From: Candidatus Latescibacterota bacterium | GTDB lineage: Bacteria; Latescibacterota; UBA2968 | Direction of reading: 5' to 3' | DNA: 64,000 bases | NCBI GenBank assembly: GCA_965204375.1 | Contig: OZ241986.1 | Location: 4,000,001-4,064,000 of the forward strand | Shown: piece by piece, positions 1 through 64,000 of the stretch | How positions within the stretch are numbered: position 1 is the first letter of the stretch | How the letters are laid out: each line of letters begins with the position of its first letter | Translations under genes and position numbers: made by a program | Notes under the pieces: generated by a model | Seen by the model: only the letters and a program-made list of their open reading frames with translations | Databases searched by the model: none | Told to the model about the DNA's origin: nothing

Positions 1-388
1 AGAGCAACCCAGACACAGACTCCACATCTGACTTTGACTTGCGAAGAACACCCCGTTTCACGAGTTCATTAACCGGAAATTGTTTCAACCACTCAGCAGA
101 TTTTGCGGCTTCCTCCGCCTCGGATTCTCGGGCGCATTGAAGGCGATAGGCGGCCTCAATGCCAAGCCATAAGCTCGCATCAACGCCCAGTACTCTTTCA
201 AACTGTAATGCCGTCGCTGGCTCAAGGGGAGCTTTCCCAGAGATGATCTCACTGATCAACTTCGGAGAGCGACCGCACCGCCGCGCAAACTCGGCCTGGG
301 ATATACTATGCGCTTCCAAACGCTCCTCCAAAACCCAGCCCGGCGGAACCGCATAGTCTGGACGATACTCATTGGTCTCCACTGCCAT
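1..388 (-). CDS. higA: HigA-family antitoxin (XRE HTH), truncated by window edge
   Basis: Manual translation from ATG at 388: MAVETNEYRPDYAVPPGWVLEERLEAHSISQAEFARRCGRSPKLISEIISGKAPLEPATALQFERVLG, a typical HigA N-terminus. AAGGAG RBS upstream; lies directly after higB. Confidence 0.85.
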   Translation of the reverse strand, partial: MAVETNEYRPDYAVPPGWVLEERLEAHSISQAEFARRCGRSPKLISEIISGKAPLEPATALQFERVLGVDASLWLGIEAAYRLQCARESEAEEAAKSAEWLKQFPVNELVKRGVLRKSKSDVESVSGLL

Positions 389-402
389 TTCTCGCTCCTT
401 AT

Positions 403-738
403 TCAGTGGTAGTCGATCACTTCAATGATCGTGATTGCACTCACTTTCTTTGCATCTATTCCTCCATCCTCCTTACGTGGTATGGGATTGTGATCAGGCT
501 CAAAAATTAGCCGATAGGGATAAACAAGATTAACAGCATATTGCTCGTCGCGATCTCCTCGAAGCTGGTGACGCCGATCTGGTGGAGTCGTGGGCACTTG
601 CTCTAATGTCTCGGCGGCCTTTAGCGTAGCGAGGCGGATCATAATCACCTTTGCCATACGAGGGCCATACACCCTTTGGAGTAAGCGAGCGGAGTTAAAC
701 GTTCTCGCGATCTTACTTGTTCGAAAGGTGATGTCCAA
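403..738 (-). CDS. higB: HigB-family (RelE-like) toxin / killer protein
   Basis: 111 aa with RRHQLRGDRDEQYAVNL..PYRLIF and C-terminal IIEVIDYH; toxin-before-antitoxin order. Confidence 0.85.
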   Translation of the reverse strand: MDITFRTSKIARTFNSARLLQRVYGPRMAKVIMIRLATLKAAETLEQVPTTPPDRRHQLRGDRDEQYAVNLVYPYRLIFEPDHNPIPRKEDGGIDAKKVSAITIIEVIDYH

Positions 739-950
739 TACCCCGGCTCCTATTAATAATTTTTTTCGTTACCTTATAGGTAATATATTATCAGATTTTA
801 TTCAGGGAGGCAAGAATAATCTGGTAGCAATAGTATCGCTGTCTGGCGGTCAGCGTGAAAAGCCTCTTTGCCAGACCATATTAACCTGCTATATTCCTGA
901 ACCTACTATTCATCACCAGATCAATGACGTCTCATTTTTCGGAGGTTAGT

Positions 951-2000
951 ATGGAGCTATTAAAAGAATTGTGTGAATGTTCGGGAGTGCCTGGGCGCGA
1001 AGAGCGATTGCGCGAAATCGTGCGGAGAGAACTGGAGCCTATCGCAGATGAACTTCGCGTAGATGGGATGGGCAACTTGATAATCAAAAAGAACGCAAGC
1101 GCGGGCGAGAACCCAAAAAAACTGATGCTGGCCGCGCACATGGACGAAATAGGCTTTGTCGTATCCCACATCGACAAACAGGGCCTCTTGCGCCTCGTAC
1201 CTCTGGGCGGGCATGATCCCCGCAACATGGTCGCACAGCGCGTCACCGTCGCCGGCACCGAAAAAGATCACACCGGCCTGTTGTATCCCGGCGTAAAACC
1301 CCCGCATATCCAGACAGAAGCCGACCGAAACAAAAAACTGGACATCAGCGACTTTGTCGTAGATCTCTACATGTCAGCCGACGACGTCAAAGAAGAAATC
1401 GAAATCGGCGCAATGGTAACACTACAACGCGACTTTGTCGAAATAGGCAACGGCGTAAGTTGTAAAGCCATGGACAATCGGATCGCCGTATATGTCATGA
1501 TCGAAGCCGTAAAACGGGCCGAATCCTTCGCCTTTGAAACATATCCCGTAGCCACAGTACAGGAAGAAATTGGCCTGCGAGGCGCAACCGCGAGTGCCTT
1601 TGGCGTGAACCCAGACGTGGGCGTAGCACTGGACATCACACTGGCAGCCGACATACCGGGCATTCCAGAGCATGAACAGGTCACGCGCCTGGGAGAAGGT
1701 GCTGCAATTAAAATTCAGGATTCCAGCTCAATTTCACACCCGGGATTAGTCGCACACATGAAAACCCTCGCAAAAGAGCGCGACATCAAATACCAGATGG
1801 AAATACTGCCCCGGGGCGGCACAGACGCAGGTGGAATACAGCGGATTCGAGCTGGAGTACCCGTAATCACCCTGTCCATCCCCACGCGGTATGTACACAC
1901 ATCAATTGAATTGGCCGACAAAGACGACATCGAAGCCACGATTCAACTATTGGCCGCCTTCCTCGAAGAAGGCCACCGCACGGACTGGGACATGGTGTGA
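951..2000 (+). CDS. M42 family aminopeptidase
   Basis: Motifs AAHMDEIG, KAMDNR, VQEEIGLRGA, GGTDAG, RYVHT. GGAGG RBS before ATG 951. Confidence 0.92.
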   Translation: MELLKELCECSGVPGREERLREIVRRELEPIADELRVDGMGNLIIKKNASAGENPKKLMLAAHMDEIGFVVSHIDKQGLLRLVPLGGHDPRNMVAQRVTVAGTEKDHTGLLYPGVKPPHIQTEADRNKKLDISDFVVDLYMSADDVKEEIEIGAMVTLQRDFVEIGNGVSCKAMDNRIAVYVMIEAVKRAESFAFETYPVATVQEEIGLRGATASAFGVNPDVGVALDITLAADIPGIPEHEQVTRLGEGAAIKIQDSSSISHPGLVAHMKTLAKERDIKYQMEILPRGGTDAGGIQRIRAGVPVITLSIPTRYVHTSIELADKDDIEATIQLLAAFLEEGHRTDWDMV

Positions 2001-2004
2001 TTCG

Positions 2005-2952
2005 TCACCTCTGTTCCTCATGAAAGAGAAACGAAAGCAACGTGAAACGCCGCCCCCTGGTCACTGGCTGGACCTCGTGGAGAAAAGAACTGGAAAACGC
2101 GATAGCATCGCCTGCAGGCGGGCGATAGCGGTGGGGACCAAACTCGGGAAAAACGAGATGCCCGCCCGTATAATCGTCATTGAGATTAAGCGTAAGCGCA
2201 AAGCGGCGGTGGGCGGTTGAGGGACTGAGATTATCGCGGTGAGCGCGAAAAAAACCCCCACTATCCGCGTCATAACACGCAATTTTAAAGCCCTCAAACC
2301 GCGTCGCCCGGTAGTGGAAAGCGCGTTGCACCTCGGGCATAACCCGGCGCCCCACCGTAGAAGTAAGCAAACGCAAAAGGCGGGCATCGGTAACCTCGTG
2401 ATCTCGCCGCTTTTTGTTCTCGTAGTCAATAACATCGCGCCGAACGCCAGATTGGGAACTTTCAACCCCGGTTTCCGTATTCCCCTGTGTCGCCCATACA
2501 TTGATGAGTGCCTGGCAGACATCCGAAGTCAGAACATTGGGAATAAGAAGAACCGGCGCCTGGACATCGACATCAAGAGCCAGATGAGAAGGCAGGCTCT
2601 CAAACGCGCGATAAATCTGATCAAAAGCCTGCGGATCCTGAATACCCGACAGAACGCGCAGATTGGCATCCAGCGCAAACGCGGCAAAATCTCCCTCGAG
2701 ACCATAAGCTTTGCCAACCGCGTTTTCACCATCAATAAATACAGTGACATTGGCCTTCGCGAACTTCAATGGACCAATAACAAAAACATCTACCTCTTCC
2801 GAAACCTCCAAACCTTCTAAAACCTGTCCTCCCCCGGTAAAAACCAAAAGCGTCGGACGACCACCTGCGCGGGAATAAAAGCGCGTTTGAGGACCGTCCA
2901 TTATCGGAAGAACAAAGTCGGGAGCGCGTTCGCCCCGGTTGAGGATACTCAT
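2005..2952 (-). CDS. 2OG-Fe(II) oxygenase with N-terminal redoxin-like domain
   Basis: G.RAPDFVLP redoxin-type start; HRD...HEV...R facial triad in the C-terminal half. Start could be 2976. Confidence 0.8.
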   Translation of the reverse strand: MSILNRGERAPDFVLPIMDGPQTRFYSRAGGRPTLLVFTGGGQVLEGLEVSEEVDVFVIGPLKFAKANVTVFIDGENAVGKAYGLEGDFAAFALDANLRVLSGIQDPQAFDQIYRAFESLPSHLALDVDVQAPVLLIPNVLTSDVCQALINVWATQGNTETGVESSQSGVRRDVIDYENKKRRDHEVTDARLLRLLTSTVGRRVMPEVQRAFHYRATRFEGFKIACYDADSGGFFRAHRDNLSPSTAHRRFALTLNLNDDYTGGHLVFPEFGPHRYRPPAGDAIAFSSSFLHEVQPVTRGRRFTLLSFLFHEEQR

Positions 2953-2974
2953 GGTGAGCCTCTTAGCATTAGAC

Positions 2975-4900
2975 ATGAACCATCATTCACGTTGCTTTTA
3001 CCTATTCTTCTTCTTACTCGGATGCCTCGCTCCCGACCCCGGCCAGAACATACCCACCCAAGCCACATCCAGCGCTCAAAAACAAGCGCCCCAAACCCGT
3101 GCCCCCCTCAAAATTGATCCCGCCATACTCCAGAACCGCACCTTTAACGAAGCCCCCATGTTCACCGAACAGGTCAAACAGGGCAAACTTCCACCCGTCT
3201 CTGAGCGCCTGCCCGAAAATCCCCTCGTCATCGTGCCCATTGAAGAAATCGGAATATACGGCGGCACGCTGAGACGCGCCCTCACCGGCGACATCGTACA
3301 AACCCCGGGACCCAACAAAACCCTCAACGAAAACCTGATGGGCTATGAACGCCCCTTTCCAAACAGCATCCAATACAACCTGGCGGAGCACTTCACCTAT
3401 GAGGACAGCGGCAAAGTCGCAATTTTCAAAATCCGCAAAGGCGTCAAATGGTCCGACGGCCACCCATTCACCGTTGACGACATCCTCTTCTGGTATTACG
3501 ACATGACCTTTGACGACAACGCCCGTCAAAACCCCTTTCCACCAGCGGGATGGATGGTAGATGGCAAACCCATGAAGTTCAAAAAAATCGATCTCCACAC
3601 CCTTGAAATCTCCTCGCCCAAACCCCTGGGTCGCGTACTCCACGAACTCAGCCGCGCCCTGATCGCCGCGCCAAAACACATCCTATCGCCCCTGCACCCC
3701 AAATACAACCCCAAAACCGATTACAACGCCTTTCGCGAAGCCACGACCAGAGCGCAACTACTCCTGCAGCCCAGCATCCCCCGCATCTCCGCCTGGATCC
3801 CCGTCGAATGGATCCGGGGTCAGCGCATCGTCTATGAACGCAACCCCTACTACTGGAAAGTAGATACAGCAGGCAATCAACTCCCTTATGCCGACCGCAT
3901 CATCTTCAACGTCATCCAGGATCCCCAGGTCATTCTGCTAAAATTCATCAACAGCGAACTCGACCTGATCGGGCGTTATACCCGCATCGACATGTTCCCC
4001 ACCCTCAAAGTAAAAGAGAAAACCGGGAAATTCAATCTCCGACTCACCGGACCCAACAGAGGTCCGGCCTACCACCTCAACTGGGACGCGCCCAACCCCG
4101 CCTTGCGAAAAGCTTTTCGCAACAAAAACGTCCGCATCGCGCTCTCCCACGCTATAAACCGCGAAGAAATTGACGAAATAGTCTTCCACGGCCTCCTCGA
4201 CCCCTCGGGCTATTCCTTTGGACCTATAAGCCCTTATTTTTCTCCAAAAGCCTATAAAAGATACGCCGAATACGACCCCGATAAAGCCAGACGCCTCCTC
4301 GACAGCGAAGGCTATATCGACACTGATGGCGACGGCATCCGCGAATTCCGAAACGGCTCCCGCTTTGAACTCACCATCGACTTCGTACACCCCGGCGGCA
4401 TGTTCAACGGCCAACCCGTCTCCGAACTGGTAGCCGACCACTGGCGAGCCGTGGGGATCAAAGTCAATCTCAACGGCGGCCTGCGCGACATCATCGTCCC
4501 TCGCCGATACAACTGCGAATACGACGTCCACTACTGGGGCCTCGAAGGACCCAACGCCCCCTTAACCTATCCCATTGGCTGGGCTATCCTGGCTAAAAAC
4601 GTACCCTACTGGCATCAGAAAGCTTGGGACGAAGGTCCCCCCTGGCTGCGCGAAGCCACCCAATACGTCCGATTGGCGATGACCACCGTCGATACGGCAA
4701 AACTCCGCACATACATGACCCGCGTGCGCGACCTCCACACGGAAAACGTCCCCATCATCACCATCGGCTCTGCGTACCACGTTTGGGGAGCCAGCAGTCG
4801 CCTGGGCAATGTCCCATATCAAAACGTGGCCGACAACGCCTTTCTGGGCTGGAGCCGGCCAGTGTTTCACGAGCAGATATTTGTGAAAAGTGGTCAATGA
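2975..4900 (+). CDS. ABC transporter substrate-binding lipoprotein, family 5
   Basis: Lipobox LLGC, GKLPPVSERLPENP, KWSDGHPFTVDDI, RNPYYWKVD. Start uncertain. Confidence 0.9.
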   Translation: MNHHSRCFYLFFFLLGCLAPDPGQNIPTQATSSAQKQAPQTRAPLKIDPAILQNRTFNEAPMFTEQVKQGKLPPVSERLPENPLVIVPIEEIGIYGGTLRRALTGDIVQTPGPNKTLNENLMGYERPFPNSIQYNLAEHFTYEDSGKVAIFKIRKGVKWSDGHPFTVDDILFWYYDMTFDDNARQNPFPPAGWMVDGKPMKFKKIDLHTLEISSPKPLGRVLHELSRALIAAPKHILSPLHPKYNPKTDYNAFREATTRAQLLLQPSIPRISAWIPVEWIRGQRIVYERNPYYWKVDTAGNQLPYADRIIFNVIQDPQVILLKFINSELDLIGRYTRIDMFPTLKVKEKTGKFNLRLTGPNRGPAYHLNWDAPNPALRKAFRNKNVRIALSHAINREEIDEIVFHGLLDPSGYSFGPISPYFSPKAYKRYAEYDPDKARRLLDSEGYIDTDGDGIREFRNGSRFELTIDFVHPGGMFNGQPVSELVADHWRAVGIKVNLNGGLRDIIVPRRYNCEYDVHYWGLEGPNAPLTYPIGWAILAKNVPYWHQKAWDEGPPWLREATQYVRLAMTTVDTAKLRTYMTRVRDLHTENVPIITIGSAYHVWGASSRLGNVPYQNVADNAFLGWSRPVFHEQIFVKSGQ

Positions 4901-5734
4901 TTACAAAAAAGACCTCAGAAAATTCGCCGACCGAATTGCGGCTTCATCGGGAGGCAGATCTCCGCCAAAGGCGTGATGCAGCGTCACGTAGCCGCGGTAA
5001 TTGATACCGTGCAGCCCATCAAAAACCTCTTGAAAATCTATCCCACCAGATTCATCCAGCGGTCGCAAAGTGGAATAAACTGTACCGCGCACATAGGTGG
5101 TCATCGGCATATCGCCATCGGGATCCGGAACGTGATTTTGCAAATAAACGTTAAAGAGATAGGGAGCAAAGCGTTTGAGGGTCTCGGGCCCATAGTCTTC
5201 ACCGCACAGAGCCAAATTTGCAGGCTCGTAAATAATCCCAAAATTTGGTCGGTCAATACTCTGAAGTGCCTCAATCGATCCCTTCACCGTCTCAAAAAGA
5301 CTCTGGGTATGCGATTGATGTGCCAGGCGTATATCTCGCTCGGCTGCTTCATCTGCTGCGCGCCGGGCATGCGCGATATCTGCATCGGTCTTGATACAGA
5401 TGCGCAGTAAATCGCAGCCAAGCGCGTCTGCCAGATCGAGATGCGGGGTAATATTCCGCAAACTCTCCGGTCCGTCCGCACCATTTTCAGGTATGGCAAA
5501 ATCGCCGGTTGCCATTGAAACCGCGAGATTGTGTCTCTTCAAAATACGTTGCACTTCAACAATGCGTTCGGGCGGACTGTGCGTACCCACGCCCGAAGCA
5601 CGCATACAAAGTGCTTTATAACCCGCGCTTTCGGCAATCTCCGCGAGATCGGGCAGAGCGATAGTCAAATTGCGCTTATTGCGAAAACTTTCGGCCACGC
5701 GAACAGAGAGAGAAAGTTGCATTGCAATCTCCAT
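4901..5734 (-). CDS. Sugar phosphate isomerase/epimerase (xylose isomerase-like TIM barrel)
   Basis: AP-endonuclease-2-like pattern (LAHQSH, NFGIIYEPANL, GGIDF, YRGYVTL). Confidence 0.75.
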   Translation of the reverse strand: MEIAMQLSLSVRVAESFRNKRNLTIALPDLAEIAESAGYKALCMRASGVGTHSPPERIVEVQRILKRHNLAVSMATGDFAIPENGADGPESLRNITPHLDLADALGCDLLRICIKTDADIAHARRAADEAAERDIRLAHQSHTQSLFETVKGSIEALQSIDRPNFGIIYEPANLALCGEDYGPETLKRFAPYLFNVYLQNHVPDPDGDMPMTTYVRGTVYSTLRPLDESGGIDFQEVFDGLHGINYRGYVTLHHAFGGDLPPDEAAIRSANFLRSFL

Positions 5735-5735
5735 T

Positions 5736-5831
5736 GGAAGTGTGAAGGAGGAAGTGTGAAGGAGAAAATAAGATGAGGCACCGGCTTTAGGGTGGTGTTG
5801 GGTGGCCTTCTAACTTCTAACTTCTTACTTT
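5736..5831. repeat. Short tandem repeats (GGAAGTGTGAAGGA x2; CTTCTAA-type x3)
   Basis: Seen directly at 5736-5763 and 5807-5831 in the divergent intergenic region. Confidence 0.8.
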
Positions 5832-5919
5832 TCTTGGTAGAAAATCAACTTGCATCAGATAAATTTTTAACTATTCTTACAGCTACACATATTTTTCACT
5901 GCGATGGAAGGCGGATGTC

Positions 5920-6576
5920 ATGATTGAAATGCGGGTTGTGGATATACGTCAAGATCAGTCAGAACAGAACGTAGTGTGGCTGCAAAGTGTTGAGGGCAGT
6001 GTGATGGTGCCCATTGAAATTGGTCATATCGAATATCGGTCTATCCGTTCAGAACTCGCAGGTAAATCTATGCCGCGACCTCTTGCGTATGATTTGATGT
6101 ATGCAATGCTGGCACATTTTGATGCCGAAGTTGAAAAGGTGCAGATTGTCGATTTAAAAGATCAGATTTTTTACGCCGAACTCATCCTCTTTGCTCGAGG
6201 AGAGCAAGTGCGTTTAGACGCCCGCCCCAGTGATAGCATCGTACTCGCACTCAAATTTGGTGCGCCTATCTATATGGATGCCAAAATCATTCAACAAGTG
6301 GGATTCAAAGTCCGCCGCACCGAATACGGTTATGAGCTTGAGCAGCTAAATCCACCCCAGGAACAGGACATACCTGAAGAACCCGTCTTAGACATCGCGC
6401 AGACAGCCGAACAGCCAATACAAGGTGTTGATTCGCAGGGACGAGATATGGATCCTGATGAATTGCTGGAAGTTTTGAAAGAGCAAATGAATAAAGCTGT
6501 TAAAGAAGAGCGCTACGAAGACGCGGGAATAATTCGAGATGAGATTGAGCGGATAGAAGAAAAAAGTGAGAAGTGA
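5920..6576 (+). CDS. Bifunctional nuclease (DUF151) domain protein with C-terminal UVR domain
   Basis: PIEIG, PRPLAYDL, LDARPSDSIVLAL motifs; C-terminal MNKAVKEERYEDAGIIRDEI. Confidence 0.88.
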   Translation: MIEMRVVDIRQDQSEQNVVWLQSVEGSVMVPIEIGHIEYRSIRSELAGKSMPRPLAYDLMYAMLAHFDAEVEKVQIVDLKDQIFYAELILFARGEQVRLDARPSDSIVLALKFGAPIYMDAKIIQQVGFKVRRTEYGYELEQLNPPQEQDIPEEPVLDIAQTAEQPIQGVDSQGRDMDPDELLEVLKEQMNKAVKEERYEDAGIIRDEIERIEEKSEK

Positions 6577-6669
6577 GAAGGGTGAAGTGAGAAGTCCACC
6601 CAACCCCTTTCGTCTCACGTTTTACGTTTCACCTGCCTTTCACACTTCCTACTTCACACTTCCTACTTC
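6564..6669. repeat. Heptamer tandem repeats (AAGTGAG, CGTYTYA, CTTCACA/CTTCCTA) between convergent genes
   Basis: Seen directly; they overlap both stop codons. Confidence 0.8.
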
Positions 6670-7422
6670 AAACACAGTGCTATGCGCTTCGACATGGCCG
6701 ATATTCTCGTCGATTTCGCTGCGGCTCATCATCCCAACAGTAATCGCGTCAATCGCTGGAATATCGAGAACATAGTGAATCGCATCGCGTGCGGGCAGGT
6801 CGCCGCGACCCACGACTTTCATCCCATAAACGCCGATATCATTGTCATCCATCTCTTCCAGAATGGGAACAACGCGTTCGGGTGGCCCATCCATATTCTT
6901 CCCTGCATAGTTAATCCGCGCCAAAACAACATCCACCCATGGGGTGATAGCCGCTTGCTGGAAGGCATCAATATCGTGACAGGAAACACCGTGTGCGCGA
7001 ATGATGCCTTTTTGCTTTCTATCGGCGAGAACATCCATAACCCCGCGATAGGAACTGGGCCAGTCTTCATCTGTCAGACAATGCATAAGAACAATATCGA
7101 TATAATCCGTATCTAACTCGCTCAAAATGCGATCCATATCGCGCTCTGCCTCATTGGCTGTAGTAGCGCGGATCTTGGATGTAATAACAACCCGCTCGCG
7201 ATCAATATGCTCCAATGCCCCTGCGAGATGGGCATGACTGCCATATTGATCGGCACTATCCCAAAATGTAATACCCCGTTCAAAGCCATAGATGAGCAAA
7301 TCAGTGAGCGCCTGCGTCCCCAGATCCGTCTGATTGGAACGCCCGCCCCAGCCATTGGTACCCGTACCAAAACTGAGTTGAGAGACCAATATACCGGTGG
7401 TGCCGAGTTCGACGGTTTTCAC
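6649..7422 (-). CDS. Aldo/keto reductase
   Basis: LGTTGILVSQLSFGT, FWDSADQYG, ITSK, LDTDYIDIVLMH, GVSCH. Confidence 0.9.
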   Translation of the reverse strand: MKTVELGTTGILVSQLSFGTGTNGWGGRSNQTDLGTQALTDLLIYGFERGITFWDSADQYGSHAHLAGALEHIDRERVVITSKIRATTANEAERDMDRILSELDTDYIDIVLMHCLTDEDWPSSYRGVMDVLADRKQKGIIRAHGVSCHDIDAFQQAAITPWVDVVLARINYAGKNMDGPPERVVPILEEMDDNDIGVYGMKVVGRGDLPARDAIHYVLDIPAIDAITVGMMSRSEIDENIGHVEAHSTVFEVGSVK

Positions 7423-7546
7423 GGTAAACTCCTTTCCCTTCTTTTGTATTTTTTATTTCAACATTTTTTTATATTAACGCACCATTCTGCATCCGTCAAT
7501 GGAATTTGGTCCCCTCTCCTCTGAGGGAGTAAGGAATATTACCGTC

Positions 7547-8587
7547 ATGAGACTCGGGCTTATTGGATTGCCGCAGGTCGGCAAAAAAACGCTATTCCGC
7601 TTACTAACCGGGCATACAGGTGAAATGGGACAGGCAAAAGTGCGGGATGAGCGGTTTGAGCGGCTGGTAGAAATGTACAAACCCAAACGCGAAGTACCTG
7701 CGGAAATGGCATTTGTGCTATTACCCGACTTGGACACACAGACCGAACGCAACATACCTGTTTTGCAAGATCTCGAGCGGGTAGATGTAATCTGCTTCCT
7801 CACCCGGGTATTCGAAAACGACACCGTCTTTCACATCGCGGGCGACGTAGATGCCAAACGCGACATACGGGCTTTTTGGGAAGAACTATTGCTCGCCGAC
7901 CTGATCTTTGTAGAAAAGCGACTGGAGCGAATAGCACAAGACCGGCACACAAAAGACAGACTGCGAATAGAGCAAGAAAAAGACTTAATGACGCGCATGC
8001 AGACGCACCTGGAAGCAGGGAAACCCCTGCGCCAGTTTCCCCTGACCTCGGACGAAGTAAAACTGACATCCAGCTATCCCTTCTTAACCACCAAAGCCGT
8101 AATCGTAGTCCTGAACACAGACGAAGATCAAATCGGCGACGATGCGATCATACATGAAATAGCCACTGATTTTACCGACTGTGGTTTTGAATGGATTGCA
8201 ATATCCGCACAAATCGAAGAAGAAATCTCCCTGCTCGACGACGAAACACGCGAGGAATTTCTCGCTGATTTAGGAATTGAACAACCCGCACTGGATCGGC
8301 TCACCTTATTGTGCTACAAAACCCTGGGCTTGATCTCATTCTTCACAGTCGTCAACGACGAAGTACACGCCTGGGCGATTCCAAAAGGCACCCTATCACC
8401 GCAAGCGGGCGGCGCGGTTCACGGAGACATCGAACGGGGATTCATCCGGGCCGAAGTCATGCGCTACGAAGACTTAATCGCATTTGGAGACGAGCAAAAA
8501 ATAAAAGCAGCCGGTAAGCTCATGGTCAAAGGAAAAGACGCAGAGATTTTTGATGGCGATGTGATACACTTCTTGTTCAAAGTTTAA
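7547..8587 (+). CDS. ychF: YchF-like (Obg family) ATPase, divergent
   Basis: GLIGLPQVGKKTLF, LGLISFFT, AGGAVHGDIERGFIRAEV, GKD...DGDVIHFLF (TGS domain). Confidence 0.85.
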   Translation: MRLGLIGLPQVGKKTLFRLLTGHTGEMGQAKVRDERFERLVEMYKPKREVPAEMAFVLLPDLDTQTERNIPVLQDLERVDVICFLTRVFENDTVFHIAGDVDAKRDIRAFWEELLLADLIFVEKRLERIAQDRHTKDRLRIEQEKDLMTRMQTHLEAGKPLRQFPLTSDEVKLTSSYPFLTTKAVIVVLNTDEDQIGDDAIIHEIATDFTDCGFEWIAISAQIEEEISLLDDETREEFLADLGIEQPALDRLTLLCYKTLGLISFFTVVNDEVHAWAIPKGTLSPQAGGAVHGDIERGFIRAEVMRYEDLIAFGDEQKIKAAGKLMVKGKDAEIFDGDVIHFLFKV

Positions 8588-8658
8588 TTTGTGTTTGTAC
8601 CAAATTTATGGGATATTATTGGTGTGTAAATACTACTTGATCCTCAGCAGGAAAAATA

Positions 8659-9174
8659 ATGACCGGAAAATGGAGCAATTTGATTGACTTGCGCTTTCTT
8701 CTAACTTGTTTGTTTTCTATAGGGTTACCTTTAATCTTATGGATTCTTTCTCCCAATGACAGCATATCCCTAAAATGGGCCTTGGCCGTGTTGGCTCTTT
8801 TGTTGATACTTTTAGTATTTTCAGGTCGGATAGCTTACCAATATTACCAAAGGGCGCAAAATATATTGCCAAAATTGATCCGAATAGTACCTGACAATAT
8901 GGGAGTAATTTGTCTTTTTGAGCCATCAGAACTCTATTCTCATAATGCCCTCGTTTCCTTGTTTTTTAATGATGAAGATTACGAAAGACTAATTGGCTTG
9001 GGATATGTCTTCAATGTGCAAGACGACAAAAACATCCAAATTTTGATAACCCAGTGGATACCTGGGCAAGAAGAAATCAAGGATAAATTAGAAGCTAACA
9101 ATGCACAAGTTTTGGAAAAGATAATAGCCAAACCCAATGTCAATCGGTTATACTTTGAGATTTTGGGAGAATAG
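8659..9174 (+). CDS. Hypothetical membrane protein (2 N-terminal TM helices)
   Basis: 171-aa AT-rich ORF with RBS and two hydrophobic segments. Confidence 0.7.
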   Translation: MTGKWSNLIDLRFLLTCLFSIGLPLILWILSPNDSISLKWALAVLALLLILLVFSGRIAYQYYQRAQNILPKLIRIVPDNMGVICLFEPSELYSHNALVSLFFNDEDYERLIGLGYVFNVQDDKNIQILITQWIPGQEEIKDKLEANNAQVLEKIIAKPNVNRLYFEILGE

Positions 9175-9183
9175 GAGGCACTC

Positions 9184-9603
9184 ATGGAGACTAAAGAAAC
9201 CGTAAAGGGGGGAAGAGCAGAAAAGTCTTTTCCCGCGTCCGTAGCTGAGGTTTTTGATAATGGCTATAAAATTGTGATCAACAGGGGGAGCGAACATGGT
9301 ATTAGAAAAAGCCAGAGATTCCAGATTTATGTTTTAAGTGAAGAAGAAATCATAGATCCTGTGAGTAGAGAGCCTTTAGGTCATTTGGAGATTGTAAAGG
9401 GTATTGGAAAGGTTGTTAATATTCAACCAAAAATGGCTACTTTGGAATCCATTCGGGAAAGTGTTACAATGGAACGAAGAATTGTGAAAAAAATAAATCC
9501 AATTTATTCAATTAAAGGTGATGAAGAAGAAACCATAATTCCCAAAACAAGACTGCTCCCCTTTGATGAACCTGAAGTCGGGGATAAAGTCAGACCGATC
9601 TAA
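9184..9603 (+). CDS. Hypothetical protein, FlgT C-terminal-like beta domain
   Basis: IVINRGSEHGI...F.IY...IIDPVSREPLG...VGDKVR pattern; GGAGG RBS. Confidence 0.65.
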   Translation: METKETVKGGRAEKSFPASVAEVFDNGYKIVINRGSEHGIRKSQRFQIYVLSEEEIIDPVSREPLGHLEIVKGIGKVVNIQPKMATLESIRESVTMERRIVKKINPIYSIKGDEEETIIPKTRLLPFDEPEVGDKVRPI

Positions 9604-9615
9604 AAGTGAATCTAA

Positions 9616-11326
9616 CCTGAAAAATTCATAAAAAAGGTAGTTTCCTTATTCAAGTTATTGTATTATTATAGGTTATGGCAATAACCATTGAACAATAAAC
9701 TTGGAGGAAACTACCGTGGGTTCCCAAGATAATCATCACAAGGTTCCTTTGGCAAGCATTTTCGGCAAACGTGTCAATATCGCCTTTGATGGGGGCATCC
9801 TCACCAGTGATAGCGGCGCCTTATTGCTTCGAGAGGTGGAGGCCAGATCAGGTCTATTAGCACGCATCGGTGATGCCATCACGGATCGCCGGCATAAAAG
9901 TTATGTGGCTCATCGTGTGGCAGAGTTGATTAAACAGCGCGTGTTCCAGATTGCCTGCGGGTATGAAGATGCCAATGATTGCAATGCCTTACGCAGTGAT
10001 CCCGGCATCAAGGCTGCCTGTGGTGTCTTGCCCCTTTCAGGTGCCGACTTAGCCAGTCAACCGACGATGAGTCGTTTTGAGAACCAGATCAGGCGAAGCG
10101 AGTTGTATCGCATTGCCTGTGCCTTCCTCGATTGTTTTATCGCCTCTTATGCCCAGCCCCCTGCTGCGATTATCTTAGATATCGATGATACACAGGATAC
10201 AGTTTATGGGACACAGCAGTTGTCCCTATTCAATGGGTATTTGGGTGCCTATTGCTATCAGCCCTTGCACATTTATGAAGGACAAACCGGCAAGTTGATC
10301 ACCACAGTTTTGCGTCCCGGTGTGCGACCAACAGGCCAACAGATTGTCGCCATACTCAAGCGTTTGGTGGCCTATCTGCGTCAGGCTTGGCCTGATGTGG
10401 CGATCATCTTGCGGGGTGATGCCCACTTTTCTTGTCCACAAGTCCATCAGTTGTGTGCCGATAGTGACCTGTATTTTATCCTTGGACAGACCAGCAATGC
10501 GAAGTTGAGACAGTTGGCAAAGCCCCTGATTGAGCAGGCGAAAAGGCTTTATGCACATACAAAGAAGCCTGTGCGTCTTTTTACCTCGTTTTGCTATCAA
10601 GCAAAGAGTTGGAACAAGGCACAACGCATCGTATGCAAGGTAGAAATCAGTGACCGAGGCCAAAACACCCGCTTTGTCGTGACCAACCTTGAAAGTTCAC
10701 AAGCCTCCTTTATCTACCAAAGCGTGTATTGTGCGCGCGGACAGATGGAAAACTTCATTAAAAATCACAAAACCTTTCTCCACTCTGACCGCACATCCTG
10801 TCACAGCTTTACTGCCAATCAGTTCCGTCTCTTCCTCCATTCGGCTGCCTATGTCCTGATACAGACATTGGCGCAAATCGGATTGAAAGGCACAACGTGG
10901 ACAAACGCGCAGGTCAATACCATACAAAATCGCTTTCTCAAAGTCGCCGGACGCATCTGTGAATTGAAAACGAAGATTACGTTCCATTTGCCTGCGTCCT
11001 TTCCAGTGCAACATCTGTATCATAAAATCCTACACAATCTGGCAAAGGCTTTCCCCTAACGCAAAATACGGGGGAGGGGAGGCAGACACCATCACTTGCT
11101 GACTGGACACGACACATACACCGCCTTGTGCAAAGACGCGGCAGGCAAGGGGCGTGTCTGTCCTTTTTGCCAACCACAGGCACGCACACCCGATGAAATG
11201 GACCAAACAGACCCCTGTAAAGACCCAATCGAGTCCGACAAGAACAGAAAAACAATGAACGAGAGCTTGGAACACCGAAATGATTACATAATTATCCTAT
11301 TCTTCAACTTTCATGAATTAGTCGGG
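9616..11326 (+). mobile_element. Complete IS1380-family element (1711 bp) with 4-bp target duplication CTAA
   Basis: Imperfect IRs CCTGAAAAATTCATAAAA / CCCGACTAATTCATGAAA (14/18 match); CTAA at 9612-9615 and 11327-11330. Confidence 0.9.
9701..11059 (+). CDS. IS1380-family transposase
   Basis: FDGGILTSDSG, GYEDANDC, LASQPTMSRFEN, LDIDDT, LRGDAHF, YCARGQMENFIK. Confidence 0.95.
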   Translation: MEETTVGSQDNHHKVPLASIFGKRVNIAFDGGILTSDSGALLLREVEARSGLLARIGDAITDRRHKSYVAHRVAELIKQRVFQIACGYEDANDCNALRSDPGIKAACGVLPLSGADLASQPTMSRFENQIRRSELYRIACAFLDCFIASYAQPPAAIILDIDDTQDTVYGTQQLSLFNGYLGAYCYQPLHIYEGQTGKLITTVLRPGVRPTGQQIVAILKRLVAYLRQAWPDVAIILRGDAHFSCPQVHQLCADSDLYFILGQTSNAKLRQLAKPLIEQAKRLYAHTKKPVRLFTSFCYQAKSWNKAQRIVCKVEISDRGQNTRFVVTNLESSQASFIYQSVYCARGQMENFIKNHKTFLHSDRTSCHSFTANQFRLFLHSAAYVLIQTLAQIGLKGTTWTNAQVNTIQNRFLKVAGRICELKTKITFHLPASFPVQHLYHKILHNLAKAFP

Positions 11327-11441
11327 CTAAGTAGTCACTCATGAGTTTTCTATTCTAAAAAAGATGAAATAGTATGGTCAAGTCCGCTAAAATCTCGGAG
11401 ATATTTACTGGATCATTGGAGAAAAAAAGGATCACTCATCA

Positions 11442-12509
11442 ATGAAATTTCAAAAATTACTTGCCGAATTTGAGAAGTTGCCTCCAACGCTCCAACGCGA
11501 CCCTACCACCCTGGAACTATCAGGCTATCCCCACCTTGAAAATGTTTACAGCAATATACTGGCTTTTTTCCTGGATCCCGAACGCGAACACGGTTTCGGG
11601 CCACTTTTTCTCGAATCGCTGCTGTCTGTCGCTAAATGCGAAGCGATACAAGATGGAGAAAAGGTAGAGGTCAACAGGGAAGAAATCACTGAAACCCGTA
11701 AGCAAATCGATCTGGTGATTTCTACGGACACACTCATTGTCGGCATAGAAAACAAAATCTATAATCCACTCCACAATGACTTCGAAGATTACGGGCGGCA
11801 TATCGCCAAAAGCGCTAACGGGCGGCGTGTATGCAAGATCCTTCTCGGATTGAAATGGAAGTTGCCGGAGGATGGCCGAGGGTTATCTGGCTTCAAGCCC
11901 ATTACCTATCAAGATTACTTTGACGAGGTACTTCAGCAAATTGGTCCTACTCTTATAGGGTCAAGTGATCGCTATCTGCAATTCGCACTGGAAGTGATTG
12001 AGACCGTAAAACACCTGACAGAGGGCAGTGCCATGAAGCCAGAAATGCTAGCTTTTTTTCAGAAAAACGAGGAAGGCGTCAACTCCCTGTTGCAGAAAGT
12101 AAAGAATCTCAAGGATGAGATGCGTAATCGCGTCAAGGACCTCAGGACAGCTTTTACACCTGACTGTCCGAACATCGCTGTTTACCTATGGCGGCAAAAT
12201 CACAAGCTTCGCGATTCTGTGTGGTATCAAATAAAAATTGAGGATGGTTTTACTCTTGAGATATATACTTTCATTTCTCCAAAAGGATGGAGAATTAAAG
12301 TCCTCACTACAGAAGGGAATTTCCAACGAGTAAAGTCTTGGTTAGAGGAGAGGCAAGGGGGCAATTGGAGAAAAGAGGAAGAAGAAGGCTATCGGTATCA
12401 ATCCGATCCATCCCCTGACCTTCCGTACAACACAGATATAAATAAAGTCGTTGAACGAGTAAAACCACTGATCAAAAGTGCGATGAATTACTTCTCTCCA
12501 TCCCTATAA
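11442..12509 (+). CDS. PD-(D/E)XK nuclease family protein
   Basis: ENVYSNILAFFLDP...HGFG, EVNRE, IDLVI, IVGIENKI (PDDEXK_4-like). Confidence 0.8.
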   Translation: MKFQKLLAEFEKLPPTLQRDPTTLELSGYPHLENVYSNILAFFLDPEREHGFGPLFLESLLSVAKCEAIQDGEKVEVNREEITETRKQIDLVISTDTLIVGIENKIYNPLHNDFEDYGRHIAKSANGRRVCKILLGLKWKLPEDGRGLSGFKPITYQDYFDEVLQQIGPTLIGSSDRYLQFALEVIETVKHLTEGSAMKPEMLAFFQKNEEGVNSLLQKVKNLKDEMRNRVKDLRTAFTPDCPNIAVYLWRQNHKLRDSVWYQIKIEDGFTLEIYTFISPKGWRIKVLTTEGNFQRVKSWLEERQGGNWRKEEEEGYRYQSDPSPDLPYNTDINKVVERVKPLIKSAMNYFSPSL

Positions 12510-12651
12510 CTCCCTAAACAAGACTGCTTGGAGGCATATGGTTCAAGACGCTATGGGCGGTACATCAATAAGACTGATTAGATAGTTCCACCGCAGCCTA
12601 TATTTTCCTTGACTTAACAAACCATTTTGTGGAAAGTCAAAAGGGCGTGTA

Positions 12652-13776
12652 ATGGCATATCTTACGTATAAGTACAAGCTGTATAGCCGTTGTGACCGCA
12701 ACAGGTATATCCATCAAGACATAGACGCTTTTGCAGGCGTGTATAACCACTTCATTGGGTTGCACAAGCGGTATTATCGGCGATTTAAGAAGTATCCAAG
12801 CAAATTCACTCTGATTAAGCACCTGACAAAGCTGAAAAAGACAGCGCGTTTTTCCCGCTGGCGTTTGTTGCCATCCCAAGCATTGCAGAATGTGATAGAA
12901 CGCATAGATTTTGGGTATCAGAAGTTCTTTGACAGAGAGAACAAGCGACCGCCTAAGTTTCGGTCTCGGTTCAGGTATCAGTCCTATACGCTGAAACAAG
13001 CAGGCTATGCGTTCTTGGATGGTAACAAAATTCAAATCGGCTTTGGTTTGTGTGGCACAATCAAGCGTATATTCAGGTATCACAAGAGTAGAGACTTCGA
13101 TAGAGAAAGTGTAAAGACAGTCACAATCAAACGTGACCGTGTAGGCGATTTGTGGTTATGTGTTGTTGCGAAGGCAGAAAGTTTCAAGTTGAGCATTGCC
13201 AAGACAGGTAAAACCGCAGGCTTTGACTTCGGCTTGAAAACATACTTGACTGCCTCTGACAATACACGGATGCAATCGCCTCAGTTTTTCAAACGCAACG
13301 CAAGGATGATCAAAAAGGCCAACCAGCAACTGTCCCGCAAGCAGAACGGCAGCAACAATCGTCACAGAGCAAGAAGCAACCTTGCCAGCGTGCATAGACG
13401 TGTTGCCAATCAACGCAGGAACTACCATTGGCAACTTGCCCATCACCTTTGCAAGCAATACGATGCCATGTATTTTGAGACGCTAAATATCAAGGCTATG
13501 CAAAGACTGTGGGGTAGAAAAATCAGTGACCTCGGCTTTTTTGACTTCTTGGCCATCCTCAAGTATGTCGCAGAAAAGACAGGCAAAGAATTTGAGCAAA
13601 TTGACAAATGGTTGCCAACGTCAAAGACGTGCTCTGCCTGTGGCAAGGTTAAAGAAAAACTTGCGTTGCGAGAAAGAATCTTTCGTTGTGGCTGTGGGCA
13701 TGTCATGGATAGAGACCTCAACGCAGCGATAAACATTCACAGGTGGGGACGTCCACCTTTGGAGGAGGCGACGTAA
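12652..13776 (+). CDS. tnpB: TnpB RNA-guided endonuclease (IS200/IS605 family, no tnpA)
   Basis: RuvC-I GFDFG, RuvC-II YFETL, Zn finger CSACG..CGCG, RuvC-III DRDLNAAINI. Confidence 0.93.
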   Translation: MAYLTYKYKLYSRCDRNRYIHQDIDAFAGVYNHFIGLHKRYYRRFKKYPSKFTLIKHLTKLKKTARFSRWRLLPSQALQNVIERIDFGYQKFFDRENKRPPKFRSRFRYQSYTLKQAGYAFLDGNKIQIGFGLCGTIKRIFRYHKSRDFDRESVKTVTIKRDRVGDLWLCVVAKAESFKLSIAKTGKTAGFDFGLKTYLTASDNTRMQSPQFFKRNARMIKKANQQLSRKQNGSNNRHRARSNLASVHRRVANQRRNYHWQLAHHLCKQYDAMYFETLNIKAMQRLWGRKISDLGFFDFLAILKYVAEKTGKEFEQIDKWLPTSKTCSACGKVKEKLALRERIFRCGCGHVMDRDLNAAINIHRWGRPPLEEAT

Positions 13777-13899
13777 GACATAGCTCGTACAGTATGCTAT
13801 CGCTTTTGATACCACAATCCCTAACTGAAGCTACGGACTTAAGCACGCGCAAGCATGCCGTAGGCACATCCAAATGCTTTAGCTTTGGGAGTACGTCAA
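13740..13899 (+). ncRNA. Probable omegaRNA scaffold / right end of the tnpB element
   Basis: Ends in ...CCAAATGCTTTAGCTTTGGGAGTACGTCAA, a typical IS605-type right-end hairpin plus TCAA. 5' boundary approximate. Confidence 0.6.
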
Positions 13900-13976
13900 T
13901 TTTCTTTACATACAGCCCTTTTTTGCATATTATTCCACGCTCTACAAAGATCTGTATCACCCCAACAGGAGATCGC

Positions 13977-14264
13977 ATGATGGCCGCCAAAATCTCGGAA
14001 ATATTCACCGAATACGAAGAAGCGAACAAAGACCTGGAACCCACCACCAGCAGGCTGGATACCGAACAAGAAATCCCGGTGGAAAAATATTGCTGCATCA
14101 CGGGTGAAGTGGTAAAATCGAGCTTTTGCCGTTATCCCGACGAAAAAGAAGACACCATGATGGTCATGTCAAAAGAGCAGATGCTATTGCACTCCCGCAA
14201 TGGTGGCAATATTTCACAGATATTTAAACAAGTATTGGCACTTCGCAGAAAACGGGAACAGTAA
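13977..14264 (+). CDS. Small hypothetical protein (95 aa)
   Basis: AGGAG RBS before ATG 13977; MMAAKISEIF...CCITGE. Confidence 0.7.
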   Translation: MMAAKISEIFTEYEEANKDLEPTTSRLDTEQEIPVEKYCCITGEVVKSSFCRYPDEKEDTMMVMSKEQMLLHSRNGGNISQIFKQVLALRRKREQ

Positions 14265-14308
14265 GAAACGCCCCATCGCGGTTTCTATCCCCTCACCCCT
14301 TTCGAGAA

Positions 14309-15193
14309 ATGCGCGTGAAAGACGGCGTTTTGAAATACGGCTTTGTGGGTCCAGCACTGATCTTTCTGATCGCGTTTAACATCTTTCCCCTCTTTTACAA
14401 CATCTACCTCAGCTTTACCGATGCCGAACTCAGTGGCGGCATTACACGGCTCATAGGTGGGCGCAACTACGGCGTCATCTTTGACGACACGCGCTATGGC
14501 ACTGCCCTTCGCACCACCGGACTATTCGTGGTCCTGGCAGTCGCGACCGAACTCCTTCTCGGCTTTGCCCTCGCCCTCGCCCTTCAAAAACCCTTCTGGG
14601 GCAAACCCACCATCACCACCATACTCCTGGTACCCATGATGCTATCCCCCGCAGTCATGGGCCTGTACTGGAACTTTATCCTCAATGGTCACTACGGCGT
14701 CGTCAACCAGGCACTATCCGTCTTTGGCCTCTACCAACCGCAATGGCTGACCGACCCCGACTTGAAACTCTTCTCCATCCTGATGATCGACATCTGGATG
14801 TGGACGCCCTTTATGATGCTCATCGCCCTTGCCGGCCTCAATGCCATTCCCTACCACCTCTACGAAGCCGCGGCCATTGATCGGGCATCCAGATGGACCG
14901 TCTTTCGGCGCATCACCCTACCCCTGTGCTCCCCCCTGCTCTTTCTCGCGGTCTTGTTGCGCACCACAGATGCCCTCAAACAATTTGACCTCGTCATGGC
15001 CGTCACGGGACCCAATGATCGCGCGACCCAAACCTTGAGTGCCCTCCTCTATCAAGTCATGTTTCGCGGATATAAAATCGGACTGGGCAGCTCTTACAGC
15101 ATCGTCATCCTCCTCATCGTCATCGCACTCGCAACTATTTTCATCCGATACATCGCCAGCATCCAGGCAAAACAGGGGAGGGAAAACGCGTGA
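14309..15193 (+). CDS. Carbohydrate ABC transporter permease
   Basis: Multiple TM helices; EAA loop LYEAAAIDRAS. Confidence 0.92.
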   Translation: MRVKDGVLKYGFVGPALIFLIAFNIFPLFYNIYLSFTDAELSGGITRLIGGRNYGVIFDDTRYGTALRTTGLFVVLAVATELLLGFALALALQKPFWGKPTITTILLVPMMLSPAVMGLYWNFILNGHYGVVNQALSVFGLYQPQWLTDPDLKLFSILMIDIWMWTPFMMLIALAGLNAIPYHLYEAAAIDRASRWTVFRRITLPLCSPLLFLAVLLRTTDALKQFDLVMAVTGPNDRATQTLSALLYQVMFRGYKIGLGSSYSIVILLIVIALATIFIRYIASIQAKQGRENA

Positions 15194-16053
15194 AGAACTT
15201 GAGATGGCTCGTCATCATCCCGTATTTTGGTCTCGCCACACTGCCCCTGTGCTGGCTCTTCCTCACCTCCTTGAAAACGCAGGAAGCAGCGATCAGCCCC
15301 ACAGCCTCCCTCATGCCAACCACCACTGAAAACATCGCGCCCGGAGGCCTGAGTTTCTCAGCCACATTAGACGCCTATCGCAAACTGGCAACACCACACA
15401 CGGGCAAAGCACACGCATTTTTTCACTACCTCTTCAACAGCGTCATCATCGGCCTGCTCAGCACCCTTGCATCGGTCGTCCTCGGAACCGGCTGCGCGTA
15501 TGGATTTAGCCGATTTCGCATCGCAGGTGCCCGGGACTGGCTGTTCTTCATCCTCTCGACCCGCTTCCTGCCCCCACTCGCCGTCGTAGTCCCCGTACTG
15601 ATGATGTACCGCGTCTTCAATCTGCCCAACACACACCTGGGCCTCATCCTGCTCTACACGGCATTTAACCTCTCGCTCGCAGTCTGGTTGATGAAGGGAT
15701 TCATAGACGAAATCCCCCGGGCGTATGAAGAAGCCGCGCTCGTCGATGGATACAGCCCACTTCAAGCATTTTACAAAATCATCTTACCCCACTCTGCAAC
15801 CGGCATGGCTGTTACCGCCGTCTTCTGTCTCATATCCGCCTGGAATGAATACGGCTTTGCGCTCGCGCTCAACAACGCCGAAGCCGTCACCGTACCCGTC
15901 TATTTTGCCGGACTTCAGGGCAACATCCAGGGCATTCCCTGGCCGCAGATTGCCGCGGGCGTCCTCATCTTTGTCGTGCCAATAGTAATCTTCACAGTAC
16001 TCGTCCGCAATCATCTGCTGCGGGGCGTGACATTTGGAACAATTAAACAGTGA
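15190..16053 (+). CDS. Carbohydrate ABC transporter permease
   Basis: EAA loop YEEAALVDG; AWNEY. Confidence 0.92.
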   Translation: MKNLRWLVIIPYFGLATLPLCWLFLTSLKTQEAAISPTASLMPTTTENIAPGGLSFSATLDAYRKLATPHTGKAHAFFHYLFNSVIIGLLSTLASVVLGTGCAYGFSRFRIAGARDWLFFILSTRFLPPLAVVVPVLMMYRVFNLPNTHLGLILLYTAFNLSLAVWLMKGFIDEIPRAYEEAALVDGYSPLQAFYKIILPHSATGMAVTAVFCLISAWNEYGFALALNNAEAVTVPVYFAGLQGNIQGIPWPQIAAGVLIFVVPIVIFTVLVRNHLLRGVTFGTIKQ

Positions 16054-17114
16054 TCATGCCATTTCTCGAACTTCAAAACCTCCAAAAAACCTACCCCGAC
16101 GGCACGCGGGCAGTCAGGGGTATTGACCTGCAAGTTGACAAAGGGGAATTTATCGTCCTCCTGGGTCCCTCGGGATGTGGAAAAACAACCACATTGCGGA
16201 TGATCGCGGGACTGGAAGATCCAACCGGCGGACAGATCACCCTCGACAACCAGAACGTCACACATCTGCCGCCATCTCAGCGCGACGTGGGATTTGTCTT
16301 CCAATTTTACGCGCTCTACCCGCACATGACCGTCCGAAAAAACATCGCCTTTCCACTCGAAAACATCGGCACAGCCCCCGCAGATATCAAAGCGGCAATA
16401 GACCGCGTTACACGCGCCCTGGGGATCGAAACATTACTCACCCAATACCCCAGACAACTTTCAGGCGGTGATCAACAGCGCGTCTCTCTCGCCCGCGCCA
16501 TGGTACGCACACCGGATATCTATCTCATGGACGAACCCCTGGGCACACTCGACGCAGAACACCGGTTGGAACTCAGAGCATTTATACGCCGTCAACAACT
16601 ATCACTCTCCATAACTGCCATCTACGTCACACACGACCAGGAAGAAGCCATGAGCCTATCAGATCGCATTGTCGTCATGGACGGCGGCAAAATCAGACAA
16701 ATCGGGACCCCATCAGAAATCTACAACCATCCAGCAGATCTCTTTGTCGCAAACTTTGTCGGCAGCCCGGGAATGAATCTATTAACCGGACAAATTGTGC
16801 AACGCGAGGACAGCCTAACGTTTACCCGTCCGGATACAGACATTCACATCCCCATCCACGCGAACATCGCGCCCGCGCAAGTCATCTTTGGCATGCGTCC
16901 TGAATTTATCCGCCCTACCAACCGCGGCATACCTGGCAAAGTCATCCTCAGCGAATACCTCGGCAGCCACGGTTACGTGCACGTAGATACCCCAATAGGC
17001 GAACTAATCACGCGCTCAACCGACCGCTTTGCCATCGGAGAAACAATCCACCTGCACCTGAATGAAGAACACATTCGCCTATTCGATCCAGACACGGAAA
17101 CAGCCCTCGTATGA
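16050..17114 (+). CDS. Carbohydrate ABC transporter ATP-binding protein (MalK-like)
   Basis: GPSGCGKT, LSGGD, LMDEP, YVTHD. Confidence 0.93.
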   Translation: MIMPFLELQNLQKTYPDGTRAVRGIDLQVDKGEFIVLLGPSGCGKTTTLRMIAGLEDPTGGQITLDNQNVTHLPPSQRDVGFVFQFYALYPHMTVRKNIAFPLENIGTAPADIKAAIDRVTRALGIETLLTQYPRQLSGGDQQRVSLARAMVRTPDIYLMDEPLGTLDAEHRLELRAFIRRQQLSLSITAIYVTHDQEEAMSLSDRIVVMDGGKIRQIGTPSEIYNHPADLFVANFVGSPGMNLLTGQIVQREDSLTFTRPDTDIHIPIHANIAPAQVIFGMRPEFIRPTNRGIPGKVILSEYLGSHGYVHVDTPIGELITRSTDRFAIGETIHLHLNEEHIRLFDPDTETALV

Positions 17115-18163
17115 ATGCCTCATTTCTCAAAATAGATAACCTGTCCAAAAATTATGGCGAAATCCGGGCACTCTCGGAAATCTCGCTCTCTCTTCACGCC
17201 GAAGAACTCCTCGTCGTCCTGGGCCCAACGGGTGCGGGCAAAACAACGCTCTTGCGCATCATCGCGGGCCTCGAAACAGCGGATACCGGGCGTATAACCG
17301 TCAACGGCACAGACATAATCCATCAGCTACCCGCAGAACGCGACATCGCCCTCGTCTTTCAGAACTTCTCACTCTACCCCAACAAAACCGTGCGCCAGAA
17401 CCTCGCATTTCCACTCCAGGCACCCGGACGCAAACTCTCCAAAGAAGAAATAGCAAACAGAATTTCCCACACCGCCGACCTGCTTCGCATAACCCCGCTT
17501 TTGGACCGACCTGCCACGCACCTGTCCGGCGGCGAAATGCAGCGCGTCGCAATCGGGCGCGCCATCGTGCGCCAACCCCAACTCTTTCTCCTGGACGAAC
17601 CCCTCACCAACCTGGATGCAAAATTGCGCGAAGTATTGCGCGTCGAACTCATCCGCCTCCAGCGCGACCTGGGCACACCCATGATTTACGTCACCCACGA
17701 CCGGGTAGAAGCCCTCTCAATGGGCGACCGAATCGCCGTATTGTCCGAAGGGAAAATCCTGCAAATCGGTTCCCCCGAAGAAATCTACCAGCAACCCAAT
17801 TCTCCGACCGTCGCCCGTCAACTCGGCTACCCCCCCATCAACACCATAGACGTCCACAAACAGCAAAACCAATGGTTCACAGCCTCGAATCAGCCCATCA
17901 CAACCGCAGACCGAAACGCCCCTTCAAACGCCACCCTCGGCATCCGTGCGGAAAATATTTCACCCAATGGAGGCAAAATCCCCGCGACCATCGAAGTCGT
18001 CGAAGACCTCGGCGCATCGACCATCTTGCTCGCAGACTGGGCGGGACTACCCATCCAGATCTTGACATCCGGCGAGCAACAATGGCGCGTTGGAGATGAA
18101 ATATACCCGTCTATTGATCCGGATCGCGTATTGGTGTGGGGAACCACCGATGAACAGGGATGA
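17111..18163 (+). CDS. Carbohydrate ABC transporter ATP-binding protein (MalK-like)
   Basis: GPTGAGKT, LSGGE, LLDEP, YVTHD. Confidence 0.93.
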   Translation: MNASFLKIDNLSKNYGEIRALSEISLSLHAEELLVVLGPTGAGKTTLLRIIAGLETADTGRITVNGTDIIHQLPAERDIALVFQNFSLYPNKTVRQNLAFPLQAPGRKLSKEEIANRISHTADLLRITPLLDRPATHLSGGEMQRVAIGRAIVRQPQLFLLDEPLTNLDAKLREVLRVELIRLQRDLGTPMIYVTHDRVEALSMGDRIAVLSEGKILQIGSPEEIYQQPNSPTVARQLGYPPINTIDVHKQQNQWFTASNQPITTADRNAPSNATLGIRAENISPNGGKIPATIEVVEDLGASTILLADWAGLPIQILTSGEQQWRVGDEIYPSIDPDRVLVWGTTDEQG

Positions 18164-18439
18164 AAACCCGTAGAGCAGGCGAGGACCTGCATCGCAATTA
18201 TACAATCGTTTGTCGTATAAAGTGAAAAAAGTGAAAAAATCTGATATACGAGCAATAATTCTAATATATGAGCAATCTTTTATAGTTGGAATTACAGACG
18301 CGATGGTATTATCATAAAAAAGCCGCTAACAAGACTCGGCAAAGTCATCTGTCAGCGGCGGTGAATATCTCAAGCTGATAACTTGAGAAGACCAAACCAA
18401 AGTAACGACCCGAAGCGCGATTGTCAATACAAAGTAAAA

Positions 18440-18487
18440 GAACAAAATGTTCAATCGAAAAGTGAAAAGTGAACAATGTGTTCACTT
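18440..18487. promoter_or_regulatory. Two GAACA-N3-TGTTC palindromes, candidate activator binding sites
   Basis: GAACAAAATGTTC at 18440-18452 and AAGTGAACAATGTGTTCACTT at 18467-18487; cores are 31 bp apart. Confidence 0.55.
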
Positions 18488-18583
18488 CTCAATTCGATAT
18501 TCAGCCTAACTTTTACTCGACAATAATATCTATGCGAAGTAAAAATAATGACTTACAAATATTATAATTCTAAAAGTTCACAT

Positions 18584-18599
18584 TGGCACACATGTTGCA
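18584..18599 (+). promoter_or_regulatory. Sigma54 (-24/-12) promoter
   Basis: TGGCAC-ACATG-TTGCA matches the TGGCAC-N5-TTGCW consensus, about 100 bp upstream of ATG 18700. Confidence 0.75.
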
Positions 18600-18699
18600 T
18601 ATATCTGTTTAAGCAGTAAAAAATCTGTATCGAATCGTGTGGAAAGCCATGCTCTGAACCTCAAATATTTAGACCGCGTTTATCGCACTGGAGAAAAAT

Positions 18700-19050
18700 A
18701 TGAACAAACAGAAAATACTGATTATAGATCACGATCCCGGCATTCTATCGATCCTTGTGGGATTTCTGAGCGATGAACCTTATGACATAAGCACAACGAG
18801 AGATGGGATAGAAGGGCTTGAAATATTGAGACGAGAGAAGATCGATCTCGCCATCGCTGAAATGTATATGGCAGGTCTCAATGGGGTAACTCTTTTGAAG
18901 TGTCTAAAGGAAGAGAAGATTCAGACAAACGTCCTGATCATGGAAAGTTTTGTGCCCCTGGAAGTAGCCGAAAAAATACTCAAAGCCGGTACTGCAGGCG
19001 TACAAGAGAATACATGGCATTTCTCCTACCCAGTATCGCACAAAAGTTAG
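18700..19050 (+). CDS. Stand-alone atypical receiver (REC) domain protein
   Basis: KILIIDHD...DGIEGLEIL...IDLAIAEMYMAGLNG. Phosphoacceptor Asp position is Glu and the KP motif is absent. Confidence 0.75.
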   Translation: MNKQKILIIDHDPGILSILVGFLSDEPYDISTTRDGIEGLEILRREKIDLAIAEMYMAGLNGVTLLKCLKEEKIQTNVLIMESFVPLEVAEKILKAGTAGVQENTWHFSYPVSHKS

Positions 19051-19241
19051 GCGTGGAGAAATTTAGACGCTTTCGGAAGGTGTTTGAGTTGAATGTTCAG
19101 AGGATTGTTTTTTGACGATTTTGGAATGCATCTCCCGCCCATAATTCTGAACGCCCGAAAGGAGGTACGAATAGAGAACTGATTGAATCACCGCATATCG
19201 TTGTTACTCAAGCAGTATAACCCTTAACAGGAGATTGTATC

Positions 19242-19784
19242 ATGTCAGAAAGTATTTTTGAACACACCACATCCATCGCAGGACTCACCTGCAAACCACT
19301 CGCCATTCTCTCTGAGACCATTTCACAAAAAGAAATGAACAAGGCGCGGGGTGGGGGTGGGAATGGACGAATTAAGATGCCGGGTGATGGCAAGATAGAT
19401 GACGGGATCACAGGTATGGATGAGCAAGACTGTCCCACATATGATTGTTACCCTGAGGGCGGCCACTTTGATACTGAGGGAAAAACCTTTACTCAGGTAG
19501 TTGGTCCTGATGTTGTCGAGGATCCGTTTGGTCCAATTTTAGGAGGCAGTGGCGGCGGTGGCGGCGGTGGTAGCTCAGAGTCAGATAATACCAACGATGA
19601 TGAGGGCCATTTGGGGGATTTTTGGAATTTTGACTTTTCAGATGACGGCACGGAAGATGACGGCACGGAAGATGAATGCACCGTCCCTTATGATTGTGGA
19701 GATGAAGAGAACGATGAAGGTAATAATGATGAAGGTAGCGGTCTGCCCGATGAGGAGAACAGTACGGAAGGTAATAATGGATAG
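19242..19784 (+). CDS. Putative secreted precursor with double-glycine leader and acidic Gly/Cys-containing core
   Basis: AGGAG RBS; residues 27-38 ISQKEMNKARGG fit LSxxELxxIxGG; C39 exporter 4 kb downstream. Confidence 0.75.
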   Translation: MSESIFEHTTSIAGLTCKPLAILSETISQKEMNKARGGGGNGRIKMPGDGKIDDGITGMDEQDCPTYDCYPEGGHFDTEGKTFTQVVGPDVVEDPFGPILGGSGGGGGGGSSESDNTNDDEGHLGDFWNFDFSDDGTEDDGTEDECTVPYDCGDEENDEGNNDEGSGLPDEENSTEGNNG

Positions 19785-19845
19785 TTGAGGGTTCCTCGCT
19801 TTGAGTAAGCTGGCTCGCAAGAATATAAAAACAAAAGGAGGTTCT

Positions 19846-19911
19846 TTCAGGCTTGCTGGAAGAACCTCTAAATTTTATACTGTGTAGTGCAAGAATGTAT
19901 CCAGACATATA
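19846..19911 (+). promoter_or_regulatory. Duplicated 66-bp promoter element, copy 1 (TTGCTG-N17-TATACT)
   Basis: 58/66 identical to 28069-28134; -35 at 19853-19858, -10 at 19876-19881. Confidence 0.7.
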
Positions 19912-19972
19912 ATAAGAATGTATCCGAACATATATACGAAGCAATCACTTCCAGCTTTGCCAGGTATCAGAT

Positions 19973-21334
19973 ATGAAAAAAATTTATGCTCTCATCTCAT
20001 TCCTCGTATGTGTCTTGTCGGCAGGCAGTTGCGCGGACTATCAGCTTATTGGGACGGAAGTATTATCTGAAGAACTCGTCGCGCAGCATTATACCATCAA
20101 TCCCAATCTCGACGTTGTTATCGTTGTAGATCGAACAACGCCGACCTTTGAATACCAGACCTTCTACTGCGCTGGCTGGGCAGATGAAGAGGAAGGTAAA
20201 CAAGGACGGCTACATTTCTTAGAGCATATCATGTCGGGTACCGGCAGTCAGGAATATGGGAGACTCAACCAAATCGTTAGCAAGAATGGAGGACAAAAAA
20301 ATGCTACTACCTATTATCATTTTACGCGCTTCACACTGAGATTTCCAAAGGACAAATTTGATCTCGCTGTTGAAATAGACTCAGACAGATTTTACAATAC
20401 AGTAATCAATGAAGAGGTCGTAGAAAAGGAAAAGAAAATCATCCTGACAGAAAGAAACCGCATGTTGGCAAACTTAACGCGAAGATTTACGTATTATTTT
20501 TTCGATTTGGTTTATAAAAAGAAGAATTTTGATGGCTTTGGTACTGAGGCGTTTATTAAACAACTCAATCCCATTGATTTGAGAGCGTATTATGAGAATC
20601 TTCTACGCCAACAAAAGAGATTGATCGTTGTCATCGGCGATGTAGATAGAGACTATGTCCTGATGAAATTGGACGAAGCGTATAGCTCTGCCAGTGCGAT
20701 GCAATCGCATGCAGACAGGAATGAGCCAGTACCGAGCCAATTGCCTGCATCTCAATTTCCCAACCCTGAAATCCTGGGCAGAAAGTTCAGGATTACTTCA
20801 AAGAACCTCAGTATTTCCAAGTTCAGAAAGAGTTGGGACACACCAAATTTAGGGCATCGAGACTATGTGGGATTGTCCATTATAGCCAACATTTTGAACA
20901 AAACTGCAAATTCCTTAAGATCTTATGCCGTTGACTCTGGACTTGCGAGAGTTTTCCACATAGAACTGAACTACTATAAAGGATTTGGTCTGATGAGTTG
21001 TACAGCAGACCTTCCCCATACTACGTCTCCAGACGCTATCCACGATATTATTCAGGTAGAGTTAGAGAAGCTGAAATCAATTTCTGAAGATGATCTTAAT
21101 GCAGCCCGCAATGAACTATTACACCGCCTGTATTCCACATTTTATGATCACTCAAGCATGGCTTATTCATTTGGGAAGGCATTTGCCCATGCCAACGATC
21201 CCCTCCTGTATCTCAAATTGATAAACGATATCAAATCCATTCAAAAAGAAAACATTCCGCGCATCATTAATCAATACCTGACGGATGATAATTCGATAAC
21301 TGTTTACCTGACGTTAAAAAAAAACAAAGAATAA
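19973..21334 (+). CDS. M16 (pitrilysin/insulinase) zinc peptidase, catalytic subunit, exported; copy 1
   Basis: Signal peptide; inverted zincin HFLEH; GG..NA.T; downstream EK..I.TE; VVIGDVD. Confidence 0.88.
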   Translation: MKKIYALISFLVCVLSAGSCADYQLIGTEVLSEELVAQHYTINPNLDVVIVVDRTTPTFEYQTFYCAGWADEEEGKQGRLHFLEHIMSGTGSQEYGRLNQIVSKNGGQKNATTYYHFTRFTLRFPKDKFDLAVEIDSDRFYNTVINEEVVEKEKKIILTERNRMLANLTRRFTYYFFDLVYKKKNFDGFGTEAFIKQLNPIDLRAYYENLLRQQKRLIVVIGDVDRDYVLMKLDEAYSSASAMQSHADRNEPVPSQLPASQFPNPEILGRKFRITSKNLSISKFRKSWDTPNLGHRDYVGLSIIANILNKTANSLRSYAVDSGLARVFHIELNYYKGFGLMSCTADLPHTTSPDAIHDIIQVELEKLKSISEDDLNAARNELLHRLYSTFYDHSSMAYSFGKAFAHANDPLLYLKLINDIKSIQKENIPRIINQYLTDDNSITVYLTLKKNKE

Positions 21335-21443
21335 TGTGATGTGTAACTTCAAAATACCAAGCATTGAGATATAGGGAATTGTTCTTAATGTTTTTTTGAT
21401 ACAAAAAAATAGATATGAAAGTTCGCCCAAAAGGCAAATAAAT

Positions 21444-22814
21444 ATGTCTCCAAAAGTGATATTTAGCTTTGTCCTGTGTTACATGGTTGGCGTCCTATCC
21501 GCTTCTCCTGTCTGCCTTTTTGCTGCGGAAAACGCCCCACGGACTGGTATAGACAGAGTTGCAATCCCCAATCACCATATTTTTTATCGCAACGACAAAC
21601 GCGCGCCGTTGACTAAAATTGAGATTGTCTTTCTCGGGGCCGGGAGAAATCAGGAACAGCCTTCTAAGATTGGGCTTGCGGAAATGGTTTCCTGGTTAAT
21701 GTGGGAATACGCTAAAAAGCAGGGATATATAGATCAACTATCAGCATTAGGTACCCGTCTGAATGTCATTTCCAGTACACAATACCACAGGATAGTCATT
21801 TCCACCTTATCGAAGAACTGCGGCGAGTCCATAGAAATAGTCCGCGATCTCATACACAGCCTCGAGTTTTCTGAGTCTAATTTAAAATATGTAAAAAAAC
21901 TGATGGTGGCTGATTACCAAAATGGTCTGCGGAGAAGTACCTACCCGCTTATGCGAGATTTTGCACTTGCACAAACAAAAGAACTAAAAAAAACGAACTC
22001 CTTAAAAACACTCGAAAACCTCTCACATGAGGACGTCAGTCAATATTATGATCGGTTTCTGAAAACCGATGTGGTGTTTTTTAAGGTGATCTCAAACCTC
22101 GATTCCACCCGGGTTGCGAAGTTGCTTCGTCCAATTACAGAGACACGGCAAAGGGGTGGTTTTGTGCATTCACTGAAAATCCTAACAACGGATTATAGCT
22201 CTGGTCCTTCGGCTTTTGTCTTTAATTCAAACATAAAAAGTGTGTTCTGCCATTGGTTGATGCCCTGTGGCAGTGTGGGTGAAAAAAATTATATCCCCAC
22301 ACTCATATCCGATACACTTCGAGAAGATACTCATGGCCTGGTTATTCGGCATTTTAGAGAAGAATTGGGATTGGTTTATGGTCCTTCTTCTGAGGTGCGA
22401 TCGTCCGGAGGTATCAGGTATCTTAATATTTACGCCGATCCCCAACTCCAGAACAGCGAAGAATTGATTGTAAAAATGTCCGACTTCATCCGAGGACTTT
22501 CCGATAATCCTCGCTTTTGGGAGTTCCTCAAGGAACGCCGTGAAATTCTAAAGGTGTCAGATGTCTTCAACCAGACACCACAGCGAAGTCTTGACCGTGA
22601 GGTAAATAAAACCATTTACAACAGACCACAGCGAAAAGGCGGTTATGATGCAGTCACTGATGCTGAGGTGCGTGCTTTTCTCGAAAAGTTTTTTGTGCCA
22701 GAAAATATGATCATGATCTTTGTCGGACCTAAGGATCACATCATAGACATTTTGAAGAGACACTTGCCTGAAGTTGATATTCGCGTTCACGATGTCAAAG
22801 AATTGATTGAGTAA
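21444..22814 (+). CDS. M16 peptidase non-catalytic subunit, exported; copy 1
   Basis: Signal peptide; G..QE...KIGLAEM without HxxEH; FREELGLVY motif; paralogous to 30645-32000. Confidence 0.82.
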   Translation: MSPKVIFSFVLCYMVGVLSASPVCLFAAENAPRTGIDRVAIPNHHIFYRNDKRAPLTKIEIVFLGAGRNQEQPSKIGLAEMVSWLMWEYAKKQGYIDQLSALGTRLNVISSTQYHRIVISTLSKNCGESIEIVRDLIHSLEFSESNLKYVKKLMVADYQNGLRRSTYPLMRDFALAQTKELKKTNSLKTLENLSHEDVSQYYDRFLKTDVVFFKVISNLDSTRVAKLLRPITETRQRGGFVHSLKILTTDYSSGPSAFVFNSNIKSVFCHWLMPCGSVGEKNYIPTLISDTLREDTHGLVIRHFREELGLVYGPSSEVRSSGGIRYLNIYADPQLQNSEELIVKMSDFIRGLSDNPRFWEFLKERREILKVSDVFNQTPQRSLDREVNKTIYNRPQRKGGYDAVTDAEVRAFLEKFFVPENMIMIFVGPKDHIIDILKRHLPEVDIRVHDVKELIE

Positions 22815-22832
22815 ACCGTCAGAAGCGGTGTA

Positions 22833-22856
22833 CAACTGGTCGATTTACAGACCAGT
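22833..22856. repeat. Hairpin AACTGGTC-N8-GACCAGTT within the duplicated segment (second copy 32020-32043)
   Basis: Identical hairpin follows both M16 pairs; possible terminator or processing stem. Confidence 0.65.
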
Positions 22857-23053
22857 TCATCAGGATGGGCAGGATGCAAGGATGATCAGGATGAGAACCC
22901 GCAGATCAGAAGTAGGTAGGCGATAGGCGGATGCAGAGGAAGGCAAGCACGGACCTGCTTGCGTGCGGACAACCGCCCTCGCAGGCAAGTGAACAGGATG
23001 AAAACCCGTAGAGCAGAGGACGTAGCAATAACCACTGACATGAGGAACCGACT

Positions 23054-23653
23054 GTGGAAGCGTTTATTATTTTGACCATTCTCATTATCGTATTTCTGGT
23101 GATCGGTGGCCGATGGGCAAAGAATTTCTTTGGTTGCTGCTGCCACGAGTGTGGAACCAAAATGCAGCCTTATGAGAAATTGTCCGATAGTGATAAGTCT
23201 GATATTCTGACATATTTCAGACGTTTTGAAGACCGCGAGCCAGACGTGGAGGGCATTTTTGCGTGTGGGAATTGCCTGCTGGTGTACGATGACTTTTCGG
23301 GCGAAAAGCGAACAATGGATGGCGACGAAAGGTCATTCTGCAAGGTGTGCAATTCCTATGGTGTATCGTATATAGGCCCCATGTCGTCTGACGATTTGGA
23401 GAAATTTCAGGAGCGGAACAAAAACCTGATTGAACCAATTGAGTGTCTCAGATGCAAAAGAAATCCTATAGGGGAGTATGACTGTGTGCCCTGCGACACA
23501 GAGATCAAGATAACGGCTTGTCGGCGTTGCTATTCGATCTATGCACAGATGCCAGTTAATGGTAGTCGATACAGATTTCAGGTCCTGCTTTCGGACAGGG
23601 AAATCATCAAAGATACACCCGACTCAAAATGGGGTGTATTTGAACCCGAGTAA
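23054..23653 (+). CDS. Cys-rich membrane-anchored protein (six CxxC), copy 1
   Basis: N-terminal TM; CHEC, CGNC, CKVC, CLRC, CVPC, CRRC; close paralogue at 32790. Confidence 0.8.
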   Translation: MEAFIILTILIIVFLVIGGRWAKNFFGCCCHECGTKMQPYEKLSDSDKSDILTYFRRFEDREPDVEGIFACGNCLLVYDDFSGEKRTMDGDERSFCKVCNSYGVSYIGPMSSDDLEKFQERNKNLIEPIECLRCKRNPIGEYDCVPCDTEIKITACRRCYSIYAQMPVNGSRYRFQVLLSDREIIKDTPDSKWGVFEPE

Positions 23654-23678
23654 ACGGTTATATGCGGTTTGAAACATT

Positions 23679-23711
23679 CTGGATTGCGGCTAAAACCATG
23701 CCGCAATGACA
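23679..23711. repeat. 33-bp REP-like palindrome, copy 1
   Basis: CTGGATTGCGGCTAAAACCATGCCGCAATGACA is the exact reverse complement of 53341-53373. Confidence 0.85.
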
Positions 23712-23781
23712 CCCATTATTCGTCACTTTTCACATCTATATCCGTGTTAATCCGTGTTAATCTGTAGCTGCATTTGAAAAC

Positions 23782-26700
23782 ATGATAAAACGAACCGACC
23801 TATATGCCTCTCTGAGACCTCATGCAGAGAAAATGCAGGTCAATCTCGGGGAGGTTTTATTTTCTGAAGGCGACAGGGGCGATTGTTTTTACTATGTCGT
23901 ATCCGGGCAACTCAGGGTTTTAACGAGAGACCCCAATAACGAGATGCAAACCCTGGGTTATCTCTTTCCCGGCGACCATTGCGGAGAAGGCGCGTTGCTC
24001 ACAGGTAAACCGCGCAGGGCAACGGTTCGAGCGGTTGAACCCTCAATCGTGCTAAAAATATCTCAAAGAGGCTTTCACGCCCTCGTATCAGAGCATCGGG
24101 AACTGACTCCTTACCTGCTCGACCAAGTGCAGGACATCGCCTATCGGAACTTCACAAAATTTCTGAAACTGGACACTGTAAACCTCCCTGAAGCCATGCA
24201 GCTTTTCTTTCAATGTCTGGAGCGGAAAGTTATTGCAGCAGAGGAAAAAGCATTATGGCGAGATGAAGAAGCAAAAGGACTCTATCTCATTGGGCGCGGA
24301 ACCTTGCAATTGAGAGAGGCGGACCAGCCCGCCAAAAGGTTAAAACCGGGCGACTTTTTTGGCGGCATAGATGATCAGCTCACTATTGAAACAGAAACAG
24401 AAGTCGTGCTCTACACCCTTTCGCACATCGCCCTCGCCAGAGTGCTTGAAAGTGCCCCCCAACTCATCCGGGTTTTCGAGAAGACCGATCAGAATGAACA
24501 AGAAGAACCGCTCAAGATATTGCCACAAAATGGTCGGATTAAAACGATAGAGATCGAGCCTGAAAATAGCATCTCGGATCACAGCCCTCGAAAACTGCGA
24601 AACTACATCACATTTCCCTACATCAAACAACACGATGAGACCGATTGCGGCGCGGCTTGTCTCGGCATGATCTGTCAGTATTATGGGCAATCCATTGGCT
24701 TAAACCGTCTGCGAGACATGGCCAATGTCTCGCGGGAAGGCACATCCCTATCTGCGCTTGCCGAAGCCGCTGAAAACCTGGGCTTTTTAACGCGAGGTGT
24801 GCGGATTGGATACAGTGAAATCGGAGACAGAGACCTGCCACTTATCGCGCACTGGGAAGGCTATCACTTTGTCGTTCTGTATCGGATCAGTTCAAAATAC
24901 GCATGGATAACAGACCCTGCACTTGGGCGCAGAAAAATTTCTCGCAAAGAATTTGAAGACAAATGGTCCAAACTCGCCTTAATACTCGAATACACCGACA
25001 AGGTCTCGAGATACAGGGGAAGAAAATCATCGTTCAGGCGGTTTTTCCCACTCGCCCGCCCATATCTCGGCATCCTCGTCGAAATCATGATGGCCTCCCT
25101 TTTGCTGAACCTCTTTGGCCTTGCCTCACCTCTTTTTACCCAGATGATCCTCGACCAGGTCCTCGTTCATCAAGATACCAGTCTGCTCAATCTCATGCTT
25201 TTAGGCATGATCATTATCGCCTTATTTCGGATCGCCACATCTTCGCTGCGCAACTACCTGATAGGGTATGTGGGGGCGCGCATCAGTATCTCGATGTTAT
25301 CGCACATCTACCACCATCTTCTCCGTCTGCCCATGCGATTTTTCGCCCTCCGCAGAACCGGTGAAATCATGACGCGCTTTCGAGAAAGCCAGTACTTGAG
25401 AAGCTTATTGACAGAAACGGCTATTTCAGCCGTCCTTGATGCGGTCATGATTTTTGTCTATTTGGGTCTGATGTTCTATTACCACACCACTTTGACACTT
25501 TGGGTTTTGGCATTCATACCGCTTAGCATTATCCTGACATTGATCTACACCCCCATCCTCAAGTCCATCAACCAACGATCTTTTCTCGCCCGTTCGGAAT
25601 GGTCATCCGTACTCATCGATTCCCTGCGTGGCATTGAAGTCATAAAAACCCTCGCAGTCGAAAAATCCACGCGATGGTTATGGGAAGAACGCTTGACCCA
25701 GGAAATCAAAATTGGTTTTACCGCGATCAAAACAAATATGCTATTTGGGTCTTTTGGACAGTTGAACAAGGTTTTGGGTAGCACCATCGTGCTCTGGTAT
25801 GGCGCGAACCTGGTCATTCAAGGCGACTTATCAGTCGGTCAGCTAATCGCTTTCAATATGCTCAGTGGCAGTGTATTGGGACCGATCATGGGATTGATTA
25901 ACCTGTGGCCACAGATTCAACTGGCGAAAATAGGACTGGACCGATTAAACGACATCTACGATATGCGAACCGAGTCATCGCGCAACCGCAACTATTCGGT
26001 TCAACTCACAGACGTAGAGGGACACATCGCATTTGACAACGTGTTCTTCCGGTATGGATCGGGATCGACAGAGCCTTATGTCTTAAGCGATATAAATTTG
26101 GACATAAGACCCGGACAGAAAGTAGCCATAGTAGGTCGTAGCGGTGCGGGCAAGACAACACTGGTAAAACTCATACCCCGACTATTTGATCCCACAGAGG
26201 GATCAGTCACCCTCGATGGTACAGACCTGCGCGAATTGGAACAAGCAGAGATCGCATTTAAAAAAGCTGAATTTGATCTGCAACAAACCCTGCCGCAAAA
26301 AAGAATTCTGGCAAAAGAGACCATCTCCGCGCTTGAACATCGCGTTCGTGTCATGCAAGCCGCGATGCAGACCTACCGGGAAGCACTTGGGAATCATACA
26401 GAAACGTCTCAACCTCCCGATATCGAGATCGAAATACAATTCCGATCCGCAGAAGTAGAACATTTGAAACAGCGATATGAGCAAAACCAAAAATTGTACG
26501 AAAAGAAACTCATCAGCCTTGCGGCACTAAATGAAGCCAAAGTTCGCTATCTGAGCGCGTTGGCAGAACTGCCCGCGCGGATGGCAGAGATCAATCGCTA
26601 TGAGGTATCCCTAAAAGACTTAAAACGCCAAATCCTCGAAGAACGACTCGAACTTGAACGCACGCGAGCCAATTTCCAAAATGCTTATGACATTGCAGCA

Positions 26701-27222
26701 GCCAGACTCAAACAGGCGAGACAAGCGGTTAATCGATCCGTTGACGCAGACATCGATTTAATTCTCGCACCCGAATCGGGAATCGTCACACAAGTACTGG
26801 TCAATACACCCGGTCAAGTAGTCAATAAAGGCGAGACACTGGTAACCATTGCGCCAGCCTCGACACCGATTGTAGCCGAAGCTCTGATCTTGAACAAAGA
26901 CGTGGGTCTGCTGTCATCTGGACAAAAGGTAAAACTCAAATTTGAAGCATTTCCATTTCAGGACTACGGCATCCAACACGGCTATTTGAGACAGATTTCA
27001 CCTGATGCAATGGGCGATGAGGGTTCGGGAACCGTGTTTAGAGGTATTATTGATCTTGAGAACACGACCATTCTTGTACACGGCGAGGAAAAAGCGTTCA
27101 TGTTCGGCATGAAGGGCACAGCAGAAATCATAACAGATCGCCAGTCCATTTTGATGCTCGCGCTCAATCCATTGCGACAATTGCGCGAAATAGCCGCACT
27201 TTCGCCAGAGGCTGAAAAATAA
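23782..27222 (+). CDS. cNMP-binding / C39 peptidase / ABC transporter fused in frame to HlyD-type adaptor C-terminus
   Basis: cNMP domain (GDHCGEGALL..PRRATVRA), QHDETDCGAACL..HFVV..DP, TM domain, Walker A GRSGAGKTT, then coiled coil and HlyD motifs ILAPESGIV, LKFEAFPFQDYG, ISPDA. Confidence 0.85.
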   Translation: MIKRTDLYASLRPHAEKMQVNLGEVLFSEGDRGDCFYYVVSGQLRVLTRDPNNEMQTLGYLFPGDHCGEGALLTGKPRRATVRAVEPSIVLKISQRGFHALVSEHRELTPYLLDQVQDIAYRNFTKFLKLDTVNLPEAMQLFFQCLERKVIAAEEKALWRDEEAKGLYLIGRGTLQLREADQPAKRLKPGDFFGGIDDQLTIETETEVVLYTLSHIALARVLESAPQLIRVFEKTDQNEQEEPLKILPQNGRIKTIEIEPENSISDHSPRKLRNYITFPYIKQHDETDCGAACLGMICQYYGQSIGLNRLRDMANVSREGTSLSALAEAAENLGFLTRGVRIGYSEIGDRDLPLIAHWEGYHFVVLYRISSKYAWITDPALGRRKISRKEFEDKWSKLALILEYTDKVSRYRGRKSSFRRFFPLARPYLGILVEIMMASLLLNLFGLASPLFTQMILDQVLVHQDTSLLNLMLLGMIIIALFRIATSSLRNYLIGYVGARISISMLSHIYHHLLRLPMRFFALRRTGEIMTRFRESQYLRSLLTETAISAVLDAVMIFVYLGLMFYYHTTLTLWVLAFIPLSIILTLIYTPILKSINQRSFLARSEWSSVLIDSLRGIEVIKTLAVEKSTRWLWEERLTQEIKIGFTAIKTNMLFGSFGQLNKVLGSTIVLWYGANLVIQGDLSVGQLIAFNMLSGSVLGPIMGLINLWPQIQLAKIGLDRLNDIYDMRTESSRNRNYSVQLTDVEGHIAFDNVFFRYGSGSTEPYVLSDINLDIRPGQKVAIVGRSGAGKTTLVKLIPRLFDPTEGSVTLDGTDLRELEQAEIAFKKAEFDLQQTLPQKRILAKETISALEHRVRVMQAAMQTYREALGNHTETSQPPDIEIEIQFRSAEVEHLKQRYEQNQKLYEKKLISLAALNEAKVRYLSALAELPARMAEINRYEVSLKDLKRQILEERLELERTRANFQNAYDIAAARLKQARQAVNRSVDADIDLILAPESGIVTQVLVNTPGQVVNKGETLVTIAPASTPIVAEALILNKDVGLLSSGQKVKLKFEAFPFQDYGIQHGYLRQISPDAMGDEGSGTVFRGIIDLENTTILVHGEEKAFMFGMKGTAEIITDRQSILMLALNPLRQLREIAALSPEAEK

Positions 27223-27223
27223 A

Positions 27224-28045
27224 ATGGCTGATTCAATTGATCCCGTCATCATTCAAATAAACGAGACACAAATCCGTTTATCTCATATCGTGAAATCAAT
27301 GCGGGCGGCTAACAAGGACAGCTTGCACGACCTCTTTACGCAACGCGGTCTGATCTTCCAAATTGCCCAACGAGAAAAAATTAAAATTTCTCGTGAGGAA
27401 CTGCAAAAGAGTATAGACCAATGGCGGTATAAAAACAGATTGGAAAGTGTTGAGGATACAGAAAACTATTTATCACAACGCAATATCTCCTTCACTGACA
27501 TGGCACGGGAAATTGAATACCAGATGCTCCAGGAGCGATTGAAAACGCAAATCACCACTGAGCAAATTCAAGCGCATTTTGCAAGCCAGAAATTGGCGTC
27601 TGAACGGCGGGAAATATGCTGGATTCTGGTCCAGGAACGAGACATTGCCGAAGAGATCGCCATGCAGATCAGAGACGGAGGACGAGATTTTCATACCCTC
27701 GCGCGTCAATATTCCCTCGATGAGCGCACGCGCCCTGCCAGCGGGTATCTCGGTCGCCAGAGCCGACGAGACTTGCTCCATGATGTTGCGCCCTTATTAT
27801 TTGCCGCCGAAGTAGGGTCGGTCATTGGCCCCATAAAAGTAGAAACAGGCTATGCGCTGTATTATATTCAACAACACTGCCCCGCTGTACTCGATGAAGC
27901 CACAAAAGCGCGTTGTGTGCAGGAACTCTATCAACTTCGTTTAAAACGCGAAGCAAAGCGCAGTCACATATCGTATCCATTCCTATATTCGATATACACA
28001 GAGGACGCCTTTCCCAAAGAGAATGTGCATATCTCAGAGAAGTGA
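27224..28045 (+). CDS. PpiC/parvulin-type peptidyl-prolyl isomerase (foldase)
   Basis: DFHTLARQYSLD...SGYLG...LFAAEVGSVIGPIKVETGY. Confidence 0.82.
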   Translation: MADSIDPVIIQINETQIRLSHIVKSMRAANKDSLHDLFTQRGLIFQIAQREKIKISREELQKSIDQWRYKNRLESVEDTENYLSQRNISFTDMAREIEYQMLQERLKTQITTEQIQAHFASQKLASERREICWILVQERDIAEEIAMQIRDGGRDFHTLARQYSLDERTRPASGYLGRQSRRDLLHDVAPLLFAAEVGSVIGPIKVETGYALYYIQQHCPAVLDEATKARCVQELYQLRLKREAKRSHISYPFLYSIYTEDAFPKENVHISEK

Positions 28046-28068
28046 TAATGTTCCATATCCTGATGTAA

Positions 28069-28134
28069 TTCAGGCTTGCTGGAAGAATTTTCAGATTTTA
28101 TACTGATCAGTGCAAGAATGTATCCAGACATATA
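28069..28134 (+). promoter_or_regulatory. Duplicated 66-bp promoter element, copy 2 (TTGCTG-N17-TATACT)
   Basis: -35 at 28076-28081, -10 at 28099-28104; see copy 1. Confidence 0.7.
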
Positions 28135-28144
28135 GAGGTTCGTT

Positions 28145-29131
28145 ATGAAAAAAATACGGTTGTTCAATCTCACCCTCTTGTTGATCTCGGGCCTGTTTAC
28201 AGGTTGTGGCAGTACAGGACTCTATGTTACTGTAACCCAGCCTGCTGAAATTAATCTAAAAGACTTTGACAAAATTGCGGTTGGAGAAATTAAAGGTTCG
28301 GGAAGCGGCGTCTTATCGGCACTCAGCGACCTTGTCCAGGTTGTAGGAGGTGGAGAAACCAAAGACTCAGGAAGCCATAAATTCTCCGCCGAGTTGACAC
28401 AGGTCCTCTTTGAATCTGGACGATTTGAAGTCCTGGATCACGAAAGCCTGAAGATGGGTTTTAGCCAGGACAATCTTACCGGAAATATCGCCCTCATCTC
28501 TGGCACTATTTCAGAATACAACTACAGCGAGGATTTAACCCACAAAGATGTAGAGAAAAAAGATAAAAAGACGGGTGAAGTCGATACCACGCGAACATAC
28601 TATCGTGAAGGAATTACAAAAGTAAGTGTCAGCCTGCGTATTGCGGATTTGCGCACATCAAAAATTTTAGCAACCAGGAAGTTTGACAAATCTGAGAGCG
28701 CAAAAGAATCGAGGAAGAACTCAAAGCCGCCCCATATTGATCGCTCGCGTCTTTTTGAGACGTGCCGAACGCAAATTATTCGCTCTTTTATGCGGATGAT
28801 TGTGCCTTATACCGAGCGTGTATATGTCTCATTTGAAACCGACAAAGAAATGCCAGAATTGGAACGTGGCTTTAAAATGGTCAAGCTGGGCAATTGGGAT
28901 GCTGCGCTTGACATCTTTCAAAGGGTAACCGAGACTTATCCCAATTCCCCTTTAGTCCATAAGGCATATTACAATCTTGGTCTGGGCTATATGTACACGG
29001 ATCAGTTCGACCAGGCGCGAACTGCATTAGAAGAAGCCTATGCCAGGAAGTCCGAAGCAAAATATCTAAATGCTATCAAAAAACTGAATATACGCATTGA
29101 AGATAAGCGTCGGCTGGAAGAGCAGATGTGA
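28145..29131 (+). CDS. Lipoprotein with CsgG-like N-terminal region and C-terminal TPR repeats
   Basis: Lipobox LFTGC; L.ESGRFEVLD; TPR AYYNLGLGY...FDQARTALEEA. Confidence 0.75.
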   Translation: MKKIRLFNLTLLLISGLFTGCGSTGLYVTVTQPAEINLKDFDKIAVGEIKGSGSGVLSALSDLVQVVGGGETKDSGSHKFSAELTQVLFESGRFEVLDHESLKMGFSQDNLTGNIALISGTISEYNYSEDLTHKDVEKKDKKTGEVDTTRTYYREGITKVSVSLRIADLRTSKILATRKFDKSESAKESRKNSKPPHIDRSRLFETCRTQIIRSFMRMIVPYTERVYVSFETDKEMPELERGFKMVKLGNWDAALDIFQRVTETYPNSPLVHKAYYNLGLGYMYTDQFDQARTALEEAYARKSEAKYLNAIKKLNIRIEDKRRLEEQM

Positions 29132-29185
29132 TTTGGCTCAGAGGATGTACGAAACGGCTATTTCCAACTTTGCCGAGTATCAAAC

Positions 29186-30673
29186 ATGATAAAAACCTGC
29201 GCGATCATCTCATTCCTCGTATGCATCTTGCCAACGGGCACTTGCCATTCTTATCAGCTTGTTGGAGCGGAAGCATTATCTGAAGAACTCGTCGCGCAAC
29301 ACTACACCATCAACACCAACCTCGACGCCGTCATCGTTGTAGATAGAACAATCCCAACCTTTGAATACCATACCTACTACAGTGCTGGCTCGACAGATGA
29401 AGAGGAAGGGAAACAAGGACGGCTACACTTCTTAGAGCACATCATGGCAGGTACTGGAAGCCATGAGCCGGGAAAACTCAACGAAATTATCGTCAAGAAT
29501 GGAGGTCAAAATTATGCCGCTACAACTATCCATCATATGTACTTAAGAATGCGATTTCCGAAGGACAAATTTGACCTTGCAGTTGAAATAGACCGCGATA
29601 GATATTACGGCACGTTGATCAATGAAGAGGTCGTTGAAAACGAAAAGAAAATTGTACTAACGGAAAAAAGTCGTAATTCAGCAAACTCAAACAGAAAATT
29701 CTCCAATCGTTTTTGGGGCCTGGTCTATAAAAAAAAGGATTTTAGTGGCGTTGGGACTGAGGACTTTATTAAACAACTCGAAGCCGATGATTTGGAAGAT
29801 TACTATGATAATTTCCTGCGCCGCCAGAAGAGATTGGTCGTGGTGGTCGGCGATGTGGATATGGACCATGTCCTGACCAAACTGGACGAAGCCTATGGCA
29901 ATGAGCAAATACCAGACGAATTATCGAGCGAATCACCTTCTCCTCAATTTCCCAATCCTGAAATACTCGAAAAAAAAGTAAAAGACACTTCAAAAAGTCT
30001 CCGTATTGCCAAATTCAGGAAAAGTTGGCAAACCCCTCATTTAGGCCATCGCGACTATGCAACCTTGCTCATTCTTGCTCGCATTATGACCAAAACCTCT
30101 AATTCCTTGCGATCTTCTGTGATTGATGCCAAGCTCGCCCGGATTTTCAGGGTGTCGTTTTACCACTATAAAGGATTTAGTTTGCTGAGTTGCACGGCAG
30201 ACCTGCCGACCGACGCTTCCATAGATGCTATAGAGAATGCTATCCAAACAGAATTGGAGGAAATTAGAGCGAGCGGTGTCTCTGAGGACGAATTTACTGC
30301 GGCCCAAAATCTGCAATTAAAATCAATGTATTCCAGATTTTATGACAGATCGAGAATGGCCCTTGAGTTCGGGCGGGCATTCGCCCATGCCAACGATCCC
30401 TTACTATATCCAAAAATGATAAAAGATCTCAAATCTGCCCGCAGAGACGACATACCGCGCCTTGTAGATCAATATCTGACGAATGACAATTCCATAACCC
30501 TCTCACTAACGATGCCAGAAAAAAAACGGTCTCTAATCACCGTGATATTTGGGAGTATTCTCATTATTTTTCCAGCTATTATGGTTCTATTTCCTGTGAT
30601 ATGGTTTATCAGAAAACTGATTAGTAAATCCTCCCCAAAGGCCAATGAATATGCTCCTGAAAGTGATACTTAG
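29186..30673 (+). CDS. M16 zinc peptidase, catalytic subunit, exported, with C-terminal TM anchor; copy 2
   Basis: HFLEH; paralogue of 19973; hydrophobic tail ITVIFGSILIIFPAIMVLFPVIWFI. Confidence 0.88.
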   Translation: MIKTCAIISFLVCILPTGTCHSYQLVGAEALSEELVAQHYTINTNLDAVIVVDRTIPTFEYHTYYSAGSTDEEEGKQGRLHFLEHIMAGTGSHEPGKLNEIIVKNGGQNYAATTIHHMYLRMRFPKDKFDLAVEIDRDRYYGTLINEEVVENEKKIVLTEKSRNSANSNRKFSNRFWGLVYKKKDFSGVGTEDFIKQLEADDLEDYYDNFLRRQKRLVVVVGDVDMDHVLTKLDEAYGNEQIPDELSSESPSPQFPNPEILEKKVKDTSKSLRIAKFRKSWQTPHLGHRDYATLLILARIMTKTSNSLRSSVIDAKLARIFRVSFYHYKGFSLLSCTADLPTDASIDAIENAIQTELEEIRASGVSEDEFTAAQNLQLKSMYSRFYDRSRMALEFGRAFAHANDPLLYPKMIKDLKSARRDDIPRLVDQYLTNDNSITLSLTMPEKKRSLITVIFGSILIIFPAIMVLFPVIWFIRKLISKSSPKANEYAPESDT

Positions 30674-32000
30674 TTTTGCCCTGTGCTACGTGGTTGGTAT
30701 CCTGTCCGCTTATGCAGAGATTTCTAACCACCAAATTTTTTATCGCCAAGACAAACGCGCCCCGTTGACCAAAATTGAAATCGTCTTTCTCGGAGCGGGA
30801 AGCAACCAGGAATCGCCTGCTCAAAATGGACTGGTAGAGATAGCCTCAAAGTTGATTTGGAAGGACATAAAAAAGCGAGGGTACATAGATCAACTGGCAG
30901 TATTAGGCACTGAGTTATATGTCTTCGCCAACACAACATCCCTGACCGTATCCATTTCTACCCTGTCTGAGAATTGCGCTGAGTCCATAGAAATAGTCCG
31001 CGATTCCATACACAACTTCGATTTTTCCGAGTCCGACCTGGAAGATGTGAAAGAGCGAGAGGTGACTAATTATCGAAATGATCGGGAAAGAAATACCGCT
31101 AATCTTATGAGAAATTTTGCACTTGCACGAACAAAAGGAATAAAGAAACTCAGATCCTTAAAAACGCTGAAAAACCTTTCTGCAAAGGACATCAGACAGT
31201 ATTATGCGCGGCTTTTGAAAACAGAAGTGGTGTTTTTTAAGATACTCTCAAACCGAGATTCCACCGAGATCACCAAAATGCTTCATCCAATTATAGAAAA
31301 ACGAGAGACCCGACGACAGGCAGGTGGGTTTGTGCATTCATTGGCACCTTCAGAGGCCAATTATTATTTTGGTCCTTCGGCTTTTGTCTTTGAGAATTAT
31401 TCAAACTTAAAAAATGTTTTCTGTTATTGGCTGATCCCCTATGGGAGTATAGGGGAAACAAATTATATTTCTCCAATGATATCCATGATGCTTGGGCGAT
31501 CTGGTGCCCAAGGGTTGCTCTACAAATATTTTAGAGAAGAGTTGGGATTGGTCTATAGTACTGCTTGCAGTTATCGATCATCAAAAAATATCAGGTTTCT
31601 CGAAATTTATGCAGATCCCCAGTTACAGAACAGCGAAGAACTGATTGTAAAAATGTCCGACTTCATCCGAGGGCTTCCCGACAACCCCCGCTTTTGGGAG
31701 GGAATAAAAGCGTTGCGTGAGAATAGCAATATCGCCTATGCCCATGTCCATGAACGATTGACACCACAACAAAGACTGAACAGGGAGGTATATAGCGCCA
31801 TCTATAATCCTCCAAGCCGCAAAGGCGGTTATGATTCGGTTACTGATGAGGAGGTGTATGCCTTTCTCGAAAAATTCTTTGTCCCGCAGAATATGATCAT
31901 GATCTTTGTCGGTCCGAAGGATTACATCATAGACATTCTGAATAGACACTTGCCTGAAGTTGATATTCGCGTTCACAATACCAAAGAATTGATTGAGTAA
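30645..32000 (+). CDS. M16 peptidase non-catalytic subunit, exported; copy 2
   Basis: No HxxEH; FREELGLVY; paralogue of 21444. Confidence 0.82.
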   Translation: MNMLLKVILSFALCYVVGILSAYAEISNHQIFYRQDKRAPLTKIEIVFLGAGSNQESPAQNGLVEIASKLIWKDIKKRGYIDQLAVLGTELYVFANTTSLTVSISTLSENCAESIEIVRDSIHNFDFSESDLEDVKEREVTNYRNDRERNTANLMRNFALARTKGIKKLRSLKTLKNLSAKDIRQYYARLLKTEVVFFKILSNRDSTEITKMLHPIIEKRETRRQAGGFVHSLAPSEANYYFGPSAFVFENYSNLKNVFCYWLIPYGSIGETNYISPMISMMLGRSGAQGLLYKYFREELGLVYSTACSYRSSKNIRFLEIYADPQLQNSEELIVKMSDFIRGLPDNPRFWEGIKALRENSNIAYAHVHERLTPQQRLNREVYSAIYNPPSRKGGYDSVTDEEVYAFLEKFFVPQNMIMIFVGPKDYIIDILNRHLPEVDIRVHNTKELIE

Positions 32001-32218
32001 ACTGTCTGAAGCGGTGTACAACTGGTCGATTTACAGACCAGTTCATCAGAGCCTGCACTGGAGTGATTCTATCCAGTGATGGGCAGGATGGAAGGATGGC
32101 CAGGATGAGAATCCGTAGATCATGAGTATCGGTTGTTTACTTTGCGACTGGGTTTGGATATATTTTATGGGTGACCATTACTGGGATGCCTCTCCCCTTT
32201 TTAAGGAGGACAATCACA

Positions 32219-32449
32219 ATGAGCAATGATATAACTACAGAAGCGACAGTCACGCTGAGCATTCAGCAACTGGAAGGACTTATCCGCAAGGTGGTTCGTG
32301 AAGAACTCATCGAATTGGTAAAACAGAAACCAGAAATTTTCAACCTCGATAAGAACGCTCCGCTTTATGAGGATATGGAGGATATTCTTAAAAGAAAAAA
32401 ATCAGGTCAATTGAAGTTTTATACGCACGCAGAAATTTGGGATGAATGA
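32219..32449 (+). CDS. Putative antitoxin
   Basis: AAGGAGG RBS; 76 aa, LEGLIRKVVREEL...YTHAEIW; overlaps the toxin start. Confidence 0.6.
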   Translation: MSNDITTEATVTLSIQQLEGLIRKVVREELIELVKQKPEIFNLDKNAPLYEDMEDILKRKKSGQLKFYTHAEIWDE

Positions 32450-32771
32450 ATATCAAGCGTTTTATGAGGGTCGATTCGCCCGAAACCTTTCGCGCTATTC
32501 GAATATACGCCAGCGCATCAAGCGAAGAGTTGAGCAGATTCTCAAAAACCCCTATGATCGCACAGAACGTCTTGGGCAGGTTTCTGGAGGATTAGATTTG
32601 CGGGGTTGCCGCAGTGCTCGGGTGGATAGAAACTTCAGATTGATTTTTGTTATCTGTGAAGAATGTCGGTATATACAAGCGTGTCAGTATTGCCTTTGCG
32701 AGGGCAGAGAAGATAAAACAATTGTTTTCTTAACGGTTGGGCCACACAATAGGGCTTATACGATGAGATGA
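32442..32771 (+). CDS. RelE/ParE-like toxin with Cys-rich insertion
   Basis: ILKNPY, LRGCRSARVDRNFRLIF, FLTVGPHNRAY; insert CEEC..CQYC.C. Confidence 0.7.
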   Translation: MNEYQAFYEGRFARNLSRYSNIRQRIKRRVEQILKNPYDRTERLGQVSGGLDLRGCRSARVDRNFRLIFVICEECRYIQACQYCLCEGREDKTIVFLTVGPHNRAYTMR

Positions 32772-32789
32772 ACATAGAACGGATAAAAA

Positions 32790-33392
32790 ATGGAAGCGTT
32801 TATTATTATGATCATCATCGTTACCGTAGTTCTGGTGCTTGGTGGCCGATGGGCAAAAAATTTCTTTGGTTGCTGCTGCCACGAGTGTGGATCCAAAATG
32901 CAACCATTCGAAAAATTGTCCAATGGTGATAAGTCCGATATTCTGGCTTACTTTAAGCGGTTTGAGGACCGCGAGCCAGACGCGGAGGGCATTTTCGTTT
33001 GTAACAATTGCCTGATTGTGTACGATGATTTTTCGGGCGAAAAACGAACGATGGATGGTGACGAAAGATCTTTCTGCAAGGTGTGCAACTCTTCAGGTGT
33101 ATGGTATATAGGCTCCATAGTGTCTCCTAATGAATTGGAGAAATTCCAGGAACGGAATAAAAACCTGATTGAACGAGTTGAGTGCCTGCGATGCCAAAGA
33201 AAACCGGCAGGGTTTTGGGACTGTATTCCATGCGACACAGAGATCAAGATAACGGCTTGCCGACGTTGCTATTCCATTTATACCTGGATGCCTTTTGGCA
33301 GAAGTCGATACAGATTTCATGTCCTGCTTTCGGACAGGGAAATCATCAAGGACTCACCCGACTCAAAGTGGGGTGTATTTGAGTTCGAGTAA
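32790..33392 (+). CDS. Cys-rich membrane-anchored protein (six CxxC), copy 2
   Basis: Colinear paralogue of 23054-23653. Confidence 0.8.
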   Translation: MEAFIIMIIIVTVVLVLGGRWAKNFFGCCCHECGSKMQPFEKLSNGDKSDILAYFKRFEDREPDAEGIFVCNNCLIVYDDFSGEKRTMDGDERSFCKVCNSSGVWYIGSIVSPNELEKFQERNKNLIERVECLRCQRKPAGFWDCIPCDTEIKITACRRCYSIYTWMPFGRSRYRFHVLLSDREIIKDSPDSKWGVFEFE

Positions 33393-33420
33393 ACGACCTT
33401 ATGCAAAGCAGATCGAAACA

Positions 33421-33451
33421 AAAAAGCCGACGCAAATGGTCGGCTTTTTTT
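33421..33451. terminator. Bidirectional rho-independent terminator
   Basis: AAAAAGCCGAC-GCAAATG-GTCGGCTTTTTT between convergent genes. Confidence 0.8.
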
Positions 33452-33469
33452 ATTTACTCATTTCACCCC

Positions 33470-35242
33470 TCAAGACGAACTTTCCGGCGGATCTTCAAGG
33501 CGATAGGCCGAGGTAATATTGGGAATCTTGCGGAGATTTTGCAGAAGTTCTTCGAGGTGGTCGGCATCTTTGATCTCCACCTGGAATTGGTTGTCGATTT
33601 CCTCGCGCCTGGTCTCGATACTCGCACCCACAATAGGAACACCGAGATTGGACATAACCTGTGTCATATCGGATAACAAATTGGTGCGATCCTGACCCGT
33701 GACCTGGATAGTAGCAGTAAAAGTCTCTGCCTGATCGCGATCGACCATATCGCGCCCCAGACGAACGCTCTGATTAAAAGCCTCTTCGCGCAGAACCCGT
33801 CGAATACAACTTCGCGCCTTGGCACTCTTGACAAAACCGAGCCAATCGCGGTGCGGACGCTGGTGCGGCGACGTAATAATCTCAACCGTCTGCCCTGTTT
33901 CAAGCGGCGTAGAAAGTGACACCATCTGACTGTCAATACGGGCACCCACGCAGCGATTGCCAATTTCGGTATGCACTGCAAAGGCAAAATCGACAGGTGT
34001 GGCCTCATCGGGAAGCTGAATCAAATCGCCCTGGGGCGTAAAAACATAAATCTCATTTGAAAAAAGATCGACCTTGAGTTCCTCGATAATCTCTTGAGGC
34101 TCTGATGCCTCCCCCTGCCACTCGAGCATATTGCGAAGCCCGTCTATGTGCTGATCGAGTTCCGACCTTTCTGGAGACCCCTCTTTGTAAAGCCAGTGTG
34201 CTGCAATACCCTCTTCTGCTGTTTGGTGCATCTCGTGGGTGCGTATCTGCACCTCGATCATCAACCCGCGCGGACCTATCACCGTCGTGTGCAAAGACTG
34301 ATACATATTGCTCTTGGGCGTTGCAATAAAATCCTTAAACCGGGGCATAACCGGTGTATAGAGCGAATGAATCATACCCAGAACGTGATAACATTCCTGG
34401 ACCGTATCGACCAGTATGCGAATAGCCAACAAATCGTAGATATCTTCAAAAGCTTTGCTCCGCGTCTGCATCTTTCGGTGAATACTGAAGAAATTTTTGG
34501 GACGCCCCGTGATCTCCCCGCGAATATTTGCTTCCTTGAGTATTTTTTGCAGCGGCACGCGCATCTCTTCAATATAGGCCTCGCGTTCTCGTCTCTTAAG
34601 GCGAATCTTTTTGCTAATCGCGCGATAGGCTTCGGGTTCGAGCCACTTGAGAGCCAGGTCTTCAAGCTCCCACCGAATGCGCGCAACCCCCAAACGGTGC
34701 GCCAGAGGCGCGTAAATATCCAGACTCTCGCGCGCCATGCGCTCGCGCGTTTCAGGAGGCAGGGGATCCAGCGTGCGCATATTGTGCAGGCGTTCGCAAA
34801 ACTTAATGAGAACAACGCGCAAATCGTTGATCAAAGACAGAAACATCTTGCGGAAATTCTCAGCTTGATCGGCCTCTTGCGATTGAAAAGACAGATCTTT
34901 GATCCTGGTCACACCGTCAACCAGATCGGCAATATGAGAACCAAAATGACGCGCGATTTGTGCGTGGGTCGCTGTGCCGTGCGCTATGGTATCGTGCAAA
35001 ATACCAGCCACCAGAGTTGCAGTATCCTGATTGAGGTCGATAAGAATGCGCCCAACCTCAAGCGCGTGTACAATATACGGCTGGCCCGACTTGCGAAAAT
35101 GATCCTGATGTGCCTTCTTGGCAAAATGAAAGGCGCGGGTCAAGAGTTTTACATTGTAATCGGAACGGCTTTGAAGCGCATGTTGGAGAAATGCGTCAAA
35201 GATGGGATCATCTGCGAGGGATTTTTGGGGGAGTTTGGTCAT
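33470..35242 (-). CDS. rel: RelA/SpoT homologue (HD-SYNTH-TGS-ACT), shortened
   Basis: RKSGQPYIVH, YAPLAHRLG, GRPK, YQSLHTT, EVQIRT, TGS DFAFAVHTEIG, C-terminal ACT. Confidence 0.9.
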   Translation of the reverse strand: MTKLPQKSLADDPIFDAFLQHALQSRSDYNVKLLTRAFHFAKKAHQDHFRKSGQPYIVHALEVGRILIDLNQDTATLVAGILHDTIAHGTATHAQIARHFGSHIADLVDGVTRIKDLSFQSQEADQAENFRKMFLSLINDLRVVLIKFCERLHNMRTLDPLPPETRERMARESLDIYAPLAHRLGVARIRWELEDLALKWLEPEAYRAISKKIRLKRREREAYIEEMRVPLQKILKEANIRGEITGRPKNFFSIHRKMQTRSKAFEDIYDLLAIRILVDTVQECYHVLGMIHSLYTPVMPRFKDFIATPKSNMYQSLHTTVIGPRGLMIEVQIRTHEMHQTAEEGIAAHWLYKEGSPERSELDQHIDGLRNMLEWQGEASEPQEIIEELKVDLFSNEIYVFTPQGDLIQLPDEATPVDFAFAVHTEIGNRCVGARIDSQMVSLSTPLETGQTVEIITSPHQRPHRDWLGFVKSAKARSCIRRVLREEAFNQSVRLGRDMVDRDQAETFTATIQVTGQDRTNLLSDMTQVMSNLGVPIVGASIETRREEIDNQFQVEIKDADHLEELLQNLRKIPNITSAYRLEDPPESSS

Positions 35243-35258
35243 AGAGACCTCCGCATCA

Positions 35259-37802
35259 TCACGCCCAGGTAATCAACCCGGTATCACATATAGAATTGAG
35301 ATCCTGATGGTGTGGGCAGATGCGAACCGTATAGCCCCATCGGCCGCTTTTTTGCAAAGGCAGGTGCCCCACAAAAGTATGGGGACTCTTGAGTACCATA
35401 GGCAGCGACTCACCCTGGACAATCTGCCCCTCTGCGCCGACCTGCCCGTGAAAAATTTCGACAGCCACATCCTCTACACTCAAGTCGCCCAACGCGACAT
35501 CCGCGCGAATCTCGACCTTGTCGCCCACATGTGATGTTTGAGCCTTGCTCGACTTTACAGAGCGGACCGCGACATCCTTCCACCCATGGCGAACTCTATC
35601 TTTCCATTCGGCCAGAGCACTGGCTCTCGCGCCATTGTTATCCGAGAGGTCTTTTGATCGTACATGCGCCTTCAAATAGAACCGCTCGGTATATTCCTGC
35701 ACCATGCGGTGGGTATTGAACTTTGGACACAACACGCGCATAGCATTCTTCATCCGGGCGATCCATCCTCTGGGCAATCCATCCACACCGCGATTATAAA
35801 AAAGCGGCACCGCTTCTTTCTCGAGAATATTGTAAATTGCCCGCGCTTCAATCTGATTTTGATACGCCGGATCGTCGTATTCTTTGCCGTGACCTATCTC
35901 CCAACCCAATTCCGGTTGATACGCTTCGGCCCACCAGCCATCGAGCACACTGAGATTTAGCGCGCCATTGGCAACGGCTTTCATGCCACTGGTACCGCTC
36001 GCTTCCTGGGGTCTCATCGGCGTATTCAGCCAGATATCGACCCCTTGCACGAGATAACGCGCCACACACATATCGTAATTTTCGATAAAAACCAGACGGC
36101 GATGGAGATACTCGCGTTGTGTAAGACTGAAAATTTCCTGGATAAATTCCTTCCCCGCATGGTCTTGCGGATGCGCCTTGCCCGCAAAAATAACCTGAAC
36201 GGGACGTTCTTCATTGCACAAAATACGCGTGAGCCGCTCGAGATCGTGAAACAAGAGCGTCGCGCGTTTATAAGTCGCAAAACGCCTGGCAAATCCAATC
36301 GTAAGCGCATCGGAAGTCAGAACCTCGTCGGCGCGCGCCATATCGATTGACGACGCTATTTCTCGCTGCAACTGCTTTCTGAGACGCTGCCGCGCAAATG
36401 CAACGAGGCGTTCTCTCCTGCGCTCGTGGACGCGCCAGAGTTCCTCGGGCGGAATGTGGTCTATCGTCTCCCACACACTCTGATCGTGTGGCTCCTCCAG
36501 GCGCCGGGGGCCCATATAATTGTCTTCAAGGGCGCGCATTTGTTGCGAAATATGGGAAGCAATATGAACGCCATTGGTAATGGATTCGACGGGTATTTCA
36601 TTCTTCGGCAGCCCGGGCCACAGCGACTGCCACATACTGCGCGAAACCTCGCCGTGAAGTTTGCTGACGCCATTGCGATAGGACGAGAGCCTGAACGCGA
36701 GCACTGTCATATTAAAACCGTCGCCGGATCTTTGGGGACCGCCCTGTCCCAAAGCGAGAAACGCGGACATGGAAAGACCGAGTTCATGCGCGTAGGACCT
36801 GAAGTATTTTTCGATCAGAGAAACGGGAAAGACATCGTGCCCGGCTGGAACGGGGGTATGGGTCGTAAAAACGTGACCTGCTGACGTGTACTCTGCCGCC
36901 TGATCAAATGTGGCACCATTATTATGCATCGCCTGCCGGATGCGCTCCAGCCCCAGAAAAGCCGAATGCCCTTCATTCATGTGGCATACGGTGGGCTGTA
37001 TGCCCAAGGCATTGAGCGCGCGCACACCGCCAATACCCAGCAGAATTTCCTGCCGAATGCGCGTCTCACTATCGCCACCGTAGAGTTGTGCTGTAATTTC
37101 GCGGATAGACGGCGGGTTTTCCATCAAATTGGTATCGAGCAAGTACAGGGGGATGCGCCCAACCTGCACTTTCCATATCCGCACCCGCGCTTCTGCTTCG
37201 GGAAATGCGAGGGTAATGGTGACATCCCGACCGCGTTCATCGCGAACAATCTGGACGGGCAGCGCGTAATAATCATTTTCGGTATATTCTTCTTGTTGCC
37301 AACCATCATTTGTGAGATACTGATTGAAATATCCGTGTTGATACAGCAGACCCACAGCAGAAAATGGCAACCCCAGTGTACTCGCAGACTTGAGGTGATC
37401 CCCGGCCAACACCCCCAGACCACCCGAATAGATCGGCAGGCTCTCGGTAAGACCAAACTCCGCTGAAAAATAGGCGATTTGAACATCGGACGCTGTTTTG
37501 CCATGGGCAGAGTGAAAATAGGTCTCCCCGTCCATAAACGCGCGCAAAGACTCAGACACGCGCTTAAAATGCGCTATGAATCCCGGATTTTTAGAAAGTT
37601 GATTCAGGCGTTCCTGGCTGATATCATTGAGCATACGCACTGGATTGTGATAAACTGTTTCCCAGAGAATGGGATCGATGCGTCGAAACAGATCCATCGT
37701 ATCCGGATCCCACGCCCAGCGCAAGTTGTAAGCCAGTGCTTCCAGGCCCTGAAGGGATTTGGGCAGCGAGGGTTTGACAACAAATGTAGAAATTGGTTTC
37801 AC
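35259..37802 (-). CDS. glgP: Alpha-glucan (glycogen) phosphorylase
   Basis: YSGGLGVLAGD, HMNEGH, FARRFATYKR, EASGTSGMK. Confidence 0.96.
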   Translation of the reverse strand: MKPISTFVVKPSLPKSLQGLEALAYNLRWAWDPDTMDLFRRIDPILWETVYHNPVRMLNDISQERLNQLSKNPGFIAHFKRVSESLRAFMDGETYFHSAHGKTASDVQIAYFSAEFGLTESLPIYSGGLGVLAGDHLKSASTLGLPFSAVGLLYQHGYFNQYLTNDGWQQEEYTENDYYALPVQIVRDERGRDVTITLAFPEAEARVRIWKVQVGRIPLYLLDTNLMENPPSIREITAQLYGGDSETRIRQEILLGIGGVRALNALGIQPTVCHMNEGHSAFLGLERIRQAMHNNGATFDQAAEYTSAGHVFTTHTPVPAGHDVFPVSLIEKYFRSYAHELGLSMSAFLALGQGGPQRSGDGFNMTVLAFRLSSYRNGVSKLHGEVSRSMWQSLWPGLPKNEIPVESITNGVHIASHISQQMRALEDNYMGPRRLEEPHDQSVWETIDHIPPEELWRVHERRRERLVAFARQRLRKQLQREIASSIDMARADEVLTSDALTIGFARRFATYKRATLLFHDLERLTRILCNEERPVQVIFAGKAHPQDHAGKEFIQEIFSLTQREYLHRRLVFIENYDMCVARYLVQGVDIWLNTPMRPQEASGTSGMKAVANGALNLSVLDGWWAEAYQPELGWEIGHGKEYDDPAYQNQIEARAIYNILEKEAVPLFYNRGVDGLPRGWIARMKNAMRVLCPKFNTHRMVQEYTERFYLKAHVRSKDLSDNNGARASALAEWKDRVRHGWKDVAVRSVKSSKAQTSHVGDKVEIRADVALGDLSVEDVAVEIFHGQVGAEGQIVQGESLPMVLKSPHTFVGHLPLQKSGRWGYTVRICPHHQDLNSICDTGLITWA

Positions 37803-37822
37803 AGCGTTTTATCTCCTGAATG

Positions 37823-38845
37823 TCACACATCTTCAACAGCGACGACCGCATCTGTTTCCCACGATTTTATCGCCGCTTCAATAACCATCTGTGCTTTGAG
37901 TGCTTCTTCACCCGAACCTTCGATATCTTCGGGAGATGCGTCTTCGAGATTTTGCTCTATCCACCGCCCAATGCGGCTTTGAAATGTTTCGTTGAACCCC
38001 ATCATACCGCCGATATAGTCATAGCGTTCGAGTTCCATTGAGCGGCGGGGATGAAAATGCAGGCGTTCACAGGCTTCTTCCAGCACAAAGCGAGCATCTG
38101 ATCCGGCGACTTCGAGACGTTCAAGACCATAAGACCCCCCCGGTCCCGTGGCATCGTAACTTCCGGTGAGATTGCCCACCGTACCGTCTGCAAAGCGCAT
38201 ATTGAGTTGCATATTTGACCAGCACACACGGCGATTGCCATCTTTGTCCACGCCGCGCTTAAAAAAGGCACTTACTTTTTCAATATCACCGCAAAAGTAG
38301 CGCATAACGTCGATAGAGTGCGGGTGCAGGGCGCGAATGTGGAACCACGGCGACGTTTCTCGGGGGTTATTGATCCACATCGTCATATTGATAATATTGA
38401 TCTCGCCCAGCCTACCCTGATCAACCCATTCTTTGGCACGCGCAGCAGCAGGTGTAAAGCGGTGATTGAGATCAATACCGTAGCGCAGATTTTTATCTTT
38501 TGCTTTGGCAACCATCTCTTTTGCCTCGTCAATATTATTCGAAATCGGTTTTTCCCCGAGTACATGAACACCCGCTTCGAGGAGTTCCATCGTGGGTTTA
38601 TAGTGATCGCCACCATTTTCATGACCAGCAGTCGCAACACTTGCCACCGCGATATCCAGCCCCGCGTTGAGCATATCCTGCACAGTATAAAATGCCCTGG
38701 CACCGTATTGCGACGCCGCGGCATCTGCGCGTTTTCGGTCTATATCGCAAACCGCAACGAGATTGCACTGGTCGTGACCATTATAGATAGTGGCGTGTCG
38801 GTTGCCAATCCCCCCCAAACCGACCACGGCGACATTTAATCCCAT
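37823..38845 (-). CDS. Gfo/Idh/MocA oxidoreductase
   Basis: VVGLGGIG, GEKP, HSIDVMRY. Confidence 0.9.
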   Translation of the reverse strand: MGLNVAVVGLGGIGNRHATIYNGHDQCNLVAVCDIDRKRADAAASQYGARAFYTVQDMLNAGLDIAVASVATAGHENGGDHYKPTMELLEAGVHVLGEKPISNNIDEAKEMVAKAKDKNLRYGIDLNHRFTPAAARAKEWVDQGRLGEINIINMTMWINNPRETSPWFHIRALHPHSIDVMRYFCGDIEKVSAFFKRGVDKDGNRRVCWSNMQLNMRFADGTVGNLTGSYDATGPGGSYGLERLEVAGSDARFVLEEACERLHFHPRRSMELERYDYIGGMMGFNETFQSRIGRWIEQNLEDASPEDIEGSGEEALKAQMVIEAAIKSWETDAVVAVEDV

Positions 38846-38858
38846 TAAAAACTCCTTT

Positions 38859-39536
38859 CTACCAGTTACTGAGTATCCGATCTACAAATGACGGATAAAA
38901 ATACATAACGGCGATAACGCCCCCGAAGAGAATATAAGCCCCGATTACGATGAACATGATCGTCTTTTTGCGCTTACTCATCTTGGCACGAGACGAAGTT
39001 CTCAGATCGCTCGGTTGTTTGAGAAAAGGTTCTGATTCATCCTCACCATCAGAGGCCTCTTCCGACGGTGCTTCCTCGTCTTCTACTTCTTCAGTAATCT
39101 CCTCCGACACTTTTTCCTCGGCCTCGATCTCCTCGGCGTCTGCTGGTGTATCCGCTTCGATATCTTCCTCTAATTTGTCTATATTGAACACATGCTCTAT
39201 TTTTTCGATAAGCGTTTTGTCTTCAAATGGTTTTTCAACAATGCTGTAAACACCCTGTTCCAGGAGCGCTGTGGCTTCTGCTTCCTCGACGGGAAACGAT
39301 ACCACAATTATCGGCATCTCAAAGCCTTCTTCGCGAATAAATTCGATCAACACATCGCCGTGAACAATCGGCATCTCGAGATTGAGCAACACCAGATCGG
39401 GTTGTCCGTGCGCGATCGCATCAACCGCTTCTGTCCACGTTGTCGCGCTCTGTGCCTGATAATCATTGGATTCGAGAATCTTGACAATCCGTTTTACAGC
39501 GGCTTCTTCACTGTCAATAGTCAAAATTTTTGTCAT
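38859..39536 (-). CDS. Atypical receiver domain protein with acidic linker and C-terminal TM anchor
   Basis: MTKILTIDSEE...PDLVLLNLEMP...VEKPF, then an E/D-rich linker and a hydrophobic tail. Confidence 0.75.
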   Translation of the reverse strand: MTKILTIDSEEAAVKRIVKILESNDYQAQSATTWTEAVDAIAHGQPDLVLLNLEMPIVHGDVLIEFIREEGFEMPIIVVSFPVEEAEATALLEQGVYSIVEKPFEDKTLIEKIEHVFNIDKLEEDIEADTPADAEEIEAEEKVSEEITEEVEDEEAPSEEASDGEDESEPFLKQPSDLRTSSRAKMSKRKKTIMFIVIGAYILFGGVIAVMYFYPSFVDRILSNW

Positions 39537-39644
39537 CCTATCCCCCGTGCGTAGTAGGGCAAATATTAACGCTTGAAAGTATAAAGCGAAAGAAGTCCAA
39601 TGACAAGGATTTTCCCTCACTGCAATCACCCGGTGAGTTCTCTC

Positions 39645-39673
39645 TTGATTGGTGAACGTGTGTATAGTATATT
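39645..39673 (+). promoter_or_regulatory. Candidate uvrA promoter (TTGATT-N17-TATATT) with SOS-box-like GAACGTGTGTAT in the spacer
   Basis: Sequence match only; partial similarity to the GAAC-N4-GTTC LexA box. Confidence 0.4.
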
Positions 39674-39714
39674 GCAATATCAATGGAAATTAAAAATTAA
39701 AAATTGGGAGTCTT

Positions 39715-42597
39715 ATGGAAACAAAAAGCATCGTCGTAAAAGGTGCGCGAGTACACAACTTGCAAAATATAGATCTGACATTGCCCCGACACGCGCTAAT
39801 ATGTTTTACCGGCGTATCCGGTTCGGGCAAGTCATCAATGGCTTTTGATACCATCTATGCCGAAGGCCAGCGGCGTTATGTGGAATCCCTATCTGCGTAT
39901 GCGCGTCAATTTTTGGGACAAATGGAAAAACCCGAAGTCGATCAAATTACGGGATTATCGCCAACGATTTCCATCGAACAAAAGACCGCAGGACGCAATC
40001 CCCGCTCAACCGTGGGCACAATAACCGAAATCTACGACTATTTGCGCGTGTTATTTGCGCGAATTGGCACCCCCCATTGCGTACATGACGGCACGCCAAT
40101 TGGGGCGCAAACGCGCGACGGGATCGTAGATCAAATCATGGCACTGGGTGAAGGCACGCGCATTCATATTCTCTCTTCTCTCGTACAGGGGAGAAAAGGA
40201 GAGTATCACGACCTGTTTGAAAATTTGCAAAAAGAGGGATATATCCGCGCGCGTGTGGATGGACAGATCACAACATTGACCCAGACCCCGAAATTGGAAC
40301 GCTACAAAAGACACGATATCGAAGTCGTCATCGATCGGGTTATCGCAAAAAAAACAATGCGAGGGCGCATAGGCGAAGCCGTCGATGCCGGTCTCATAAT
40401 GGGCAAAGGGGCGATCATTGTCAGCGCAGAAGGCGAGGATGATCTGCTGCTGAGCACGCACTTTTCCTGTCCCACCTGTGGACGCAGCGCGCAGGAACCT
40501 GTACCGCAACTGTTCTCATTCAACAGCCCACAGGGCATGTGCCCCGGCTGCCGCGGATTGGGCACGCGCTATGCAATGGATCTGGCAAAAGTCGTCCCCA
40601 ATCCCGAATTATCCGTACAGGAAGGCGCGATTGCGCCGCTGGGCGTACCCAAAAACCGGTGGAAATCTCACTATTACGCAGGCGTGTTGAAGCGCCATGG
40701 CGCAGACTTGCAAACGCCCTGGAAATTCATCTCGCCAGAGGGCAAACGGGCATTATTATACGGCATAGACGGCAAAATGACCTTTGAATGGCGCCGCAGC
40801 AACGGCAGCATAAAACGCCACCGCGATGGATTTGAAGGTATCCTGCCCCCAATGGAGCGGCAATTTGCCGAAGGGCAGAGCACCATAGTACGCAAACGCC
40901 TCGCACCATTCATGCGCGAGGGTATATGTCCCGCCTGCGAAGGCACCCGCTTAAAACCCGAAGCCCTCTCCGTCAAAATCGAAGGACACACGCTACCCGA
41001 TGTCACGGCGATGACAGTCGATCGCGCACATGCCTTTTTTCAGAGCCTCAAATTGACCGAGACCCAGGCGCGAATCGCCGAAGACGCGCTCAAAGAAATT
41101 CGCGGACGACTGAAATTTCTCCTCGATGTGGGTCTCGACTATCTCACACTCAATCGCACGGCACCGACACTATCGGGCGGCGAGGCGCAACGCATTCGCC
41201 TCGCCAGCCAGATTGGGTCTGGATTGGTAGGTGTAACATACGTACTGGACGAACCGTCAATAGGCCTGCACCACCGCGACAATCGGCGTTTGCTCGACGC
41301 CCTGTGCCGCCTGCGGGACGTGGGCAATACTGTAATCGTCGTCGAACACGACGAAGACACCATGCGCCGTGCGGACCGGGTGGTGGATTTTGGACCCGGC
41401 CCCGGGCATCTCGGTGGTCGGGTAGTCGCCCAGGGATCGTGGAAACAGGTAGCGAGAAGAATCCGCTCGGTAACGGGAGCTTATCTCTCGGGAAAAGAAA
41501 AAATTGCCGTACCCCAAAGGCGGCCCGTATCGCATCGCAACTTATGGATTCGGGGCGCATCTCAAAATAATCTCAAAAATATCGACGCAAAAATTCCCGT
41601 CGGCGTATTTACCTGTGTCACGGGCGTATCCGGATCGGGAAAATCATCGCTGGTCGCCGATATCCTCTATCCCGCTCTCGCGCGAGAATTAAACCGCGCA
41701 GAAACGGAAACAGGCGCACACCGCTGCATCGAAGGCATAGACCTCCTGGACAAAGTCATCGAAATCAACCAGCAACCCATCGGGCGCACACCGCGCAGCA
41801 ACGCGGCGACATACACGGGTGTATTTGATCCCATTCGAAAATTATTTGCCGAACTGCCCGAATCAAAGGTACGGGGCTATAAACCCGGACGCTTCAGCTT
41901 TAACGTAAAGGGCGGGCGATGCGAGGCGTGTAAGGGCAATGGCGCAAACCTCGTCGAAATGGACTTCCTCGCCGATGTGTGGGTAACGTGTCCCGTATGT
42001 GAGGGACGGCGTTTTAATCGCGAAACCCTGGACGTGAAGTACAAGGGCAAATCCATTGCCGACGTGCTGGAAATGGAAGTCGAAGAAGCGCATCTGTTTT
42101 TTCAGGCAATCCCCAGCATTCACCGCATTCTCCAAACCCTGGTCGATGTGGGAATGGGATACGTCAAATTGGGCCAGCCCGCGCCAACGCTCTCCGGCGG
42201 CGAAGCACAACGGGTCAAGCTATCAAAAGAACTGTGTCGCAGAAGCACGGGCAAAACCCTGTACATCCTGGACGAACCCACGACGGGCCTGCATTTTGCC
42301 GATATCCAGAATCTCTTGAATGTATTGCATCGGCTCGTAGATATGGGCAATTCCGTGGTGGTTATCGAGCACAACCTGGACGTAATCAAAACCGCGGATT
42401 GGGTCATTGACCTGGGACCTGAAGGCGGCGAAGACGGGGGACTAATTATAGCAGAAGGCACACCCGAACACCTGGCGCAATCTCCCAACTCCCATACAGG
42501 ACACGCGCTTTGCGAAGCGTTGACCCGCACACCACCTGTACCTGCGAAAAACGGTAAGCGAATCGCCAATGGCTACGTGCGGACATTGACGTTGTAG
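39715..42597 (+). CDS. uvrA: Excinuclease ABC subunit A, first half of a double-length UvrA
   Basis: GARVHNL, GVSGSGKSS twice, LSGGEAQR twice, Zn fingers. Confidence 0.93.
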   Translation: METKSIVVKGARVHNLQNIDLTLPRHALICFTGVSGSGKSSMAFDTIYAEGQRRYVESLSAYARQFLGQMEKPEVDQITGLSPTISIEQKTAGRNPRSTVGTITEIYDYLRVLFARIGTPHCVHDGTPIGAQTRDGIVDQIMALGEGTRIHILSSLVQGRKGEYHDLFENLQKEGYIRARVDGQITTLTQTPKLERYKRHDIEVVIDRVIAKKTMRGRIGEAVDAGLIMGKGAIIVSAEGEDDLLLSTHFSCPTCGRSAQEPVPQLFSFNSPQGMCPGCRGLGTRYAMDLAKVVPNPELSVQEGAIAPLGVPKNRWKSHYYAGVLKRHGADLQTPWKFISPEGKRALLYGIDGKMTFEWRRSNGSIKRHRDGFEGILPPMERQFAEGQSTIVRKRLAPFMREGICPACEGTRLKPEALSVKIEGHTLPDVTAMTVDRAHAFFQSLKLTETQARIAEDALKEIRGRLKFLLDVGLDYLTLNRTAPTLSGGEAQRIRLASQIGSGLVGVTYVLDEPSIGLHHRDNRRLLDALCRLRDVGNTVIVVEHDEDTMRRADRVVDFGPGPGHLGGRVVAQGSWKQVARRIRSVTGAYLSGKEKIAVPQRRPVSHRNLWIRGASQNNLKNIDAKIPVGVFTCVTGVSGSGKSSLVADILYPALARELNRAETETGAHRCIEGIDLLDKVIEINQQPIGRTPRSNAATYTGVFDPIRKLFAELPESKVRGYKPGRFSFNVKGGRCEACKGNGANLVEMDFLADVWVTCPVCEGRRFNRETLDVKYKGKSIADVLEMEVEEAHLFFQAIPSIHRILQTLVDVGMGYVKLGQPAPTLSGGEAQRVKLSKELCRRSTGKTLYILDEPTTGLHFADIQNLLNVLHRLVDMGNSVVVIEHNLDVIKTADWVIDLGPEGGEDGGLIIAEGTPEHLAQSPNSHTGHALCEALTRTPPVPAKNGKRIANGYVRTLTL

Positions 42598-45365
42598 GCG
42601 CGCGGGAGAACAATTTGCAAAACGTGGATGTATCCATCCCCCGCGAAAAAATGACCGTGATCTCCGGCGTATCCGGTTCGGGAAAATCTTCCCTGGCACT
42701 CGACACGATTTACGCCGAGGGACAGCGGCGATATGTCGAATCCCTATCCGCTTATGCGCGACAATTTTTGGGACAGATGCCCAAACCAAAGGTCGATCGC
42801 GTGATAGGCTTATCGCCCGCGATTGCCATTGAACAAAAAGCCGCGAGCAAAAACCCGCGCTCAACCGTAGGCACGGTAACAGAGGTTTACGATTATCTGC
42901 GGGCACTCTACGCATTATTGGGCGATACCTATTGTCCAGATTGCGATGTATTAGCGGGCAGCCAGTCCGTACAGGAAATTGTAACACGCGTGCTGAAAAT
43001 GAAACGACGCCTCTACCTTCTCGCACCCGTAGAACTCGGCAAAGGCGAAGATTATACCAGTTTGATCAACCGCTTTCGCCGCAAAGGTTATTTGCGCGGC
43101 AGACTCAACGGCGCAGTTTTTAACCTGTCAAACCCGCCCGAGATCGACTACAGACAAACTCACAGGCTCGAAATCCTGATAGATCGCGTAATCGCAGAAA
43201 AAAAGAACCGCAAACGCATCGCGGATTCCATCGAAATCGCGCTGGACATTTCAGGAGGCATTTTGATCGTCGCATCGCCCGACGACAGCGAAGAGACGCG
43301 ATTTAGCCAGCACCTCTCGTGTCCATCCTGCGGACGCAGTTTCGAGACAATAACCCCCCAGCATCTATCATTCAACAGCTCTGAAGGCTGGTGTTTGTCG
43401 TGCGAAGGGCTGGGAACGCAGCGCGGCATGGGCATTCACACACTGATCCCCGATATTCACAAATCACTGTCCGAAGGCGCAGTACTCGCCTGGGGAAAGG
43501 TAGAATCACACACACAAATAGGCGACATGCTATCCGCCGTCGGCGAAGCTGCGGGCTTTGACCTGCACACCCCTTTCGCGCAGATATCAACGGAAGGACG
43601 ACACGCAATCTTATACGGTCTGGGCACACAGTGGCTAAAAACCTCTAAAAATCTCTCATTCCAATTCAAGGGCTTATTTCCCACAATCGAGACCCTCGTG
43701 CGACAAGCGCCGCGGTTTCGTCGGCTAATGGGTGAATTCATCCAGGATGTGCCGTGTCCGTCCTGCAAGGGAACCCGCCTGAAGCCAGAAAGTACTGCCA
43801 TAAAATTATTCGGCAAAACAATGCCCCAACTGGTGGCAATGCCCATCCGCGAAGTACGCACCTATTTCGACACAATGATTTTGGAAGGGCAGGCGCGCGA
43901 AGCCGCCGCAGAGGTATTGCACGAAATCCAGAGCCGCCTGCGATTTCTCGACGAAGTAGGCCTGGGCTATTTGAACCTGGGACGGCGAGCACCCACGCTA
44001 TCGGGCGGCGAGGCACAGCGCATCCGCCTGGCGAGCCAGATCGGCTCCGGTCTCACCGGGGTCCTCTACGTACTCGACGAACCGACAATTGGCCTGCACC
44101 AGCGCGACAATCACCAGTTATTGGCTGCACTGGCACAACTGCGCGACCTGGGCAACTCGCTCCTCGTTGTCGAACACGACCGCGAGACCCTGAACCGGGC
44201 AGATCACATTCTGGACTTTGGGCCCGGCGCAGGCGTTGAAGGCGGACGTATCGTAGCCGCTGGCAATCCGCGCAAATTAAAAACCAACAACGGCTCAATA
44301 ACCGCGCATTATCTCGCGGGCGATCTGCAAATCGAGATCCCCGATGAGCGGCGAAACCCCGGGCGGGGATCGCTTTGCGTGGTAGGCGCACGGCATAACA
44401 ACTTAAAAAACGTCGATGTATCATTTCCGCTGGGCACCTTGACCTGCGTGACCGGCGTATCGGGATCGGGCAAAAGTTCGCTCGTCAACGACGTACTCTT
44501 CGGCGCACTTGCCGCCCGCGTGAACCGCGCCCAAAAAGCCTGGGGAGAACACGACGAGGTCCTGGGATTGGAACGCATCGACAAAGTGATCAACATCGAC
44601 CAGACACCCATTGGATATTCGCCGCGCAGCAATCCCGCGACTTATGTCAAAGTATTCGACAAAATACGCACCCTGTATGCCAGCTTGCCAGACGCCCAGG
44701 TGCGCGGATTTAAAACCGGGCATTTCAGCTTTAATCACAAGCGCGGGCGGTGCGATGCCTGTGCGGGTTTGGGCGCGCGCCGTATTGAAATGCACTTCCT
44801 GCCCGATGTGTGGGTCACCTGTGAAACCTGTGGCGGAAAGCGCTACAACCGCGATGTCATTGACATAACCTATAAAGGTGCGTCCATTGCCGACGTTCTG
44901 GAAATGACAGTAGCCGAGGCCCTATCGCATTTTACCCATATACCCGGCATCCAGCGCTCACTCCAAACGCTATTTGACGTGGGCCTGGGCTATATCAAAA
45001 TGGGACAGGCATCGACCACGCTCTCCGGCGGCGAAGCCCAGCGCGTAAAATTGGCGCGCGAATTGGCGCGACCGAGCACCGGAAAGACCGTGTATATCCT
45101 CGACGAACCGACGACCGGCCTGCACTTTGCCGACATCCAGAAACTCCTCGACGTACTCAACCGCCTCGTCAACGCGGGCAATACCGCAATCGTAATCGAA
45201 CACAACCTGGACGTAATAAAAACCGCCGACTGGGTCATCGACCTGGGACCAGAAGGCGGAGAAGACGGCGGCGATTTAATTGCTTGCGGAACGCCTGAAG
45301 AAGTGGTATCTGTCACAGCCTCGCACACCGGACGATTTTTGAAAGATGCGTTGGCAGGCTATTGA
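42582..45365 (+). CDS. uvrA: Excinuclease ABC subunit A, second half (out of frame with the first half)
   Basis: Frame reads DIDVVGARENNLQN from 42582 with no ATG/GTG upstream in frame; full UvrA motif set follows. Confidence 0.88.
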   Translation, partial: DIDVVGARENNLQNVDVSIPREKMTVISGVSGSGKSSLALDTIYAEGQRRYVESLSAYARQFLGQMPKPKVDRVIGLSPAIAIEQKAASKNPRSTVGTVTEVYDYLRALYALLGDTYCPDCDVLAGSQSVQEIVTRVLKMKRRLYLLAPVELGKGEDYTSLINRFRRKGYLRGRLNGAVFNLSNPPEIDYRQTHRLEILIDRVIAEKKNRKRIADSIEIALDISGGILIVASPDDSEETRFSQHLSCPSCGRSFETITPQHLSFNSSEGWCLSCEGLGTQRGMGIHTLIPDIHKSLSEGAVLAWGKVESHTQIGDMLSAVGEAAGFDLHTPFAQISTEGRHAILYGLGTQWLKTSKNLSFQFKGLFPTIETLVRQAPRFRRLMGEFIQDVPCPSCKGTRLKPESTAIKLFGKTMPQLVAMPIREVRTYFDTMILEGQAREAAAEVLHEIQSRLRFLDEVGLGYLNLGRRAPTLSGGEAQRIRLASQIGSGLTGVLYVLDEPTIGLHQRDNHQLLAALAQLRDLGNSLLVVEHDRETLNRADHILDFGPGAGVEGGRIVAAGNPRKLKTNNGSITAHYLAGDLQIEIPDERRNPGRGSLCVVGARHNNLKNVDVSFPLGTLTCVTGVSGSGKSSLVNDVLFGALAARVNRAQKAWGEHDEVLGLERIDKVINIDQTPIGYSPRSNPATYVKVFDKIRTLYASLPDAQVRGFKTGHFSFNHKRGRCDACAGLGARRIEMHFLPDVWVTCETCGGKRYNRDVIDITYKGASIADVLEMTVAEALSHFTHIPGIQRSLQTLFDVGLGYIKMGQASTTLSGGEAQRVKLARELARPSTGKTVYILDEPTTGLHFADIQKLLDVLNRLVNAGNTAIVIEHNLDVIKTADWVIDLGPEGGEDGGDLIACGTPEEVVSVTASHTGRFLKDALAGY

Positions 45366-45440
45366 ACAGGGTAATGCAGCAAAAAAAGGGGATTATGTAG
45401 CACAGTAGCATGCATAACCCCTCCTTTCTGAGGAAATTGC

Positions 45441-45648
45441 TACACCAATGGCATCGAATCATTCTGGTCGATGATCAAGCGGGGGATTATGGGCGTGTAT
45501 CACAAGGTCAGCCCAAAGCATCTGTGGAGATATGTTGCTGAATTTGTGGCAAAGCAGAATGTGCGGGCCAAAGATACCATTGAGCAGATGAAATGGATCG
45601 TGCAGAGGTTGAAGGGCAGAGGTTGCGATATTGCGACCTGACGGCTTG
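45441..45648 (+). pseudogene. IS1595-family transposase C-terminal fragment
   Basis: Manual translation YTNGIESFWSMIKRGIMGVYHKVSPKHLWRYVAEF; N-terminal part missing, frameshift near the end. Confidence 0.85.
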
Positions 45649-45724
45649 ACTTTTATGGGCGATGCGGTACATGCCTTGATGATAATGGTTGGCCTTGTTG
45701 TGCTCGACAAAGTGCCATTTAATT

Positions 45725-46255
45725 TTAAATGGCGGTGATTTCAGTGATGAGTTGTCCGATATGGAGTTCAAAGCCAGCGAGGGGTATCAAGTCGTCAGGT
45801 TTTTTCGTCAGTTTAAAGGTCGCGGAGGAGCCTTTATCCATAGTGACCAAATGTCCTGCATGCCCTTCGACGACATCTCCTTTTCGCCAAGCGTGAAAGA
45901 GGATAATATCAGGGGCGATGCCTAGGCACAGCAATGCTTGATATGGTCTATGGTGTCGGATGTGATTAAACTGGAAGTTTCCACTCACGTCCTCAGTGGC
46001 TGTTTTTATCTCGAAAGTGACGCCTTGGATTTTTGCATCCCAAGGGCCTGTCCGTGTATCTGCTCCGACCCAGTGCAAGTTTAATACTCGGCACCATTTT
46101 TTCACAAAGTCTTGTCCTATCCCACCGATGTGGGTATTGGAAAGGGATTTAATACTGCCGAGCGGGGCATTGATCCACTTCGGGTCATTAGAATAGTCTG
46201 CAATGATTTCTTGCATCAATTCTATTGGATTAGTCATCACAAAATCCTCCATCAA
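45725..46255 (-). CDS. Putative restriction endonuclease (PD-(D/E)XK)
   Basis: PWDAKIQGVTFEIKTA, FQFNHIR; overlaps the MTase gene end. Start may be 46237. Confidence 0.7.
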   Translation of the reverse strand: MMEDFVMTNPIELMQEIIADYSNDPKWINAPLGSIKSLSNTHIGGIGQDFVKKWCRVLNLHWVGADTRTGPWDAKIQGVTFEIKTATEDVSGNFQFNHIRHHRPYQALLCLGIAPDIILFHAWRKGDVVEGHAGHLVTMDKGSSATFKLTKKPDDLIPLAGFELHIGQLITEITAI

Positions 46256-47249
46256 TTACAGCCTGTCGGATGTGGTACATAGAGATATGCCGGCAGTTAT
46301 GGACAGCGAGGTTGGAGTATTTACGCCAGTCGGTACTTTGGAGCAGCCGGGTAATACGTTTTGGTTCTTTTTTCAGGATGATGCCATACCCACAAGCATA
46401 TTTTACTTGGTCGAAGTCTTGGACAAGGTTTGGTGGGTCGCCATAGTATGTACGTTGCAAGAAGTAGTCGGCTTCATCTAGGCGTGTTTGTCCACAAAGT
46501 CGCTCTTGCCGTGTATCCACCGTGAATAAGTCGATCCAGTCATTGCATGTTTTCTCTGGCGGGATATTGTTGACACCTCGGCGCCATACTTGCCAGAGGG
46601 CATTGAGTTTGACAGGATTTCCGTGATGGTCTACAAAAGCATCGGCAGGCAAAGGTTCAGATAATACAAGTTGTGCCCCTATAACACGGTGTTTAGGACT
46701 TCCCTTGCCATCACTTTGAAATGCCATGGGCAATACAAACCCAATATAGTCTGAGAACTGTGCTGAATGGTTAAGAAAAGCAAGCGCGAGCCATGCACGA
46801 TATCCAAAAGGAGGATTTCCTAAAACAGCATATCGTTGTCCGTCTTTTGGAGGATCCCATGTCAGGTAGTCTTGAGCAATAAACCCAAACCGTGAAGGCA
46901 AAATGTCTATACCAGTTCGTCGCGTCGAAGGCATAAGGTCATAAAATGCACCCATACCTGCCCCAGGGTCTATGAAATGGTAAGATTCAACATCTGCAAA
47001 GTCATCAACCATAAAGGCATATAAGCTATCCCTACATTCGCGCGCAATATCTTTCCGTGTATAGAAACAATCAAGCCCAACACTGCCCGAATCAACCCAG
47101 GACGGAATGAGTGAGCACCCTTCCCAAGCTTGGTTACGTTTATCTTGCGCTTGCTGCATCTTTAGTTCGTCGAAAGGTATATGGAACGAGGGTAAAGTAG
47201 GAAGGGTGGGAAGATCAGAACCCCCATATGAACTGCTCGCTTGTCTCAT
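46230..47249 (-). CDS. N6-adenine DNA methyltransferase
   Basis: Motif I FIDPGAGMGAF, motif IV GNPPFG; AAGGAGG RBS before ATG 47249. Confidence 0.85.
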   Translation of the reverse strand: MRQASSSYGGSDLPTLPTLPSFHIPFDELKMQQAQDKRNQAWEGCSLIPSWVDSGSVGLDCFYTRKDIARECRDSLYAFMVDDFADVESYHFIDPGAGMGAFYDLMPSTRRTGIDILPSRFGFIAQDYLTWDPPKDGQRYAVLGNPPFGYRAWLALAFLNHSAQFSDYIGFVLPMAFQSDGKGSPKHRVIGAQLVLSEPLPADAFVDHHGNPVKLNALWQVWRRGVNNIPPEKTCNDWIDLFTVDTRQERLCGQTRLDEADYFLQRTYYGDPPNLVQDFDQVKYACGYGIILKKEPKRITRLLQSTDWRKYSNLAVHNCRHISMYHIRQAVIDGGFCDD

Positions 47250-47474
47250 AATTGTCCTCCTTAATAAAATAGGGCACAATATTATACTACTGTGCCTCGG
47301 CAATGTCAATGGTTGCAAATCTGTGATTATGCTACTCAACTACATAATCCCCAAAAAAGTCCCTACTGCATGTAGAACACCAGCCAGCCATTGAAGAAAA
47401 TCCATAGACCTCCTTTTATGGAACAAAAAATAATATATATTATTTTTGTGAAACATAAATAATAGGAGGTATTT

Positions 47475-48068
47475 ATGTCTAATATGCAGATTCCCCATTT
47501 CAAAGAGCGGAAGGCTACCCAAGTTGCCGCCTTACTGATAAAGCACAATGGCGGTCAAAGCATTGACAAGTACAAACTCCTCAAGCTGATCTACCTTGTC
47601 GATAGAAAGGCATTGGAGCTTTGGGGACACTCTGTAACTTATGATACACCAGCGAATTTTCCGTACGATCCCACTGGTCCCAATCCCAGCCATACGTATG
47701 ACCTTATTGATCCACCAAAGAGAAATCTAAAGGAGACCTCTTCTACCTCCAGCTATTGGTCTCAATTTTTCTCAAACTACGGAGGCACCGTTAGTCTACT
47801 TGGTTTATGTCCGGGTGTAGGGGATCTCTCCCCTGCTGAGATCGGTTTGATCCATGAAATCTTTGAGGAATTTGGACATAAAACTTTTGGAGAATTGAAA
47901 GAATACCTTCAGGCCTTACCCGAGTATAAAGATACAGAAGGATCGCCTGGACCAATAAAATGGGAAACACTCCTTCAGGCCGTAGGCTGGACAGGTGAAG
48001 ACTTAGAAGAAGTAAAAAAAGATCTCACATTTAAAGCGAAATTTGAAACCTTTGTCGGGGCGAGATAA
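47475..48068 (+). CDS. Panacea (DUF4065/SocA-like) domain antitoxin
   Basis: KATQVAALL...KLLKLIYLVDRKAL...GHSVTYD...GP.PS..YDLI...LSPAEI. Confidence 0.8.
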   Translation: MSNMQIPHFKERKATQVAALLIKHNGGQSIDKYKLLKLIYLVDRKALELWGHSVTYDTPANFPYDPTGPNPSHTYDLIDPPKRNLKETSSTSSYWSQFFSNYGGTVSLLGLCPGVGDLSPAEIGLIHEIFEEFGHKTFGELKEYLQALPEYKDTEGSPGPIKWETLLQAVGWTGEDLEEVKKDLTFKAKFETFVGAR

Positions 48069-48070
48069 GC

Positions 48071-48466
48071 ATGGGATTAGCGGGCACATGCGCTATTTGC
48101 CCTGATTGGGGAGGCGAGCATTTATGTATATTTCTGACAGACTTTGTAAATGACAAAAGAAGAAAACCAAAAACCATTATTGTGAATGTCACATCATGGA
48201 CTGCAAGAAAAGAATAAACGCTCATACTCTACCCTGGCGAGCATCCTTTTATCATAAAAAAATCAGTCATTGCCTATGATAATGCCCTCTTACTTGCAGA
48301 ATGGCAGGTCGAACATCTCTTATCTAACGGAAAGAAACAGCCACCAGTCTCTGAAGAACTATTGCGGAAAATTGGTGAAGGGCTTCTCAGGTCACCCTTT
48401 ACATTGACAGATGTAAGAGATTTCTACGAACAATATTCTCAGAATATAGACAAGCCTGAAAAATAG
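48071..48466 (+). pseudogene. Putative toxin partner (PemK/MazF-like) with internal stop codon
   Basis: Manual translation MGLAG...EHLCIFLTD...IIVNVTSWTARKE*TLILYPGEHPFIIKKSVIAY...EK*; TAA at 48215-48217. Confidence 0.6.
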
Positions 48467-48484
48467 TCTCTAATACGAAACTAT

Positions 48485-48919
48485 TCAAGGTTTTCCGATC
48501 AACCTCATCCATTTATCTTTTACTGCTGCGAGTATTCTTCGCAGTATCCGCTTCCACCACACCCTCTCTTTCAGCTTTCTCTTTATATCTCGTTCTTTTT
48601 CTTTCCTGTCTCTTATTCTTCCAGCCATTACTTCTTCAGGCGACCAAGCTCTGCACCACTGGGTCCTACTTTCTCGAATTATGTAATGGCTTCCACAGGG
48701 CAATCGCCAATTCCCGACTGATGGCCGTATGCTTACTGTTTCTCCGTCGTACTCAATTCTCCAATCACTACGCCCTAACGGCAGACTTACTTCAGCTTTG
48801 CATCCACATGCACATAAATGCTCTGTTAGCCGGTGTTTTATCGAGATGTATACCTTCCCTCTCTCCATCACTTCCGGCATGTCCTCCACCCATTCTGTTT
48901 CCCATCTCACTGTTCTCAC
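48485..48919 (-). CDS. DUF6527-like Cys/His protein
   Basis: HLCACGC...PL...W...PSVGNW..PCGSHY.I. Confidence 0.8.
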   Translation of the reverse strand: MRTVRWETEWVEDMPEVMERGKVYISIKHRLTEHLCACGCKAEVSLPLGRSDWRIEYDGETVSIRPSVGNWRLPCGSHYIIRESRTQWCRAWSPEEVMAGRIRDRKEKERDIKRKLKERVWWKRILRRILAAVKDKWMRLIGKP

Positions 48920-48921
48920 TT

Positions 48922-50151
48922 TTATCCTTTCCCTTTTTTTCCCAACAGTATCCGTCCAGTGCTTACGGTGTAGAGTATGCTATCAATTCCATTCGGTCTT
49001 TCGTCTCGATATACGCCTCTTTTGGCTTTCCATTCCGTGATTGCCAGTGCCGCACCTAGCATATTTAGCTCTGCTGTTTGTACGTTACCGTATATCTGAT
49101 TAGGTTGTTCCTCTTCTCCATCCCGAATGCCGTTTCCCTCTTTTTTCACATCCTTTGGTCTGTATTGCGTTTCTACTTTTACCATTCCACCTATCTGGTC
49201 GTTGTTATCGCCTTCTATATCCAGCCCTAACCCAACACTTATATGTAGCACTCCCATTTCGTTGCATTTATTTTGCATCTTTCTCCTGCTGTTCAGACAG
49301 TCCACCGCAATAAAGACAGTTGTGCATTTCGCCAAACATTTCAGCGTCTCATCATCTATTCGCTTCTCATGTACGTATATCCCTTCTTCCCGCACTGCCG
49401 CATACCGTTCTCGATGCCATTCTACCTTACTCTTCCCACTCCCAAGTTCCTCTATCCTTGCTGCTCCTGCTATTCTGAACGCGTTGTGTTGTTCCAAAAC
49501 GTCGTCATCATACAAGTATAGCTCTTTAATGTTTGTTTTGGCTAGTATGTCAACGAGGTACGACCCACTTCCTCCTACTCCTATCACCGCCACTACCTCG
49601 TCCTCTATTCTCTGTTCTATTCCTCTTAACCCGTTCCGATACGCGTTTGTATCTACGTATTTGAACCTTGTCTTTGATTCGACCTCTGGATCTCCACCTG
49701 CTCTTGCCGCCTCCAAGATTCCCGGGCGTTTGGCTTCTGCTTCGCCTCCAACTTCTTCCACATAAGTTTCTATTTTTTCTTGGTAGTCTCTGTACCCACG
49801 ACTGCCTCCTTCACTCTTTGGTTTTCTTGACCACTGCATGTATACCATGATTCCTTCTCCTAAGTCTTGTCCTCTGGCCCAATTTCCACAGCTCAAGTAT
49901 GGCTCCATACTCTCCCCGCTTGCCGTGTGTGGTGTTTCACCTGTCCACCACACTGTATGATCGCCCGGAGGTCTGGTCTTATCACCCGCAAGTTCCAGAC
50001 TCGTTACAATATCTCCATTACCAATATCTCCATTTTGCTTTACGTACGGTATCCCCTTTACTAGCAGGTAGGCCCCGCGTATTTCTACGCGGTAGCCTGC
50101 CTCTACTAGTGCGGATAGGTCGTTGTTATGACTTATCGGTGAATTTGACAT
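48922..50151 (-). CDS. ThiF/E1-family adenylyltransferase with N-terminal E2-like (DUF6791-like) domain
   Basis: VIGVGGSGSY, DDDVLEQHNAFR, FIAVD, QTAELNML; N-terminal YLLVKGIPYV. Confidence 0.85.
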   Translation of the reverse strand: MSNSPISHNNDLSALVEAGYRVEIRGAYLLVKGIPYVKQNGDIGNGDIVTSLELAGDKTRPPGDHTVWWTGETPHTASGESMEPYLSCGNWARGQDLGEGIMVYMQWSRKPKSEGGSRGYRDYQEKIETYVEEVGGEAEAKRPGILEAARAGGDPEVESKTRFKYVDTNAYRNGLRGIEQRIEDEVVAVIGVGGSGSYLVDILAKTNIKELYLYDDDVLEQHNAFRIAGAARIEELGSGKSKVEWHRERYAAVREEGIYVHEKRIDDETLKCLAKCTTVFIAVDCLNSRRKMQNKCNEMGVLHISVGLGLDIEGDNNDQIGGMVKVETQYRPKDVKKEGNGIRDGEEEQPNQIYGNVQTAELNMLGAALAITEWKAKRGVYRDERPNGIDSILYTVSTGRILLGKKGKG

Positions 50152-50374
50152 TGAATCTCATCCCCTCCATAATTTTTGTTTCCTCCCCTTCCTTGAGAAT
50201 CCCTTCTTTCTCTCCTCTCGGTCCGTCCGTCCAAGTTACGTCATATTCGTACAGTGGTCCATGCTTTCCATCCGGGTACGCTAAATTTACTACCTTGTCA
50301 TAGCTAATTTTCTCCTCTTGGGCCTCGTACTTACGTCCTCTGACGTAGATCAAGATTTTTCTTCCTGCGCTCAT
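50126..50374 (-). CDS. Ubiquitin-like (multi-ubiquitin domain) protein
   Basis: IYVRGR...ISYDKVVNLAY...Y.VTW..GP....G.L..GE..KI.EGM.FNV; AGGAG upstream; 26-bp overlap with the E1 gene. Confidence 0.8.
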   Translation of the reverse strand: MSAGRKILIYVRGRKYEAQEEKISYDKVVNLAYPDGKHGPLYEYDVTWTDGPRGEKEGILKEGEETKIMEGMRFNVKFTDKS

Positions 50375-50774
50375 ATCCTGCTCCTTTGTAAGTTATATTC
50401 GACTGATCGTGCCATTTTTAAAACTCCTCATGGTTTAGGGTTTAGCAAGTACCCCACTTCTGTTCCCAGGCTGGGGCACCGACGACTATGCCCGGCTGCG
50501 CCTCACCGCAGCATATAACCATTAGCCACTACTTCGCGTGTCACTTAGGCGCGGAATATGTAGCCGATGATCTACCGCTTCTTACGATTGGCTATCAACT
50601 CAACTCCTTGTGAGATATCGGAGAAGATTTTTGTTGACTTCCGGGATCAGGCGTTCTATCGTAAACTATATAGCTGGGATAGCATTTCATTCCTGACTGG
50701 CGACCCGCCTCCACACTGGAGATTTCCCGCCGCCACGGAGTCTCCGAACTCCGCAGCAGCGATTCGCCAAGATT

Positions 50775-50798
50775 GAGGGGGCATGGCAGTGCCCCCTC
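50775..50798. terminator. GC-rich hairpin downstream of the metallopeptidase gene
   Basis: GAGGGGGCA-TGGCAG-TGCCCCCTC; no clear U tract. Confidence 0.45.
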
Positions 50799-50810
50799 TT
50801 CTCGTTTGCT

Positions 50811-51395
50811 TCAATTCATCATGTTCAGCCCCCTCAACCTCGCCCGTACGAATGCCGGAGTCACTTTGAAGATGGTCGATAATATCTCATGAATGCGATA
50901 GATAGAGAGTGCCTTTCTGACCGCTGGCTCTGGCATGAGCAAACCGCCAGCAAACCGATGCGCCTGCCATTCGGGATTCCTGTAGATGGGGATCTCAGTG
51001 TCGGGCAGTCGATGCAGTATCCCATCGTTTTTGGCCTGCTCCGATATAATCTTCTGCCGTCGCCGCCGAAACTCTGGTATGTGTAAAATCGCGTGACCGA
51101 TTTCGTGCGCCACGGTCGAACGGTAATAGGACACAGCGGTGGGATCGTCCGCGAGTTCAGCCGACACTACGCAGACTTTATTTTCCGAGTCAGTATAACC
51201 CTGGATTCCACGTTTTTCAAGGGGCTGGTAATCCGACTCAATACCTAGTTGGGGAAGTAAAAACTCAAAGATGGACTCCACGTCCACGACCTGCGGTTTC
51301 TTGATGGCCGCGGGCTGGCAGTAGCCCAGAACACACTGTGCAATTTTGTCGATCTCTTGGCCGCTGCGGGCCCGATCTGGAACTAATTTTCGCAT
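50811..51395 (-). CDS. ImmA/IrrE-family metallopeptidase (CapP-like)
   Basis: RSTVAHEIGHAILH, EWQAHRFAGGLLMP. Confidence 0.88.
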   Translation of the reverse strand: MRKLVPDRARSGQEIDKIAQCVLGYCQPAAIKKPQVVDVESIFEFLLPQLGIESDYQPLEKRGIQGYTDSENKVCVVSAELADDPTAVSYYRSTVAHEIGHAILHIPEFRRRRQKIISEQAKNDGILHRLPDTEIPIYRNPEWQAHRFAGGLLMPEPAVRKALSIYRIHEILSTIFKVTPAFVRARLRGLNMMN

Positions 51396-51778
51396 CGATT
51401 TTGTCTCCTCCGTTCTTGCATCTGGGCGACCGTCTCAAGTAGTTTGTCCAGATCTTCTTCTGACAGACCGTCTGCTCGCATCAACTCCCCGACCATTTGG
51501 GTCATCTTCGGGCTACTATTCCTAATCATCCTCATTAACTTAGTCGGCATTAAACTTCGGACTTCTTCCGCCAGTTTTATCAGTCGGCTGTCCTGAATAC
51601 CCAACTTCTTCTCGATCTTGGCCACTACATTAGGCGATGGCGGTGGTTTGCGACCCTGCTCCACATCCGATAGGTAGCCGATTGACTTGCCTGTGGCCTC
51701 TGCGAGTTCCCGAAGAGTCCGACGTGCTGTCCGGCGTTCGTTCTTGAGGAGTGCGGCAAACTTTTCTATAGTTGACAT
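51383..51778 (-). CDS. XRE-family HTH regulator (CapH-like)
   Basis: TLRELAEATGKSIGYLSDVEQGRKPPP; AGGAGG RBS; overlaps the peptidase start. Confidence 0.88.
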   Translation of the reverse strand: MSTIEKFAALLKNERRTARRTLRELAEATGKSIGYLSDVEQGRKPPPSPNVVAKIEKKLGIQDSRLIKLAEEVRSLMPTKLMRMIRNSSPKMTQMVGELMRADGLSEEDLDKLLETVAQMQERRRQNRCEN

Positions 51779-51797
51779 CGCGGCTTCCTCCTTTCGC

Positions 51798-51832
51798 CGC
51801 TATAGGCGTAACATTTTACGCCTTCTATAGCG
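51798..51832. promoter_or_regulatory. Imperfect palindrome upstream of the HTH gene, candidate operator
   Basis: CGCTATAGGCGTAA-CATT-TTACGCCTTCTATAGCG. Confidence 0.5.
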
Positions 51833-51898
51833 TAAAAATAAAGTATAAACAAGAGACTAAAAAGTCAAGCGTTTTTTCACACTCATAGGTCTAATCGC

Positions 51899-53226
51899 GG
51901 TCAAGTCCAAAAAGTTCTGTAAAAAGGTAGCTCCGTGAAATAGGGGTCAGAGATTTTGTTTCAAATACCTCATGTCCAGATAGCGTCTGCCGGTGATCCA
52001 CTCTTCAGACCACTCCATACACAACGCGCCGATCAGACGTTGACAAGCCTCCTGATTCGGGAAGATCTGCACGACATCAGCCCGTCTTTTGATCTCTCGG
52101 TTGAGTCGTTCCAACAGGTTGGTCGTCCGGATGCGTCTTTGATGCTTTTTTGGAAAGTGGAAGCAGGCCAGACAATGGATAATATCCTGGTCTATTTTGT
52201 CCACGACATTGGGCAGTATCTCTTCATAGGTGTCCATCAGTTGCGATAGGCGCTGTTGTGCGGTGTTGTGATCTGGTGCATTGAAAACGTCTTTAAGTGC
52301 CTCGGCGACCTCCCGTTGGTGCTTAGGCGGTGTGATGCCTTTGATATTTCTGTGGAAGTGGGTTTGACAATGCTGCCAAGCGGCCCCCTGAAAGTGTCGT
52401 TTGATGGCGTTTTGTAAGCCTTCGTGGTGGTCAGAGATGACCAGTTGTACGCCCTTTAACCCACGCTTTTTAAGGTCTTTAAACAGATCAGCATACGTGG
52501 CTTCTGTTTCGGAGTGTGCCACATCTATGGATAGGATGTCTCGGTGTCCACTCTCTGCGATCCCAGAAACGATTAAGACGCCCTCAGACGCGACTTGTCC
52601 CCTGCTACGGATGTGGAGATAGGTCGCATCAATGATCAGATAAGGGTATGCCTGGTCAAGGGATCGCTCACGCCATGCGTTTATGTCTGCATCCAGGTCT
52701 TGACAAAGCTGTGAGACCTGGGACTTTGAAAAGGAGGTCCCACACAAGGCTTCTGTGATCTTTGTGACTTTGCGTGTGGAGACCCCTTGTAGATACGCTT
52801 CTTGAAGGGCAAGTATGAGCGCTTTTTCACTGCGTTGAAACCGTGCAAATAACGCACTGCTGAATCGCCCTTCCCGATCTTGGGGCACGCTAAGCTCGAT
52901 ACGGCCTACGCGCGTTTTGACTATCCGAGGTTTATACCCGTTACGGTAGCCTGTTCGCTCGCCAGTTCTTTGATAGGGTTCTGCCTGTAAAAATGATGTG
53001 ATCTCGGCTTCGAGGAACTGCTGGAGGAAGCGTGTCACGGCCTGATTAAGAAAATCAGGGTCATTTAAAAGTGCGAATTGCTCTGGCGCAGCAATTTTAA
53101 TATCTTTGGGGTAAGTCATCGTAGCCTCCAAGGTTAGGGTTTATACTACTTACTCACCCCTATCTTAAGACTTTTCTCGGAGCTACGGTGACTTTTTACA
53201 TTTTACAGAAATATATGGACGCTATC
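51899..53226 (-). mobile_element. Complete IS256-family element (1328 bp) with 8-bp target duplication CTAATCGC
   Basis: IRs GGTCAAGTCCAAAAAGTTCTGTAAAA / GATAGCGTCCATATATTTCTGTAAAA; TSD at 51891-51898 and 53227-53234. Confidence 0.92.
51947..53131 (-). CDS. IS256-family transposase
   Basis: YRNGYKPR, GVSTRKV, IIDAT, ISDHHEGL, QHCQTHF, RTTNLLERLNREIKRR. Confidence 0.96.
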   Translation of the reverse strand: MEATMTYPKDIKIAAPEQFALLNDPDFLNQAVTRFLQQFLEAEITSFLQAEPYQRTGERTGYRNGYKPRIVKTRVGRIELSVPQDREGRFSSALFARFQRSEKALILALQEAYLQGVSTRKVTKITEALCGTSFSKSQVSQLCQDLDADINAWRERSLDQAYPYLIIDATYLHIRSRGQVASEGVLIVSGIAESGHRDILSIDVAHSETEATYADLFKDLKKRGLKGVQLVISDHHEGLQNAIKRHFQGAAWQHCQTHFHRNIKGITPPKHQREVAEALKDVFNAPDHNTAQQRLSQLMDTYEEILPNVVDKIDQDIIHCLACFHFPKKHQRRIRTTNLLERLNREIKRRADVVQIFPNQEACQRLIGALCMEWSEEWITGRRYLDMRYLKQNL

Positions 53227-53340
53227 CTAATCGCTCATTGAGGTGTAATTTTTAATTTAAGCACACCTTCAATTAAAGACCAAATAGTGGCAAAAATCGA
53301 AAAATTGTTGTATTCATTGAAAGAAATAGCTTATCTTGGT

Positions 53341-53373
53341 TGTCATTGCGGCATGGTTTTAGCCGCAATCCAG
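53341..53373. repeat. 33-bp REP-like palindrome, copy 2
   Basis: Exact reverse complement of 23679-23711; lies 33 bp upstream of the herA start. Confidence 0.85.
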
Positions 53374-53406
53374 TCTGCCAAATAAGAACAAAATGAGGTA
53401 AACAGT

Positions 53407-55587
53407 ATGACTCTTAAAACTCATGATGGAGTACCCTCAATCTCTGGCACCGAGAGCGTAATTAGAGACTATGAAACAGGAGAAGAACAGCGACAGGCCC
53501 AACAATTGCTTGGCTCTCTCGTACAGGCCGATCAGTATGTGGGGGAGGTCTATTCGCTTGGATATGAGACGGCTCTTGTGCAAATTCACGATTTCCACCG
53601 TCGAGAGGTTGGTGGTATTCCAAGTCTTTGCTTTCTCATCGCCACGCGACTTGGTGTGGATGAGGAATTTGACTACACTAAGGAAGATAGTTCGATAATT
53701 CTGCTGCGCGTAATGGATGCCGCACCGCTACCGAATGAGGATGAGGCGACCAGAGTGCGTGTACAGGCTGCACAGCAAGTGCCTGGTCCCACCGAGGGGC
53801 ATTGGGATCGTTCCGACGTGATGGACTTTAATACTGCACAGCTACTAAGTTACGCCGGAGTGCAATGCCGCGTTATTGGGACGTTCTACTTGCAGCCTTC
53901 AGAAGTCGAGAACGATGAAAGGCTACGTCTCCTGTTCGGTGCTGACCTGTCGAACTATTACCCCAACCAAGGGCTAAAGGTTTACAAGCCGAATGGCAAG
54001 GCTTTGCGACAGATTGTGAATTACCGTGAGATCGACAGTAATGGAGTGAACATCGGCGAGGTTCGGTACGCCTCAACCAACCGCGCTTTTCAAGGCATCC
54101 GCGACGTTTCGGTGACAATTGTACCGGAAGATCTGTTAGGACAAAAGAGCGCACTATTCGGGATGACACGAACTGGAAAGTCGAATACGACGAAGATCAT
54201 AGCAGAGGCAGTGTTCAATCTTCGATATAATTCGAATTCGCTGCGGAAGGTGGGGCAGATCATCTTCGATCCGAATGGAGAGTACGCCAATGCTAATGCA
54301 CAAGACTCGGGTGGAGAGGCTCCAAACGCGCTCAAAAATGTATGGCGTGGACGCGAGGAGGGTAATTCCGAGGATGTGATTACTTATGGGATTCTTGGTC
54401 ATCCCAATGATCCCGAACGAGAGTTCATGTTGCTAAACTTCCATGCCGAAGAGAACCTACCTATCGGAAAAGAAATCATTGACGAGGTGTTGCCAGCCCG
54501 AGACTCAAAGTACATCCAAAACTTCCAGCAAGTTCGTTTGCAGCCACTTGAATCAGGAGCAGAATTTGGAGATCGAATTCGCTACGCTCGACAAGTGTTG
54601 GCATATCGTACCTTGCTGGTAAAGTCTGGCTTTATCGCTCCCAACACTATTCAGCCGCGCACTACCCTCCCCAACAACCTCTTCAGCCAAGACCTGATCC
54701 GAGCACTGACGGATAACGAAGACCCCGAATTTGCGTCTGCGGCGCGAACATTCGGAACAGAAATACCGAGTTGGGACCGACTGGCGCAGGCTCTCGAAGC
54801 ACTCCATAGGTTCATAGGGACTAACGATTACAAAAATTTTGAGAATGAATACATTCAAAACTCCTCTTCTGGCGAGGCGTGGGCTGACGGAGACCTAAAA
54901 GCCATATTGGAGATGATTGCACGTCCGAATGGTGCTCAACTCATTAGACAGGCACGGCCTCAGCATACCGAGAGCACTACTACGGACTATGTTGACGATA
55001 TTTATAATGCGTTAGTTGCTGGAAAACTTGTGATCGTGGATCAGTCCAGCGGGGATGAGGCAGTAAACGACGCCTCAGCGCGTCGAATCGTGCAGCGCAT
55101 CTTTGACGGCAATAAGGAGGCGTTCCGGGAAGGACGCTCGACGGAAGAAATACCGGATATTCTCATCTACGCTGAGGAAGCGCACAACCTGCTTCCGTCG
55201 GATCGCGAGACAGATTATCGAGATATATGGGTTCGCACAGCAAAGGAAGGCGCAAAGTACAATCTCGGCTTAATCTACGTCACACAGGAAGTGTCGAGTA
55301 TCCAAAGGAATATTCTAAAGAATACTGCGAACTGGTTTATCGGCCACCTCAATAACACGGATGAAACGCGAGAACTTCGAAAGTTCTATGATTTCGCTGA
55401 CTTTGAGGGATCGATTCTCCGCGCCCAAGATAAAGGCTTTCTCCGCGTCAAAACCATTTCAAATCCTTTCGTGGTCCCCATACAGGTGCAAGAGTTTAAG
55501 TTAGAGCTGGTTAAACCAGAGGCTTCTAAATCACAGACAGAGGTTCCTGAATCACAAACTCAGTTTGGTATAGACTATGCCGTTTGA
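53407..55587 (+). CDS. herA: HerA/FtsK-family ATPase (DUF87)
   Basis: Walker A FGMTRTGKSN, IFDPNGEY, Walker B YAEEAHN, AKEGAKY, VTQ. Confidence 0.82.
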   Translation: MTLKTHDGVPSISGTESVIRDYETGEEQRQAQQLLGSLVQADQYVGEVYSLGYETALVQIHDFHRREVGGIPSLCFLIATRLGVDEEFDYTKEDSSIILLRVMDAAPLPNEDEATRVRVQAAQQVPGPTEGHWDRSDVMDFNTAQLLSYAGVQCRVIGTFYLQPSEVENDERLRLLFGADLSNYYPNQGLKVYKPNGKALRQIVNYREIDSNGVNIGEVRYASTNRAFQGIRDVSVTIVPEDLLGQKSALFGMTRTGKSNTTKIIAEAVFNLRYNSNSLRKVGQIIFDPNGEYANANAQDSGGEAPNALKNVWRGREEGNSEDVITYGILGHPNDPEREFMLLNFHAEENLPIGKEIIDEVLPARDSKYIQNFQQVRLQPLESGAEFGDRIRYARQVLAYRTLLVKSGFIAPNTIQPRTTLPNNLFSQDLIRALTDNEDPEFASAARTFGTEIPSWDRLAQALEALHRFIGTNDYKNFENEYIQNSSSGEAWADGDLKAILEMIARPNGAQLIRQARPQHTESTTTDYVDDIYNALVAGKLVIVDQSSGDEAVNDASARRIVQRIFDGNKEAFREGRSTEEIPDILIYAEEAHNLLPSDRETDYRDIWVRTAKEGAKYNLGLIYVTQEVSSIQRNILKNTANWFIGHLNNTDETRELRKFYDFADFEGSILRAQDKGFLRVKTISNPFVVPIQVQEFKLELVKPEASKSQTEVPESQTQFGIDYAV

Positions 55588-56938
55588 AGGCGAATTTGCA
55601 AGTTATAAACCACTCGCACGGATCGCTAATAGCGAGCGCGTTCAGGATATTGTGAGTCGATGTAAGAAACAGGTTCCCGATGAAGGACCAGCAGAGGCAG
55701 AGCTACTTATTGCCGATGTGAAGCCGAGCGACTGGCTACCCGATCTTGTTCTCGCTATAGATGGGAGTCTTCATCCGGTGCCTGTCGAGAATGGGTATCC
55801 TGGGGCAGAACTGGCCTATCTTACTGTTGCCTCGGTTATTATCGATGTAAAAAAACAACGCGAACTGGACCGAAACCGCCCGGTAGATCCGTTGGCAGCG
55901 CGTACAACTGAAGGAGCAGGTAGCATCGACTGTGCGCTTCCCGGTTGCAACGTAGTTGTGGATAATGAACCGACTCCGAACGCTTCATTCCGCCGCGTAT
56001 TCTTTGAGGCCATCCAGGAGAAACGTCCGTTTTCTGACGGAGAGACGCTGCTTGAGACATACGAGGCACTGTTGGCGTACAAACCTTCGGCACGTTTGCA
56101 AGGATGTCCCTATGAGGGTTGCGAGTTTGATTACGATCCTCGCCCAGGTGTGATGAATTGTAAGTGCGAACAGAAACTGAATTGGTACTCAACCGATGCC
56201 CTCCGCATTCACGAGAGATTTAATCCAGCTGGGCCAAATGGAGCAGTTTTTTCTGAGGCAATGCAGGTATGGGAGCGAGTGTGGGTCGTGAACTTCCTTC
56301 GCTGGATTGAGCGTGATCCTCGACGCTTCCGGCTGCTTCGCAACCTCGCCATTATTCTCGATGGACCGCTTGCGGTATTTGGACAACCGGCATGGCTCAG
56401 CCAGGCGATCCGCCGCGAGTTAAAGCGCATCAACGAGGCTGTTCGTAAAGTGATAGATAGCGATATTCTGATCGTCGGCATCGTAAAAAGCGGGGCATTT
56501 GTTGATCACTACGAGATATTAGATACTCCTACACATGGAACAAACGGAAACTCACGATTCAAGCCACAGACAGCAGTACTCCTCACAAACGAATATATCC
56601 GTACCCACATCGCCATCAGTGCTATCGATGATAAGCCGTTTGGTGAGGCCACTTACTTTGGACGAATGTTTTTCTATAAAACCTCTTCAGGTGCTCGAAT
56701 TGTTGCCTCCCTTCCCTTTCTCACTGAGGATGCACGGAACCTATCGAGCGGGGATGTAAGACACTTTCCGCGCCTTGCTGATGCCATGAGCCTGCTTGAT
56801 GCGACCTTCTCAGCACGCTTTCCGAACGCGGTGGCTCCGCTCGTATCAGCCCACGCAGAGGCAGCGATTCCACTTAATCTTGGACGCGAAGTGCTCGAGC
56901 AACTTGCGAAGAAGCTGATGTCCGAGGAAGAATCATGA
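55577..56938 (+). CDS. nurA: NurA-like nuclease
   Basis: LAIDGS, ILDGPL, GIVKSG, C-terminal P.PLVSAH.EA; coupled to the HerA gene. Confidence 0.78.
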   Translation: MPFEGEFASYKPLARIANSERVQDIVSRCKKQVPDEGPAEAELLIADVKPSDWLPDLVLAIDGSLHPVPVENGYPGAELAYLTVASVIIDVKKQRELDRNRPVDPLAARTTEGAGSIDCALPGCNVVVDNEPTPNASFRRVFFEAIQEKRPFSDGETLLETYEALLAYKPSARLQGCPYEGCEFDYDPRPGVMNCKCEQKLNWYSTDALRIHERFNPAGPNGAVFSEAMQVWERVWVVNFLRWIERDPRRFRLLRNLAIILDGPLAVFGQPAWLSQAIRRELKRINEAVRKVIDSDILIVGIVKSGAFVDHYEILDTPTHGTNGNSRFKPQTAVLLTNEYIRTHIAISAIDDKPFGEATYFGRMFFYKTSSGARIVASLPFLTEDARNLSSGDVRHFPRLADAMSLLDATFSARFPNAVAPLVSAHAEAAIPLNLGREVLEQLAKKLMSEEES

Positions 56939-58020
56939 TACAAGAGGCGATAGAACGCTGGGCTGCCGTAGGTCCTTACTATGCAATGTTTCCAATAAAC
57001 TTTGCTTTCGAGGTTATTGAGGAGTACACGCAGCCCGGAGACCGTATCCTTGATCCGTTCGTTGGACGAGGGTCAAGTATCTATGCTGCCGCAGCGAAAG
57101 AACGAACAGGATGTGGTATAGAGATTAATCCAGTCGGATGGGTGTACAGTAGCGTAAAACTGCGCCCAGTAACACAAGGACGCGTTCTTAAGCGCTTGCG
57201 AGAAATCGGATATAAGGCTAAAGGGATAGACATAGGTCGTGCGAACTTGCCTATGTTCTTCGAGTGGGCTTATGCGCCAGATGTGTTGCGTTTTTTACTG
57301 GCCTCTCGTGATATCCTGCGCTGGAGAGATAGTAAAGTAGATCGTACATTGATGGCGTTTATCCTGATACACCTGCACGGCAAACGCTTGGGTTCGCTAT
57401 CTAACCAGATGCGGGACAGTAAATCAATGGCTCCTGATTATGCCGTGCGGTGGTGGAACAAGCGCGAAATGAGGCCACCTACCATAGATCCTTTAGCCTT
57501 TTTAGAACAGCGGATTGAACGGCGGTACAAGAAGGGAACGCCTGACTTGGAGGGTGAAGTGCTTCTTGGGGACAGTGTTCAACTACTTAATTCAAATAGA
57601 CGACGACGTGCTTTTGCTTTGCCATTTGATCTCCTGTTCACGTCGCCACCTTACTATGGCGTGACCAACTATCACTACGACCAGTGGCTCCGTTTATGGA
57701 TGCTCGGGCATGGTCCAACTCCGCGATGGCGAGGGGGTCGTTGGCAGAGAAAATTTCAGTCGCGGTCTGATTACCTCGAACTACTTGCGGACGTGTTTGG
57801 AGGGGCTGCCCCACGCATGCGCGATAATGCTATTGTCATAGTTCGTACAGATGCTCGTGAGTTTACGCACTCGGCTACTGTCAAGGCACTACGAACAGCC
57901 TTTCCCAACAAGAACCTGCGTGAAGAACCTCGTCCTTTAAAAAGAAAAACACAAACCGCTCTATACGGCGATACTTCGAAGAAGCCTGGGGAAGTAGATA
58001 TTATTATGACTCCTAAATGA
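56935..58020 (+). CDS. DNA amino-methyltransferase (probably N4-cytosine)
   Basis: PYYAMFP, motif I ILDPFVGRGS, motif IV FTSPPYY; ATGA overlap with nurA. Confidence 0.85.
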   Translation: MIQEAIERWAAVGPYYAMFPINFAFEVIEEYTQPGDRILDPFVGRGSSIYAAAAKERTGCGIEINPVGWVYSSVKLRPVTQGRVLKRLREIGYKAKGIDIGRANLPMFFEWAYAPDVLRFLLASRDILRWRDSKVDRTLMAFILIHLHGKRLGSLSNQMRDSKSMAPDYAVRWWNKREMRPPTIDPLAFLEQRIERRYKKGTPDLEGEVLLGDSVQLLNSNRRRRAFALPFDLLFTSPPYYGVTNYHYDQWLRLWMLGHGPTPRWRGGRWQRKFQSRSDYLELLADVFGGAAPRMRDNAIVIVRTDAREFTHSATVKALRTAFPNKNLREEPRPLKRKTQTALYGDTSKKPGEVDIIMTPK

Positions 58021-58061
58021 TTTGAGCAAAGTTGAATGTAAAATTATAAAAAAAATGTCAT

Positions 58062-58380
58062 GAGTGCTCTGTCAAATAAGTTTATTGATATAGTTGTAAT
58101 GCCGTTCGAGTTTTTCTTGGGTCTTGTGTTTGGTAAAGGTCCAATTGACTACACCACGGCGTTGATTGCGTCGCTCAGCCCAAGCCAGCACTTCTTGTCT
58201 CAACGTTTTCACATCCGGAATACGTCGGTTCAGGCATTGTTTCGACAAGGCTGCGAACTCAAACTCGGCCATGTTGAGCCAGCCGCCCTTCTTGGGGGTG
58301 TAATGCGTTTCAAAAGACTGTGCCAATGAAAAGGCTTCTGTTGAAGGTAAGACCTCATAGAACGCACCGGGGGTGTAAAT
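58062..58380 (-). pseudogene. IS630-family transposase C-terminal remnant
   Basis: HYTPKKGGWLNMAEFE...QCLNRRI...WTFT; N-terminus absent. Confidence 0.82.
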
Positions 58381-58581
58381 TTTGTCTGAGTTCACCTGAC
58401 AGCTCCTGAGAGAGGTCGAAGCAAGATCTGAGTTGCCTGTGAGGAGAGCGGCGTGCGTCCACTACCAACCGCTACTTCCATCTCGACGACGCGGCCCTGA
58501 GCCGCGCTGCTGAGCGTGTGACGGTGGCAATTCAGGGGAAACTCTGCCAACGCTGGACGTAAGCATCGAGGAGCGCACATT

Positions 58582-59847
58582 GTGAGCCATCTTGCGGATT
58601 CATTTAGAGGAAAATTGCTTCTCCTAATTCTTGATAAGTTCGTTATCGGAGCGATAATCGCGTTGGCTTTCGTCTGCTATGAGCGTTACAAGACAGAAGA
58701 AACGAGGAAGTATGAAGAGAAGCGCTCCGAAATTCAATTGCAGTTCGAGAGAGCGAGATTGCTCAAAGAGTTTCTGCCGATTATTCAAAATTCGGACACA
58801 AATCCTGTCACGAGTAGCTATCTTCTCCATTCCGCAATTCTCACAAACTCTCTGAATGCAGACGCTGCCTTTGATATCGGCCGCGACTTCCTGTATGGCA
58901 AACTATCGGAGAACCGCTACAAAGAAATTGTATCAGCGACTCTTCCGGAAAGCATAGGTGCTTTCGCCAGACGTGGAGTGCAGATAGCAAAGGAGTGGCA
59001 CTCCGCCTTGGGCAGCTTTCCTCATCTAGACGCTAGTTTTAATCCGTTGTCTGGCATTGAGGATTTGCCAAAGGAGGCATCATCAATCATAAAGGAAGCA
59101 AGGTTATACAGAGACTTATTATACGACAATCTTACTGCATTTGATAATTTCGAATCTCTTGAGCTTTTGCAAGAGGACCAAATCCGAGATAACCTGTTTG
59201 GTCTGTTTGTATTGTTGCAGACATCCGACTTCCAGAAAGCTCGTAAGCTTTCCCAGAGACCCGAGAATGTTCTACAATTGCTCGGTATGATCGTTCGTCT
59301 TTGGCAAAGAGGTGGCAAAGATCAGGAAGCGGAAAGCTACTTAGAAGCTCAGTTTGAAGAAGCAGGCAAGTCAAAAGAACGACTCCATCGTGCAATGGTT
59401 CTAGTGGCACTATTGCGTTGGATTTCGGCTAAAGAGGACGGGCTTAAGTCTTCCGCTTTCGCGAGAATCCTGGGAAAGATAGCAGTAGGAAGTTTGCCTC
59501 AAATTGGCATCACTGCCGCCGAAGGAGGCAGTGTCTACTGGTTACGGTGGAACGCTGCCGAAGCGCTTTACCTAGCTAAAGATCAGGCGGCTAACTCAGT
59601 GCCTATAATTGTTCAATTTCTTGAGTCTTTCCGTGATCGTTTGGCGATGGCGGAAAGCCGGGATCAGCTTCGGGAAGTCTCCAATAGATACCACTCAGGA
59701 AAGATTGTGAGAGTTCTTATCTCTGTTTTGGGTAACGTTCCGACAAATGAAGCGAAACGAACACTGCAAGTGTTGCTTAAATTGGAGGATGATCGGCTCA
59801 GGCATTTTCCCCTTCTCAAAGAGAACTTACAGCACGCACTTGAATGA
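58582..59847 (+). CDS. Hypothetical protein, N-terminal TM, helical (HEAT-like) C-terminus
   Basis: 421-aa ORF, GAGGAG RBS, GTG start. Confidence 0.65.
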   Translation: MSHLADSFRGKLLLLILDKFVIGAIIALAFVCYERYKTEETRKYEEKRSEIQLQFERARLLKEFLPIIQNSDTNPVTSSYLLHSAILTNSLNADAAFDIGRDFLYGKLSENRYKEIVSATLPESIGAFARRGVQIAKEWHSALGSFPHLDASFNPLSGIEDLPKEASSIIKEARLYRDLLYDNLTAFDNFESLELLQEDQIRDNLFGLFVLLQTSDFQKARKLSQRPENVLQLLGMIVRLWQRGGKDQEAESYLEAQFEEAGKSKERLHRAMVLVALLRWISAKEDGLKSSAFARILGKIAVGSLPQIGITAAEGGSVYWLRWNAAEALYLAKDQAANSVPIIVQFLESFRDRLAMAESRDQLREVSNRYHSGKIVRVLISVLGNVPTNEAKRTLQVLLKLEDDRLRHFPLLKENLQHALE

Positions 59848-60170
59848 AGAATGACAACCGAACGCGTTACGATGTGACATACGGCTAAGTAGTCCTTCAA
59901 ATAAGACCGTTTACGTAAACAAAGGGAAGTCCGTAGGTCAGATTCACAGAAAGGCTAGCTACAGGCGATATGAAGTCCCTCAATCAATGCCACGGAGCAT
60001 CAAGGAACTTACTTGAAAGACCAATGAGATTGCGTGCTTTCGAAAATTTGGATTGGGCCATAGCATAAGGATGTTATGGCTTTTTGGTTTAAAGCAGTTT
60101 GGATGCCTGTCTCTTTCTTATGATCAAACGATTCGAGGTCAAACTATAAAGCGTTAAAAAGGTAAAAAAA

Positions 60171-61358
60171 ATGATATTTCGCATATTGATATGCACAGTC
60201 GCATTACTCTCTGCGAGCGGTGCCATGGCCGACCCTTCCAAAATTGACTTTTGGAATACACAACGCAAAGGCGCCAATCAACAAAATGCACAACACCGTC
60301 CCGAATGGTACGTTGCCGCAGGAGAATTAGGATTGGATTATGTGCGAATCTTGCCCGATGCATGGCCCGCCGAAGGCAGGGACTTCCTGATAGGCAATGC
60401 GGACAACTTCGAGGCAATCAACGAAACCGATCTATCCCTATTGATCAAGGCACTCGACGAAGCCGAACGCAACGGGATCAAAGTCGTCCTTACAATGGTC
60501 AGCTTACCCGGCGCGCGCTGGAAGCAACTGAACAATGACCGGGACGATGCGCGGCTCTGGAAAGACAAAAAATATCATCTCCAGGCATTCGAGTTCTGGC
60601 GCCAACTCGCCGCACGCCTGAAAACACACCCCGCCATCGTAGCTTACAATCCCCTCAATGAACCACACCCGGACAAGGCATTCGGCTTTGACGCGCCAGA
60701 CGAAAACTTCGCCCAGTGGTTCAAACGCATCCAGAACACGCCGGCCGACCTCAACCAATTCAACCGGGAAATGGTCAAAGCAATCCGTTCCGTAGATACA
60801 CACACACCCATCATCCTCGATGGCTGGTTCTATGCATCTCCCCAGGCATTCGTATACAATCGACCCGTTGATGATGACAAGGTCTTATACGCCTTCCACA
60901 ATCCCGGTCCCTGGCAAATGGTAACCTATCGCGTCAATCAGGGCAGGTACGCCTATCCGGACCGCGTGCCCAAATCGTGGAACGGACCAACGGAATCCTG
61001 GACCATTGATCGCCTTGCACGGGAAATGCAGACGGTACAAAAATTTTCCGAACGATACGATATACCACCACACCGAATAATCGCTTCAGAATTCTGGTAC
61101 GACCGTCGCCTTGAAGGCGCGGCAGCATATATGGCCGACCTCATCGAAATCTATAACCAGCGCGGCTGGCACTGGGCTTTTTACGCATATCGCGGCAGCG
61201 GCACATGGACGGGACTCGATTACGAAATCGCGCCAGGACAAAAAATGGGATGGCGTTATTGGCAGGCCATCGAACAGGGCAAAGACCCCGAACCTCTCAA
61301 ACCGAGAGGACCGAACCCATTGTGGGAAATACTGCAGCGGCAGTTTGAAAAAAAATAA
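60171..61358 (+). CDS. Secreted glycoside hydrolase family 5
   Basis: Signal peptide; acid/base NPLNEP; YAFH; nucleophile IASEF; HWAFY. Confidence 0.88.
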   Translation: MIFRILICTVALLSASGAMADPSKIDFWNTQRKGANQQNAQHRPEWYVAAGELGLDYVRILPDAWPAEGRDFLIGNADNFEAINETDLSLLIKALDEAERNGIKVVLTMVSLPGARWKQLNNDRDDARLWKDKKYHLQAFEFWRQLAARLKTHPAIVAYNPLNEPHPDKAFGFDAPDENFAQWFKRIQNTPADLNQFNREMVKAIRSVDTHTPIILDGWFYASPQAFVYNRPVDDDKVLYAFHNPGPWQMVTYRVNQGRYAYPDRVPKSWNGPTESWTIDRLAREMQTVQKFSERYDIPPHRIIASEFWYDRRLEGAAAYMADLIEIYNQRGWHWAFYAYRGSGTWTGLDYEIAPGQKMGWRYWQAIEQGKDPEPLKPRGPNPLWEILQRQFEKK

Positions 61359-61426
61359 AAAAGATTTAAATTGGTAGAAGAAAGTACTGCGTAATATCAA
61401 TTTTTAATTCGCATTCTCAGGAGGTC

Positions 61427-62209
61427 TTGATGTCATTGTTTTCACTTGAAGGTCGCGTCGCCATAGTCACCGGAGCGGGGCGCGGTATTGGACGTGGTAT
61501 TGCAGAGGGGTTGGCTGCACAGGGCGCGAAAATCGTATGTGCTGCGCGCACGCGGTCTCAATTAGACGAAGTCGTAGCCGCAATACGGGAGGCGGGAGGC
61601 GACGCGCTCGCTTATGAAATGGACATGAAAGACCTGGACTCCGTACGCGGCGGCGCCGATACAGCACTTGAAACATACGGACAAATCGATATCCTCGTCA
61701 ACAACGCGGGCATGAACATACGCGAGCCATTTGAAGACGTAACAGAAGAACACTACGACGAAATCATGGCCGTCAACCTGAAGGGCCTCTACTTCTTAAC
61801 ACAGACCGTCGTCAAACACATGATCTCGCGCAAACAGGGCAAAATCATCCACATCGGCTCATTGACAACCGACTGGTCCTTGTCGCAAATCTCGGTCTAT
61901 ACCGCCACCAAAGGCGCCGTTGGGCAACTCGCCAAAGCCCAGGCATTAGAACTCGGCGAGCACAACATCCAGGTCAACACAATATGTCCGGGCTTTGTGG
62001 TCACGCCATTGACCGAGCGACTCTGGGAAGATGATACAATGCGCGAATGGGCCGAATCCCGTCTGCCCATAAAACGCCTGGCAACACCTGAAGACCTGGC
62101 AGGCACCGCCGTATTCCTCGCCGCGCCTGCATCGGATTACGTCACCGGACAATCCATCTACGTAGATGGCGGCTTCATGGCTGGCGAAGCCTGGCCCTTG
62201 CCTGAGTAA
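61427..62209 (+). CDS. SDR oxidoreductase (gluconate 5-dehydrogenase-like)
   Basis: TGAGRGIG, NNAG, YTATK. Confidence 0.93.
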   Translation: MMSLFSLEGRVAIVTGAGRGIGRGIAEGLAAQGAKIVCAARTRSQLDEVVAAIREAGGDALAYEMDMKDLDSVRGGADTALETYGQIDILVNNAGMNIREPFEDVTEEHYDEIMAVNLKGLYFLTQTVVKHMISRKQGKIIHIGSLTTDWSLSQISVYTATKGAVGQLAKAQALELGEHNIQVNTICPGFVVTPLTERLWEDDTMREWAESRLPIKRLATPEDLAGTAVFLAAPASDYVTGQSIYVDGGFMAGEAWPLPE

Positions 62210-62220
62210 GGGAGAGAACA

Positions 62221-63216
62221 ATGGCACAATATGACATTCAACAAGAAAACTTTCACGGACACGCGCTCTACGTATTGCGGGATATTGAAGCTGGCCAGGA
62301 AGCCCGTATCCTGCCCTCGGTCGGCAACAATTGTATCTCCTACAAAATCCCAAAAGATGACGGACTATTGGAACTGATTTACTCCCCGCCCGACCCCGAC
62401 ACCCTGAAAGGCCGCGCAAGCGGATACGGCACCCCCATATTATACCCCTGGCCCAACCGCATAGATAGCGGTAAATTCACATTTGACGGCGCAGAATACC
62501 AGCTCCAAACCCCTGCCCCGGGCGAACACGCCTCTCACGGCTACGTCCACGAACGTCCCTGGCGCGTAGTCGAATCCGGCACCTCAGAAGGCGCCTGGAT
62601 AACCAGCGTCTTCACATCAACAGACTTCCCGGAAATCGGCGCACACTTTCCCTTCCCCTTTGAAGCGCGGGTAACATATCGGCTAAAAGACGGCGTATTA
62701 TCCCTCGAATTTGAAGGCACCAACGTGGGCGACAGCGACATGCCCGTCGGCCTGGGCATCCACCCCTATTTCCCCCTACCACTCACTGAAAAAGGCAACC
62801 GGGATCTGTGTACCGTGCGCATGCCCGCATCGACCTACTGGCCCTTGCGCGACGACCCCATTCCCACAGGAGAAATACTACCCGTTGACGGCACGGTATT
62901 TGACGTACGCGAAAACACCCCCTTGAAAGACCGGTATTACGACAACGTCTGGTCCGGCGTATCTACAGCCGACGGATGGAGCAGATGTGAATACACCGAT
63001 CCAACCGAAAGTGTCACCATCGCAATGGAAGCCAATGACGCATTCCGCGAACTCGTACTCTACGCCCCCGACACTCGTCCCATCGTATGCTTTGAACCCT
63101 ACACCTGCGTCACCAACGCCTTCAACCTGCAAAACCAGGGCATCGACGCGGGCCTGATACGCCTCCGACCCGGCGAAAAGCTAACTGGAATAATGAAAAT
63201 TATTGGAGAAGCATGA
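62221..63216 (+). CDS. Aldose 1-epimerase family protein
   Basis: PILYPWPNRI, SHG, GIHPYF, CFEPYT. Confidence 0.9.
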   Translation: MAQYDIQQENFHGHALYVLRDIEAGQEARILPSVGNNCISYKIPKDDGLLELIYSPPDPDTLKGRASGYGTPILYPWPNRIDSGKFTFDGAEYQLQTPAPGEHASHGYVHERPWRVVESGTSEGAWITSVFTSTDFPEIGAHFPFPFEARVTYRLKDGVLSLEFEGTNVGDSDMPVGLGIHPYFPLPLTEKGNRDLCTVRMPASTYWPLRDDPIPTGEILPVDGTVFDVRENTPLKDRYYDNVWSGVSTADGWSRCEYTDPTESVTIAMEANDAFRELVLYAPDTRPIVCFEPYTCVTNAFNLQNQGIDAGLIRLRPGEKLTGIMKIIGEA

Positions 63217-63806
63217 CCGACCGATTACAACAACAAATTGAATTTCTCCTCGAAATCGATAAACTCAAACAAATCATTCGGCAAACCTATTTGCTCGACG
63301 AAACGCGAAAAGAAAACGACGCCGAACACTCGTGGCATTTTGCCATGTTCGCACTCATCCTCGCGGAATACGCGCCCGAACCAGTGGATATCCTGAAAGT
63401 AATCAAAATGGCGCTGGTACACGACCTCGTGGAAATCGACGCGGGCGACACCTTTCTCTACGACGAATCCGGCAATGCCGACAAAGCCGAACGCGAAGCA
63501 AAAGCCGCCGACCGCATCTTTGCACTCTTGCCTGCAGAACAGGGCGCAGAAATACGCGCATTGTGGGAAGAATTTGAAGCAAAAGAAACGCCCGAATCAA
63601 AATTCGCGGGCGCGCTGGACCGATTCCAACCCTTTTTGCACAATTGCAATACTCAGGGACGCGCCTGGAAAGAGCACGGAATCACCGCCGACCGCGTCTT
63701 GCAAAGCAACAGCCACATCTCAATCGGCGCGCCCATTCTATGGAACCGCGTGCAAGAACTGGTTGATGAAATGGTCGCTGAAGGATATATTGAGGATAAG
63801 AAATAG
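63213..63806 (+). CDS. HD-domain phosphohydrolase (YfbR/HDDC2-like)
   Basis: RKENDAEHSWH, LVHDLVEIDAGD, LWEEFE, LDRFQP. Confidence 0.9.
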   Translation: MTDRLQQQIEFLLEIDKLKQIIRQTYLLDETRKENDAEHSWHFAMFALILAEYAPEPVDILKVIKMALVHDLVEIDAGDTFLYDESGNADKAEREAKAADRIFALLPAEQGAEIRALWEEFEAKETPESKFAGALDRFQPFLHNCNTQGRAWKEHGITADRVLQSNSHISIGAPILWNRVQELVDEMVAEGYIEDKK

Positions 63807-63818
63807 AGGAACGAAGTA

Positions 63819-64000
63819 ATGAACAAGCCAATAAAAACAGAAGCAGATTACAAAGCCGCCCTCGCGCGTGCAGACGAGATTTTTGATGCAAAACCGGGAA
63901 CACCAGAGGGTGAAGAGTTGGAATCACTCGTTACTTTGATCGAGCATTACGAAGATACAGCCTATCCAATTGACAAGCCCGATCCAATTACAGCCATCAA
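63819..64000 (+). CDS. HigA-like antitoxin/HTH regulator, truncated by window edge
   Basis: Manual translation MNKPIKTEADYKAALARADEIFDAKPGTPEGEELESLVTLIEHYED..YPIDKPDPITAI. Confidence 0.8.
   Translation, partial: MNKPIKTEADYKAALARADEIFDAKPGTPEGEELESLVTLIEHYEDTAYPIDKPDPITAI

What the first reader, a model, noticed from the sequence alone, without database searches (positions are those of the whole stretch)
18440..33392. Candidate undescribed secreted-peptide system: GG-leader acidic precursor, PCAT/HlyD, parvulin, exported M16 pairs, Cys-rich membrane proteins and TPR lipoprotein
Seen: 15 kb of co-oriented genes bounded by a sigma54 promoter and a terminator. They encode a double-glycine precursor, a C39-peptidase exporter with adaptor, a parvulin, two active/inactive M16 pairs with signal peptides, two six-CxxC membrane proteins and a TPR lipoprotein. 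Established: C39 ABC transporters cleave after GG and export the core, and M16 active/inactive pairs process peptides in some pathways (PqqF/PqqG, AlbE/AlbF, mitochondrial processing peptidase). No recognisable tailoring enzyme (radical SAM, LanM, YcaO, ATP-grasp) is present, and the M16s are extracytoplasmic. Inference: a two-step system in which an acidic polypeptide is exported and then trimmed, captured or degraded at the envelope (signalling, metal binding or host interaction). I do not recognise this combination.
Basis: partly seen in the sequence, partly recalled or inferred. Interest (0 to 1): 0.85.

Follow-up and report, generated by a model that had tools for sequence, protein, structure and literature searches.

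The report
Polymorphic secreted peptides with matched proteases
One genus of uncultured Latescibacterota carries mobile gene cassettes that export highly variable acidic proteins, each type travelling with its own exported protease pair that most likely destroys the incoming protein as self-protection; the copy in this window has lost a working exporter and regulator but kept the proteases.

Summary
The locus is real but misread in three ways. Its exporter is broken: an in-frame deletion of about 920 bases fuses half the ATPase to half of HlyD. Its regulator has lost its AraC domain. It is a composite of a producer cassette and a tail block (TPR, M16 pair, Cys protein) that stands alone in a relative. 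In relatives the cassette is a family: all 10 orthologous exporters and all 14 precursors with this leader lie beside M16 genes. 68 precursor clusters share the leader (87% identity) but not the acidic core (25%). M16 type tracks the first 60 core residues (r 0.43, 24 pairs), not the last 55; 7 of 8 held-out precursors fit. M16 pairs occur in all 21 genomes of the genus, precursors in 8, and stand-alone pairs stay under purifying selection. Best reading (0.5): microcin-like polymorphic export system whose periplasmic M16 heterodimers are type-specific protective proteases, the window being a non-producer. The chassis plus an M16 gene was described in silico in cyanobacteria (group II clusters); the type-matched exported pair was not found in ten literature searches. 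No activity is shown.

The parts
18584..18599 (+). sigma-54 promoter consensus (-24/-12) heading the cassette
   Evidence: one match in the window, 0.05 expected; also in front of the regulator in L064, L065, L066
18700..19050 (+). truncated receiver-AraC regulator (receiver only; about 410 bases with the DNA-binding domain deleted)
   Evidence: PF00072; relatives are 260-284 aa with PF12833/PF00165; deletion mapped
19242..19784 (+). precursor: 38-residue GG leader (19242-19355) and 142-residue acidic core, 14.7 kDa, of N-module type T1
   Evidence: leader alignment; 68 clusters with this leader; no Pfam or NCBIfam family; mass
19837..19881 (+). 14-pair hairpin with U tract after the precursor, overlapping a sigma-70-like element (TTGCTG-17-TATACT, 19853-19881)
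   Evidence: 25 copies, 95% of cells paired, 4 pairs with changes on both sides; kept upstream of many precursor-less M16 pairs. Promoter role inferred
19973..21334 (+). M16a1: catalytic M16B subunit (HxxEH + E160), signal peptide, no C-terminal anchor; closest to type T2, not to the type of the adjacent precursor
21396..22814 (+). M16b1: non-catalytic partner with R/Y pair, signal peptide (probable start 21444)
23054..23653 (+). Cys-rich membrane protein 1: N-terminal helix, six CxxC, domain probably cytoplasmic
   Evidence: more K/R after the helix than before in 63 of 69 family members
23782..27222 (+). broken exporter: cNMP-C39-TMD-half ATPase fused in frame to the C-terminal part of HlyD (junction 26230-26235)
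   Evidence: C39 Cys/His/Asp intact; junction spanned by contigs of runs X1 and X2
27224..28045 (+). parvulin/rotamase without signal peptide (cytoplasmic chaperone of the exporter, inferred)
   Evidence: PF00639; TIGR04500 E 1e-19, below cut-off
28069..28134 (+). second copy of the post-precursor element, 5' hairpin arm lost, promoter-like half kept; start of the tail block
   Evidence: repeat D10
28145..29131 (+). TPR lipoprotein with weak CsgG/DUF6340-like N-domain; passenger of the tail block
   Evidence: among the fetched loci seen only here and in L096 (93% identity)
29186..30673 (+). M16a2: catalytic subunit with signal peptide and C-terminal membrane anchor; T1-like, the type that goes with this precursor
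30645..32000 (+). M16b2: non-catalytic partner
32171..32771 (+). small gene (antitoxin by position) and ParE/RelE-like toxin gene; passenger
   Evidence: PF05016 E 9e-4, below cut-off; same pair at this hot spot in L066, L067, L136
32790..33392 (+). Cys-rich membrane protein 2 (80% identical to protein 1)
   Evidence: AlphaFold model pLDDT 90
33420..33450 (+). terminator-like hairpin facing the converging relA-like gene

Best explanation
A mobile, microcin-like competition cassette with proteolytic, type-specific self-protection. In an intact copy a sigma-54 promoter and a receiver-AraC regulator drive a precursor; a cytoplasmic parvulin holds it; the cNMP-C39 exporter cuts after GG and, with HlyD and a TolC from elsewhere in the genome, sends the 100-180-residue acidic core straight out of the cell. 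The core is modular: the N-terminal module carries the activity and defines the type, the C-terminal module is freely exchanged (uptake or receptor choice, by analogy with class II microcins). Core that re-enters a cell reaches the periplasm, where a Sec-exported M16B heterodimer, usually anchored to the inner membrane, recognises the N-terminal module of its own type and cuts it. Strains collect several M16 types and keep them after losing the producer genes. The window is such a silenced producer that still holds a T1-like (own) and a T2-like (foreign) pair. Shown: gene content, linkage, motifs, deletions, covariation, purifying selection. Inferred: cleavage after GG and one-step export (established for the family), periplasmic location (heuristic signal peptides), heterodimer, cutting of the core, toxicity, and any role of the Cys-rich protein as a second protective factor.
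For: Linkage: 10 of 10 orthologous exporter loci (79-95% identity, 9 genomes) have an M16 gene just upstream; 14 of 14 leader matches in 53 genomes lie in such loci. Polymorphism: leader identity median 87%, core 25% over 68 clusters; 18 N-module and 17 tail clusters in 33 combinations. Type matching: over 24 precursor-M16a pairs M16a similarity follows the first 60 core residues (Mantel r 0.43, p 0.0003; the 13 pairs not used before r 0.42) but not the last 55 (r 0.07), although the tail lies between them on the DNA, nor the leader (r 0.17, p 0.085); 7 of 8 held-out assignable precursors share a contig with the predicted M16a type (similarity 0.81-0.97; non-matching copies on those contigs 0.53-0.68). 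Old alleles on a young chassis: in 7 cassettes dS is 0.86 for M16a and 0.75 for M16b against 0.30 for the exporter. Protection outlasts production: M16a in 21 of 21 genomes of the genus, precursor in 8; export trio intact in 6 of 12 loci; stand-alone copies are interleaved with cassette copies on the tree, 8 of 21 keep the post-precursor hairpin, and two sets have dN/dS 0.26-0.31; one chromosomal site holds the full cassette in L064 and only M16a-M16b-Cys in L074, L075, L078. Same slot, other proteases: 13 of 20 fetched paralogous exporter loci carry CPBP/CAAX, DUF3267, S41 or an unrelated M16 pair in or next to the cluster; one has precursors that hit Bacteriocin_IIc (E 4e-5, below cut-off). 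Precedent: CAAX protease BlpY in immunity and exporter-dead 'cheaters' in the pneumococcal blp locus (PMC4517551, passages); N-terminal activity and C-terminal uptake in class II microcins (PMC10233263, passages); one-step export past the periplasm (PMC12219008, passages); M16 HrrP degrading host peptides (PMC8175422, abstract).
Against: No toxicity is shown, and cores this acidic (median net charge -36) and large are unlike known class II microcins (5-10 kDa; PMC10233263). The first test on 11 pairs from fetched loci was negative for the whole core (r 0.08 with M16a, -0.07 with M16b; one of 8 tests at p 0.045). In the window the adjacent M16a1 is not the matching type and the tail copy matches only moderately (0.73-0.77). 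G009 (L067) has precursor and intact exporter genes but an insertion sequence has removed the adjacent M16a, and its two other copies are of other types; the insertion may however silence the exporter. Active-site segments have raised but sub-neutral dN/dS (0.37, 0.51 against 0.20; segments chosen after seeing the variation). Genus g6 has the M16 pair (11 of 15) and no precursor with this leader (0 of 15), so the pair may have an older job. 4 of the 20 paralogous loci show no candidate protective gene of a recognised family.
Confidence: 0.5

Rival explanations
1. Cognate activation or reception: the M16 pair does recognise its own type, but the cut releases the active product (a private signal or matured peptide). 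Stand-alone pairs are listeners; the Cys-rich protein may relay the event across the membrane.
For: The same covariation. M16B heterodimers mature RiPPs: AlbE/AlbF (PMC12731061, passages), PttP1/PttP2 (PMC10885120, passage); M16 in cyanobacterial group II clusters was read as a second processing enzyme (PMC3140520, section 5). The Cys-rich protein has an inward-facing zinc-type domain.
Against: One-step export bypasses the periplasm, so an outgoing core would not meet the protease. No sensor kinase or transporter lies in the cassette; the Cys-rich gene is missing from several cassettes (L062, L065, L079) and lives alone across the phylum. A maturation enzyme would not be kept in 13 genomes without a detected precursor.
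Confidence: 0.22
2. Linkage without cognate function: the M16 pair is a general envelope peptidase (for host peptides or nutrients, HrrP-like) that hitch-hikes on a mobile cassette; the covariation is shared descent with gene conversion in the precursor tail.
For: Single-copy M16 pairs in 11 of 15 g6 genomes without this precursor; a conserved stand-alone site in the genus (site H, 8 copies); spread diagnostic residues; window and G009 mismatches.
Against: Site-H copies nest inside cassette-type clades rather than at the root (FastTree, one outgroup); M16 alleles are about three times older than the exporters they sit with; an unrelated M16 pair (27% and 23% identity, found in 1 of 168 genomes) fills the same slot in a paralogous cluster (L108).
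Confidence: 0.18
3. Private scavenger: the Asp/Glu/Cys-rich core is a secreted metal- or calcium-binding protein that is taken back up and digested by the matching M16 pair to release its load, as FusC does with ferredoxin; polymorphism keeps the good private.
For: Cores are 28% Asp+Glu with paired Cys; periplasmic M16 proteases digest imported proteins in Fus and Ydd/PqqL systems (PMC6793856, passages).
Against: No TonB-dependent receptor or inner-membrane importer in any of the 12 cassette loci, whereas Fus-type clusters pair receptor and protease; paralogous clusters export non-acidic, glycine-zipper-like cores.
Confidence: 0.1

Closest known systems
Cyanobacterial bacteriocin gene clusters, groups I and II (Wang, Fewer, Sivonen 2011, PMC3140520; predicted in silico)
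   Same: Long-type exporter (CAP_ED/cNMP + C39 + ABC), HlyD and a rotamase; M16 genes in group II; frequent truncations, insertions and frameshifts.
   Different: Group II also has an APH/ChoK-like kinase and HetP-like precursors, both lacking here; here the M16 is an exported heterodimer that varies with the cargo type and is kept without the exporter; cargo is a 100-180-residue acidic mosaic.
Class II microcins (MccV type; PMC10233263, PMC12219008)
   Same: GG leader, C39 exporter + membrane fusion protein + shared TolC, no tailoring enzyme, modular core, protective gene next to the precursor.
   Different: Cores are larger (14.7 kDa here) and far more acidic; the adjacent gene is a 900-residue protease pair, not a membrane protein of at most 216 residues; activity unknown.
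Pneumococcal blp locus (PMC4517551)
   Same: Variable region of GG precursors and protective genes incl. proteases; exporter often dead while protection is kept.
   Different: Gram-positive, CAAX rather than M16 proteases, peptide-pheromone two-component control; an analogy, no homology beyond the exporter family.
M16B heterodimers SPH2681/SPH2682 (PDB 3amj, 3ami), AlbE/AlbF, PttP1/PttP2; FusC/PqqL; HrrP
   Same: HxxEH + distal Glu in one subunit, R/Y pair in the partner; best solved relative is 3amj (E 8e-18).
   Different: Many co-existing alleles that follow a polymorphic substrate; C-terminal membrane anchor in 42 of 53 catalytic subunits; no TonB-dependent receptor in the operon.

Membership tests
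Cyanobacterial group II bacteriocin cluster | long-type C39 exporter with N-terminal cNMP/CAP_ED domain | tested here: met
   PF00027 + PF03412 + PF00664 + PF00005; complete in relatives, broken in the window
Cyanobacterial group II bacteriocin cluster | HlyD and rotamase (SurA-like) genes | tested here: met
Cyanobacterial group II bacteriocin cluster | M16 peptidase gene | tested here: met
   whether the cyanobacterial M16s are exported pairs was not examined
Cyanobacterial group II bacteriocin cluster | APH/ChoK-like kinase | tested here: not met
   none among the 13 ORFs; none seen in the gene maps of the cassette loci
Cyanobacterial group II bacteriocin cluster | HetP-like precursor | tested here: not met
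   precursor has no Pfam hit at E 0.1 and no NCBIfam hit at E 0.001
Class II microcin | double-glycine leader and C39 exporter with intact Cys/His/Asp | tested here: met
Class II microcin | membrane fusion protein and TolC-like channel | tested here: met
   HlyD in relatives; 14 OEP domain matches over cut-off, in 7 places, in G000
Class II microcin | mature size about 5-10 kDa | tested here: not met
   142 residues, 14.7 kDa; family 101-181 residues
Class II microcin | small inner-membrane immunity protein next to the precursor | tested here: inconclusive
   the adjacent genes are M16s; the 200-residue Cys-rich membrane protein follows them and is absent from some cassettes
Class II microcin | antibacterial activity | not testable with these tools
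   needs an assay
M16B heterodimeric peptidase | HxxEH and distal Glu in the first subunit | tested here: met
   53 of 53 M16a; aligned to 3amj
M16B heterodimeric peptidase | partner without HxxEH but with R/Y pair | tested here: met
   0 of 55 M16b have HxxEH; R321 and Y328 invariant in 44 aligned M16b; motif as in PMC12731061 (passage)
M16B heterodimeric peptidase | the two subunits form an active dimer | not tested
   they co-vary (r 0.47, p 0.005) but binding was not scored
Radical-SAM RiPP (ranthipeptide-like) | radical SAM/SPASM maturase dedicated to the precursor | tested here: not met
   none in the window; in 2 of 12 loci (L061, L069) one lies upstream but has its own small peptide gene, as do its two 90%-identical copies elsewhere in G000
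Fus / Ydd-PqqL protein import system | TonB-dependent transporter encoded with the M16 protease | tested here: not met
   none in the window or in the gene maps of the cassette loci

The most novel reading that the evidence does not exclude
A new class of large, acidic, modular interbacterial toxins (or private signals) whose cognate immunity factor is an exported M16 metallopeptidase heterodimer that co-diversifies with the N-terminal module of its substrate, with strains stocking libraries of M16 alleles as orphan immunity; sister clusters use CAAX, zincin, S41 or another M16 protease in the same slot, so protease-based immunity would be the rule for this exporter family.
Probability: 0.4. 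Interest if true: 0.82.

Novelty: new variant of a known kind. Interest (0 to 1): 0.67.

Why it matters
If the reading holds, M16 peptidases, known as maturation enzymes, nutrient-processing enzymes and degraders of host peptides, gain a new role as lock-and-key immunity factors, and six natural substrate-enzyme types give a ready panel for asking how a clamshell protease changes specificity. It would also show strain-level warfare or private signalling, with producers and non-producing keepers of protection, in an uncultured phylum, and add unmodified acidic proteins of about 11-20 kDa to what C39 exporters secrete. The Cys-rich protein is a confidently modelled multi-zinc membrane protein of no named family.

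Tried and rejected
Complex prediction of M16a1 + M16b1 + Zn with the core: no answer, score 0.01 against a mark of 0.32, controls not run; it also used the pair that later proved not to be the matching type. AlphaFold of the precursor: pLDDT 42.6, no usable model. Fold searches with the Cys-rich model: no Foldseek match at E 0.001, best VIA-align Z 2.9; this does not show the fold is new. ESM Atlas: best 0.84 (unnamed) for the Cys protein, 0.78 for the precursor, both at chance level. PADLOC: nothing of weight. Idea that a basic helix after the zinc ligand marks a charge-reversed pocket for acidic cores: dropped, the same stretch is Arg-rich in 3amj. Idea that the radical-SAM enzyme upstream in L061 and L069 modifies these precursors: rejected, it has its own peptide. 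Idea that the exporter fusion is an assembly error: rejected. Idea that stand-alone site-H copies are the ancestral housekeeping enzyme: not supported by the tree, which is a fast tree with one distant root. A maximum-likelihood tree run was killed. Metagenome scan with broad Cys-family alignments was not possible; a narrower one gave 18 loci, of which 9 were mapped (6 with the gene located) and none showed exporter, precursor or M16. Literature searches with no paper holding all terms; searches gave the papers cited. PMC12993501 (sponge Latescibacterota) holds no 'M16', 'C39' or 'bacteriocin' in its main text (supplements not seen). Three cyanobacterial and Burkholderia plasmid relatives of the exporter were opened: two annotated ones have HlyD and PPIase genes and no annotated M16, the third has no annotation.

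Full report
What is in the window. Thirteen ORFs run on the + strand from 18700 to 33392 between a sugar ABC operon and a converging relA-like gene. A sigma-54 consensus lies at 18584-18599, the single match in the window against 0.05 expected (a looser pattern has 91 matches in the genome), and a terminator-like hairpin at 33420-33450. Pfam gives a receiver domain, two M16 pairs, a cNMP-C39-ABC-HlyD ORF, a rotamase, a TPR protein and a weak ParE-like toxin; precursor and Cys-rich proteins have no family. Named relatives are Candidatus Latescibacterota genomes. The habitat is not established by my calls.

The window's copy is broken twice. The 1146-residue exporter lacks 923 bases against an intact relative; the ends meet in frame at a 6-base microhomology at 26230-26235. 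Signature, Walker B and H-loop are gone while the C39 Cys, His and Asp are intact. Contigs of two short-read runs cross the junction without mismatch (7990 and 1563 bases); both runs are of one study and may be the source, so this excludes a polishing error but is not independent support. The regulator has lost about 410 bases with its AraC domain. G000 has three C39 exporters, one intact (C1:250627), and seven TolC-like genes. The block TPR-M16a-M16b-Cys stands alone at the same chromosomal site in a relative (L096), so the 15 kb is a producer cassette plus a tail block.

The cassette is a family. Among 41 genomes, 10 other loci in 9 genomes of the same genus have an exporter 79-95% identical, and each has an M16 gene just upstream; an eleventh locus (L079) has two regulator-precursor-M16 units before a 77-residue exporter remnant. 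With the window that is 12 loci at several chromosomal sites; exporter, HlyD and parvulin are all intact in 6 (frameshifts in two others could be assembly errors). A leader profile finds 14 precursors in 8 of 53 genomes of the order, all in these loci. In the protein collection 68 clusters share the leader: leader identity median 87%, core identity median 25%, cores 101-181 residues, median net charge -36, 28% Asp+Glu. Cores are mosaics: 18 N-module and 17 tail clusters in 33 combinations, one tail joined to 8 N-types (thresholds are mine). A hairpin after the precursor stop has compensatory changes (25 copies, 95% paired, 4 pairs changed on both sides, 0 of 500 shuffles as high on the covariation score; kin inflate this) and overlaps a sigma-70-like element.

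The M16 pairs. All 53 collected M16a have HxxEH and the distal Glu, none of 55 M16b has HxxEH; M16b has an invariant R/Y pair, the M16B heterodimer pattern (PMC12731061, passages); the best solved relative is 3amj. A hydrophobicity heuristic finds signal-peptide-like N-termini in 46 of 46 scorable M16a and 44 of 48 M16b (7 of each could not be scored) and a C-terminal anchor in 42 of 53 M16a. This subfamily was found in 21 of 21 genomes of the genus, 11 of 15 of genus g6 and none of the other 47 genera of 168 genomes at E 1e-70 with one query. Of 47 fetched copies in the genus, by my labels 11 follow a precursor, 7 lie elsewhere in a cassette locus and 29 stand alone within the 14-20 kb fetched (three of these beside a different peptide cluster); stand-alone and cassette copies are interleaved on a fast tree. 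Eight of 21 scattered stand-alone copies, and none of 8 at the conserved site H, keep the post-precursor hairpin. Two sets of six stand-alone copies have dN/dS 0.31 and 0.26; within seven cassettes M16a and M16b have dS 0.86 and 0.75 against 0.30 for the exporter and 0.39 for the parvulin.

Does the protease match its cargo? With the 11 pairs from fetched loci the answer was mostly no (whole core r 0.08 with M16a, -0.07 with M16b; first 60 residues against M16a r 0.24, p 0.045, one of 8 tests). I added 13 pairs by matching precursors to M16a that share an identical longest-contig length; only the best 120 of 249 and of 242 hits were listed, so most of the 68 precursors stayed unpaired, and adjacency is inferred. 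Over 24 pairs M16a similarity follows the first 60 core residues (r 0.43, p 0.0003; the 13 new pairs alone r 0.42) and not the last 55 (r 0.07) or the leader (r 0.17, p 0.085). The tail lies between N-module and M16a on the DNA, so simple linkage predicts the opposite gradient. On seven further contigs with several genes, 7 of 8 assignable precursors had the predicted M16a type (0.81-0.97; other copies 0.53-0.68); two precursors with no near neighbour were left out, and the miss lay on a contig with one listed M16a that matched its other precursor. Six types emerge. The window's precursor is T1; M16a1 beside it is T2-like (0.78) and M16a2 in the tail T1-like (0.77). Against a functional match: kin are not independent, diagnostic residues are spread over positions 94-417, active-site segments reach dN/dS of only 0.37 and 0.51 against 0.20 (chosen after the fact), and G009 keeps precursor and exporter genes while an insertion has removed the adjacent M16a.

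The wider family. I fetched 20 of the 47 paralogous exporter matches. Most carry GT4/GT28 glycosyltransferases and GG precursors with related leaders; 13 of 20 have a CPBP/CAAX, DUF3267, S41 or M16 gene in or next to the cluster (seven confirmed by Pfam, the rest by BLAST to those). One holds an unrelated M16 pair directly between precursor and exporter (L108; found in 1 of 168 genomes), one has precursors that hit Bacteriocin_IIc below cut-off. The Cys-rich protein gives a confident model (pLDDT 90, pTM 0.82, membrane helix 2-26); 133 representatives are known and 54 of 168 genomes of the phylum have one. Outside the cassettes it is solitary or in tandem arrays of two or three without exporter, precursor or M16; a distant subtype sits in some paralogous clusters. 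It is optional in the M16 cassettes. A radical-SAM enzyme upstream of two cassettes belongs to its own peptide.

Mechanism. A C39 exporter with HlyD and TolC delivers cargo from cytoplasm to the outside in one step (PMC12219008, passages), so a periplasmic protease meets only returning cargo. A protease that matches the N-terminal module, outnumbers the producers, survives their loss and is replaced by other proteases in sister clusters is best read as type-specific protection (0.5). This mirrors class II microcins, where the N-terminus gives activity and the C-terminus uptake (PMC10233263, passages), and the blp locus, with protease immunity and exporter-dead cheaters (PMC4517551, passages). 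Rivals: cognate activation or signal reception (0.22), hitch-hiking of a general peptidase such as HrrP (0.18; PMC8175422, abstract), private metal scavenging as with FusC (0.10; PMC6793856, passages). Toxicity, cleavage and location are all untested.

Comparison and verdict. The chassis of cNMP-C39 exporter, HlyD and rotamase, with an M16 gene in group II, was described in silico for cyanobacteria (PMC3140520, passages, section 5 and Table S2; PMC4558948, passages), so the gene combination is not new in outline; but group II's kinase and HetP-like precursors are lacking, and size excludes class II microcins. M16 heterodimers as maturation enzymes are known (PMC10885120, passage). None of ten searches showed an exported, type-matched M16 pair with a polymorphic GG cargo; subscription papers and most supplements were not searched. 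New variant of a known kind; interest 0.67.

Noticed in passing
L104-L110, L112, L115, L117, L121 (exporter-HlyD junctions): In 11 of 11 paralogous loci examined (picked from 20 for their short gaps) the exporter ends in TGA followed in frame, after 0, 3 or 27 bases, by the HlyD start; the four orthologous loci checked end in TAA out of frame. Stop read-through to an exporter-HlyD fusion is possible.
   Followed up: partly
G000 C1:247047-255924 and C1:5824244-5832713; L104-L123: A paralogous family of clusters with GT4/GT28 glycosyltransferases, GG precursors and the same export trio: candidate glycosylated microcin-like peptides with no described relative seen. The second G000 copy is also broken.
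   Followed up: partly
L061:10770-11171, L062:9502-9924, L066, L067, L070, L078: An unnamed 133-146-residue protein follows M16b in six loci, in place of or beside the Cys-rich gene; no Pfam or NCBIfam hit.
   Followed up: no
L174-L176, L178, L188 (G033, G044, G030, G039, G008): Tandem arrays of one to three divergent Cys-rich membrane genes at a fixed site in genus g6, like an orphan-immunity array.
   Followed up: partly
G000 C1:3588505-3600616, 3692035-3701969, 3780623-3789509: Three more peptide clusters headed by the same receiver-AraC regulator family (two with sigma-54 sites), with CPBP-like, S41-like or S8-like protease genes beside their precursors (labels partly from sequence reading).
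   Followed up: no
G000 C1:3057150-3058814 and 3606748-3608406; L061:146-1748; L069:16591-18246: Small Cys/Pro/acidic peptide plus RRE-radical SAM cassette; its peptides end in an acidic Trp tail like many cores of the M16 cassettes, and in two relatives it sits directly before them.
   Followed up: partly
window 22815-22915, 23665-23727, 32000-32130: Short intergenic repeat families with dozens of copies in the genome flank the modules; possible recombination sites.
   Followed up: no
window 18164-18700 and 28000-33420: The site between the sugar ABC operon and the relA-like gene is an insertion hot spot: different mixes of cassette, M16 pairs and the toxin-antitoxin pair in L065-L068, L070, L096, L136-L138.
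   Followed up: partly
window 2005-5000 and 48900-51400: Strong GC- and AT-skew excursions; not examined.
   Followed up: no

Follow-up and report, generated by a model that had tools for sequence, protein, structure and literature searches.

The 64,000-nucleotide stretch of DNA analysed here (the window) carries an open reading frame (ORF) for an acidic precursor protein with a double-glycine leader. This ORF belongs to a conserved cassette in the order precursor, terminator-like hairpin, M16 peptidase pair, a protein referred to here as u199, cNMP-C39-ABC exporter, HlyD and PpiC-like protein (Table 1). The ORF, its ribosome-binding site, the leader and the downstream hairpin were all intact. 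A preliminary description of this DNA had taken the ORF for a double-glycine-leader precursor lying beside a C39 transporter, and both the leader motif and a Peptidase_C39 domain (Pfam, E = 6.7e-40) 4 kb downstream of the precursor support this. No modified-RiPP enzymes (LanM, radical-SAM, YcaO or similar) were found between 11442 and 33392, and when all 86 family members were used as tblastn queries, the window yielded no further leader or body. The locus and its surroundings also contain mobile elements and a ParE-like pair. The body is overlapped by antisense ORFs (e.g., 19489-19944 on the minus strand, 151 aa). These have no Pfam match and recur in the related locus L001, which is expected opposite GAN-rich codons, and we rejected them as genes.

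Table 1. Features of the precursor cassette and its surroundings (window positions)
Feature	Position	Strand	Evidence or description
Cassette-start element	18225..18435	+	Promoter-like hexamers, then two hairpin-forming stretches
Stand-alone response-regulator receiver protein, 116 aa	18700..19050	+	Pfam Response_reg, E 4.8e-15
Acidic double-glycine-leader precursor ORF	19242-19784	+	180 aa, stop-free translation
Double-glycine leader, residues 1-38 (MSESIFEHTTSIAGLTCKPLAILSETISQKEMNKARGG)	19242..19355	+	Translation, family alignment
Acidic core, 142 aa, and stop codon	19356..19784	+	
9-bp repeat GGCGGTGGC encoding the Gly run	19545..19570	+	Tandem Repeats Finder, 2.9 copies
15-bp tandem repeat encoding DDGTE twice	19640..19675	+	Tandem Repeats Finder, 2.4 copies, 100% match
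Terminator/attenuator-like hairpin between precursor and M16a	19837..19869	+	14-pair stem, then AAATTTTATA
M16a, active M16 zinc-peptidase subunit	19973..21334	+	Pfam; HFLEH at residue 81; lipoprotein-type signal (…LSAGSC)
M16b, non-catalytic M16 partner	21396..22814	+	No HxxEH; signal peptide; pI about 9
u199, N-terminal transmembrane helix and six conserved CxxC pairs	23054..23653	+	
PCAT-HlyD in-frame fusion	23782..27222	+	Two cNMP-binding, C39, ABC membrane, truncated ATPase, HlyD
PpiC/SurA-like rotamase protein	27224..28045	+	Pfam Rotamase, E 5.5e-12
Orphan second M16 pair, without precursor	29186..32000	+	M16c 29186-30673, M16d 30645-32000
u200, u199 paralogue in orphan cassette	32790..33392	+	Sequence comparison, P0104

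Translation gave I S Q K E M N K A R G G at residues 27 to 38, that is, I(-12), S(-11), E(-8), M(-7) and A(-4) before the closing GG. Since RGG occupies residues 36 to 38, the core is predicted to start at nt 19356, in agreement with the preliminary description. The core had also been called strongly acidic, which the count bears out: residues 39 to 180 contain 24 Asp and 16 Glu (40 acidic residues) but only 3 Lys and 1 Arg (4 basic residues), together with 4 Cys, giving a computed pI of ∼4.05 and a charge of ∼-36 at pH 7. With a D+E fraction of 0.24, compared to a median of 0.119, the precursor ranks first in acidity among the 68 window ORFs of at least 120 aa, and no hydrophobic or amphipathic stretch is present in its 142-aa mature part. 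The central linker (the glycine run GGSGGGGGGGSS at residues 101 to 112), the Cys-pair motifs EQDCPTYDC (61 to 69) and EDECTVPYDC (143 to 152) and the 15-bp duplication were each located where they had been reported. Of 28 aligned full-length homologues, 4 show the doubled DDGTE form and all others the single form.

A database search returned 69 relatives of the precursor at E ≤ 0.01, of which 36 cover just ∼20 to 40% of the query at 51 to 89% identity; in 35 of these 36, the matched part is the leader. At E ≤ 0.001, 30 of 1.84 billion cluster representatives matched, all but one being 40 to 213 aa long. We assembled 86 distinct leader-bearing family sequences with 81 bodies of 100 to 181 aa, and the expectation that homologues would share a leader and differ in their cores proved right, with a median pairwise identity of 0.84 for the leader versus 0.24 for the body. 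The 81 bodies fall into 43 module architectures with ∼8 tail types, discrete conserved modules being embedded in otherwise variable sequence, and they are acidic throughout (medians: D+E fraction, 0.28; K+R count, 4; net charge, -37). Comparing the window with L001, we obtained dN/dS values of 0.085/0.266 for the leader and 0.167/0.158 for the body; a body ratio of ∼1 suits low constraint equally as well as an arms race. Full-text literature searches yielded no description of the precursor family. This family is undescribed, heavily shuffled and almost confined to Latescibacterota-labelled metagenome-assembled genomes.

The leader (family consensus, MSENIFEHTTSIAGLTCKPLSILSETISPQEMSMARGG) is 93 to 100% conserved at positions -30 to -11, except for -26 (73%) and -18 (51%), and includes an invariant T-C-K-P-L at -23 to -19. 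GG closes the leader in 81/81 members and M occupies -7 in 100%, both being required by the pattern used to select this set, and leader-aligned phmmer matches provide independent support for the GG. Position -4 is A or V in 94% and -12 is I in 98%, while -15 is Ser in 96% and thus not hydrophobic, with L and I at -16 and -17. According to the available part of PMC7018657, substrates of peptidase-containing ABC transporters (PCATs) carry 3 or 4 hydrophobic residues at -4, -7, -12 and -15, and the family leader fits at 3 of these 4 positions. Sub-threshold matches to the leader model TIGR04149 over the GG region were seen in 2 of 8 family members (E = 0.008 to 0.027). Taken together, the ORF product is very probably a PCAT cargo.

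The related Cys-pair motifs on either side of the glycine linker had suggested a two-cassette precursor that would release two disulfide-looped YDC peptides, and an even number of Cys in 70/81 bodies is in keeping with this idea. It found no support in the family, where the N-terminal CxxYDCYP module is present in 10/81 bodies and the C-terminal DECTVPYDCG in 28/81, while 10/81 have no Cys at all. Neither repeated cleavage sites nor repeated recognition sequences flank the motifs, and the locus lacks a modifying enzyme of the radical-SAM or LanM type. A resemblance of the precursor to the QH-AmDH gamma subunit (ESM Atlas score, 0.78) lies within reach of shuffled sequences and was dropped. We therefore regard such a peptide pair as very improbable.

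As the other possibility, the preliminary description had named a disordered secreted protein that binds Ca2+ or other metals. The predictions are in line with an acidic secreted protein that is disordered. An AF2 model of the precursor had a pLDDT of 47 and a pTM of 0.11 and no secondary structure, although low confidence from the 28-row alignment used is weak evidence for disorder. In a charge-hydropathy analysis, the core was placed on the disordered side of the boundary, as were 80/81 family bodies. With regard to the suggested metal binding, the precursor matched 0 Pfam families at E ≤ 10, and so none of the known Ca2+-binding repeat profiles (EF-hand, RTX, thrombospondin type 3 and Excalibur); it likewise had no match in NCBIfam. 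On these predictions, the core is probably a disordered polyanion.

At the head of the cassette, a promoter scan picked out the hexamers TTGGAA and TATCAT, separated by an 18-nt spacer, at 18286-18315. Seven copies of the cassette-start element could be aligned (window, L001, L003 [two], L004 [two] and L006), in which RNAalifold predicted 25 pairs with 0 compensatory changes; since there is no covariation, an RNA structure of this element is not demonstrated. Rfam searches of 17900-20100 gave sub-threshold hairpin matches only. Homologues of the receiver gene lie ahead of precursors in L001 and L003 and, twice, in L004, so that 5 of the precursors seen are preceded by this gene, which is missing from the L005-L009 cassettes. 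A hairpin with a T-rich tail lies 3' of the precursor in 8 of the 10 cassettes examined. In the window, the hairpin region (19780-19900) has a z-score of -2.7, and one compensatory change (GGAGG/CCTCC to GAAGG/CCTTC) was found in L002 and L009.

An M16a gene with the HxxEH motif lies within 7 kb downstream of 11/12 precursor positions, and both M16 subunits are present for 10/12. Together with the acidity and the database relatives of the precursor, this constant position upstream of an M16 pair indicates that the ORF is no chance reading frame. The closest solved structure to M16a is 3amj_C, annotated "zinc peptidase active subunit" (E = 8e-18), followed by MPP-beta. In 10/10 tabulated M16a genes, the ORF start or an internal Met gives a lipobox-type N-terminus, and 8/11 M16a genes encode a C-terminal hydrophobic tail; the window copy is without this membrane anchor, a remnant of which remains after its stop codon. 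HxxEH is absent from every M16b tabulated, and the window M16b likely starts at the ATG at 21444. Pairs of an HxxEH subunit and a motif-less partner are also seen in the Sphingomonas protein 3amj, the mitochondrial processing peptidase and PttP1/PttP2. Unlike these known M16B heterodimers, both window subunits carry signal peptides, most M16a proteins have a lipobox and C-terminal anchor, and the pairs occur in several diverged copies per locus, with a putative substrate. M16a identity to the window copy is 62 to 71% across loci, compared to 91 to 95% for the transporter.

The protein u199 showed nothing meaningful against Pfam at E ≤ 10, and its 39 relatives are all unnamed or labelled "hypothetical". 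Its CxxC pairs probably form three zinc ribbons. The AF2 model of u199 had a pLDDT of 45, with confidence only for helix 2-26, and was therefore unusable for a fold search; a best ESM Atlas score of 0.84 was dropped as well, since shuffled sequences reach the same range. A modelled complex of u199 residues 27-199, three Zn and leader residues 1-60, run without controls, scored 0.00, which counts neither for nor against binding of the leader by u199. By position only, u199 and the M16 pair are candidate immunity genes.

An extracytoplasmic endopeptidase pair of its own in each cassette could mean that M16 cleavage frees short modules from an acidic carrier as strain-specific signals, for instance DFWDFDF…DECTVPYDCGD or the tail GSGLPDEENSTEGNNG, to be read out via the receiver protein and the cNMP-gated exporter. 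This would account for the discrete modules and tail types within variable bodies and for the receiver-domain gene ahead of several precursors, and there is a precedent in PttP1/PttP2, M16 heterodimers which, according to the available part of PMC10885120, act on ribosomal peptides and mature class III lanthipeptides. However, the cassette contains neither a sensor kinase nor a peptide importer, the receiver gene is not a constant component, and no conserved cleavage motif was seen flanking the modules. Moreover, body similarity did not covary with that of M16a (Mantel rho = -0.26, p = 0.93) or M16b (rho = -0.10, p = 0.70) among 10 cassettes; in the absence of a positive correlation, matched enzyme-substrate pairs are unsupported. 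We consider a signal precursor of this kind improbable.

The C39 domain of the transporter aligned to those of LahT150 (6mpz; E = 1e-21), PCAT1 (4ry2/6v9z) and ComA (3k8u) with E values of 1e-21 to 7e-15, and the DCGAAC, HFVV and DPA positions are kept, the Cys, His and Asp of which we take to be catalytic. The window exporter is nevertheless a deletion derivative of two genes, with the junction at 26230-26240. Its ATPase domain breaks off behind Walker A and has neither LSGGQ nor Walker B, and the frame continues into HlyD; the deletion has taken the ATPase segment from Q-loop to H-loop as well as the membrane anchor of HlyD. We conclude from the sequence that the adjoining exporter is disabled in this window, so that the precursor could be exported here only by means of a second locus elsewhere. 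The ABC-HlyD junction is intact in 6/8 loci where it is visible, and a second transporter fusion occurs in L004. The rotamase protein that follows matched TIGR04500 ("putative peptide maturation system protein") with 70.9 bits, below the cut-off of 180.

The broken exporter and the anchor-less M16a indicate that the locus may be decaying here. The precursor could then be a relic, maybe transcribed but not exported and without current function in this genome, to which the second, precursor-less cassette would also conform. Broken copies of precursor, M16b, u199 or transporter are indeed found in L003, L004, L005 and L008: L003 has a 5'-truncated precursor (4582-4806) and a fragment of M16b, L005 a displaced tail of a precursor (11457-11516) and L008 a split u199, in addition to the transporter fusion of L004. 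In contrast, the precursor itself shows no damage from ORF to downstream hairpin. A relative's chromosome, OZ244960.1, carries two loci, L001 and L008, each with its own transporter, and a second exporter may therefore also exist outside the window. Furthermore, pneumococcal rtg loci persist despite non-functional transporters, as described in the available part of PMC7018657. A functionless relic thus seems quite improbable to us.

Class II microcins such as MccV are Gram-negative double-glycine-leader proteins that use PCAT/HlyD-type export and undergo no heavy modification; they are small, and their targets are in the membrane or periplasm. The mature peptide of a class II bacteriocin or microcin is under about 10 kDa and usually cationic or hydrophobic. 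The window core does not have this size and charge: its body is much longer, has no hydrophobic segments and bears a net charge of ∼-36. Could it still be an antibacterial toxin, with the M16 pair and/or u199 providing self-protection and the orphan modules serving as orphan immunity? The double-glycine leader with its PCAT/HlyD exporter would suit such a role, as would a multicopy, hypervariable and recombining family, the presence of M16c/M16d and u200 without a precursor, and the mobile elements and ParE-like pair. Gene decay is frequent at these loci and is common in competition loci. On the other hand, a 142-aa anionic body that is predicted to be unfolded does not resemble the known pore formers or microcins, the similarity of bodies is not mirrored by that of the M16 proteins, and the body dN/dS ratio would be equally compatible with low constraint. 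A bacteriocin or class II microcin-like toxin is consequently a doubtful interpretation. The available text of PMC12219008, on class II microcins, yielded nothing about charge.

The preliminary description had reasoned from double-glycine-leader bacteriocins being short and cationic. This is too narrow: in the available part of Wang et al. (2011; PMC3140520), cyanobacterial precursors with such leaders are predicted at 28 to 164 aa, and those of the NHLP/N11P type are mostly negatively charged. The same source describes cyanobacterial group II clusters with a long ABC transporter containing CAP_ED and C39 domains, HlyD, SurA/rotamase and M16, all four of which lie at 19973-28045 in the window with a double-glycine precursor nearby. 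In contrast to those clusters, the host here, as in related loci, is Latescibacterota; the window precursor matches no HetP-like, NHLP or Nif11 family in Pfam or NCBIfam and, at 180 aa, exceeds the published range; and the cassette adds a membrane CxxC protein and often a receiver-domain gene. From other PCAT and double-glycine systems, with which it shares the terminal GG and the hydrophobic residues at -4, -7 and -12, the window locus differs by a 38-aa leader conserved to -30, a polyanionic 142-aa cargo predicted to be disordered, two extra cNMP domains and a truncated transporter fused to HlyD. The pneumococcal rtg system (RtgAB) likewise has one shared transporter for several double-glycine peptides, a conserved far-upstream leader motif (at -22 to -18) and loci with non-functional transporters, according to the available part of PMC7018657. 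It is, however, Gram-positive, with short peptides and no M16 or HlyD, and has no sequence relationship to the window locus.

Our best explanation, to which we assign a probability of roughly 55% as a whole, is that the ORF encodes a genuine PCAT cargo, a disordered polyanion that is probably trimmed by M16 peptidases. From the arrangement of the cassette, we infer the following course of events. The C39 cysteine-peptidase domain of a transporter would bind the 38-residue leader and cut it after Gly38, and the 142-residue body, beginning GGNGRIK, would be exported unfolded through the ABC/HlyD machinery, possibly gated by a cyclic nucleotide via the two N-terminal cNMP domains. Outside the cytoplasm, it would be a disordered polyanion with a net charge of ∼-36, in which two small Cys-pair loops could oxidise. 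There it would meet the membrane- or lipid-anchored M16a/M16b zinc-peptidase pair and most likely be trimmed or degraded; that the pair acts on the core is plausible, if at slightly less than even odds. Against this explanation, it should be mentioned that type I export via an outer-membrane channel would bypass the periplasm, the predicted site of the M16 pair. As to the final role, our best guess is a body whose effect comes from its overall negative charge together with short linear motifs; it would bind cations, or a cationic partner on a neighbour or host, and would not form pores as a bacteriocin does. We offer such a charge-based extracellular role tentatively and rate it as rather unlikely by itself.

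More broadly, the cassettes might be a repertoire of polyanionic disordered effectors that recombine and are secreted; these would be PCAT cargoes of a new functional class, neither toxins nor classical pheromones. A near-invariant leader would then be spliced to combinatorial acidic modules that reach a host or neighbour target via charge or motifs, with every cassette supplying its own membrane-anchored M16 protease and zinc-ribbon membrane protein. We regard this extension of the trimmed-cargo explanation as unlikely.

Small bacteriocins and pheromones are the cargoes for which PCAT systems are known. The family described here extends across a clade within an uncultured phylum; its cargoes are long, polyanionic and apparently unfolded, and an unusually long, near-invariant leader is joined to a shuffled body. 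In-frame fusions of ABC and HlyD recur among the loci, which prompts one to ask how frequently such loci are inactivated. If export is confirmed, the family would widen the known cargo range of the PCAT route, present a natural case of modular diversification in a secreted disordered protein, and provide a testable substrate for the M16 pairs that have gone unexplained in "group II" clusters since 2011. In that case, the compact leader might also act as a secretion tag for acidic proteins.

Re-examination of the ORF at 19242-19784 (+) confirmed every feature that the preliminary description had listed for it. The frame is open over 180 residues, is preceded by GGAG upstream of its ATG and encodes the most acidic product among the window's 68 ORFs of at least 120 aa. 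Residues 27 to 38 read ISQKEMNKARGG, a double-glycine leader motif that places the predicted core start at nt 19356. The 142-residue core comprises 24 D, 16 E, 3 K, 1 R and 4 Cys (computed pI ∼4.05, net charge ∼-36), with Cys-pair motifs EQDCPTYDC at residues 61-69 and EDECTVPYDC at 143-152 and a Gly run, GGSGGGGGGGSS, at 101-112. Tandem Repeats Finder detected a 9-bp repeat underlying the Gly run and a perfect 15-bp repeat of 2.4 copies at 19640-19675. Since only 4 of 28 aligned homologues carry the doubled DDGTE, we attribute it to a recent in-frame slip. Antisense ORFs over the body (e.g., 19489-19944, 151 aa) were rejected: they have no family match, they reappear opposite the homologue at a related locus (L001) as expected from GAN-rich codons, and it is the + frame that shows the conserved leader and conservation at the codon level.

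A word-indexed search (E <= 0.01) found 69 relatives of the precursor, and HMMER, run exhaustively against 1.84 billion cluster representatives (E <= 0.001), found 30. The latter are all 40-213 aa long, bar one spurious 874-aa low-complexity match, indicating that there are no long fused forms; short relatives look like fragments. The relatives' labels say nothing beyond "hypothetical protein," and full-text literature searches found no description of the family. One scan of species-representative genomes yielded nine loci (L001 to L009), seven in Candidatus Latescibacterota MAGs, one in an "uncultured bacterium" and one on an 11-kb contig binned as Curvivirga. The flanking ABC-importer genes of L003 share 93.7% DNA identity with those of the window, which places the window in that lineage.

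Database proteins and locus ORFs together supplied 86 distinct sequences bearing the leader, 81 of them with a body of at least 100 aa. A conserved leader with variable cores had been predicted for such relatives, and this was what we observed: median pairwise identity was 0.84 for the leader, in which the positions demanded by the selection pattern TCxPL…EMxxxxGG are invariant by construction, and 0.24 for the body. That pattern has no bearing on the remaining leader positions or on the phmmer alignments. Body identity fell below 30% in 2457 of 3240 pairs, whose leaders still had a median identity of 0.82, and leader conservation spans -30 to -1, well past the usual GG motif. Acidity is family-wide and accompanied by sequence turnover: the bodies (100-181 aa, median 140) have a median D+E fraction of 0.28 (range 0.11-0.47), a median K+R count of 4 and a median net charge of -37, and the two at 0.11 appear frame-shifted. 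The Cys count is even in 70 of the 81 and zero in 10. The suggested two-cassette precursor releasing disulfide-looped peptides finds no support in this family.

A set of 25 motifs, hand-defined from alignments, resolves the 81 bodies into 43 architectures, and internal modules pair with several different C-terminal tails, which requires recombination. Four tail types occur with the j-k-k2 block, and three each with the FWDFDF plus DECTVPYDCG modules, with NCEYCDDENC and with WDWLTG. Between the window gene and its alignable L001 homologue, dN and dS were 0.085 and 0.266 for the leader and 0.167 and 0.158 for the body over 135 codons; across 66 locus pairs, the ratio of means for the leader was 0.29. 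In the body, then, composition is kept and sequence is not. AF2, run on a 28-row alignment, gave a pLDDT of 47 and a pTM of 0.11, with no secondary structure but four residues beside the GG, and charge-hydropathy analysis placed the core and 80 of the 81 family bodies on the disordered side of the boundary. As far as sequence analysis reaches, the initial readings of a GG leader, and of a disordered secreted acidic protein that is not a pore former, are supported.

Features around the precursor in the window
Feature	Position (nt)	Strand	Remarks
Stand-alone receiver domain	18700-19050	+	
M16a	19973-21334	+	HFLEH; lipoprotein-type signal
M16b	21396-22814	+	without HxxEH; signal peptide; pI ∼9
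u199	23054-23653	+	one N-terminal transmembrane helix, then six conserved CxxC pairs
Exporter ORF, 1146 aa	23782-27222	+	two cNMP-binding, C39 peptidase, ABC membrane, partial ATPase, HlyD
PpiC-like rotamase	27224-28045	+	
TPR/DUF6340-like lipoprotein	28145-29131	+	
M16c/M16d, second M16 pair	29186-32000	+	
ParE-like toxin-antitoxin-type pair	32171-32771	+	
u200	32790-33392	+	u199 paralogue

The operon order is conserved, with the precursor, the M16 peptidase pair (M16a, M16b) and the membrane protein u199 followed by a peptidase-containing ABC transporter (PCAT), HlyD and PpiC; no modifying enzyme is present in the precursor's neighbourhood. An HxxEH M16a lies downstream of 11 of the 12 precursor positions, and both subunits are found at 10, the exceptions being L002, which runs off its contig, and L003, which retains an M16b fragment alone. 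Loci hold one to four precursors (four inside 5 kb in L007), and the OZ244960.1 chromosome carries two loci separated by ∼340 kb, both equipped with a transporter of their own. Identity to the window copy is 91-95% for the transporter, 87-90% for PpiC and 62-71% for M16a; between cassettes, the M16 cores share 54-87% identity. u199 gave no family match, and its 39 relatives (65-93% identity, plus one 37% fragment) all stem from one and the same set of unnamed or "hypothetical" records. Homologues of the receiver domain occur at L001 9087-9389, L003 9052-9354 and L004 3205-3507 and 9051-9353; judged by eye from the usual DLxxxD motif, the position expected to hold the phospho-accepting Asp has Glu in one L004 copy, in L003 and in the window, and Asp in the remaining two.

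Both M16 subunits carry export signals. Among solved structures, M16a comes closest to 3amj_C (E 8e-18), the active subunit of a heterodimeric M16B peptidase from Sphingomonas, with MPP-beta next. Covariation links M16a to M16b (Mantel rho 0.49, p 0.007). Across 10 cassettes, neither co-varied with the body (rho -0.26, p 0.93 for M16a; rho -0.10, p 0.70 for M16b; body identities near the floor), leaving a specific protease-substrate match unsupported. A C-terminal hydrophobic anchor is present in 8 of 11 M16a genes and lost from the window's. Beyond the stop of the window's M16a and further stops, a cytoplasmic-tail-like remnant (…KANKYVSKSD) lies in the same frame at 21334-21444.

The exporter has a competent-looking C39 domain, which aligns with LahT150 (6mpz, E 1e-21), PCAT1 and ComA and retains the DCG…, HFVV and DPA positions, which we take to be the catalytic residues. 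ABC and HlyD are separate genes in six of eight loci with a visible junction; in intact loci the ABC protein measures 988-991 aa and HlyD, where complete, 436-471 aa (in L008, the locus ends before the gene does). The window's ORF jumps from "…DGTDLRE," just past Walker A, to the HlyD coiled coil "…LEQAEIAF," missing 861-1143 bp that the six unfused loci contain. The junction at 26230-26240 falls in CGCGAATT, which stands at both breakpoints in intact loci, the signature of a microhomology deletion. The fusion is in frame and leaves the window's exporter broken: LSGGQ, Walker B and the membrane anchor of HlyD are gone. L004 carries a different in-frame PCAT-HlyD fusion (15553-19296), with the break just before Walker B.

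Decay is common among these loci. The L003 precursor (4582-4806) is truncated at its 5' end; in L005, a matching 20-residue precursor tail (11457-11516) lies ∼900 bp downstream of an early-ending precursor; and the L008 u199 gene (15341-15938) is split over two frames. The window also holds an orphan cassette (29186-33392) of M16c/M16d and u200 without a precursor or receiver gene. The TPR/DUF6340-like lipoprotein gene precedes this cassette and the ParE-like pair interrupts it; in L003, a ParE-like pair directly follows PpiC and the orphan cassette is absent. Elsewhere, the window contains three transposase-type genes (9701-11059, 12652-13776 and 51947-53131; DDE group 1, IS605 OrfB/TnpB-like and Mutator-family, respectively), a PD-(D/E)XK nuclease-family gene (11442-12509) and two tandem UvrA-like genes (960 and 916 aa, 39715-45365). 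A defence-island-like stretch (47475-58020) encodes a SocA/Panacea-domain protein, DUF6527 beside a DUF6791-ThiF (E1-like) protein, an M78 peptidase with an HTH partner, and a HerA-like DUF87 ATPase followed by a 453-aa protein of unknown type and a DNA methylase fragment.

Between the precursor and M16a lies a hairpin of 14 pairs followed by a T-rich tail (19837-19869). Eight of 10 cassettes share it, showing one compensatory change, and it fits an attenuator that would favour precursor over enzyme. A nearly invariant noncoding element of ∼210 nt (18225-18435 in the window), in which promoter-like hexamers precede two hairpin-forming stretches, opens each cassette. Its seven copies, over the window, L001, L003, L004 and L006, displayed no covariation or compensatory changes for an RNA fold, and the element matched no Rfam family.

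In gene set, the loci match the cyanobacterial "group II" clusters, for which the accessible text of Wang et al. 2011 (PMC3140520) describes a CAP_ED-C39 ABC transporter, HlyD, SurA and M16, as well as frequent truncations and rearrangements; they differ in host phylum, precursor family, u199 and multi-cassette arrays. The precursor differs from class II microcins in size and charge, and it fits neither the modified RiPPs nor known Ca-binding repeats. For Latescibacterota MAGs, the accessible part of PMC12993501 gives generic antiSMASH RiPP-like calls only. By analogy with PCAT biology as excerpts of PMC7018657 present it, the C39 domain would bind the leader and cut after G38, and the body would leave unfolded via the ABC/HlyD pair. 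Once exported, it may remain disordered, with its Cys pairs oxidised, and be trimmed or removed by the anchored M16 heterodimer; in the window, export would rely on another locus. Our best guess is that the body's role depends on charge and short motifs, acidity being the sole property kept by selection while the exact sequence drifts at a dN/dS of ∼1.
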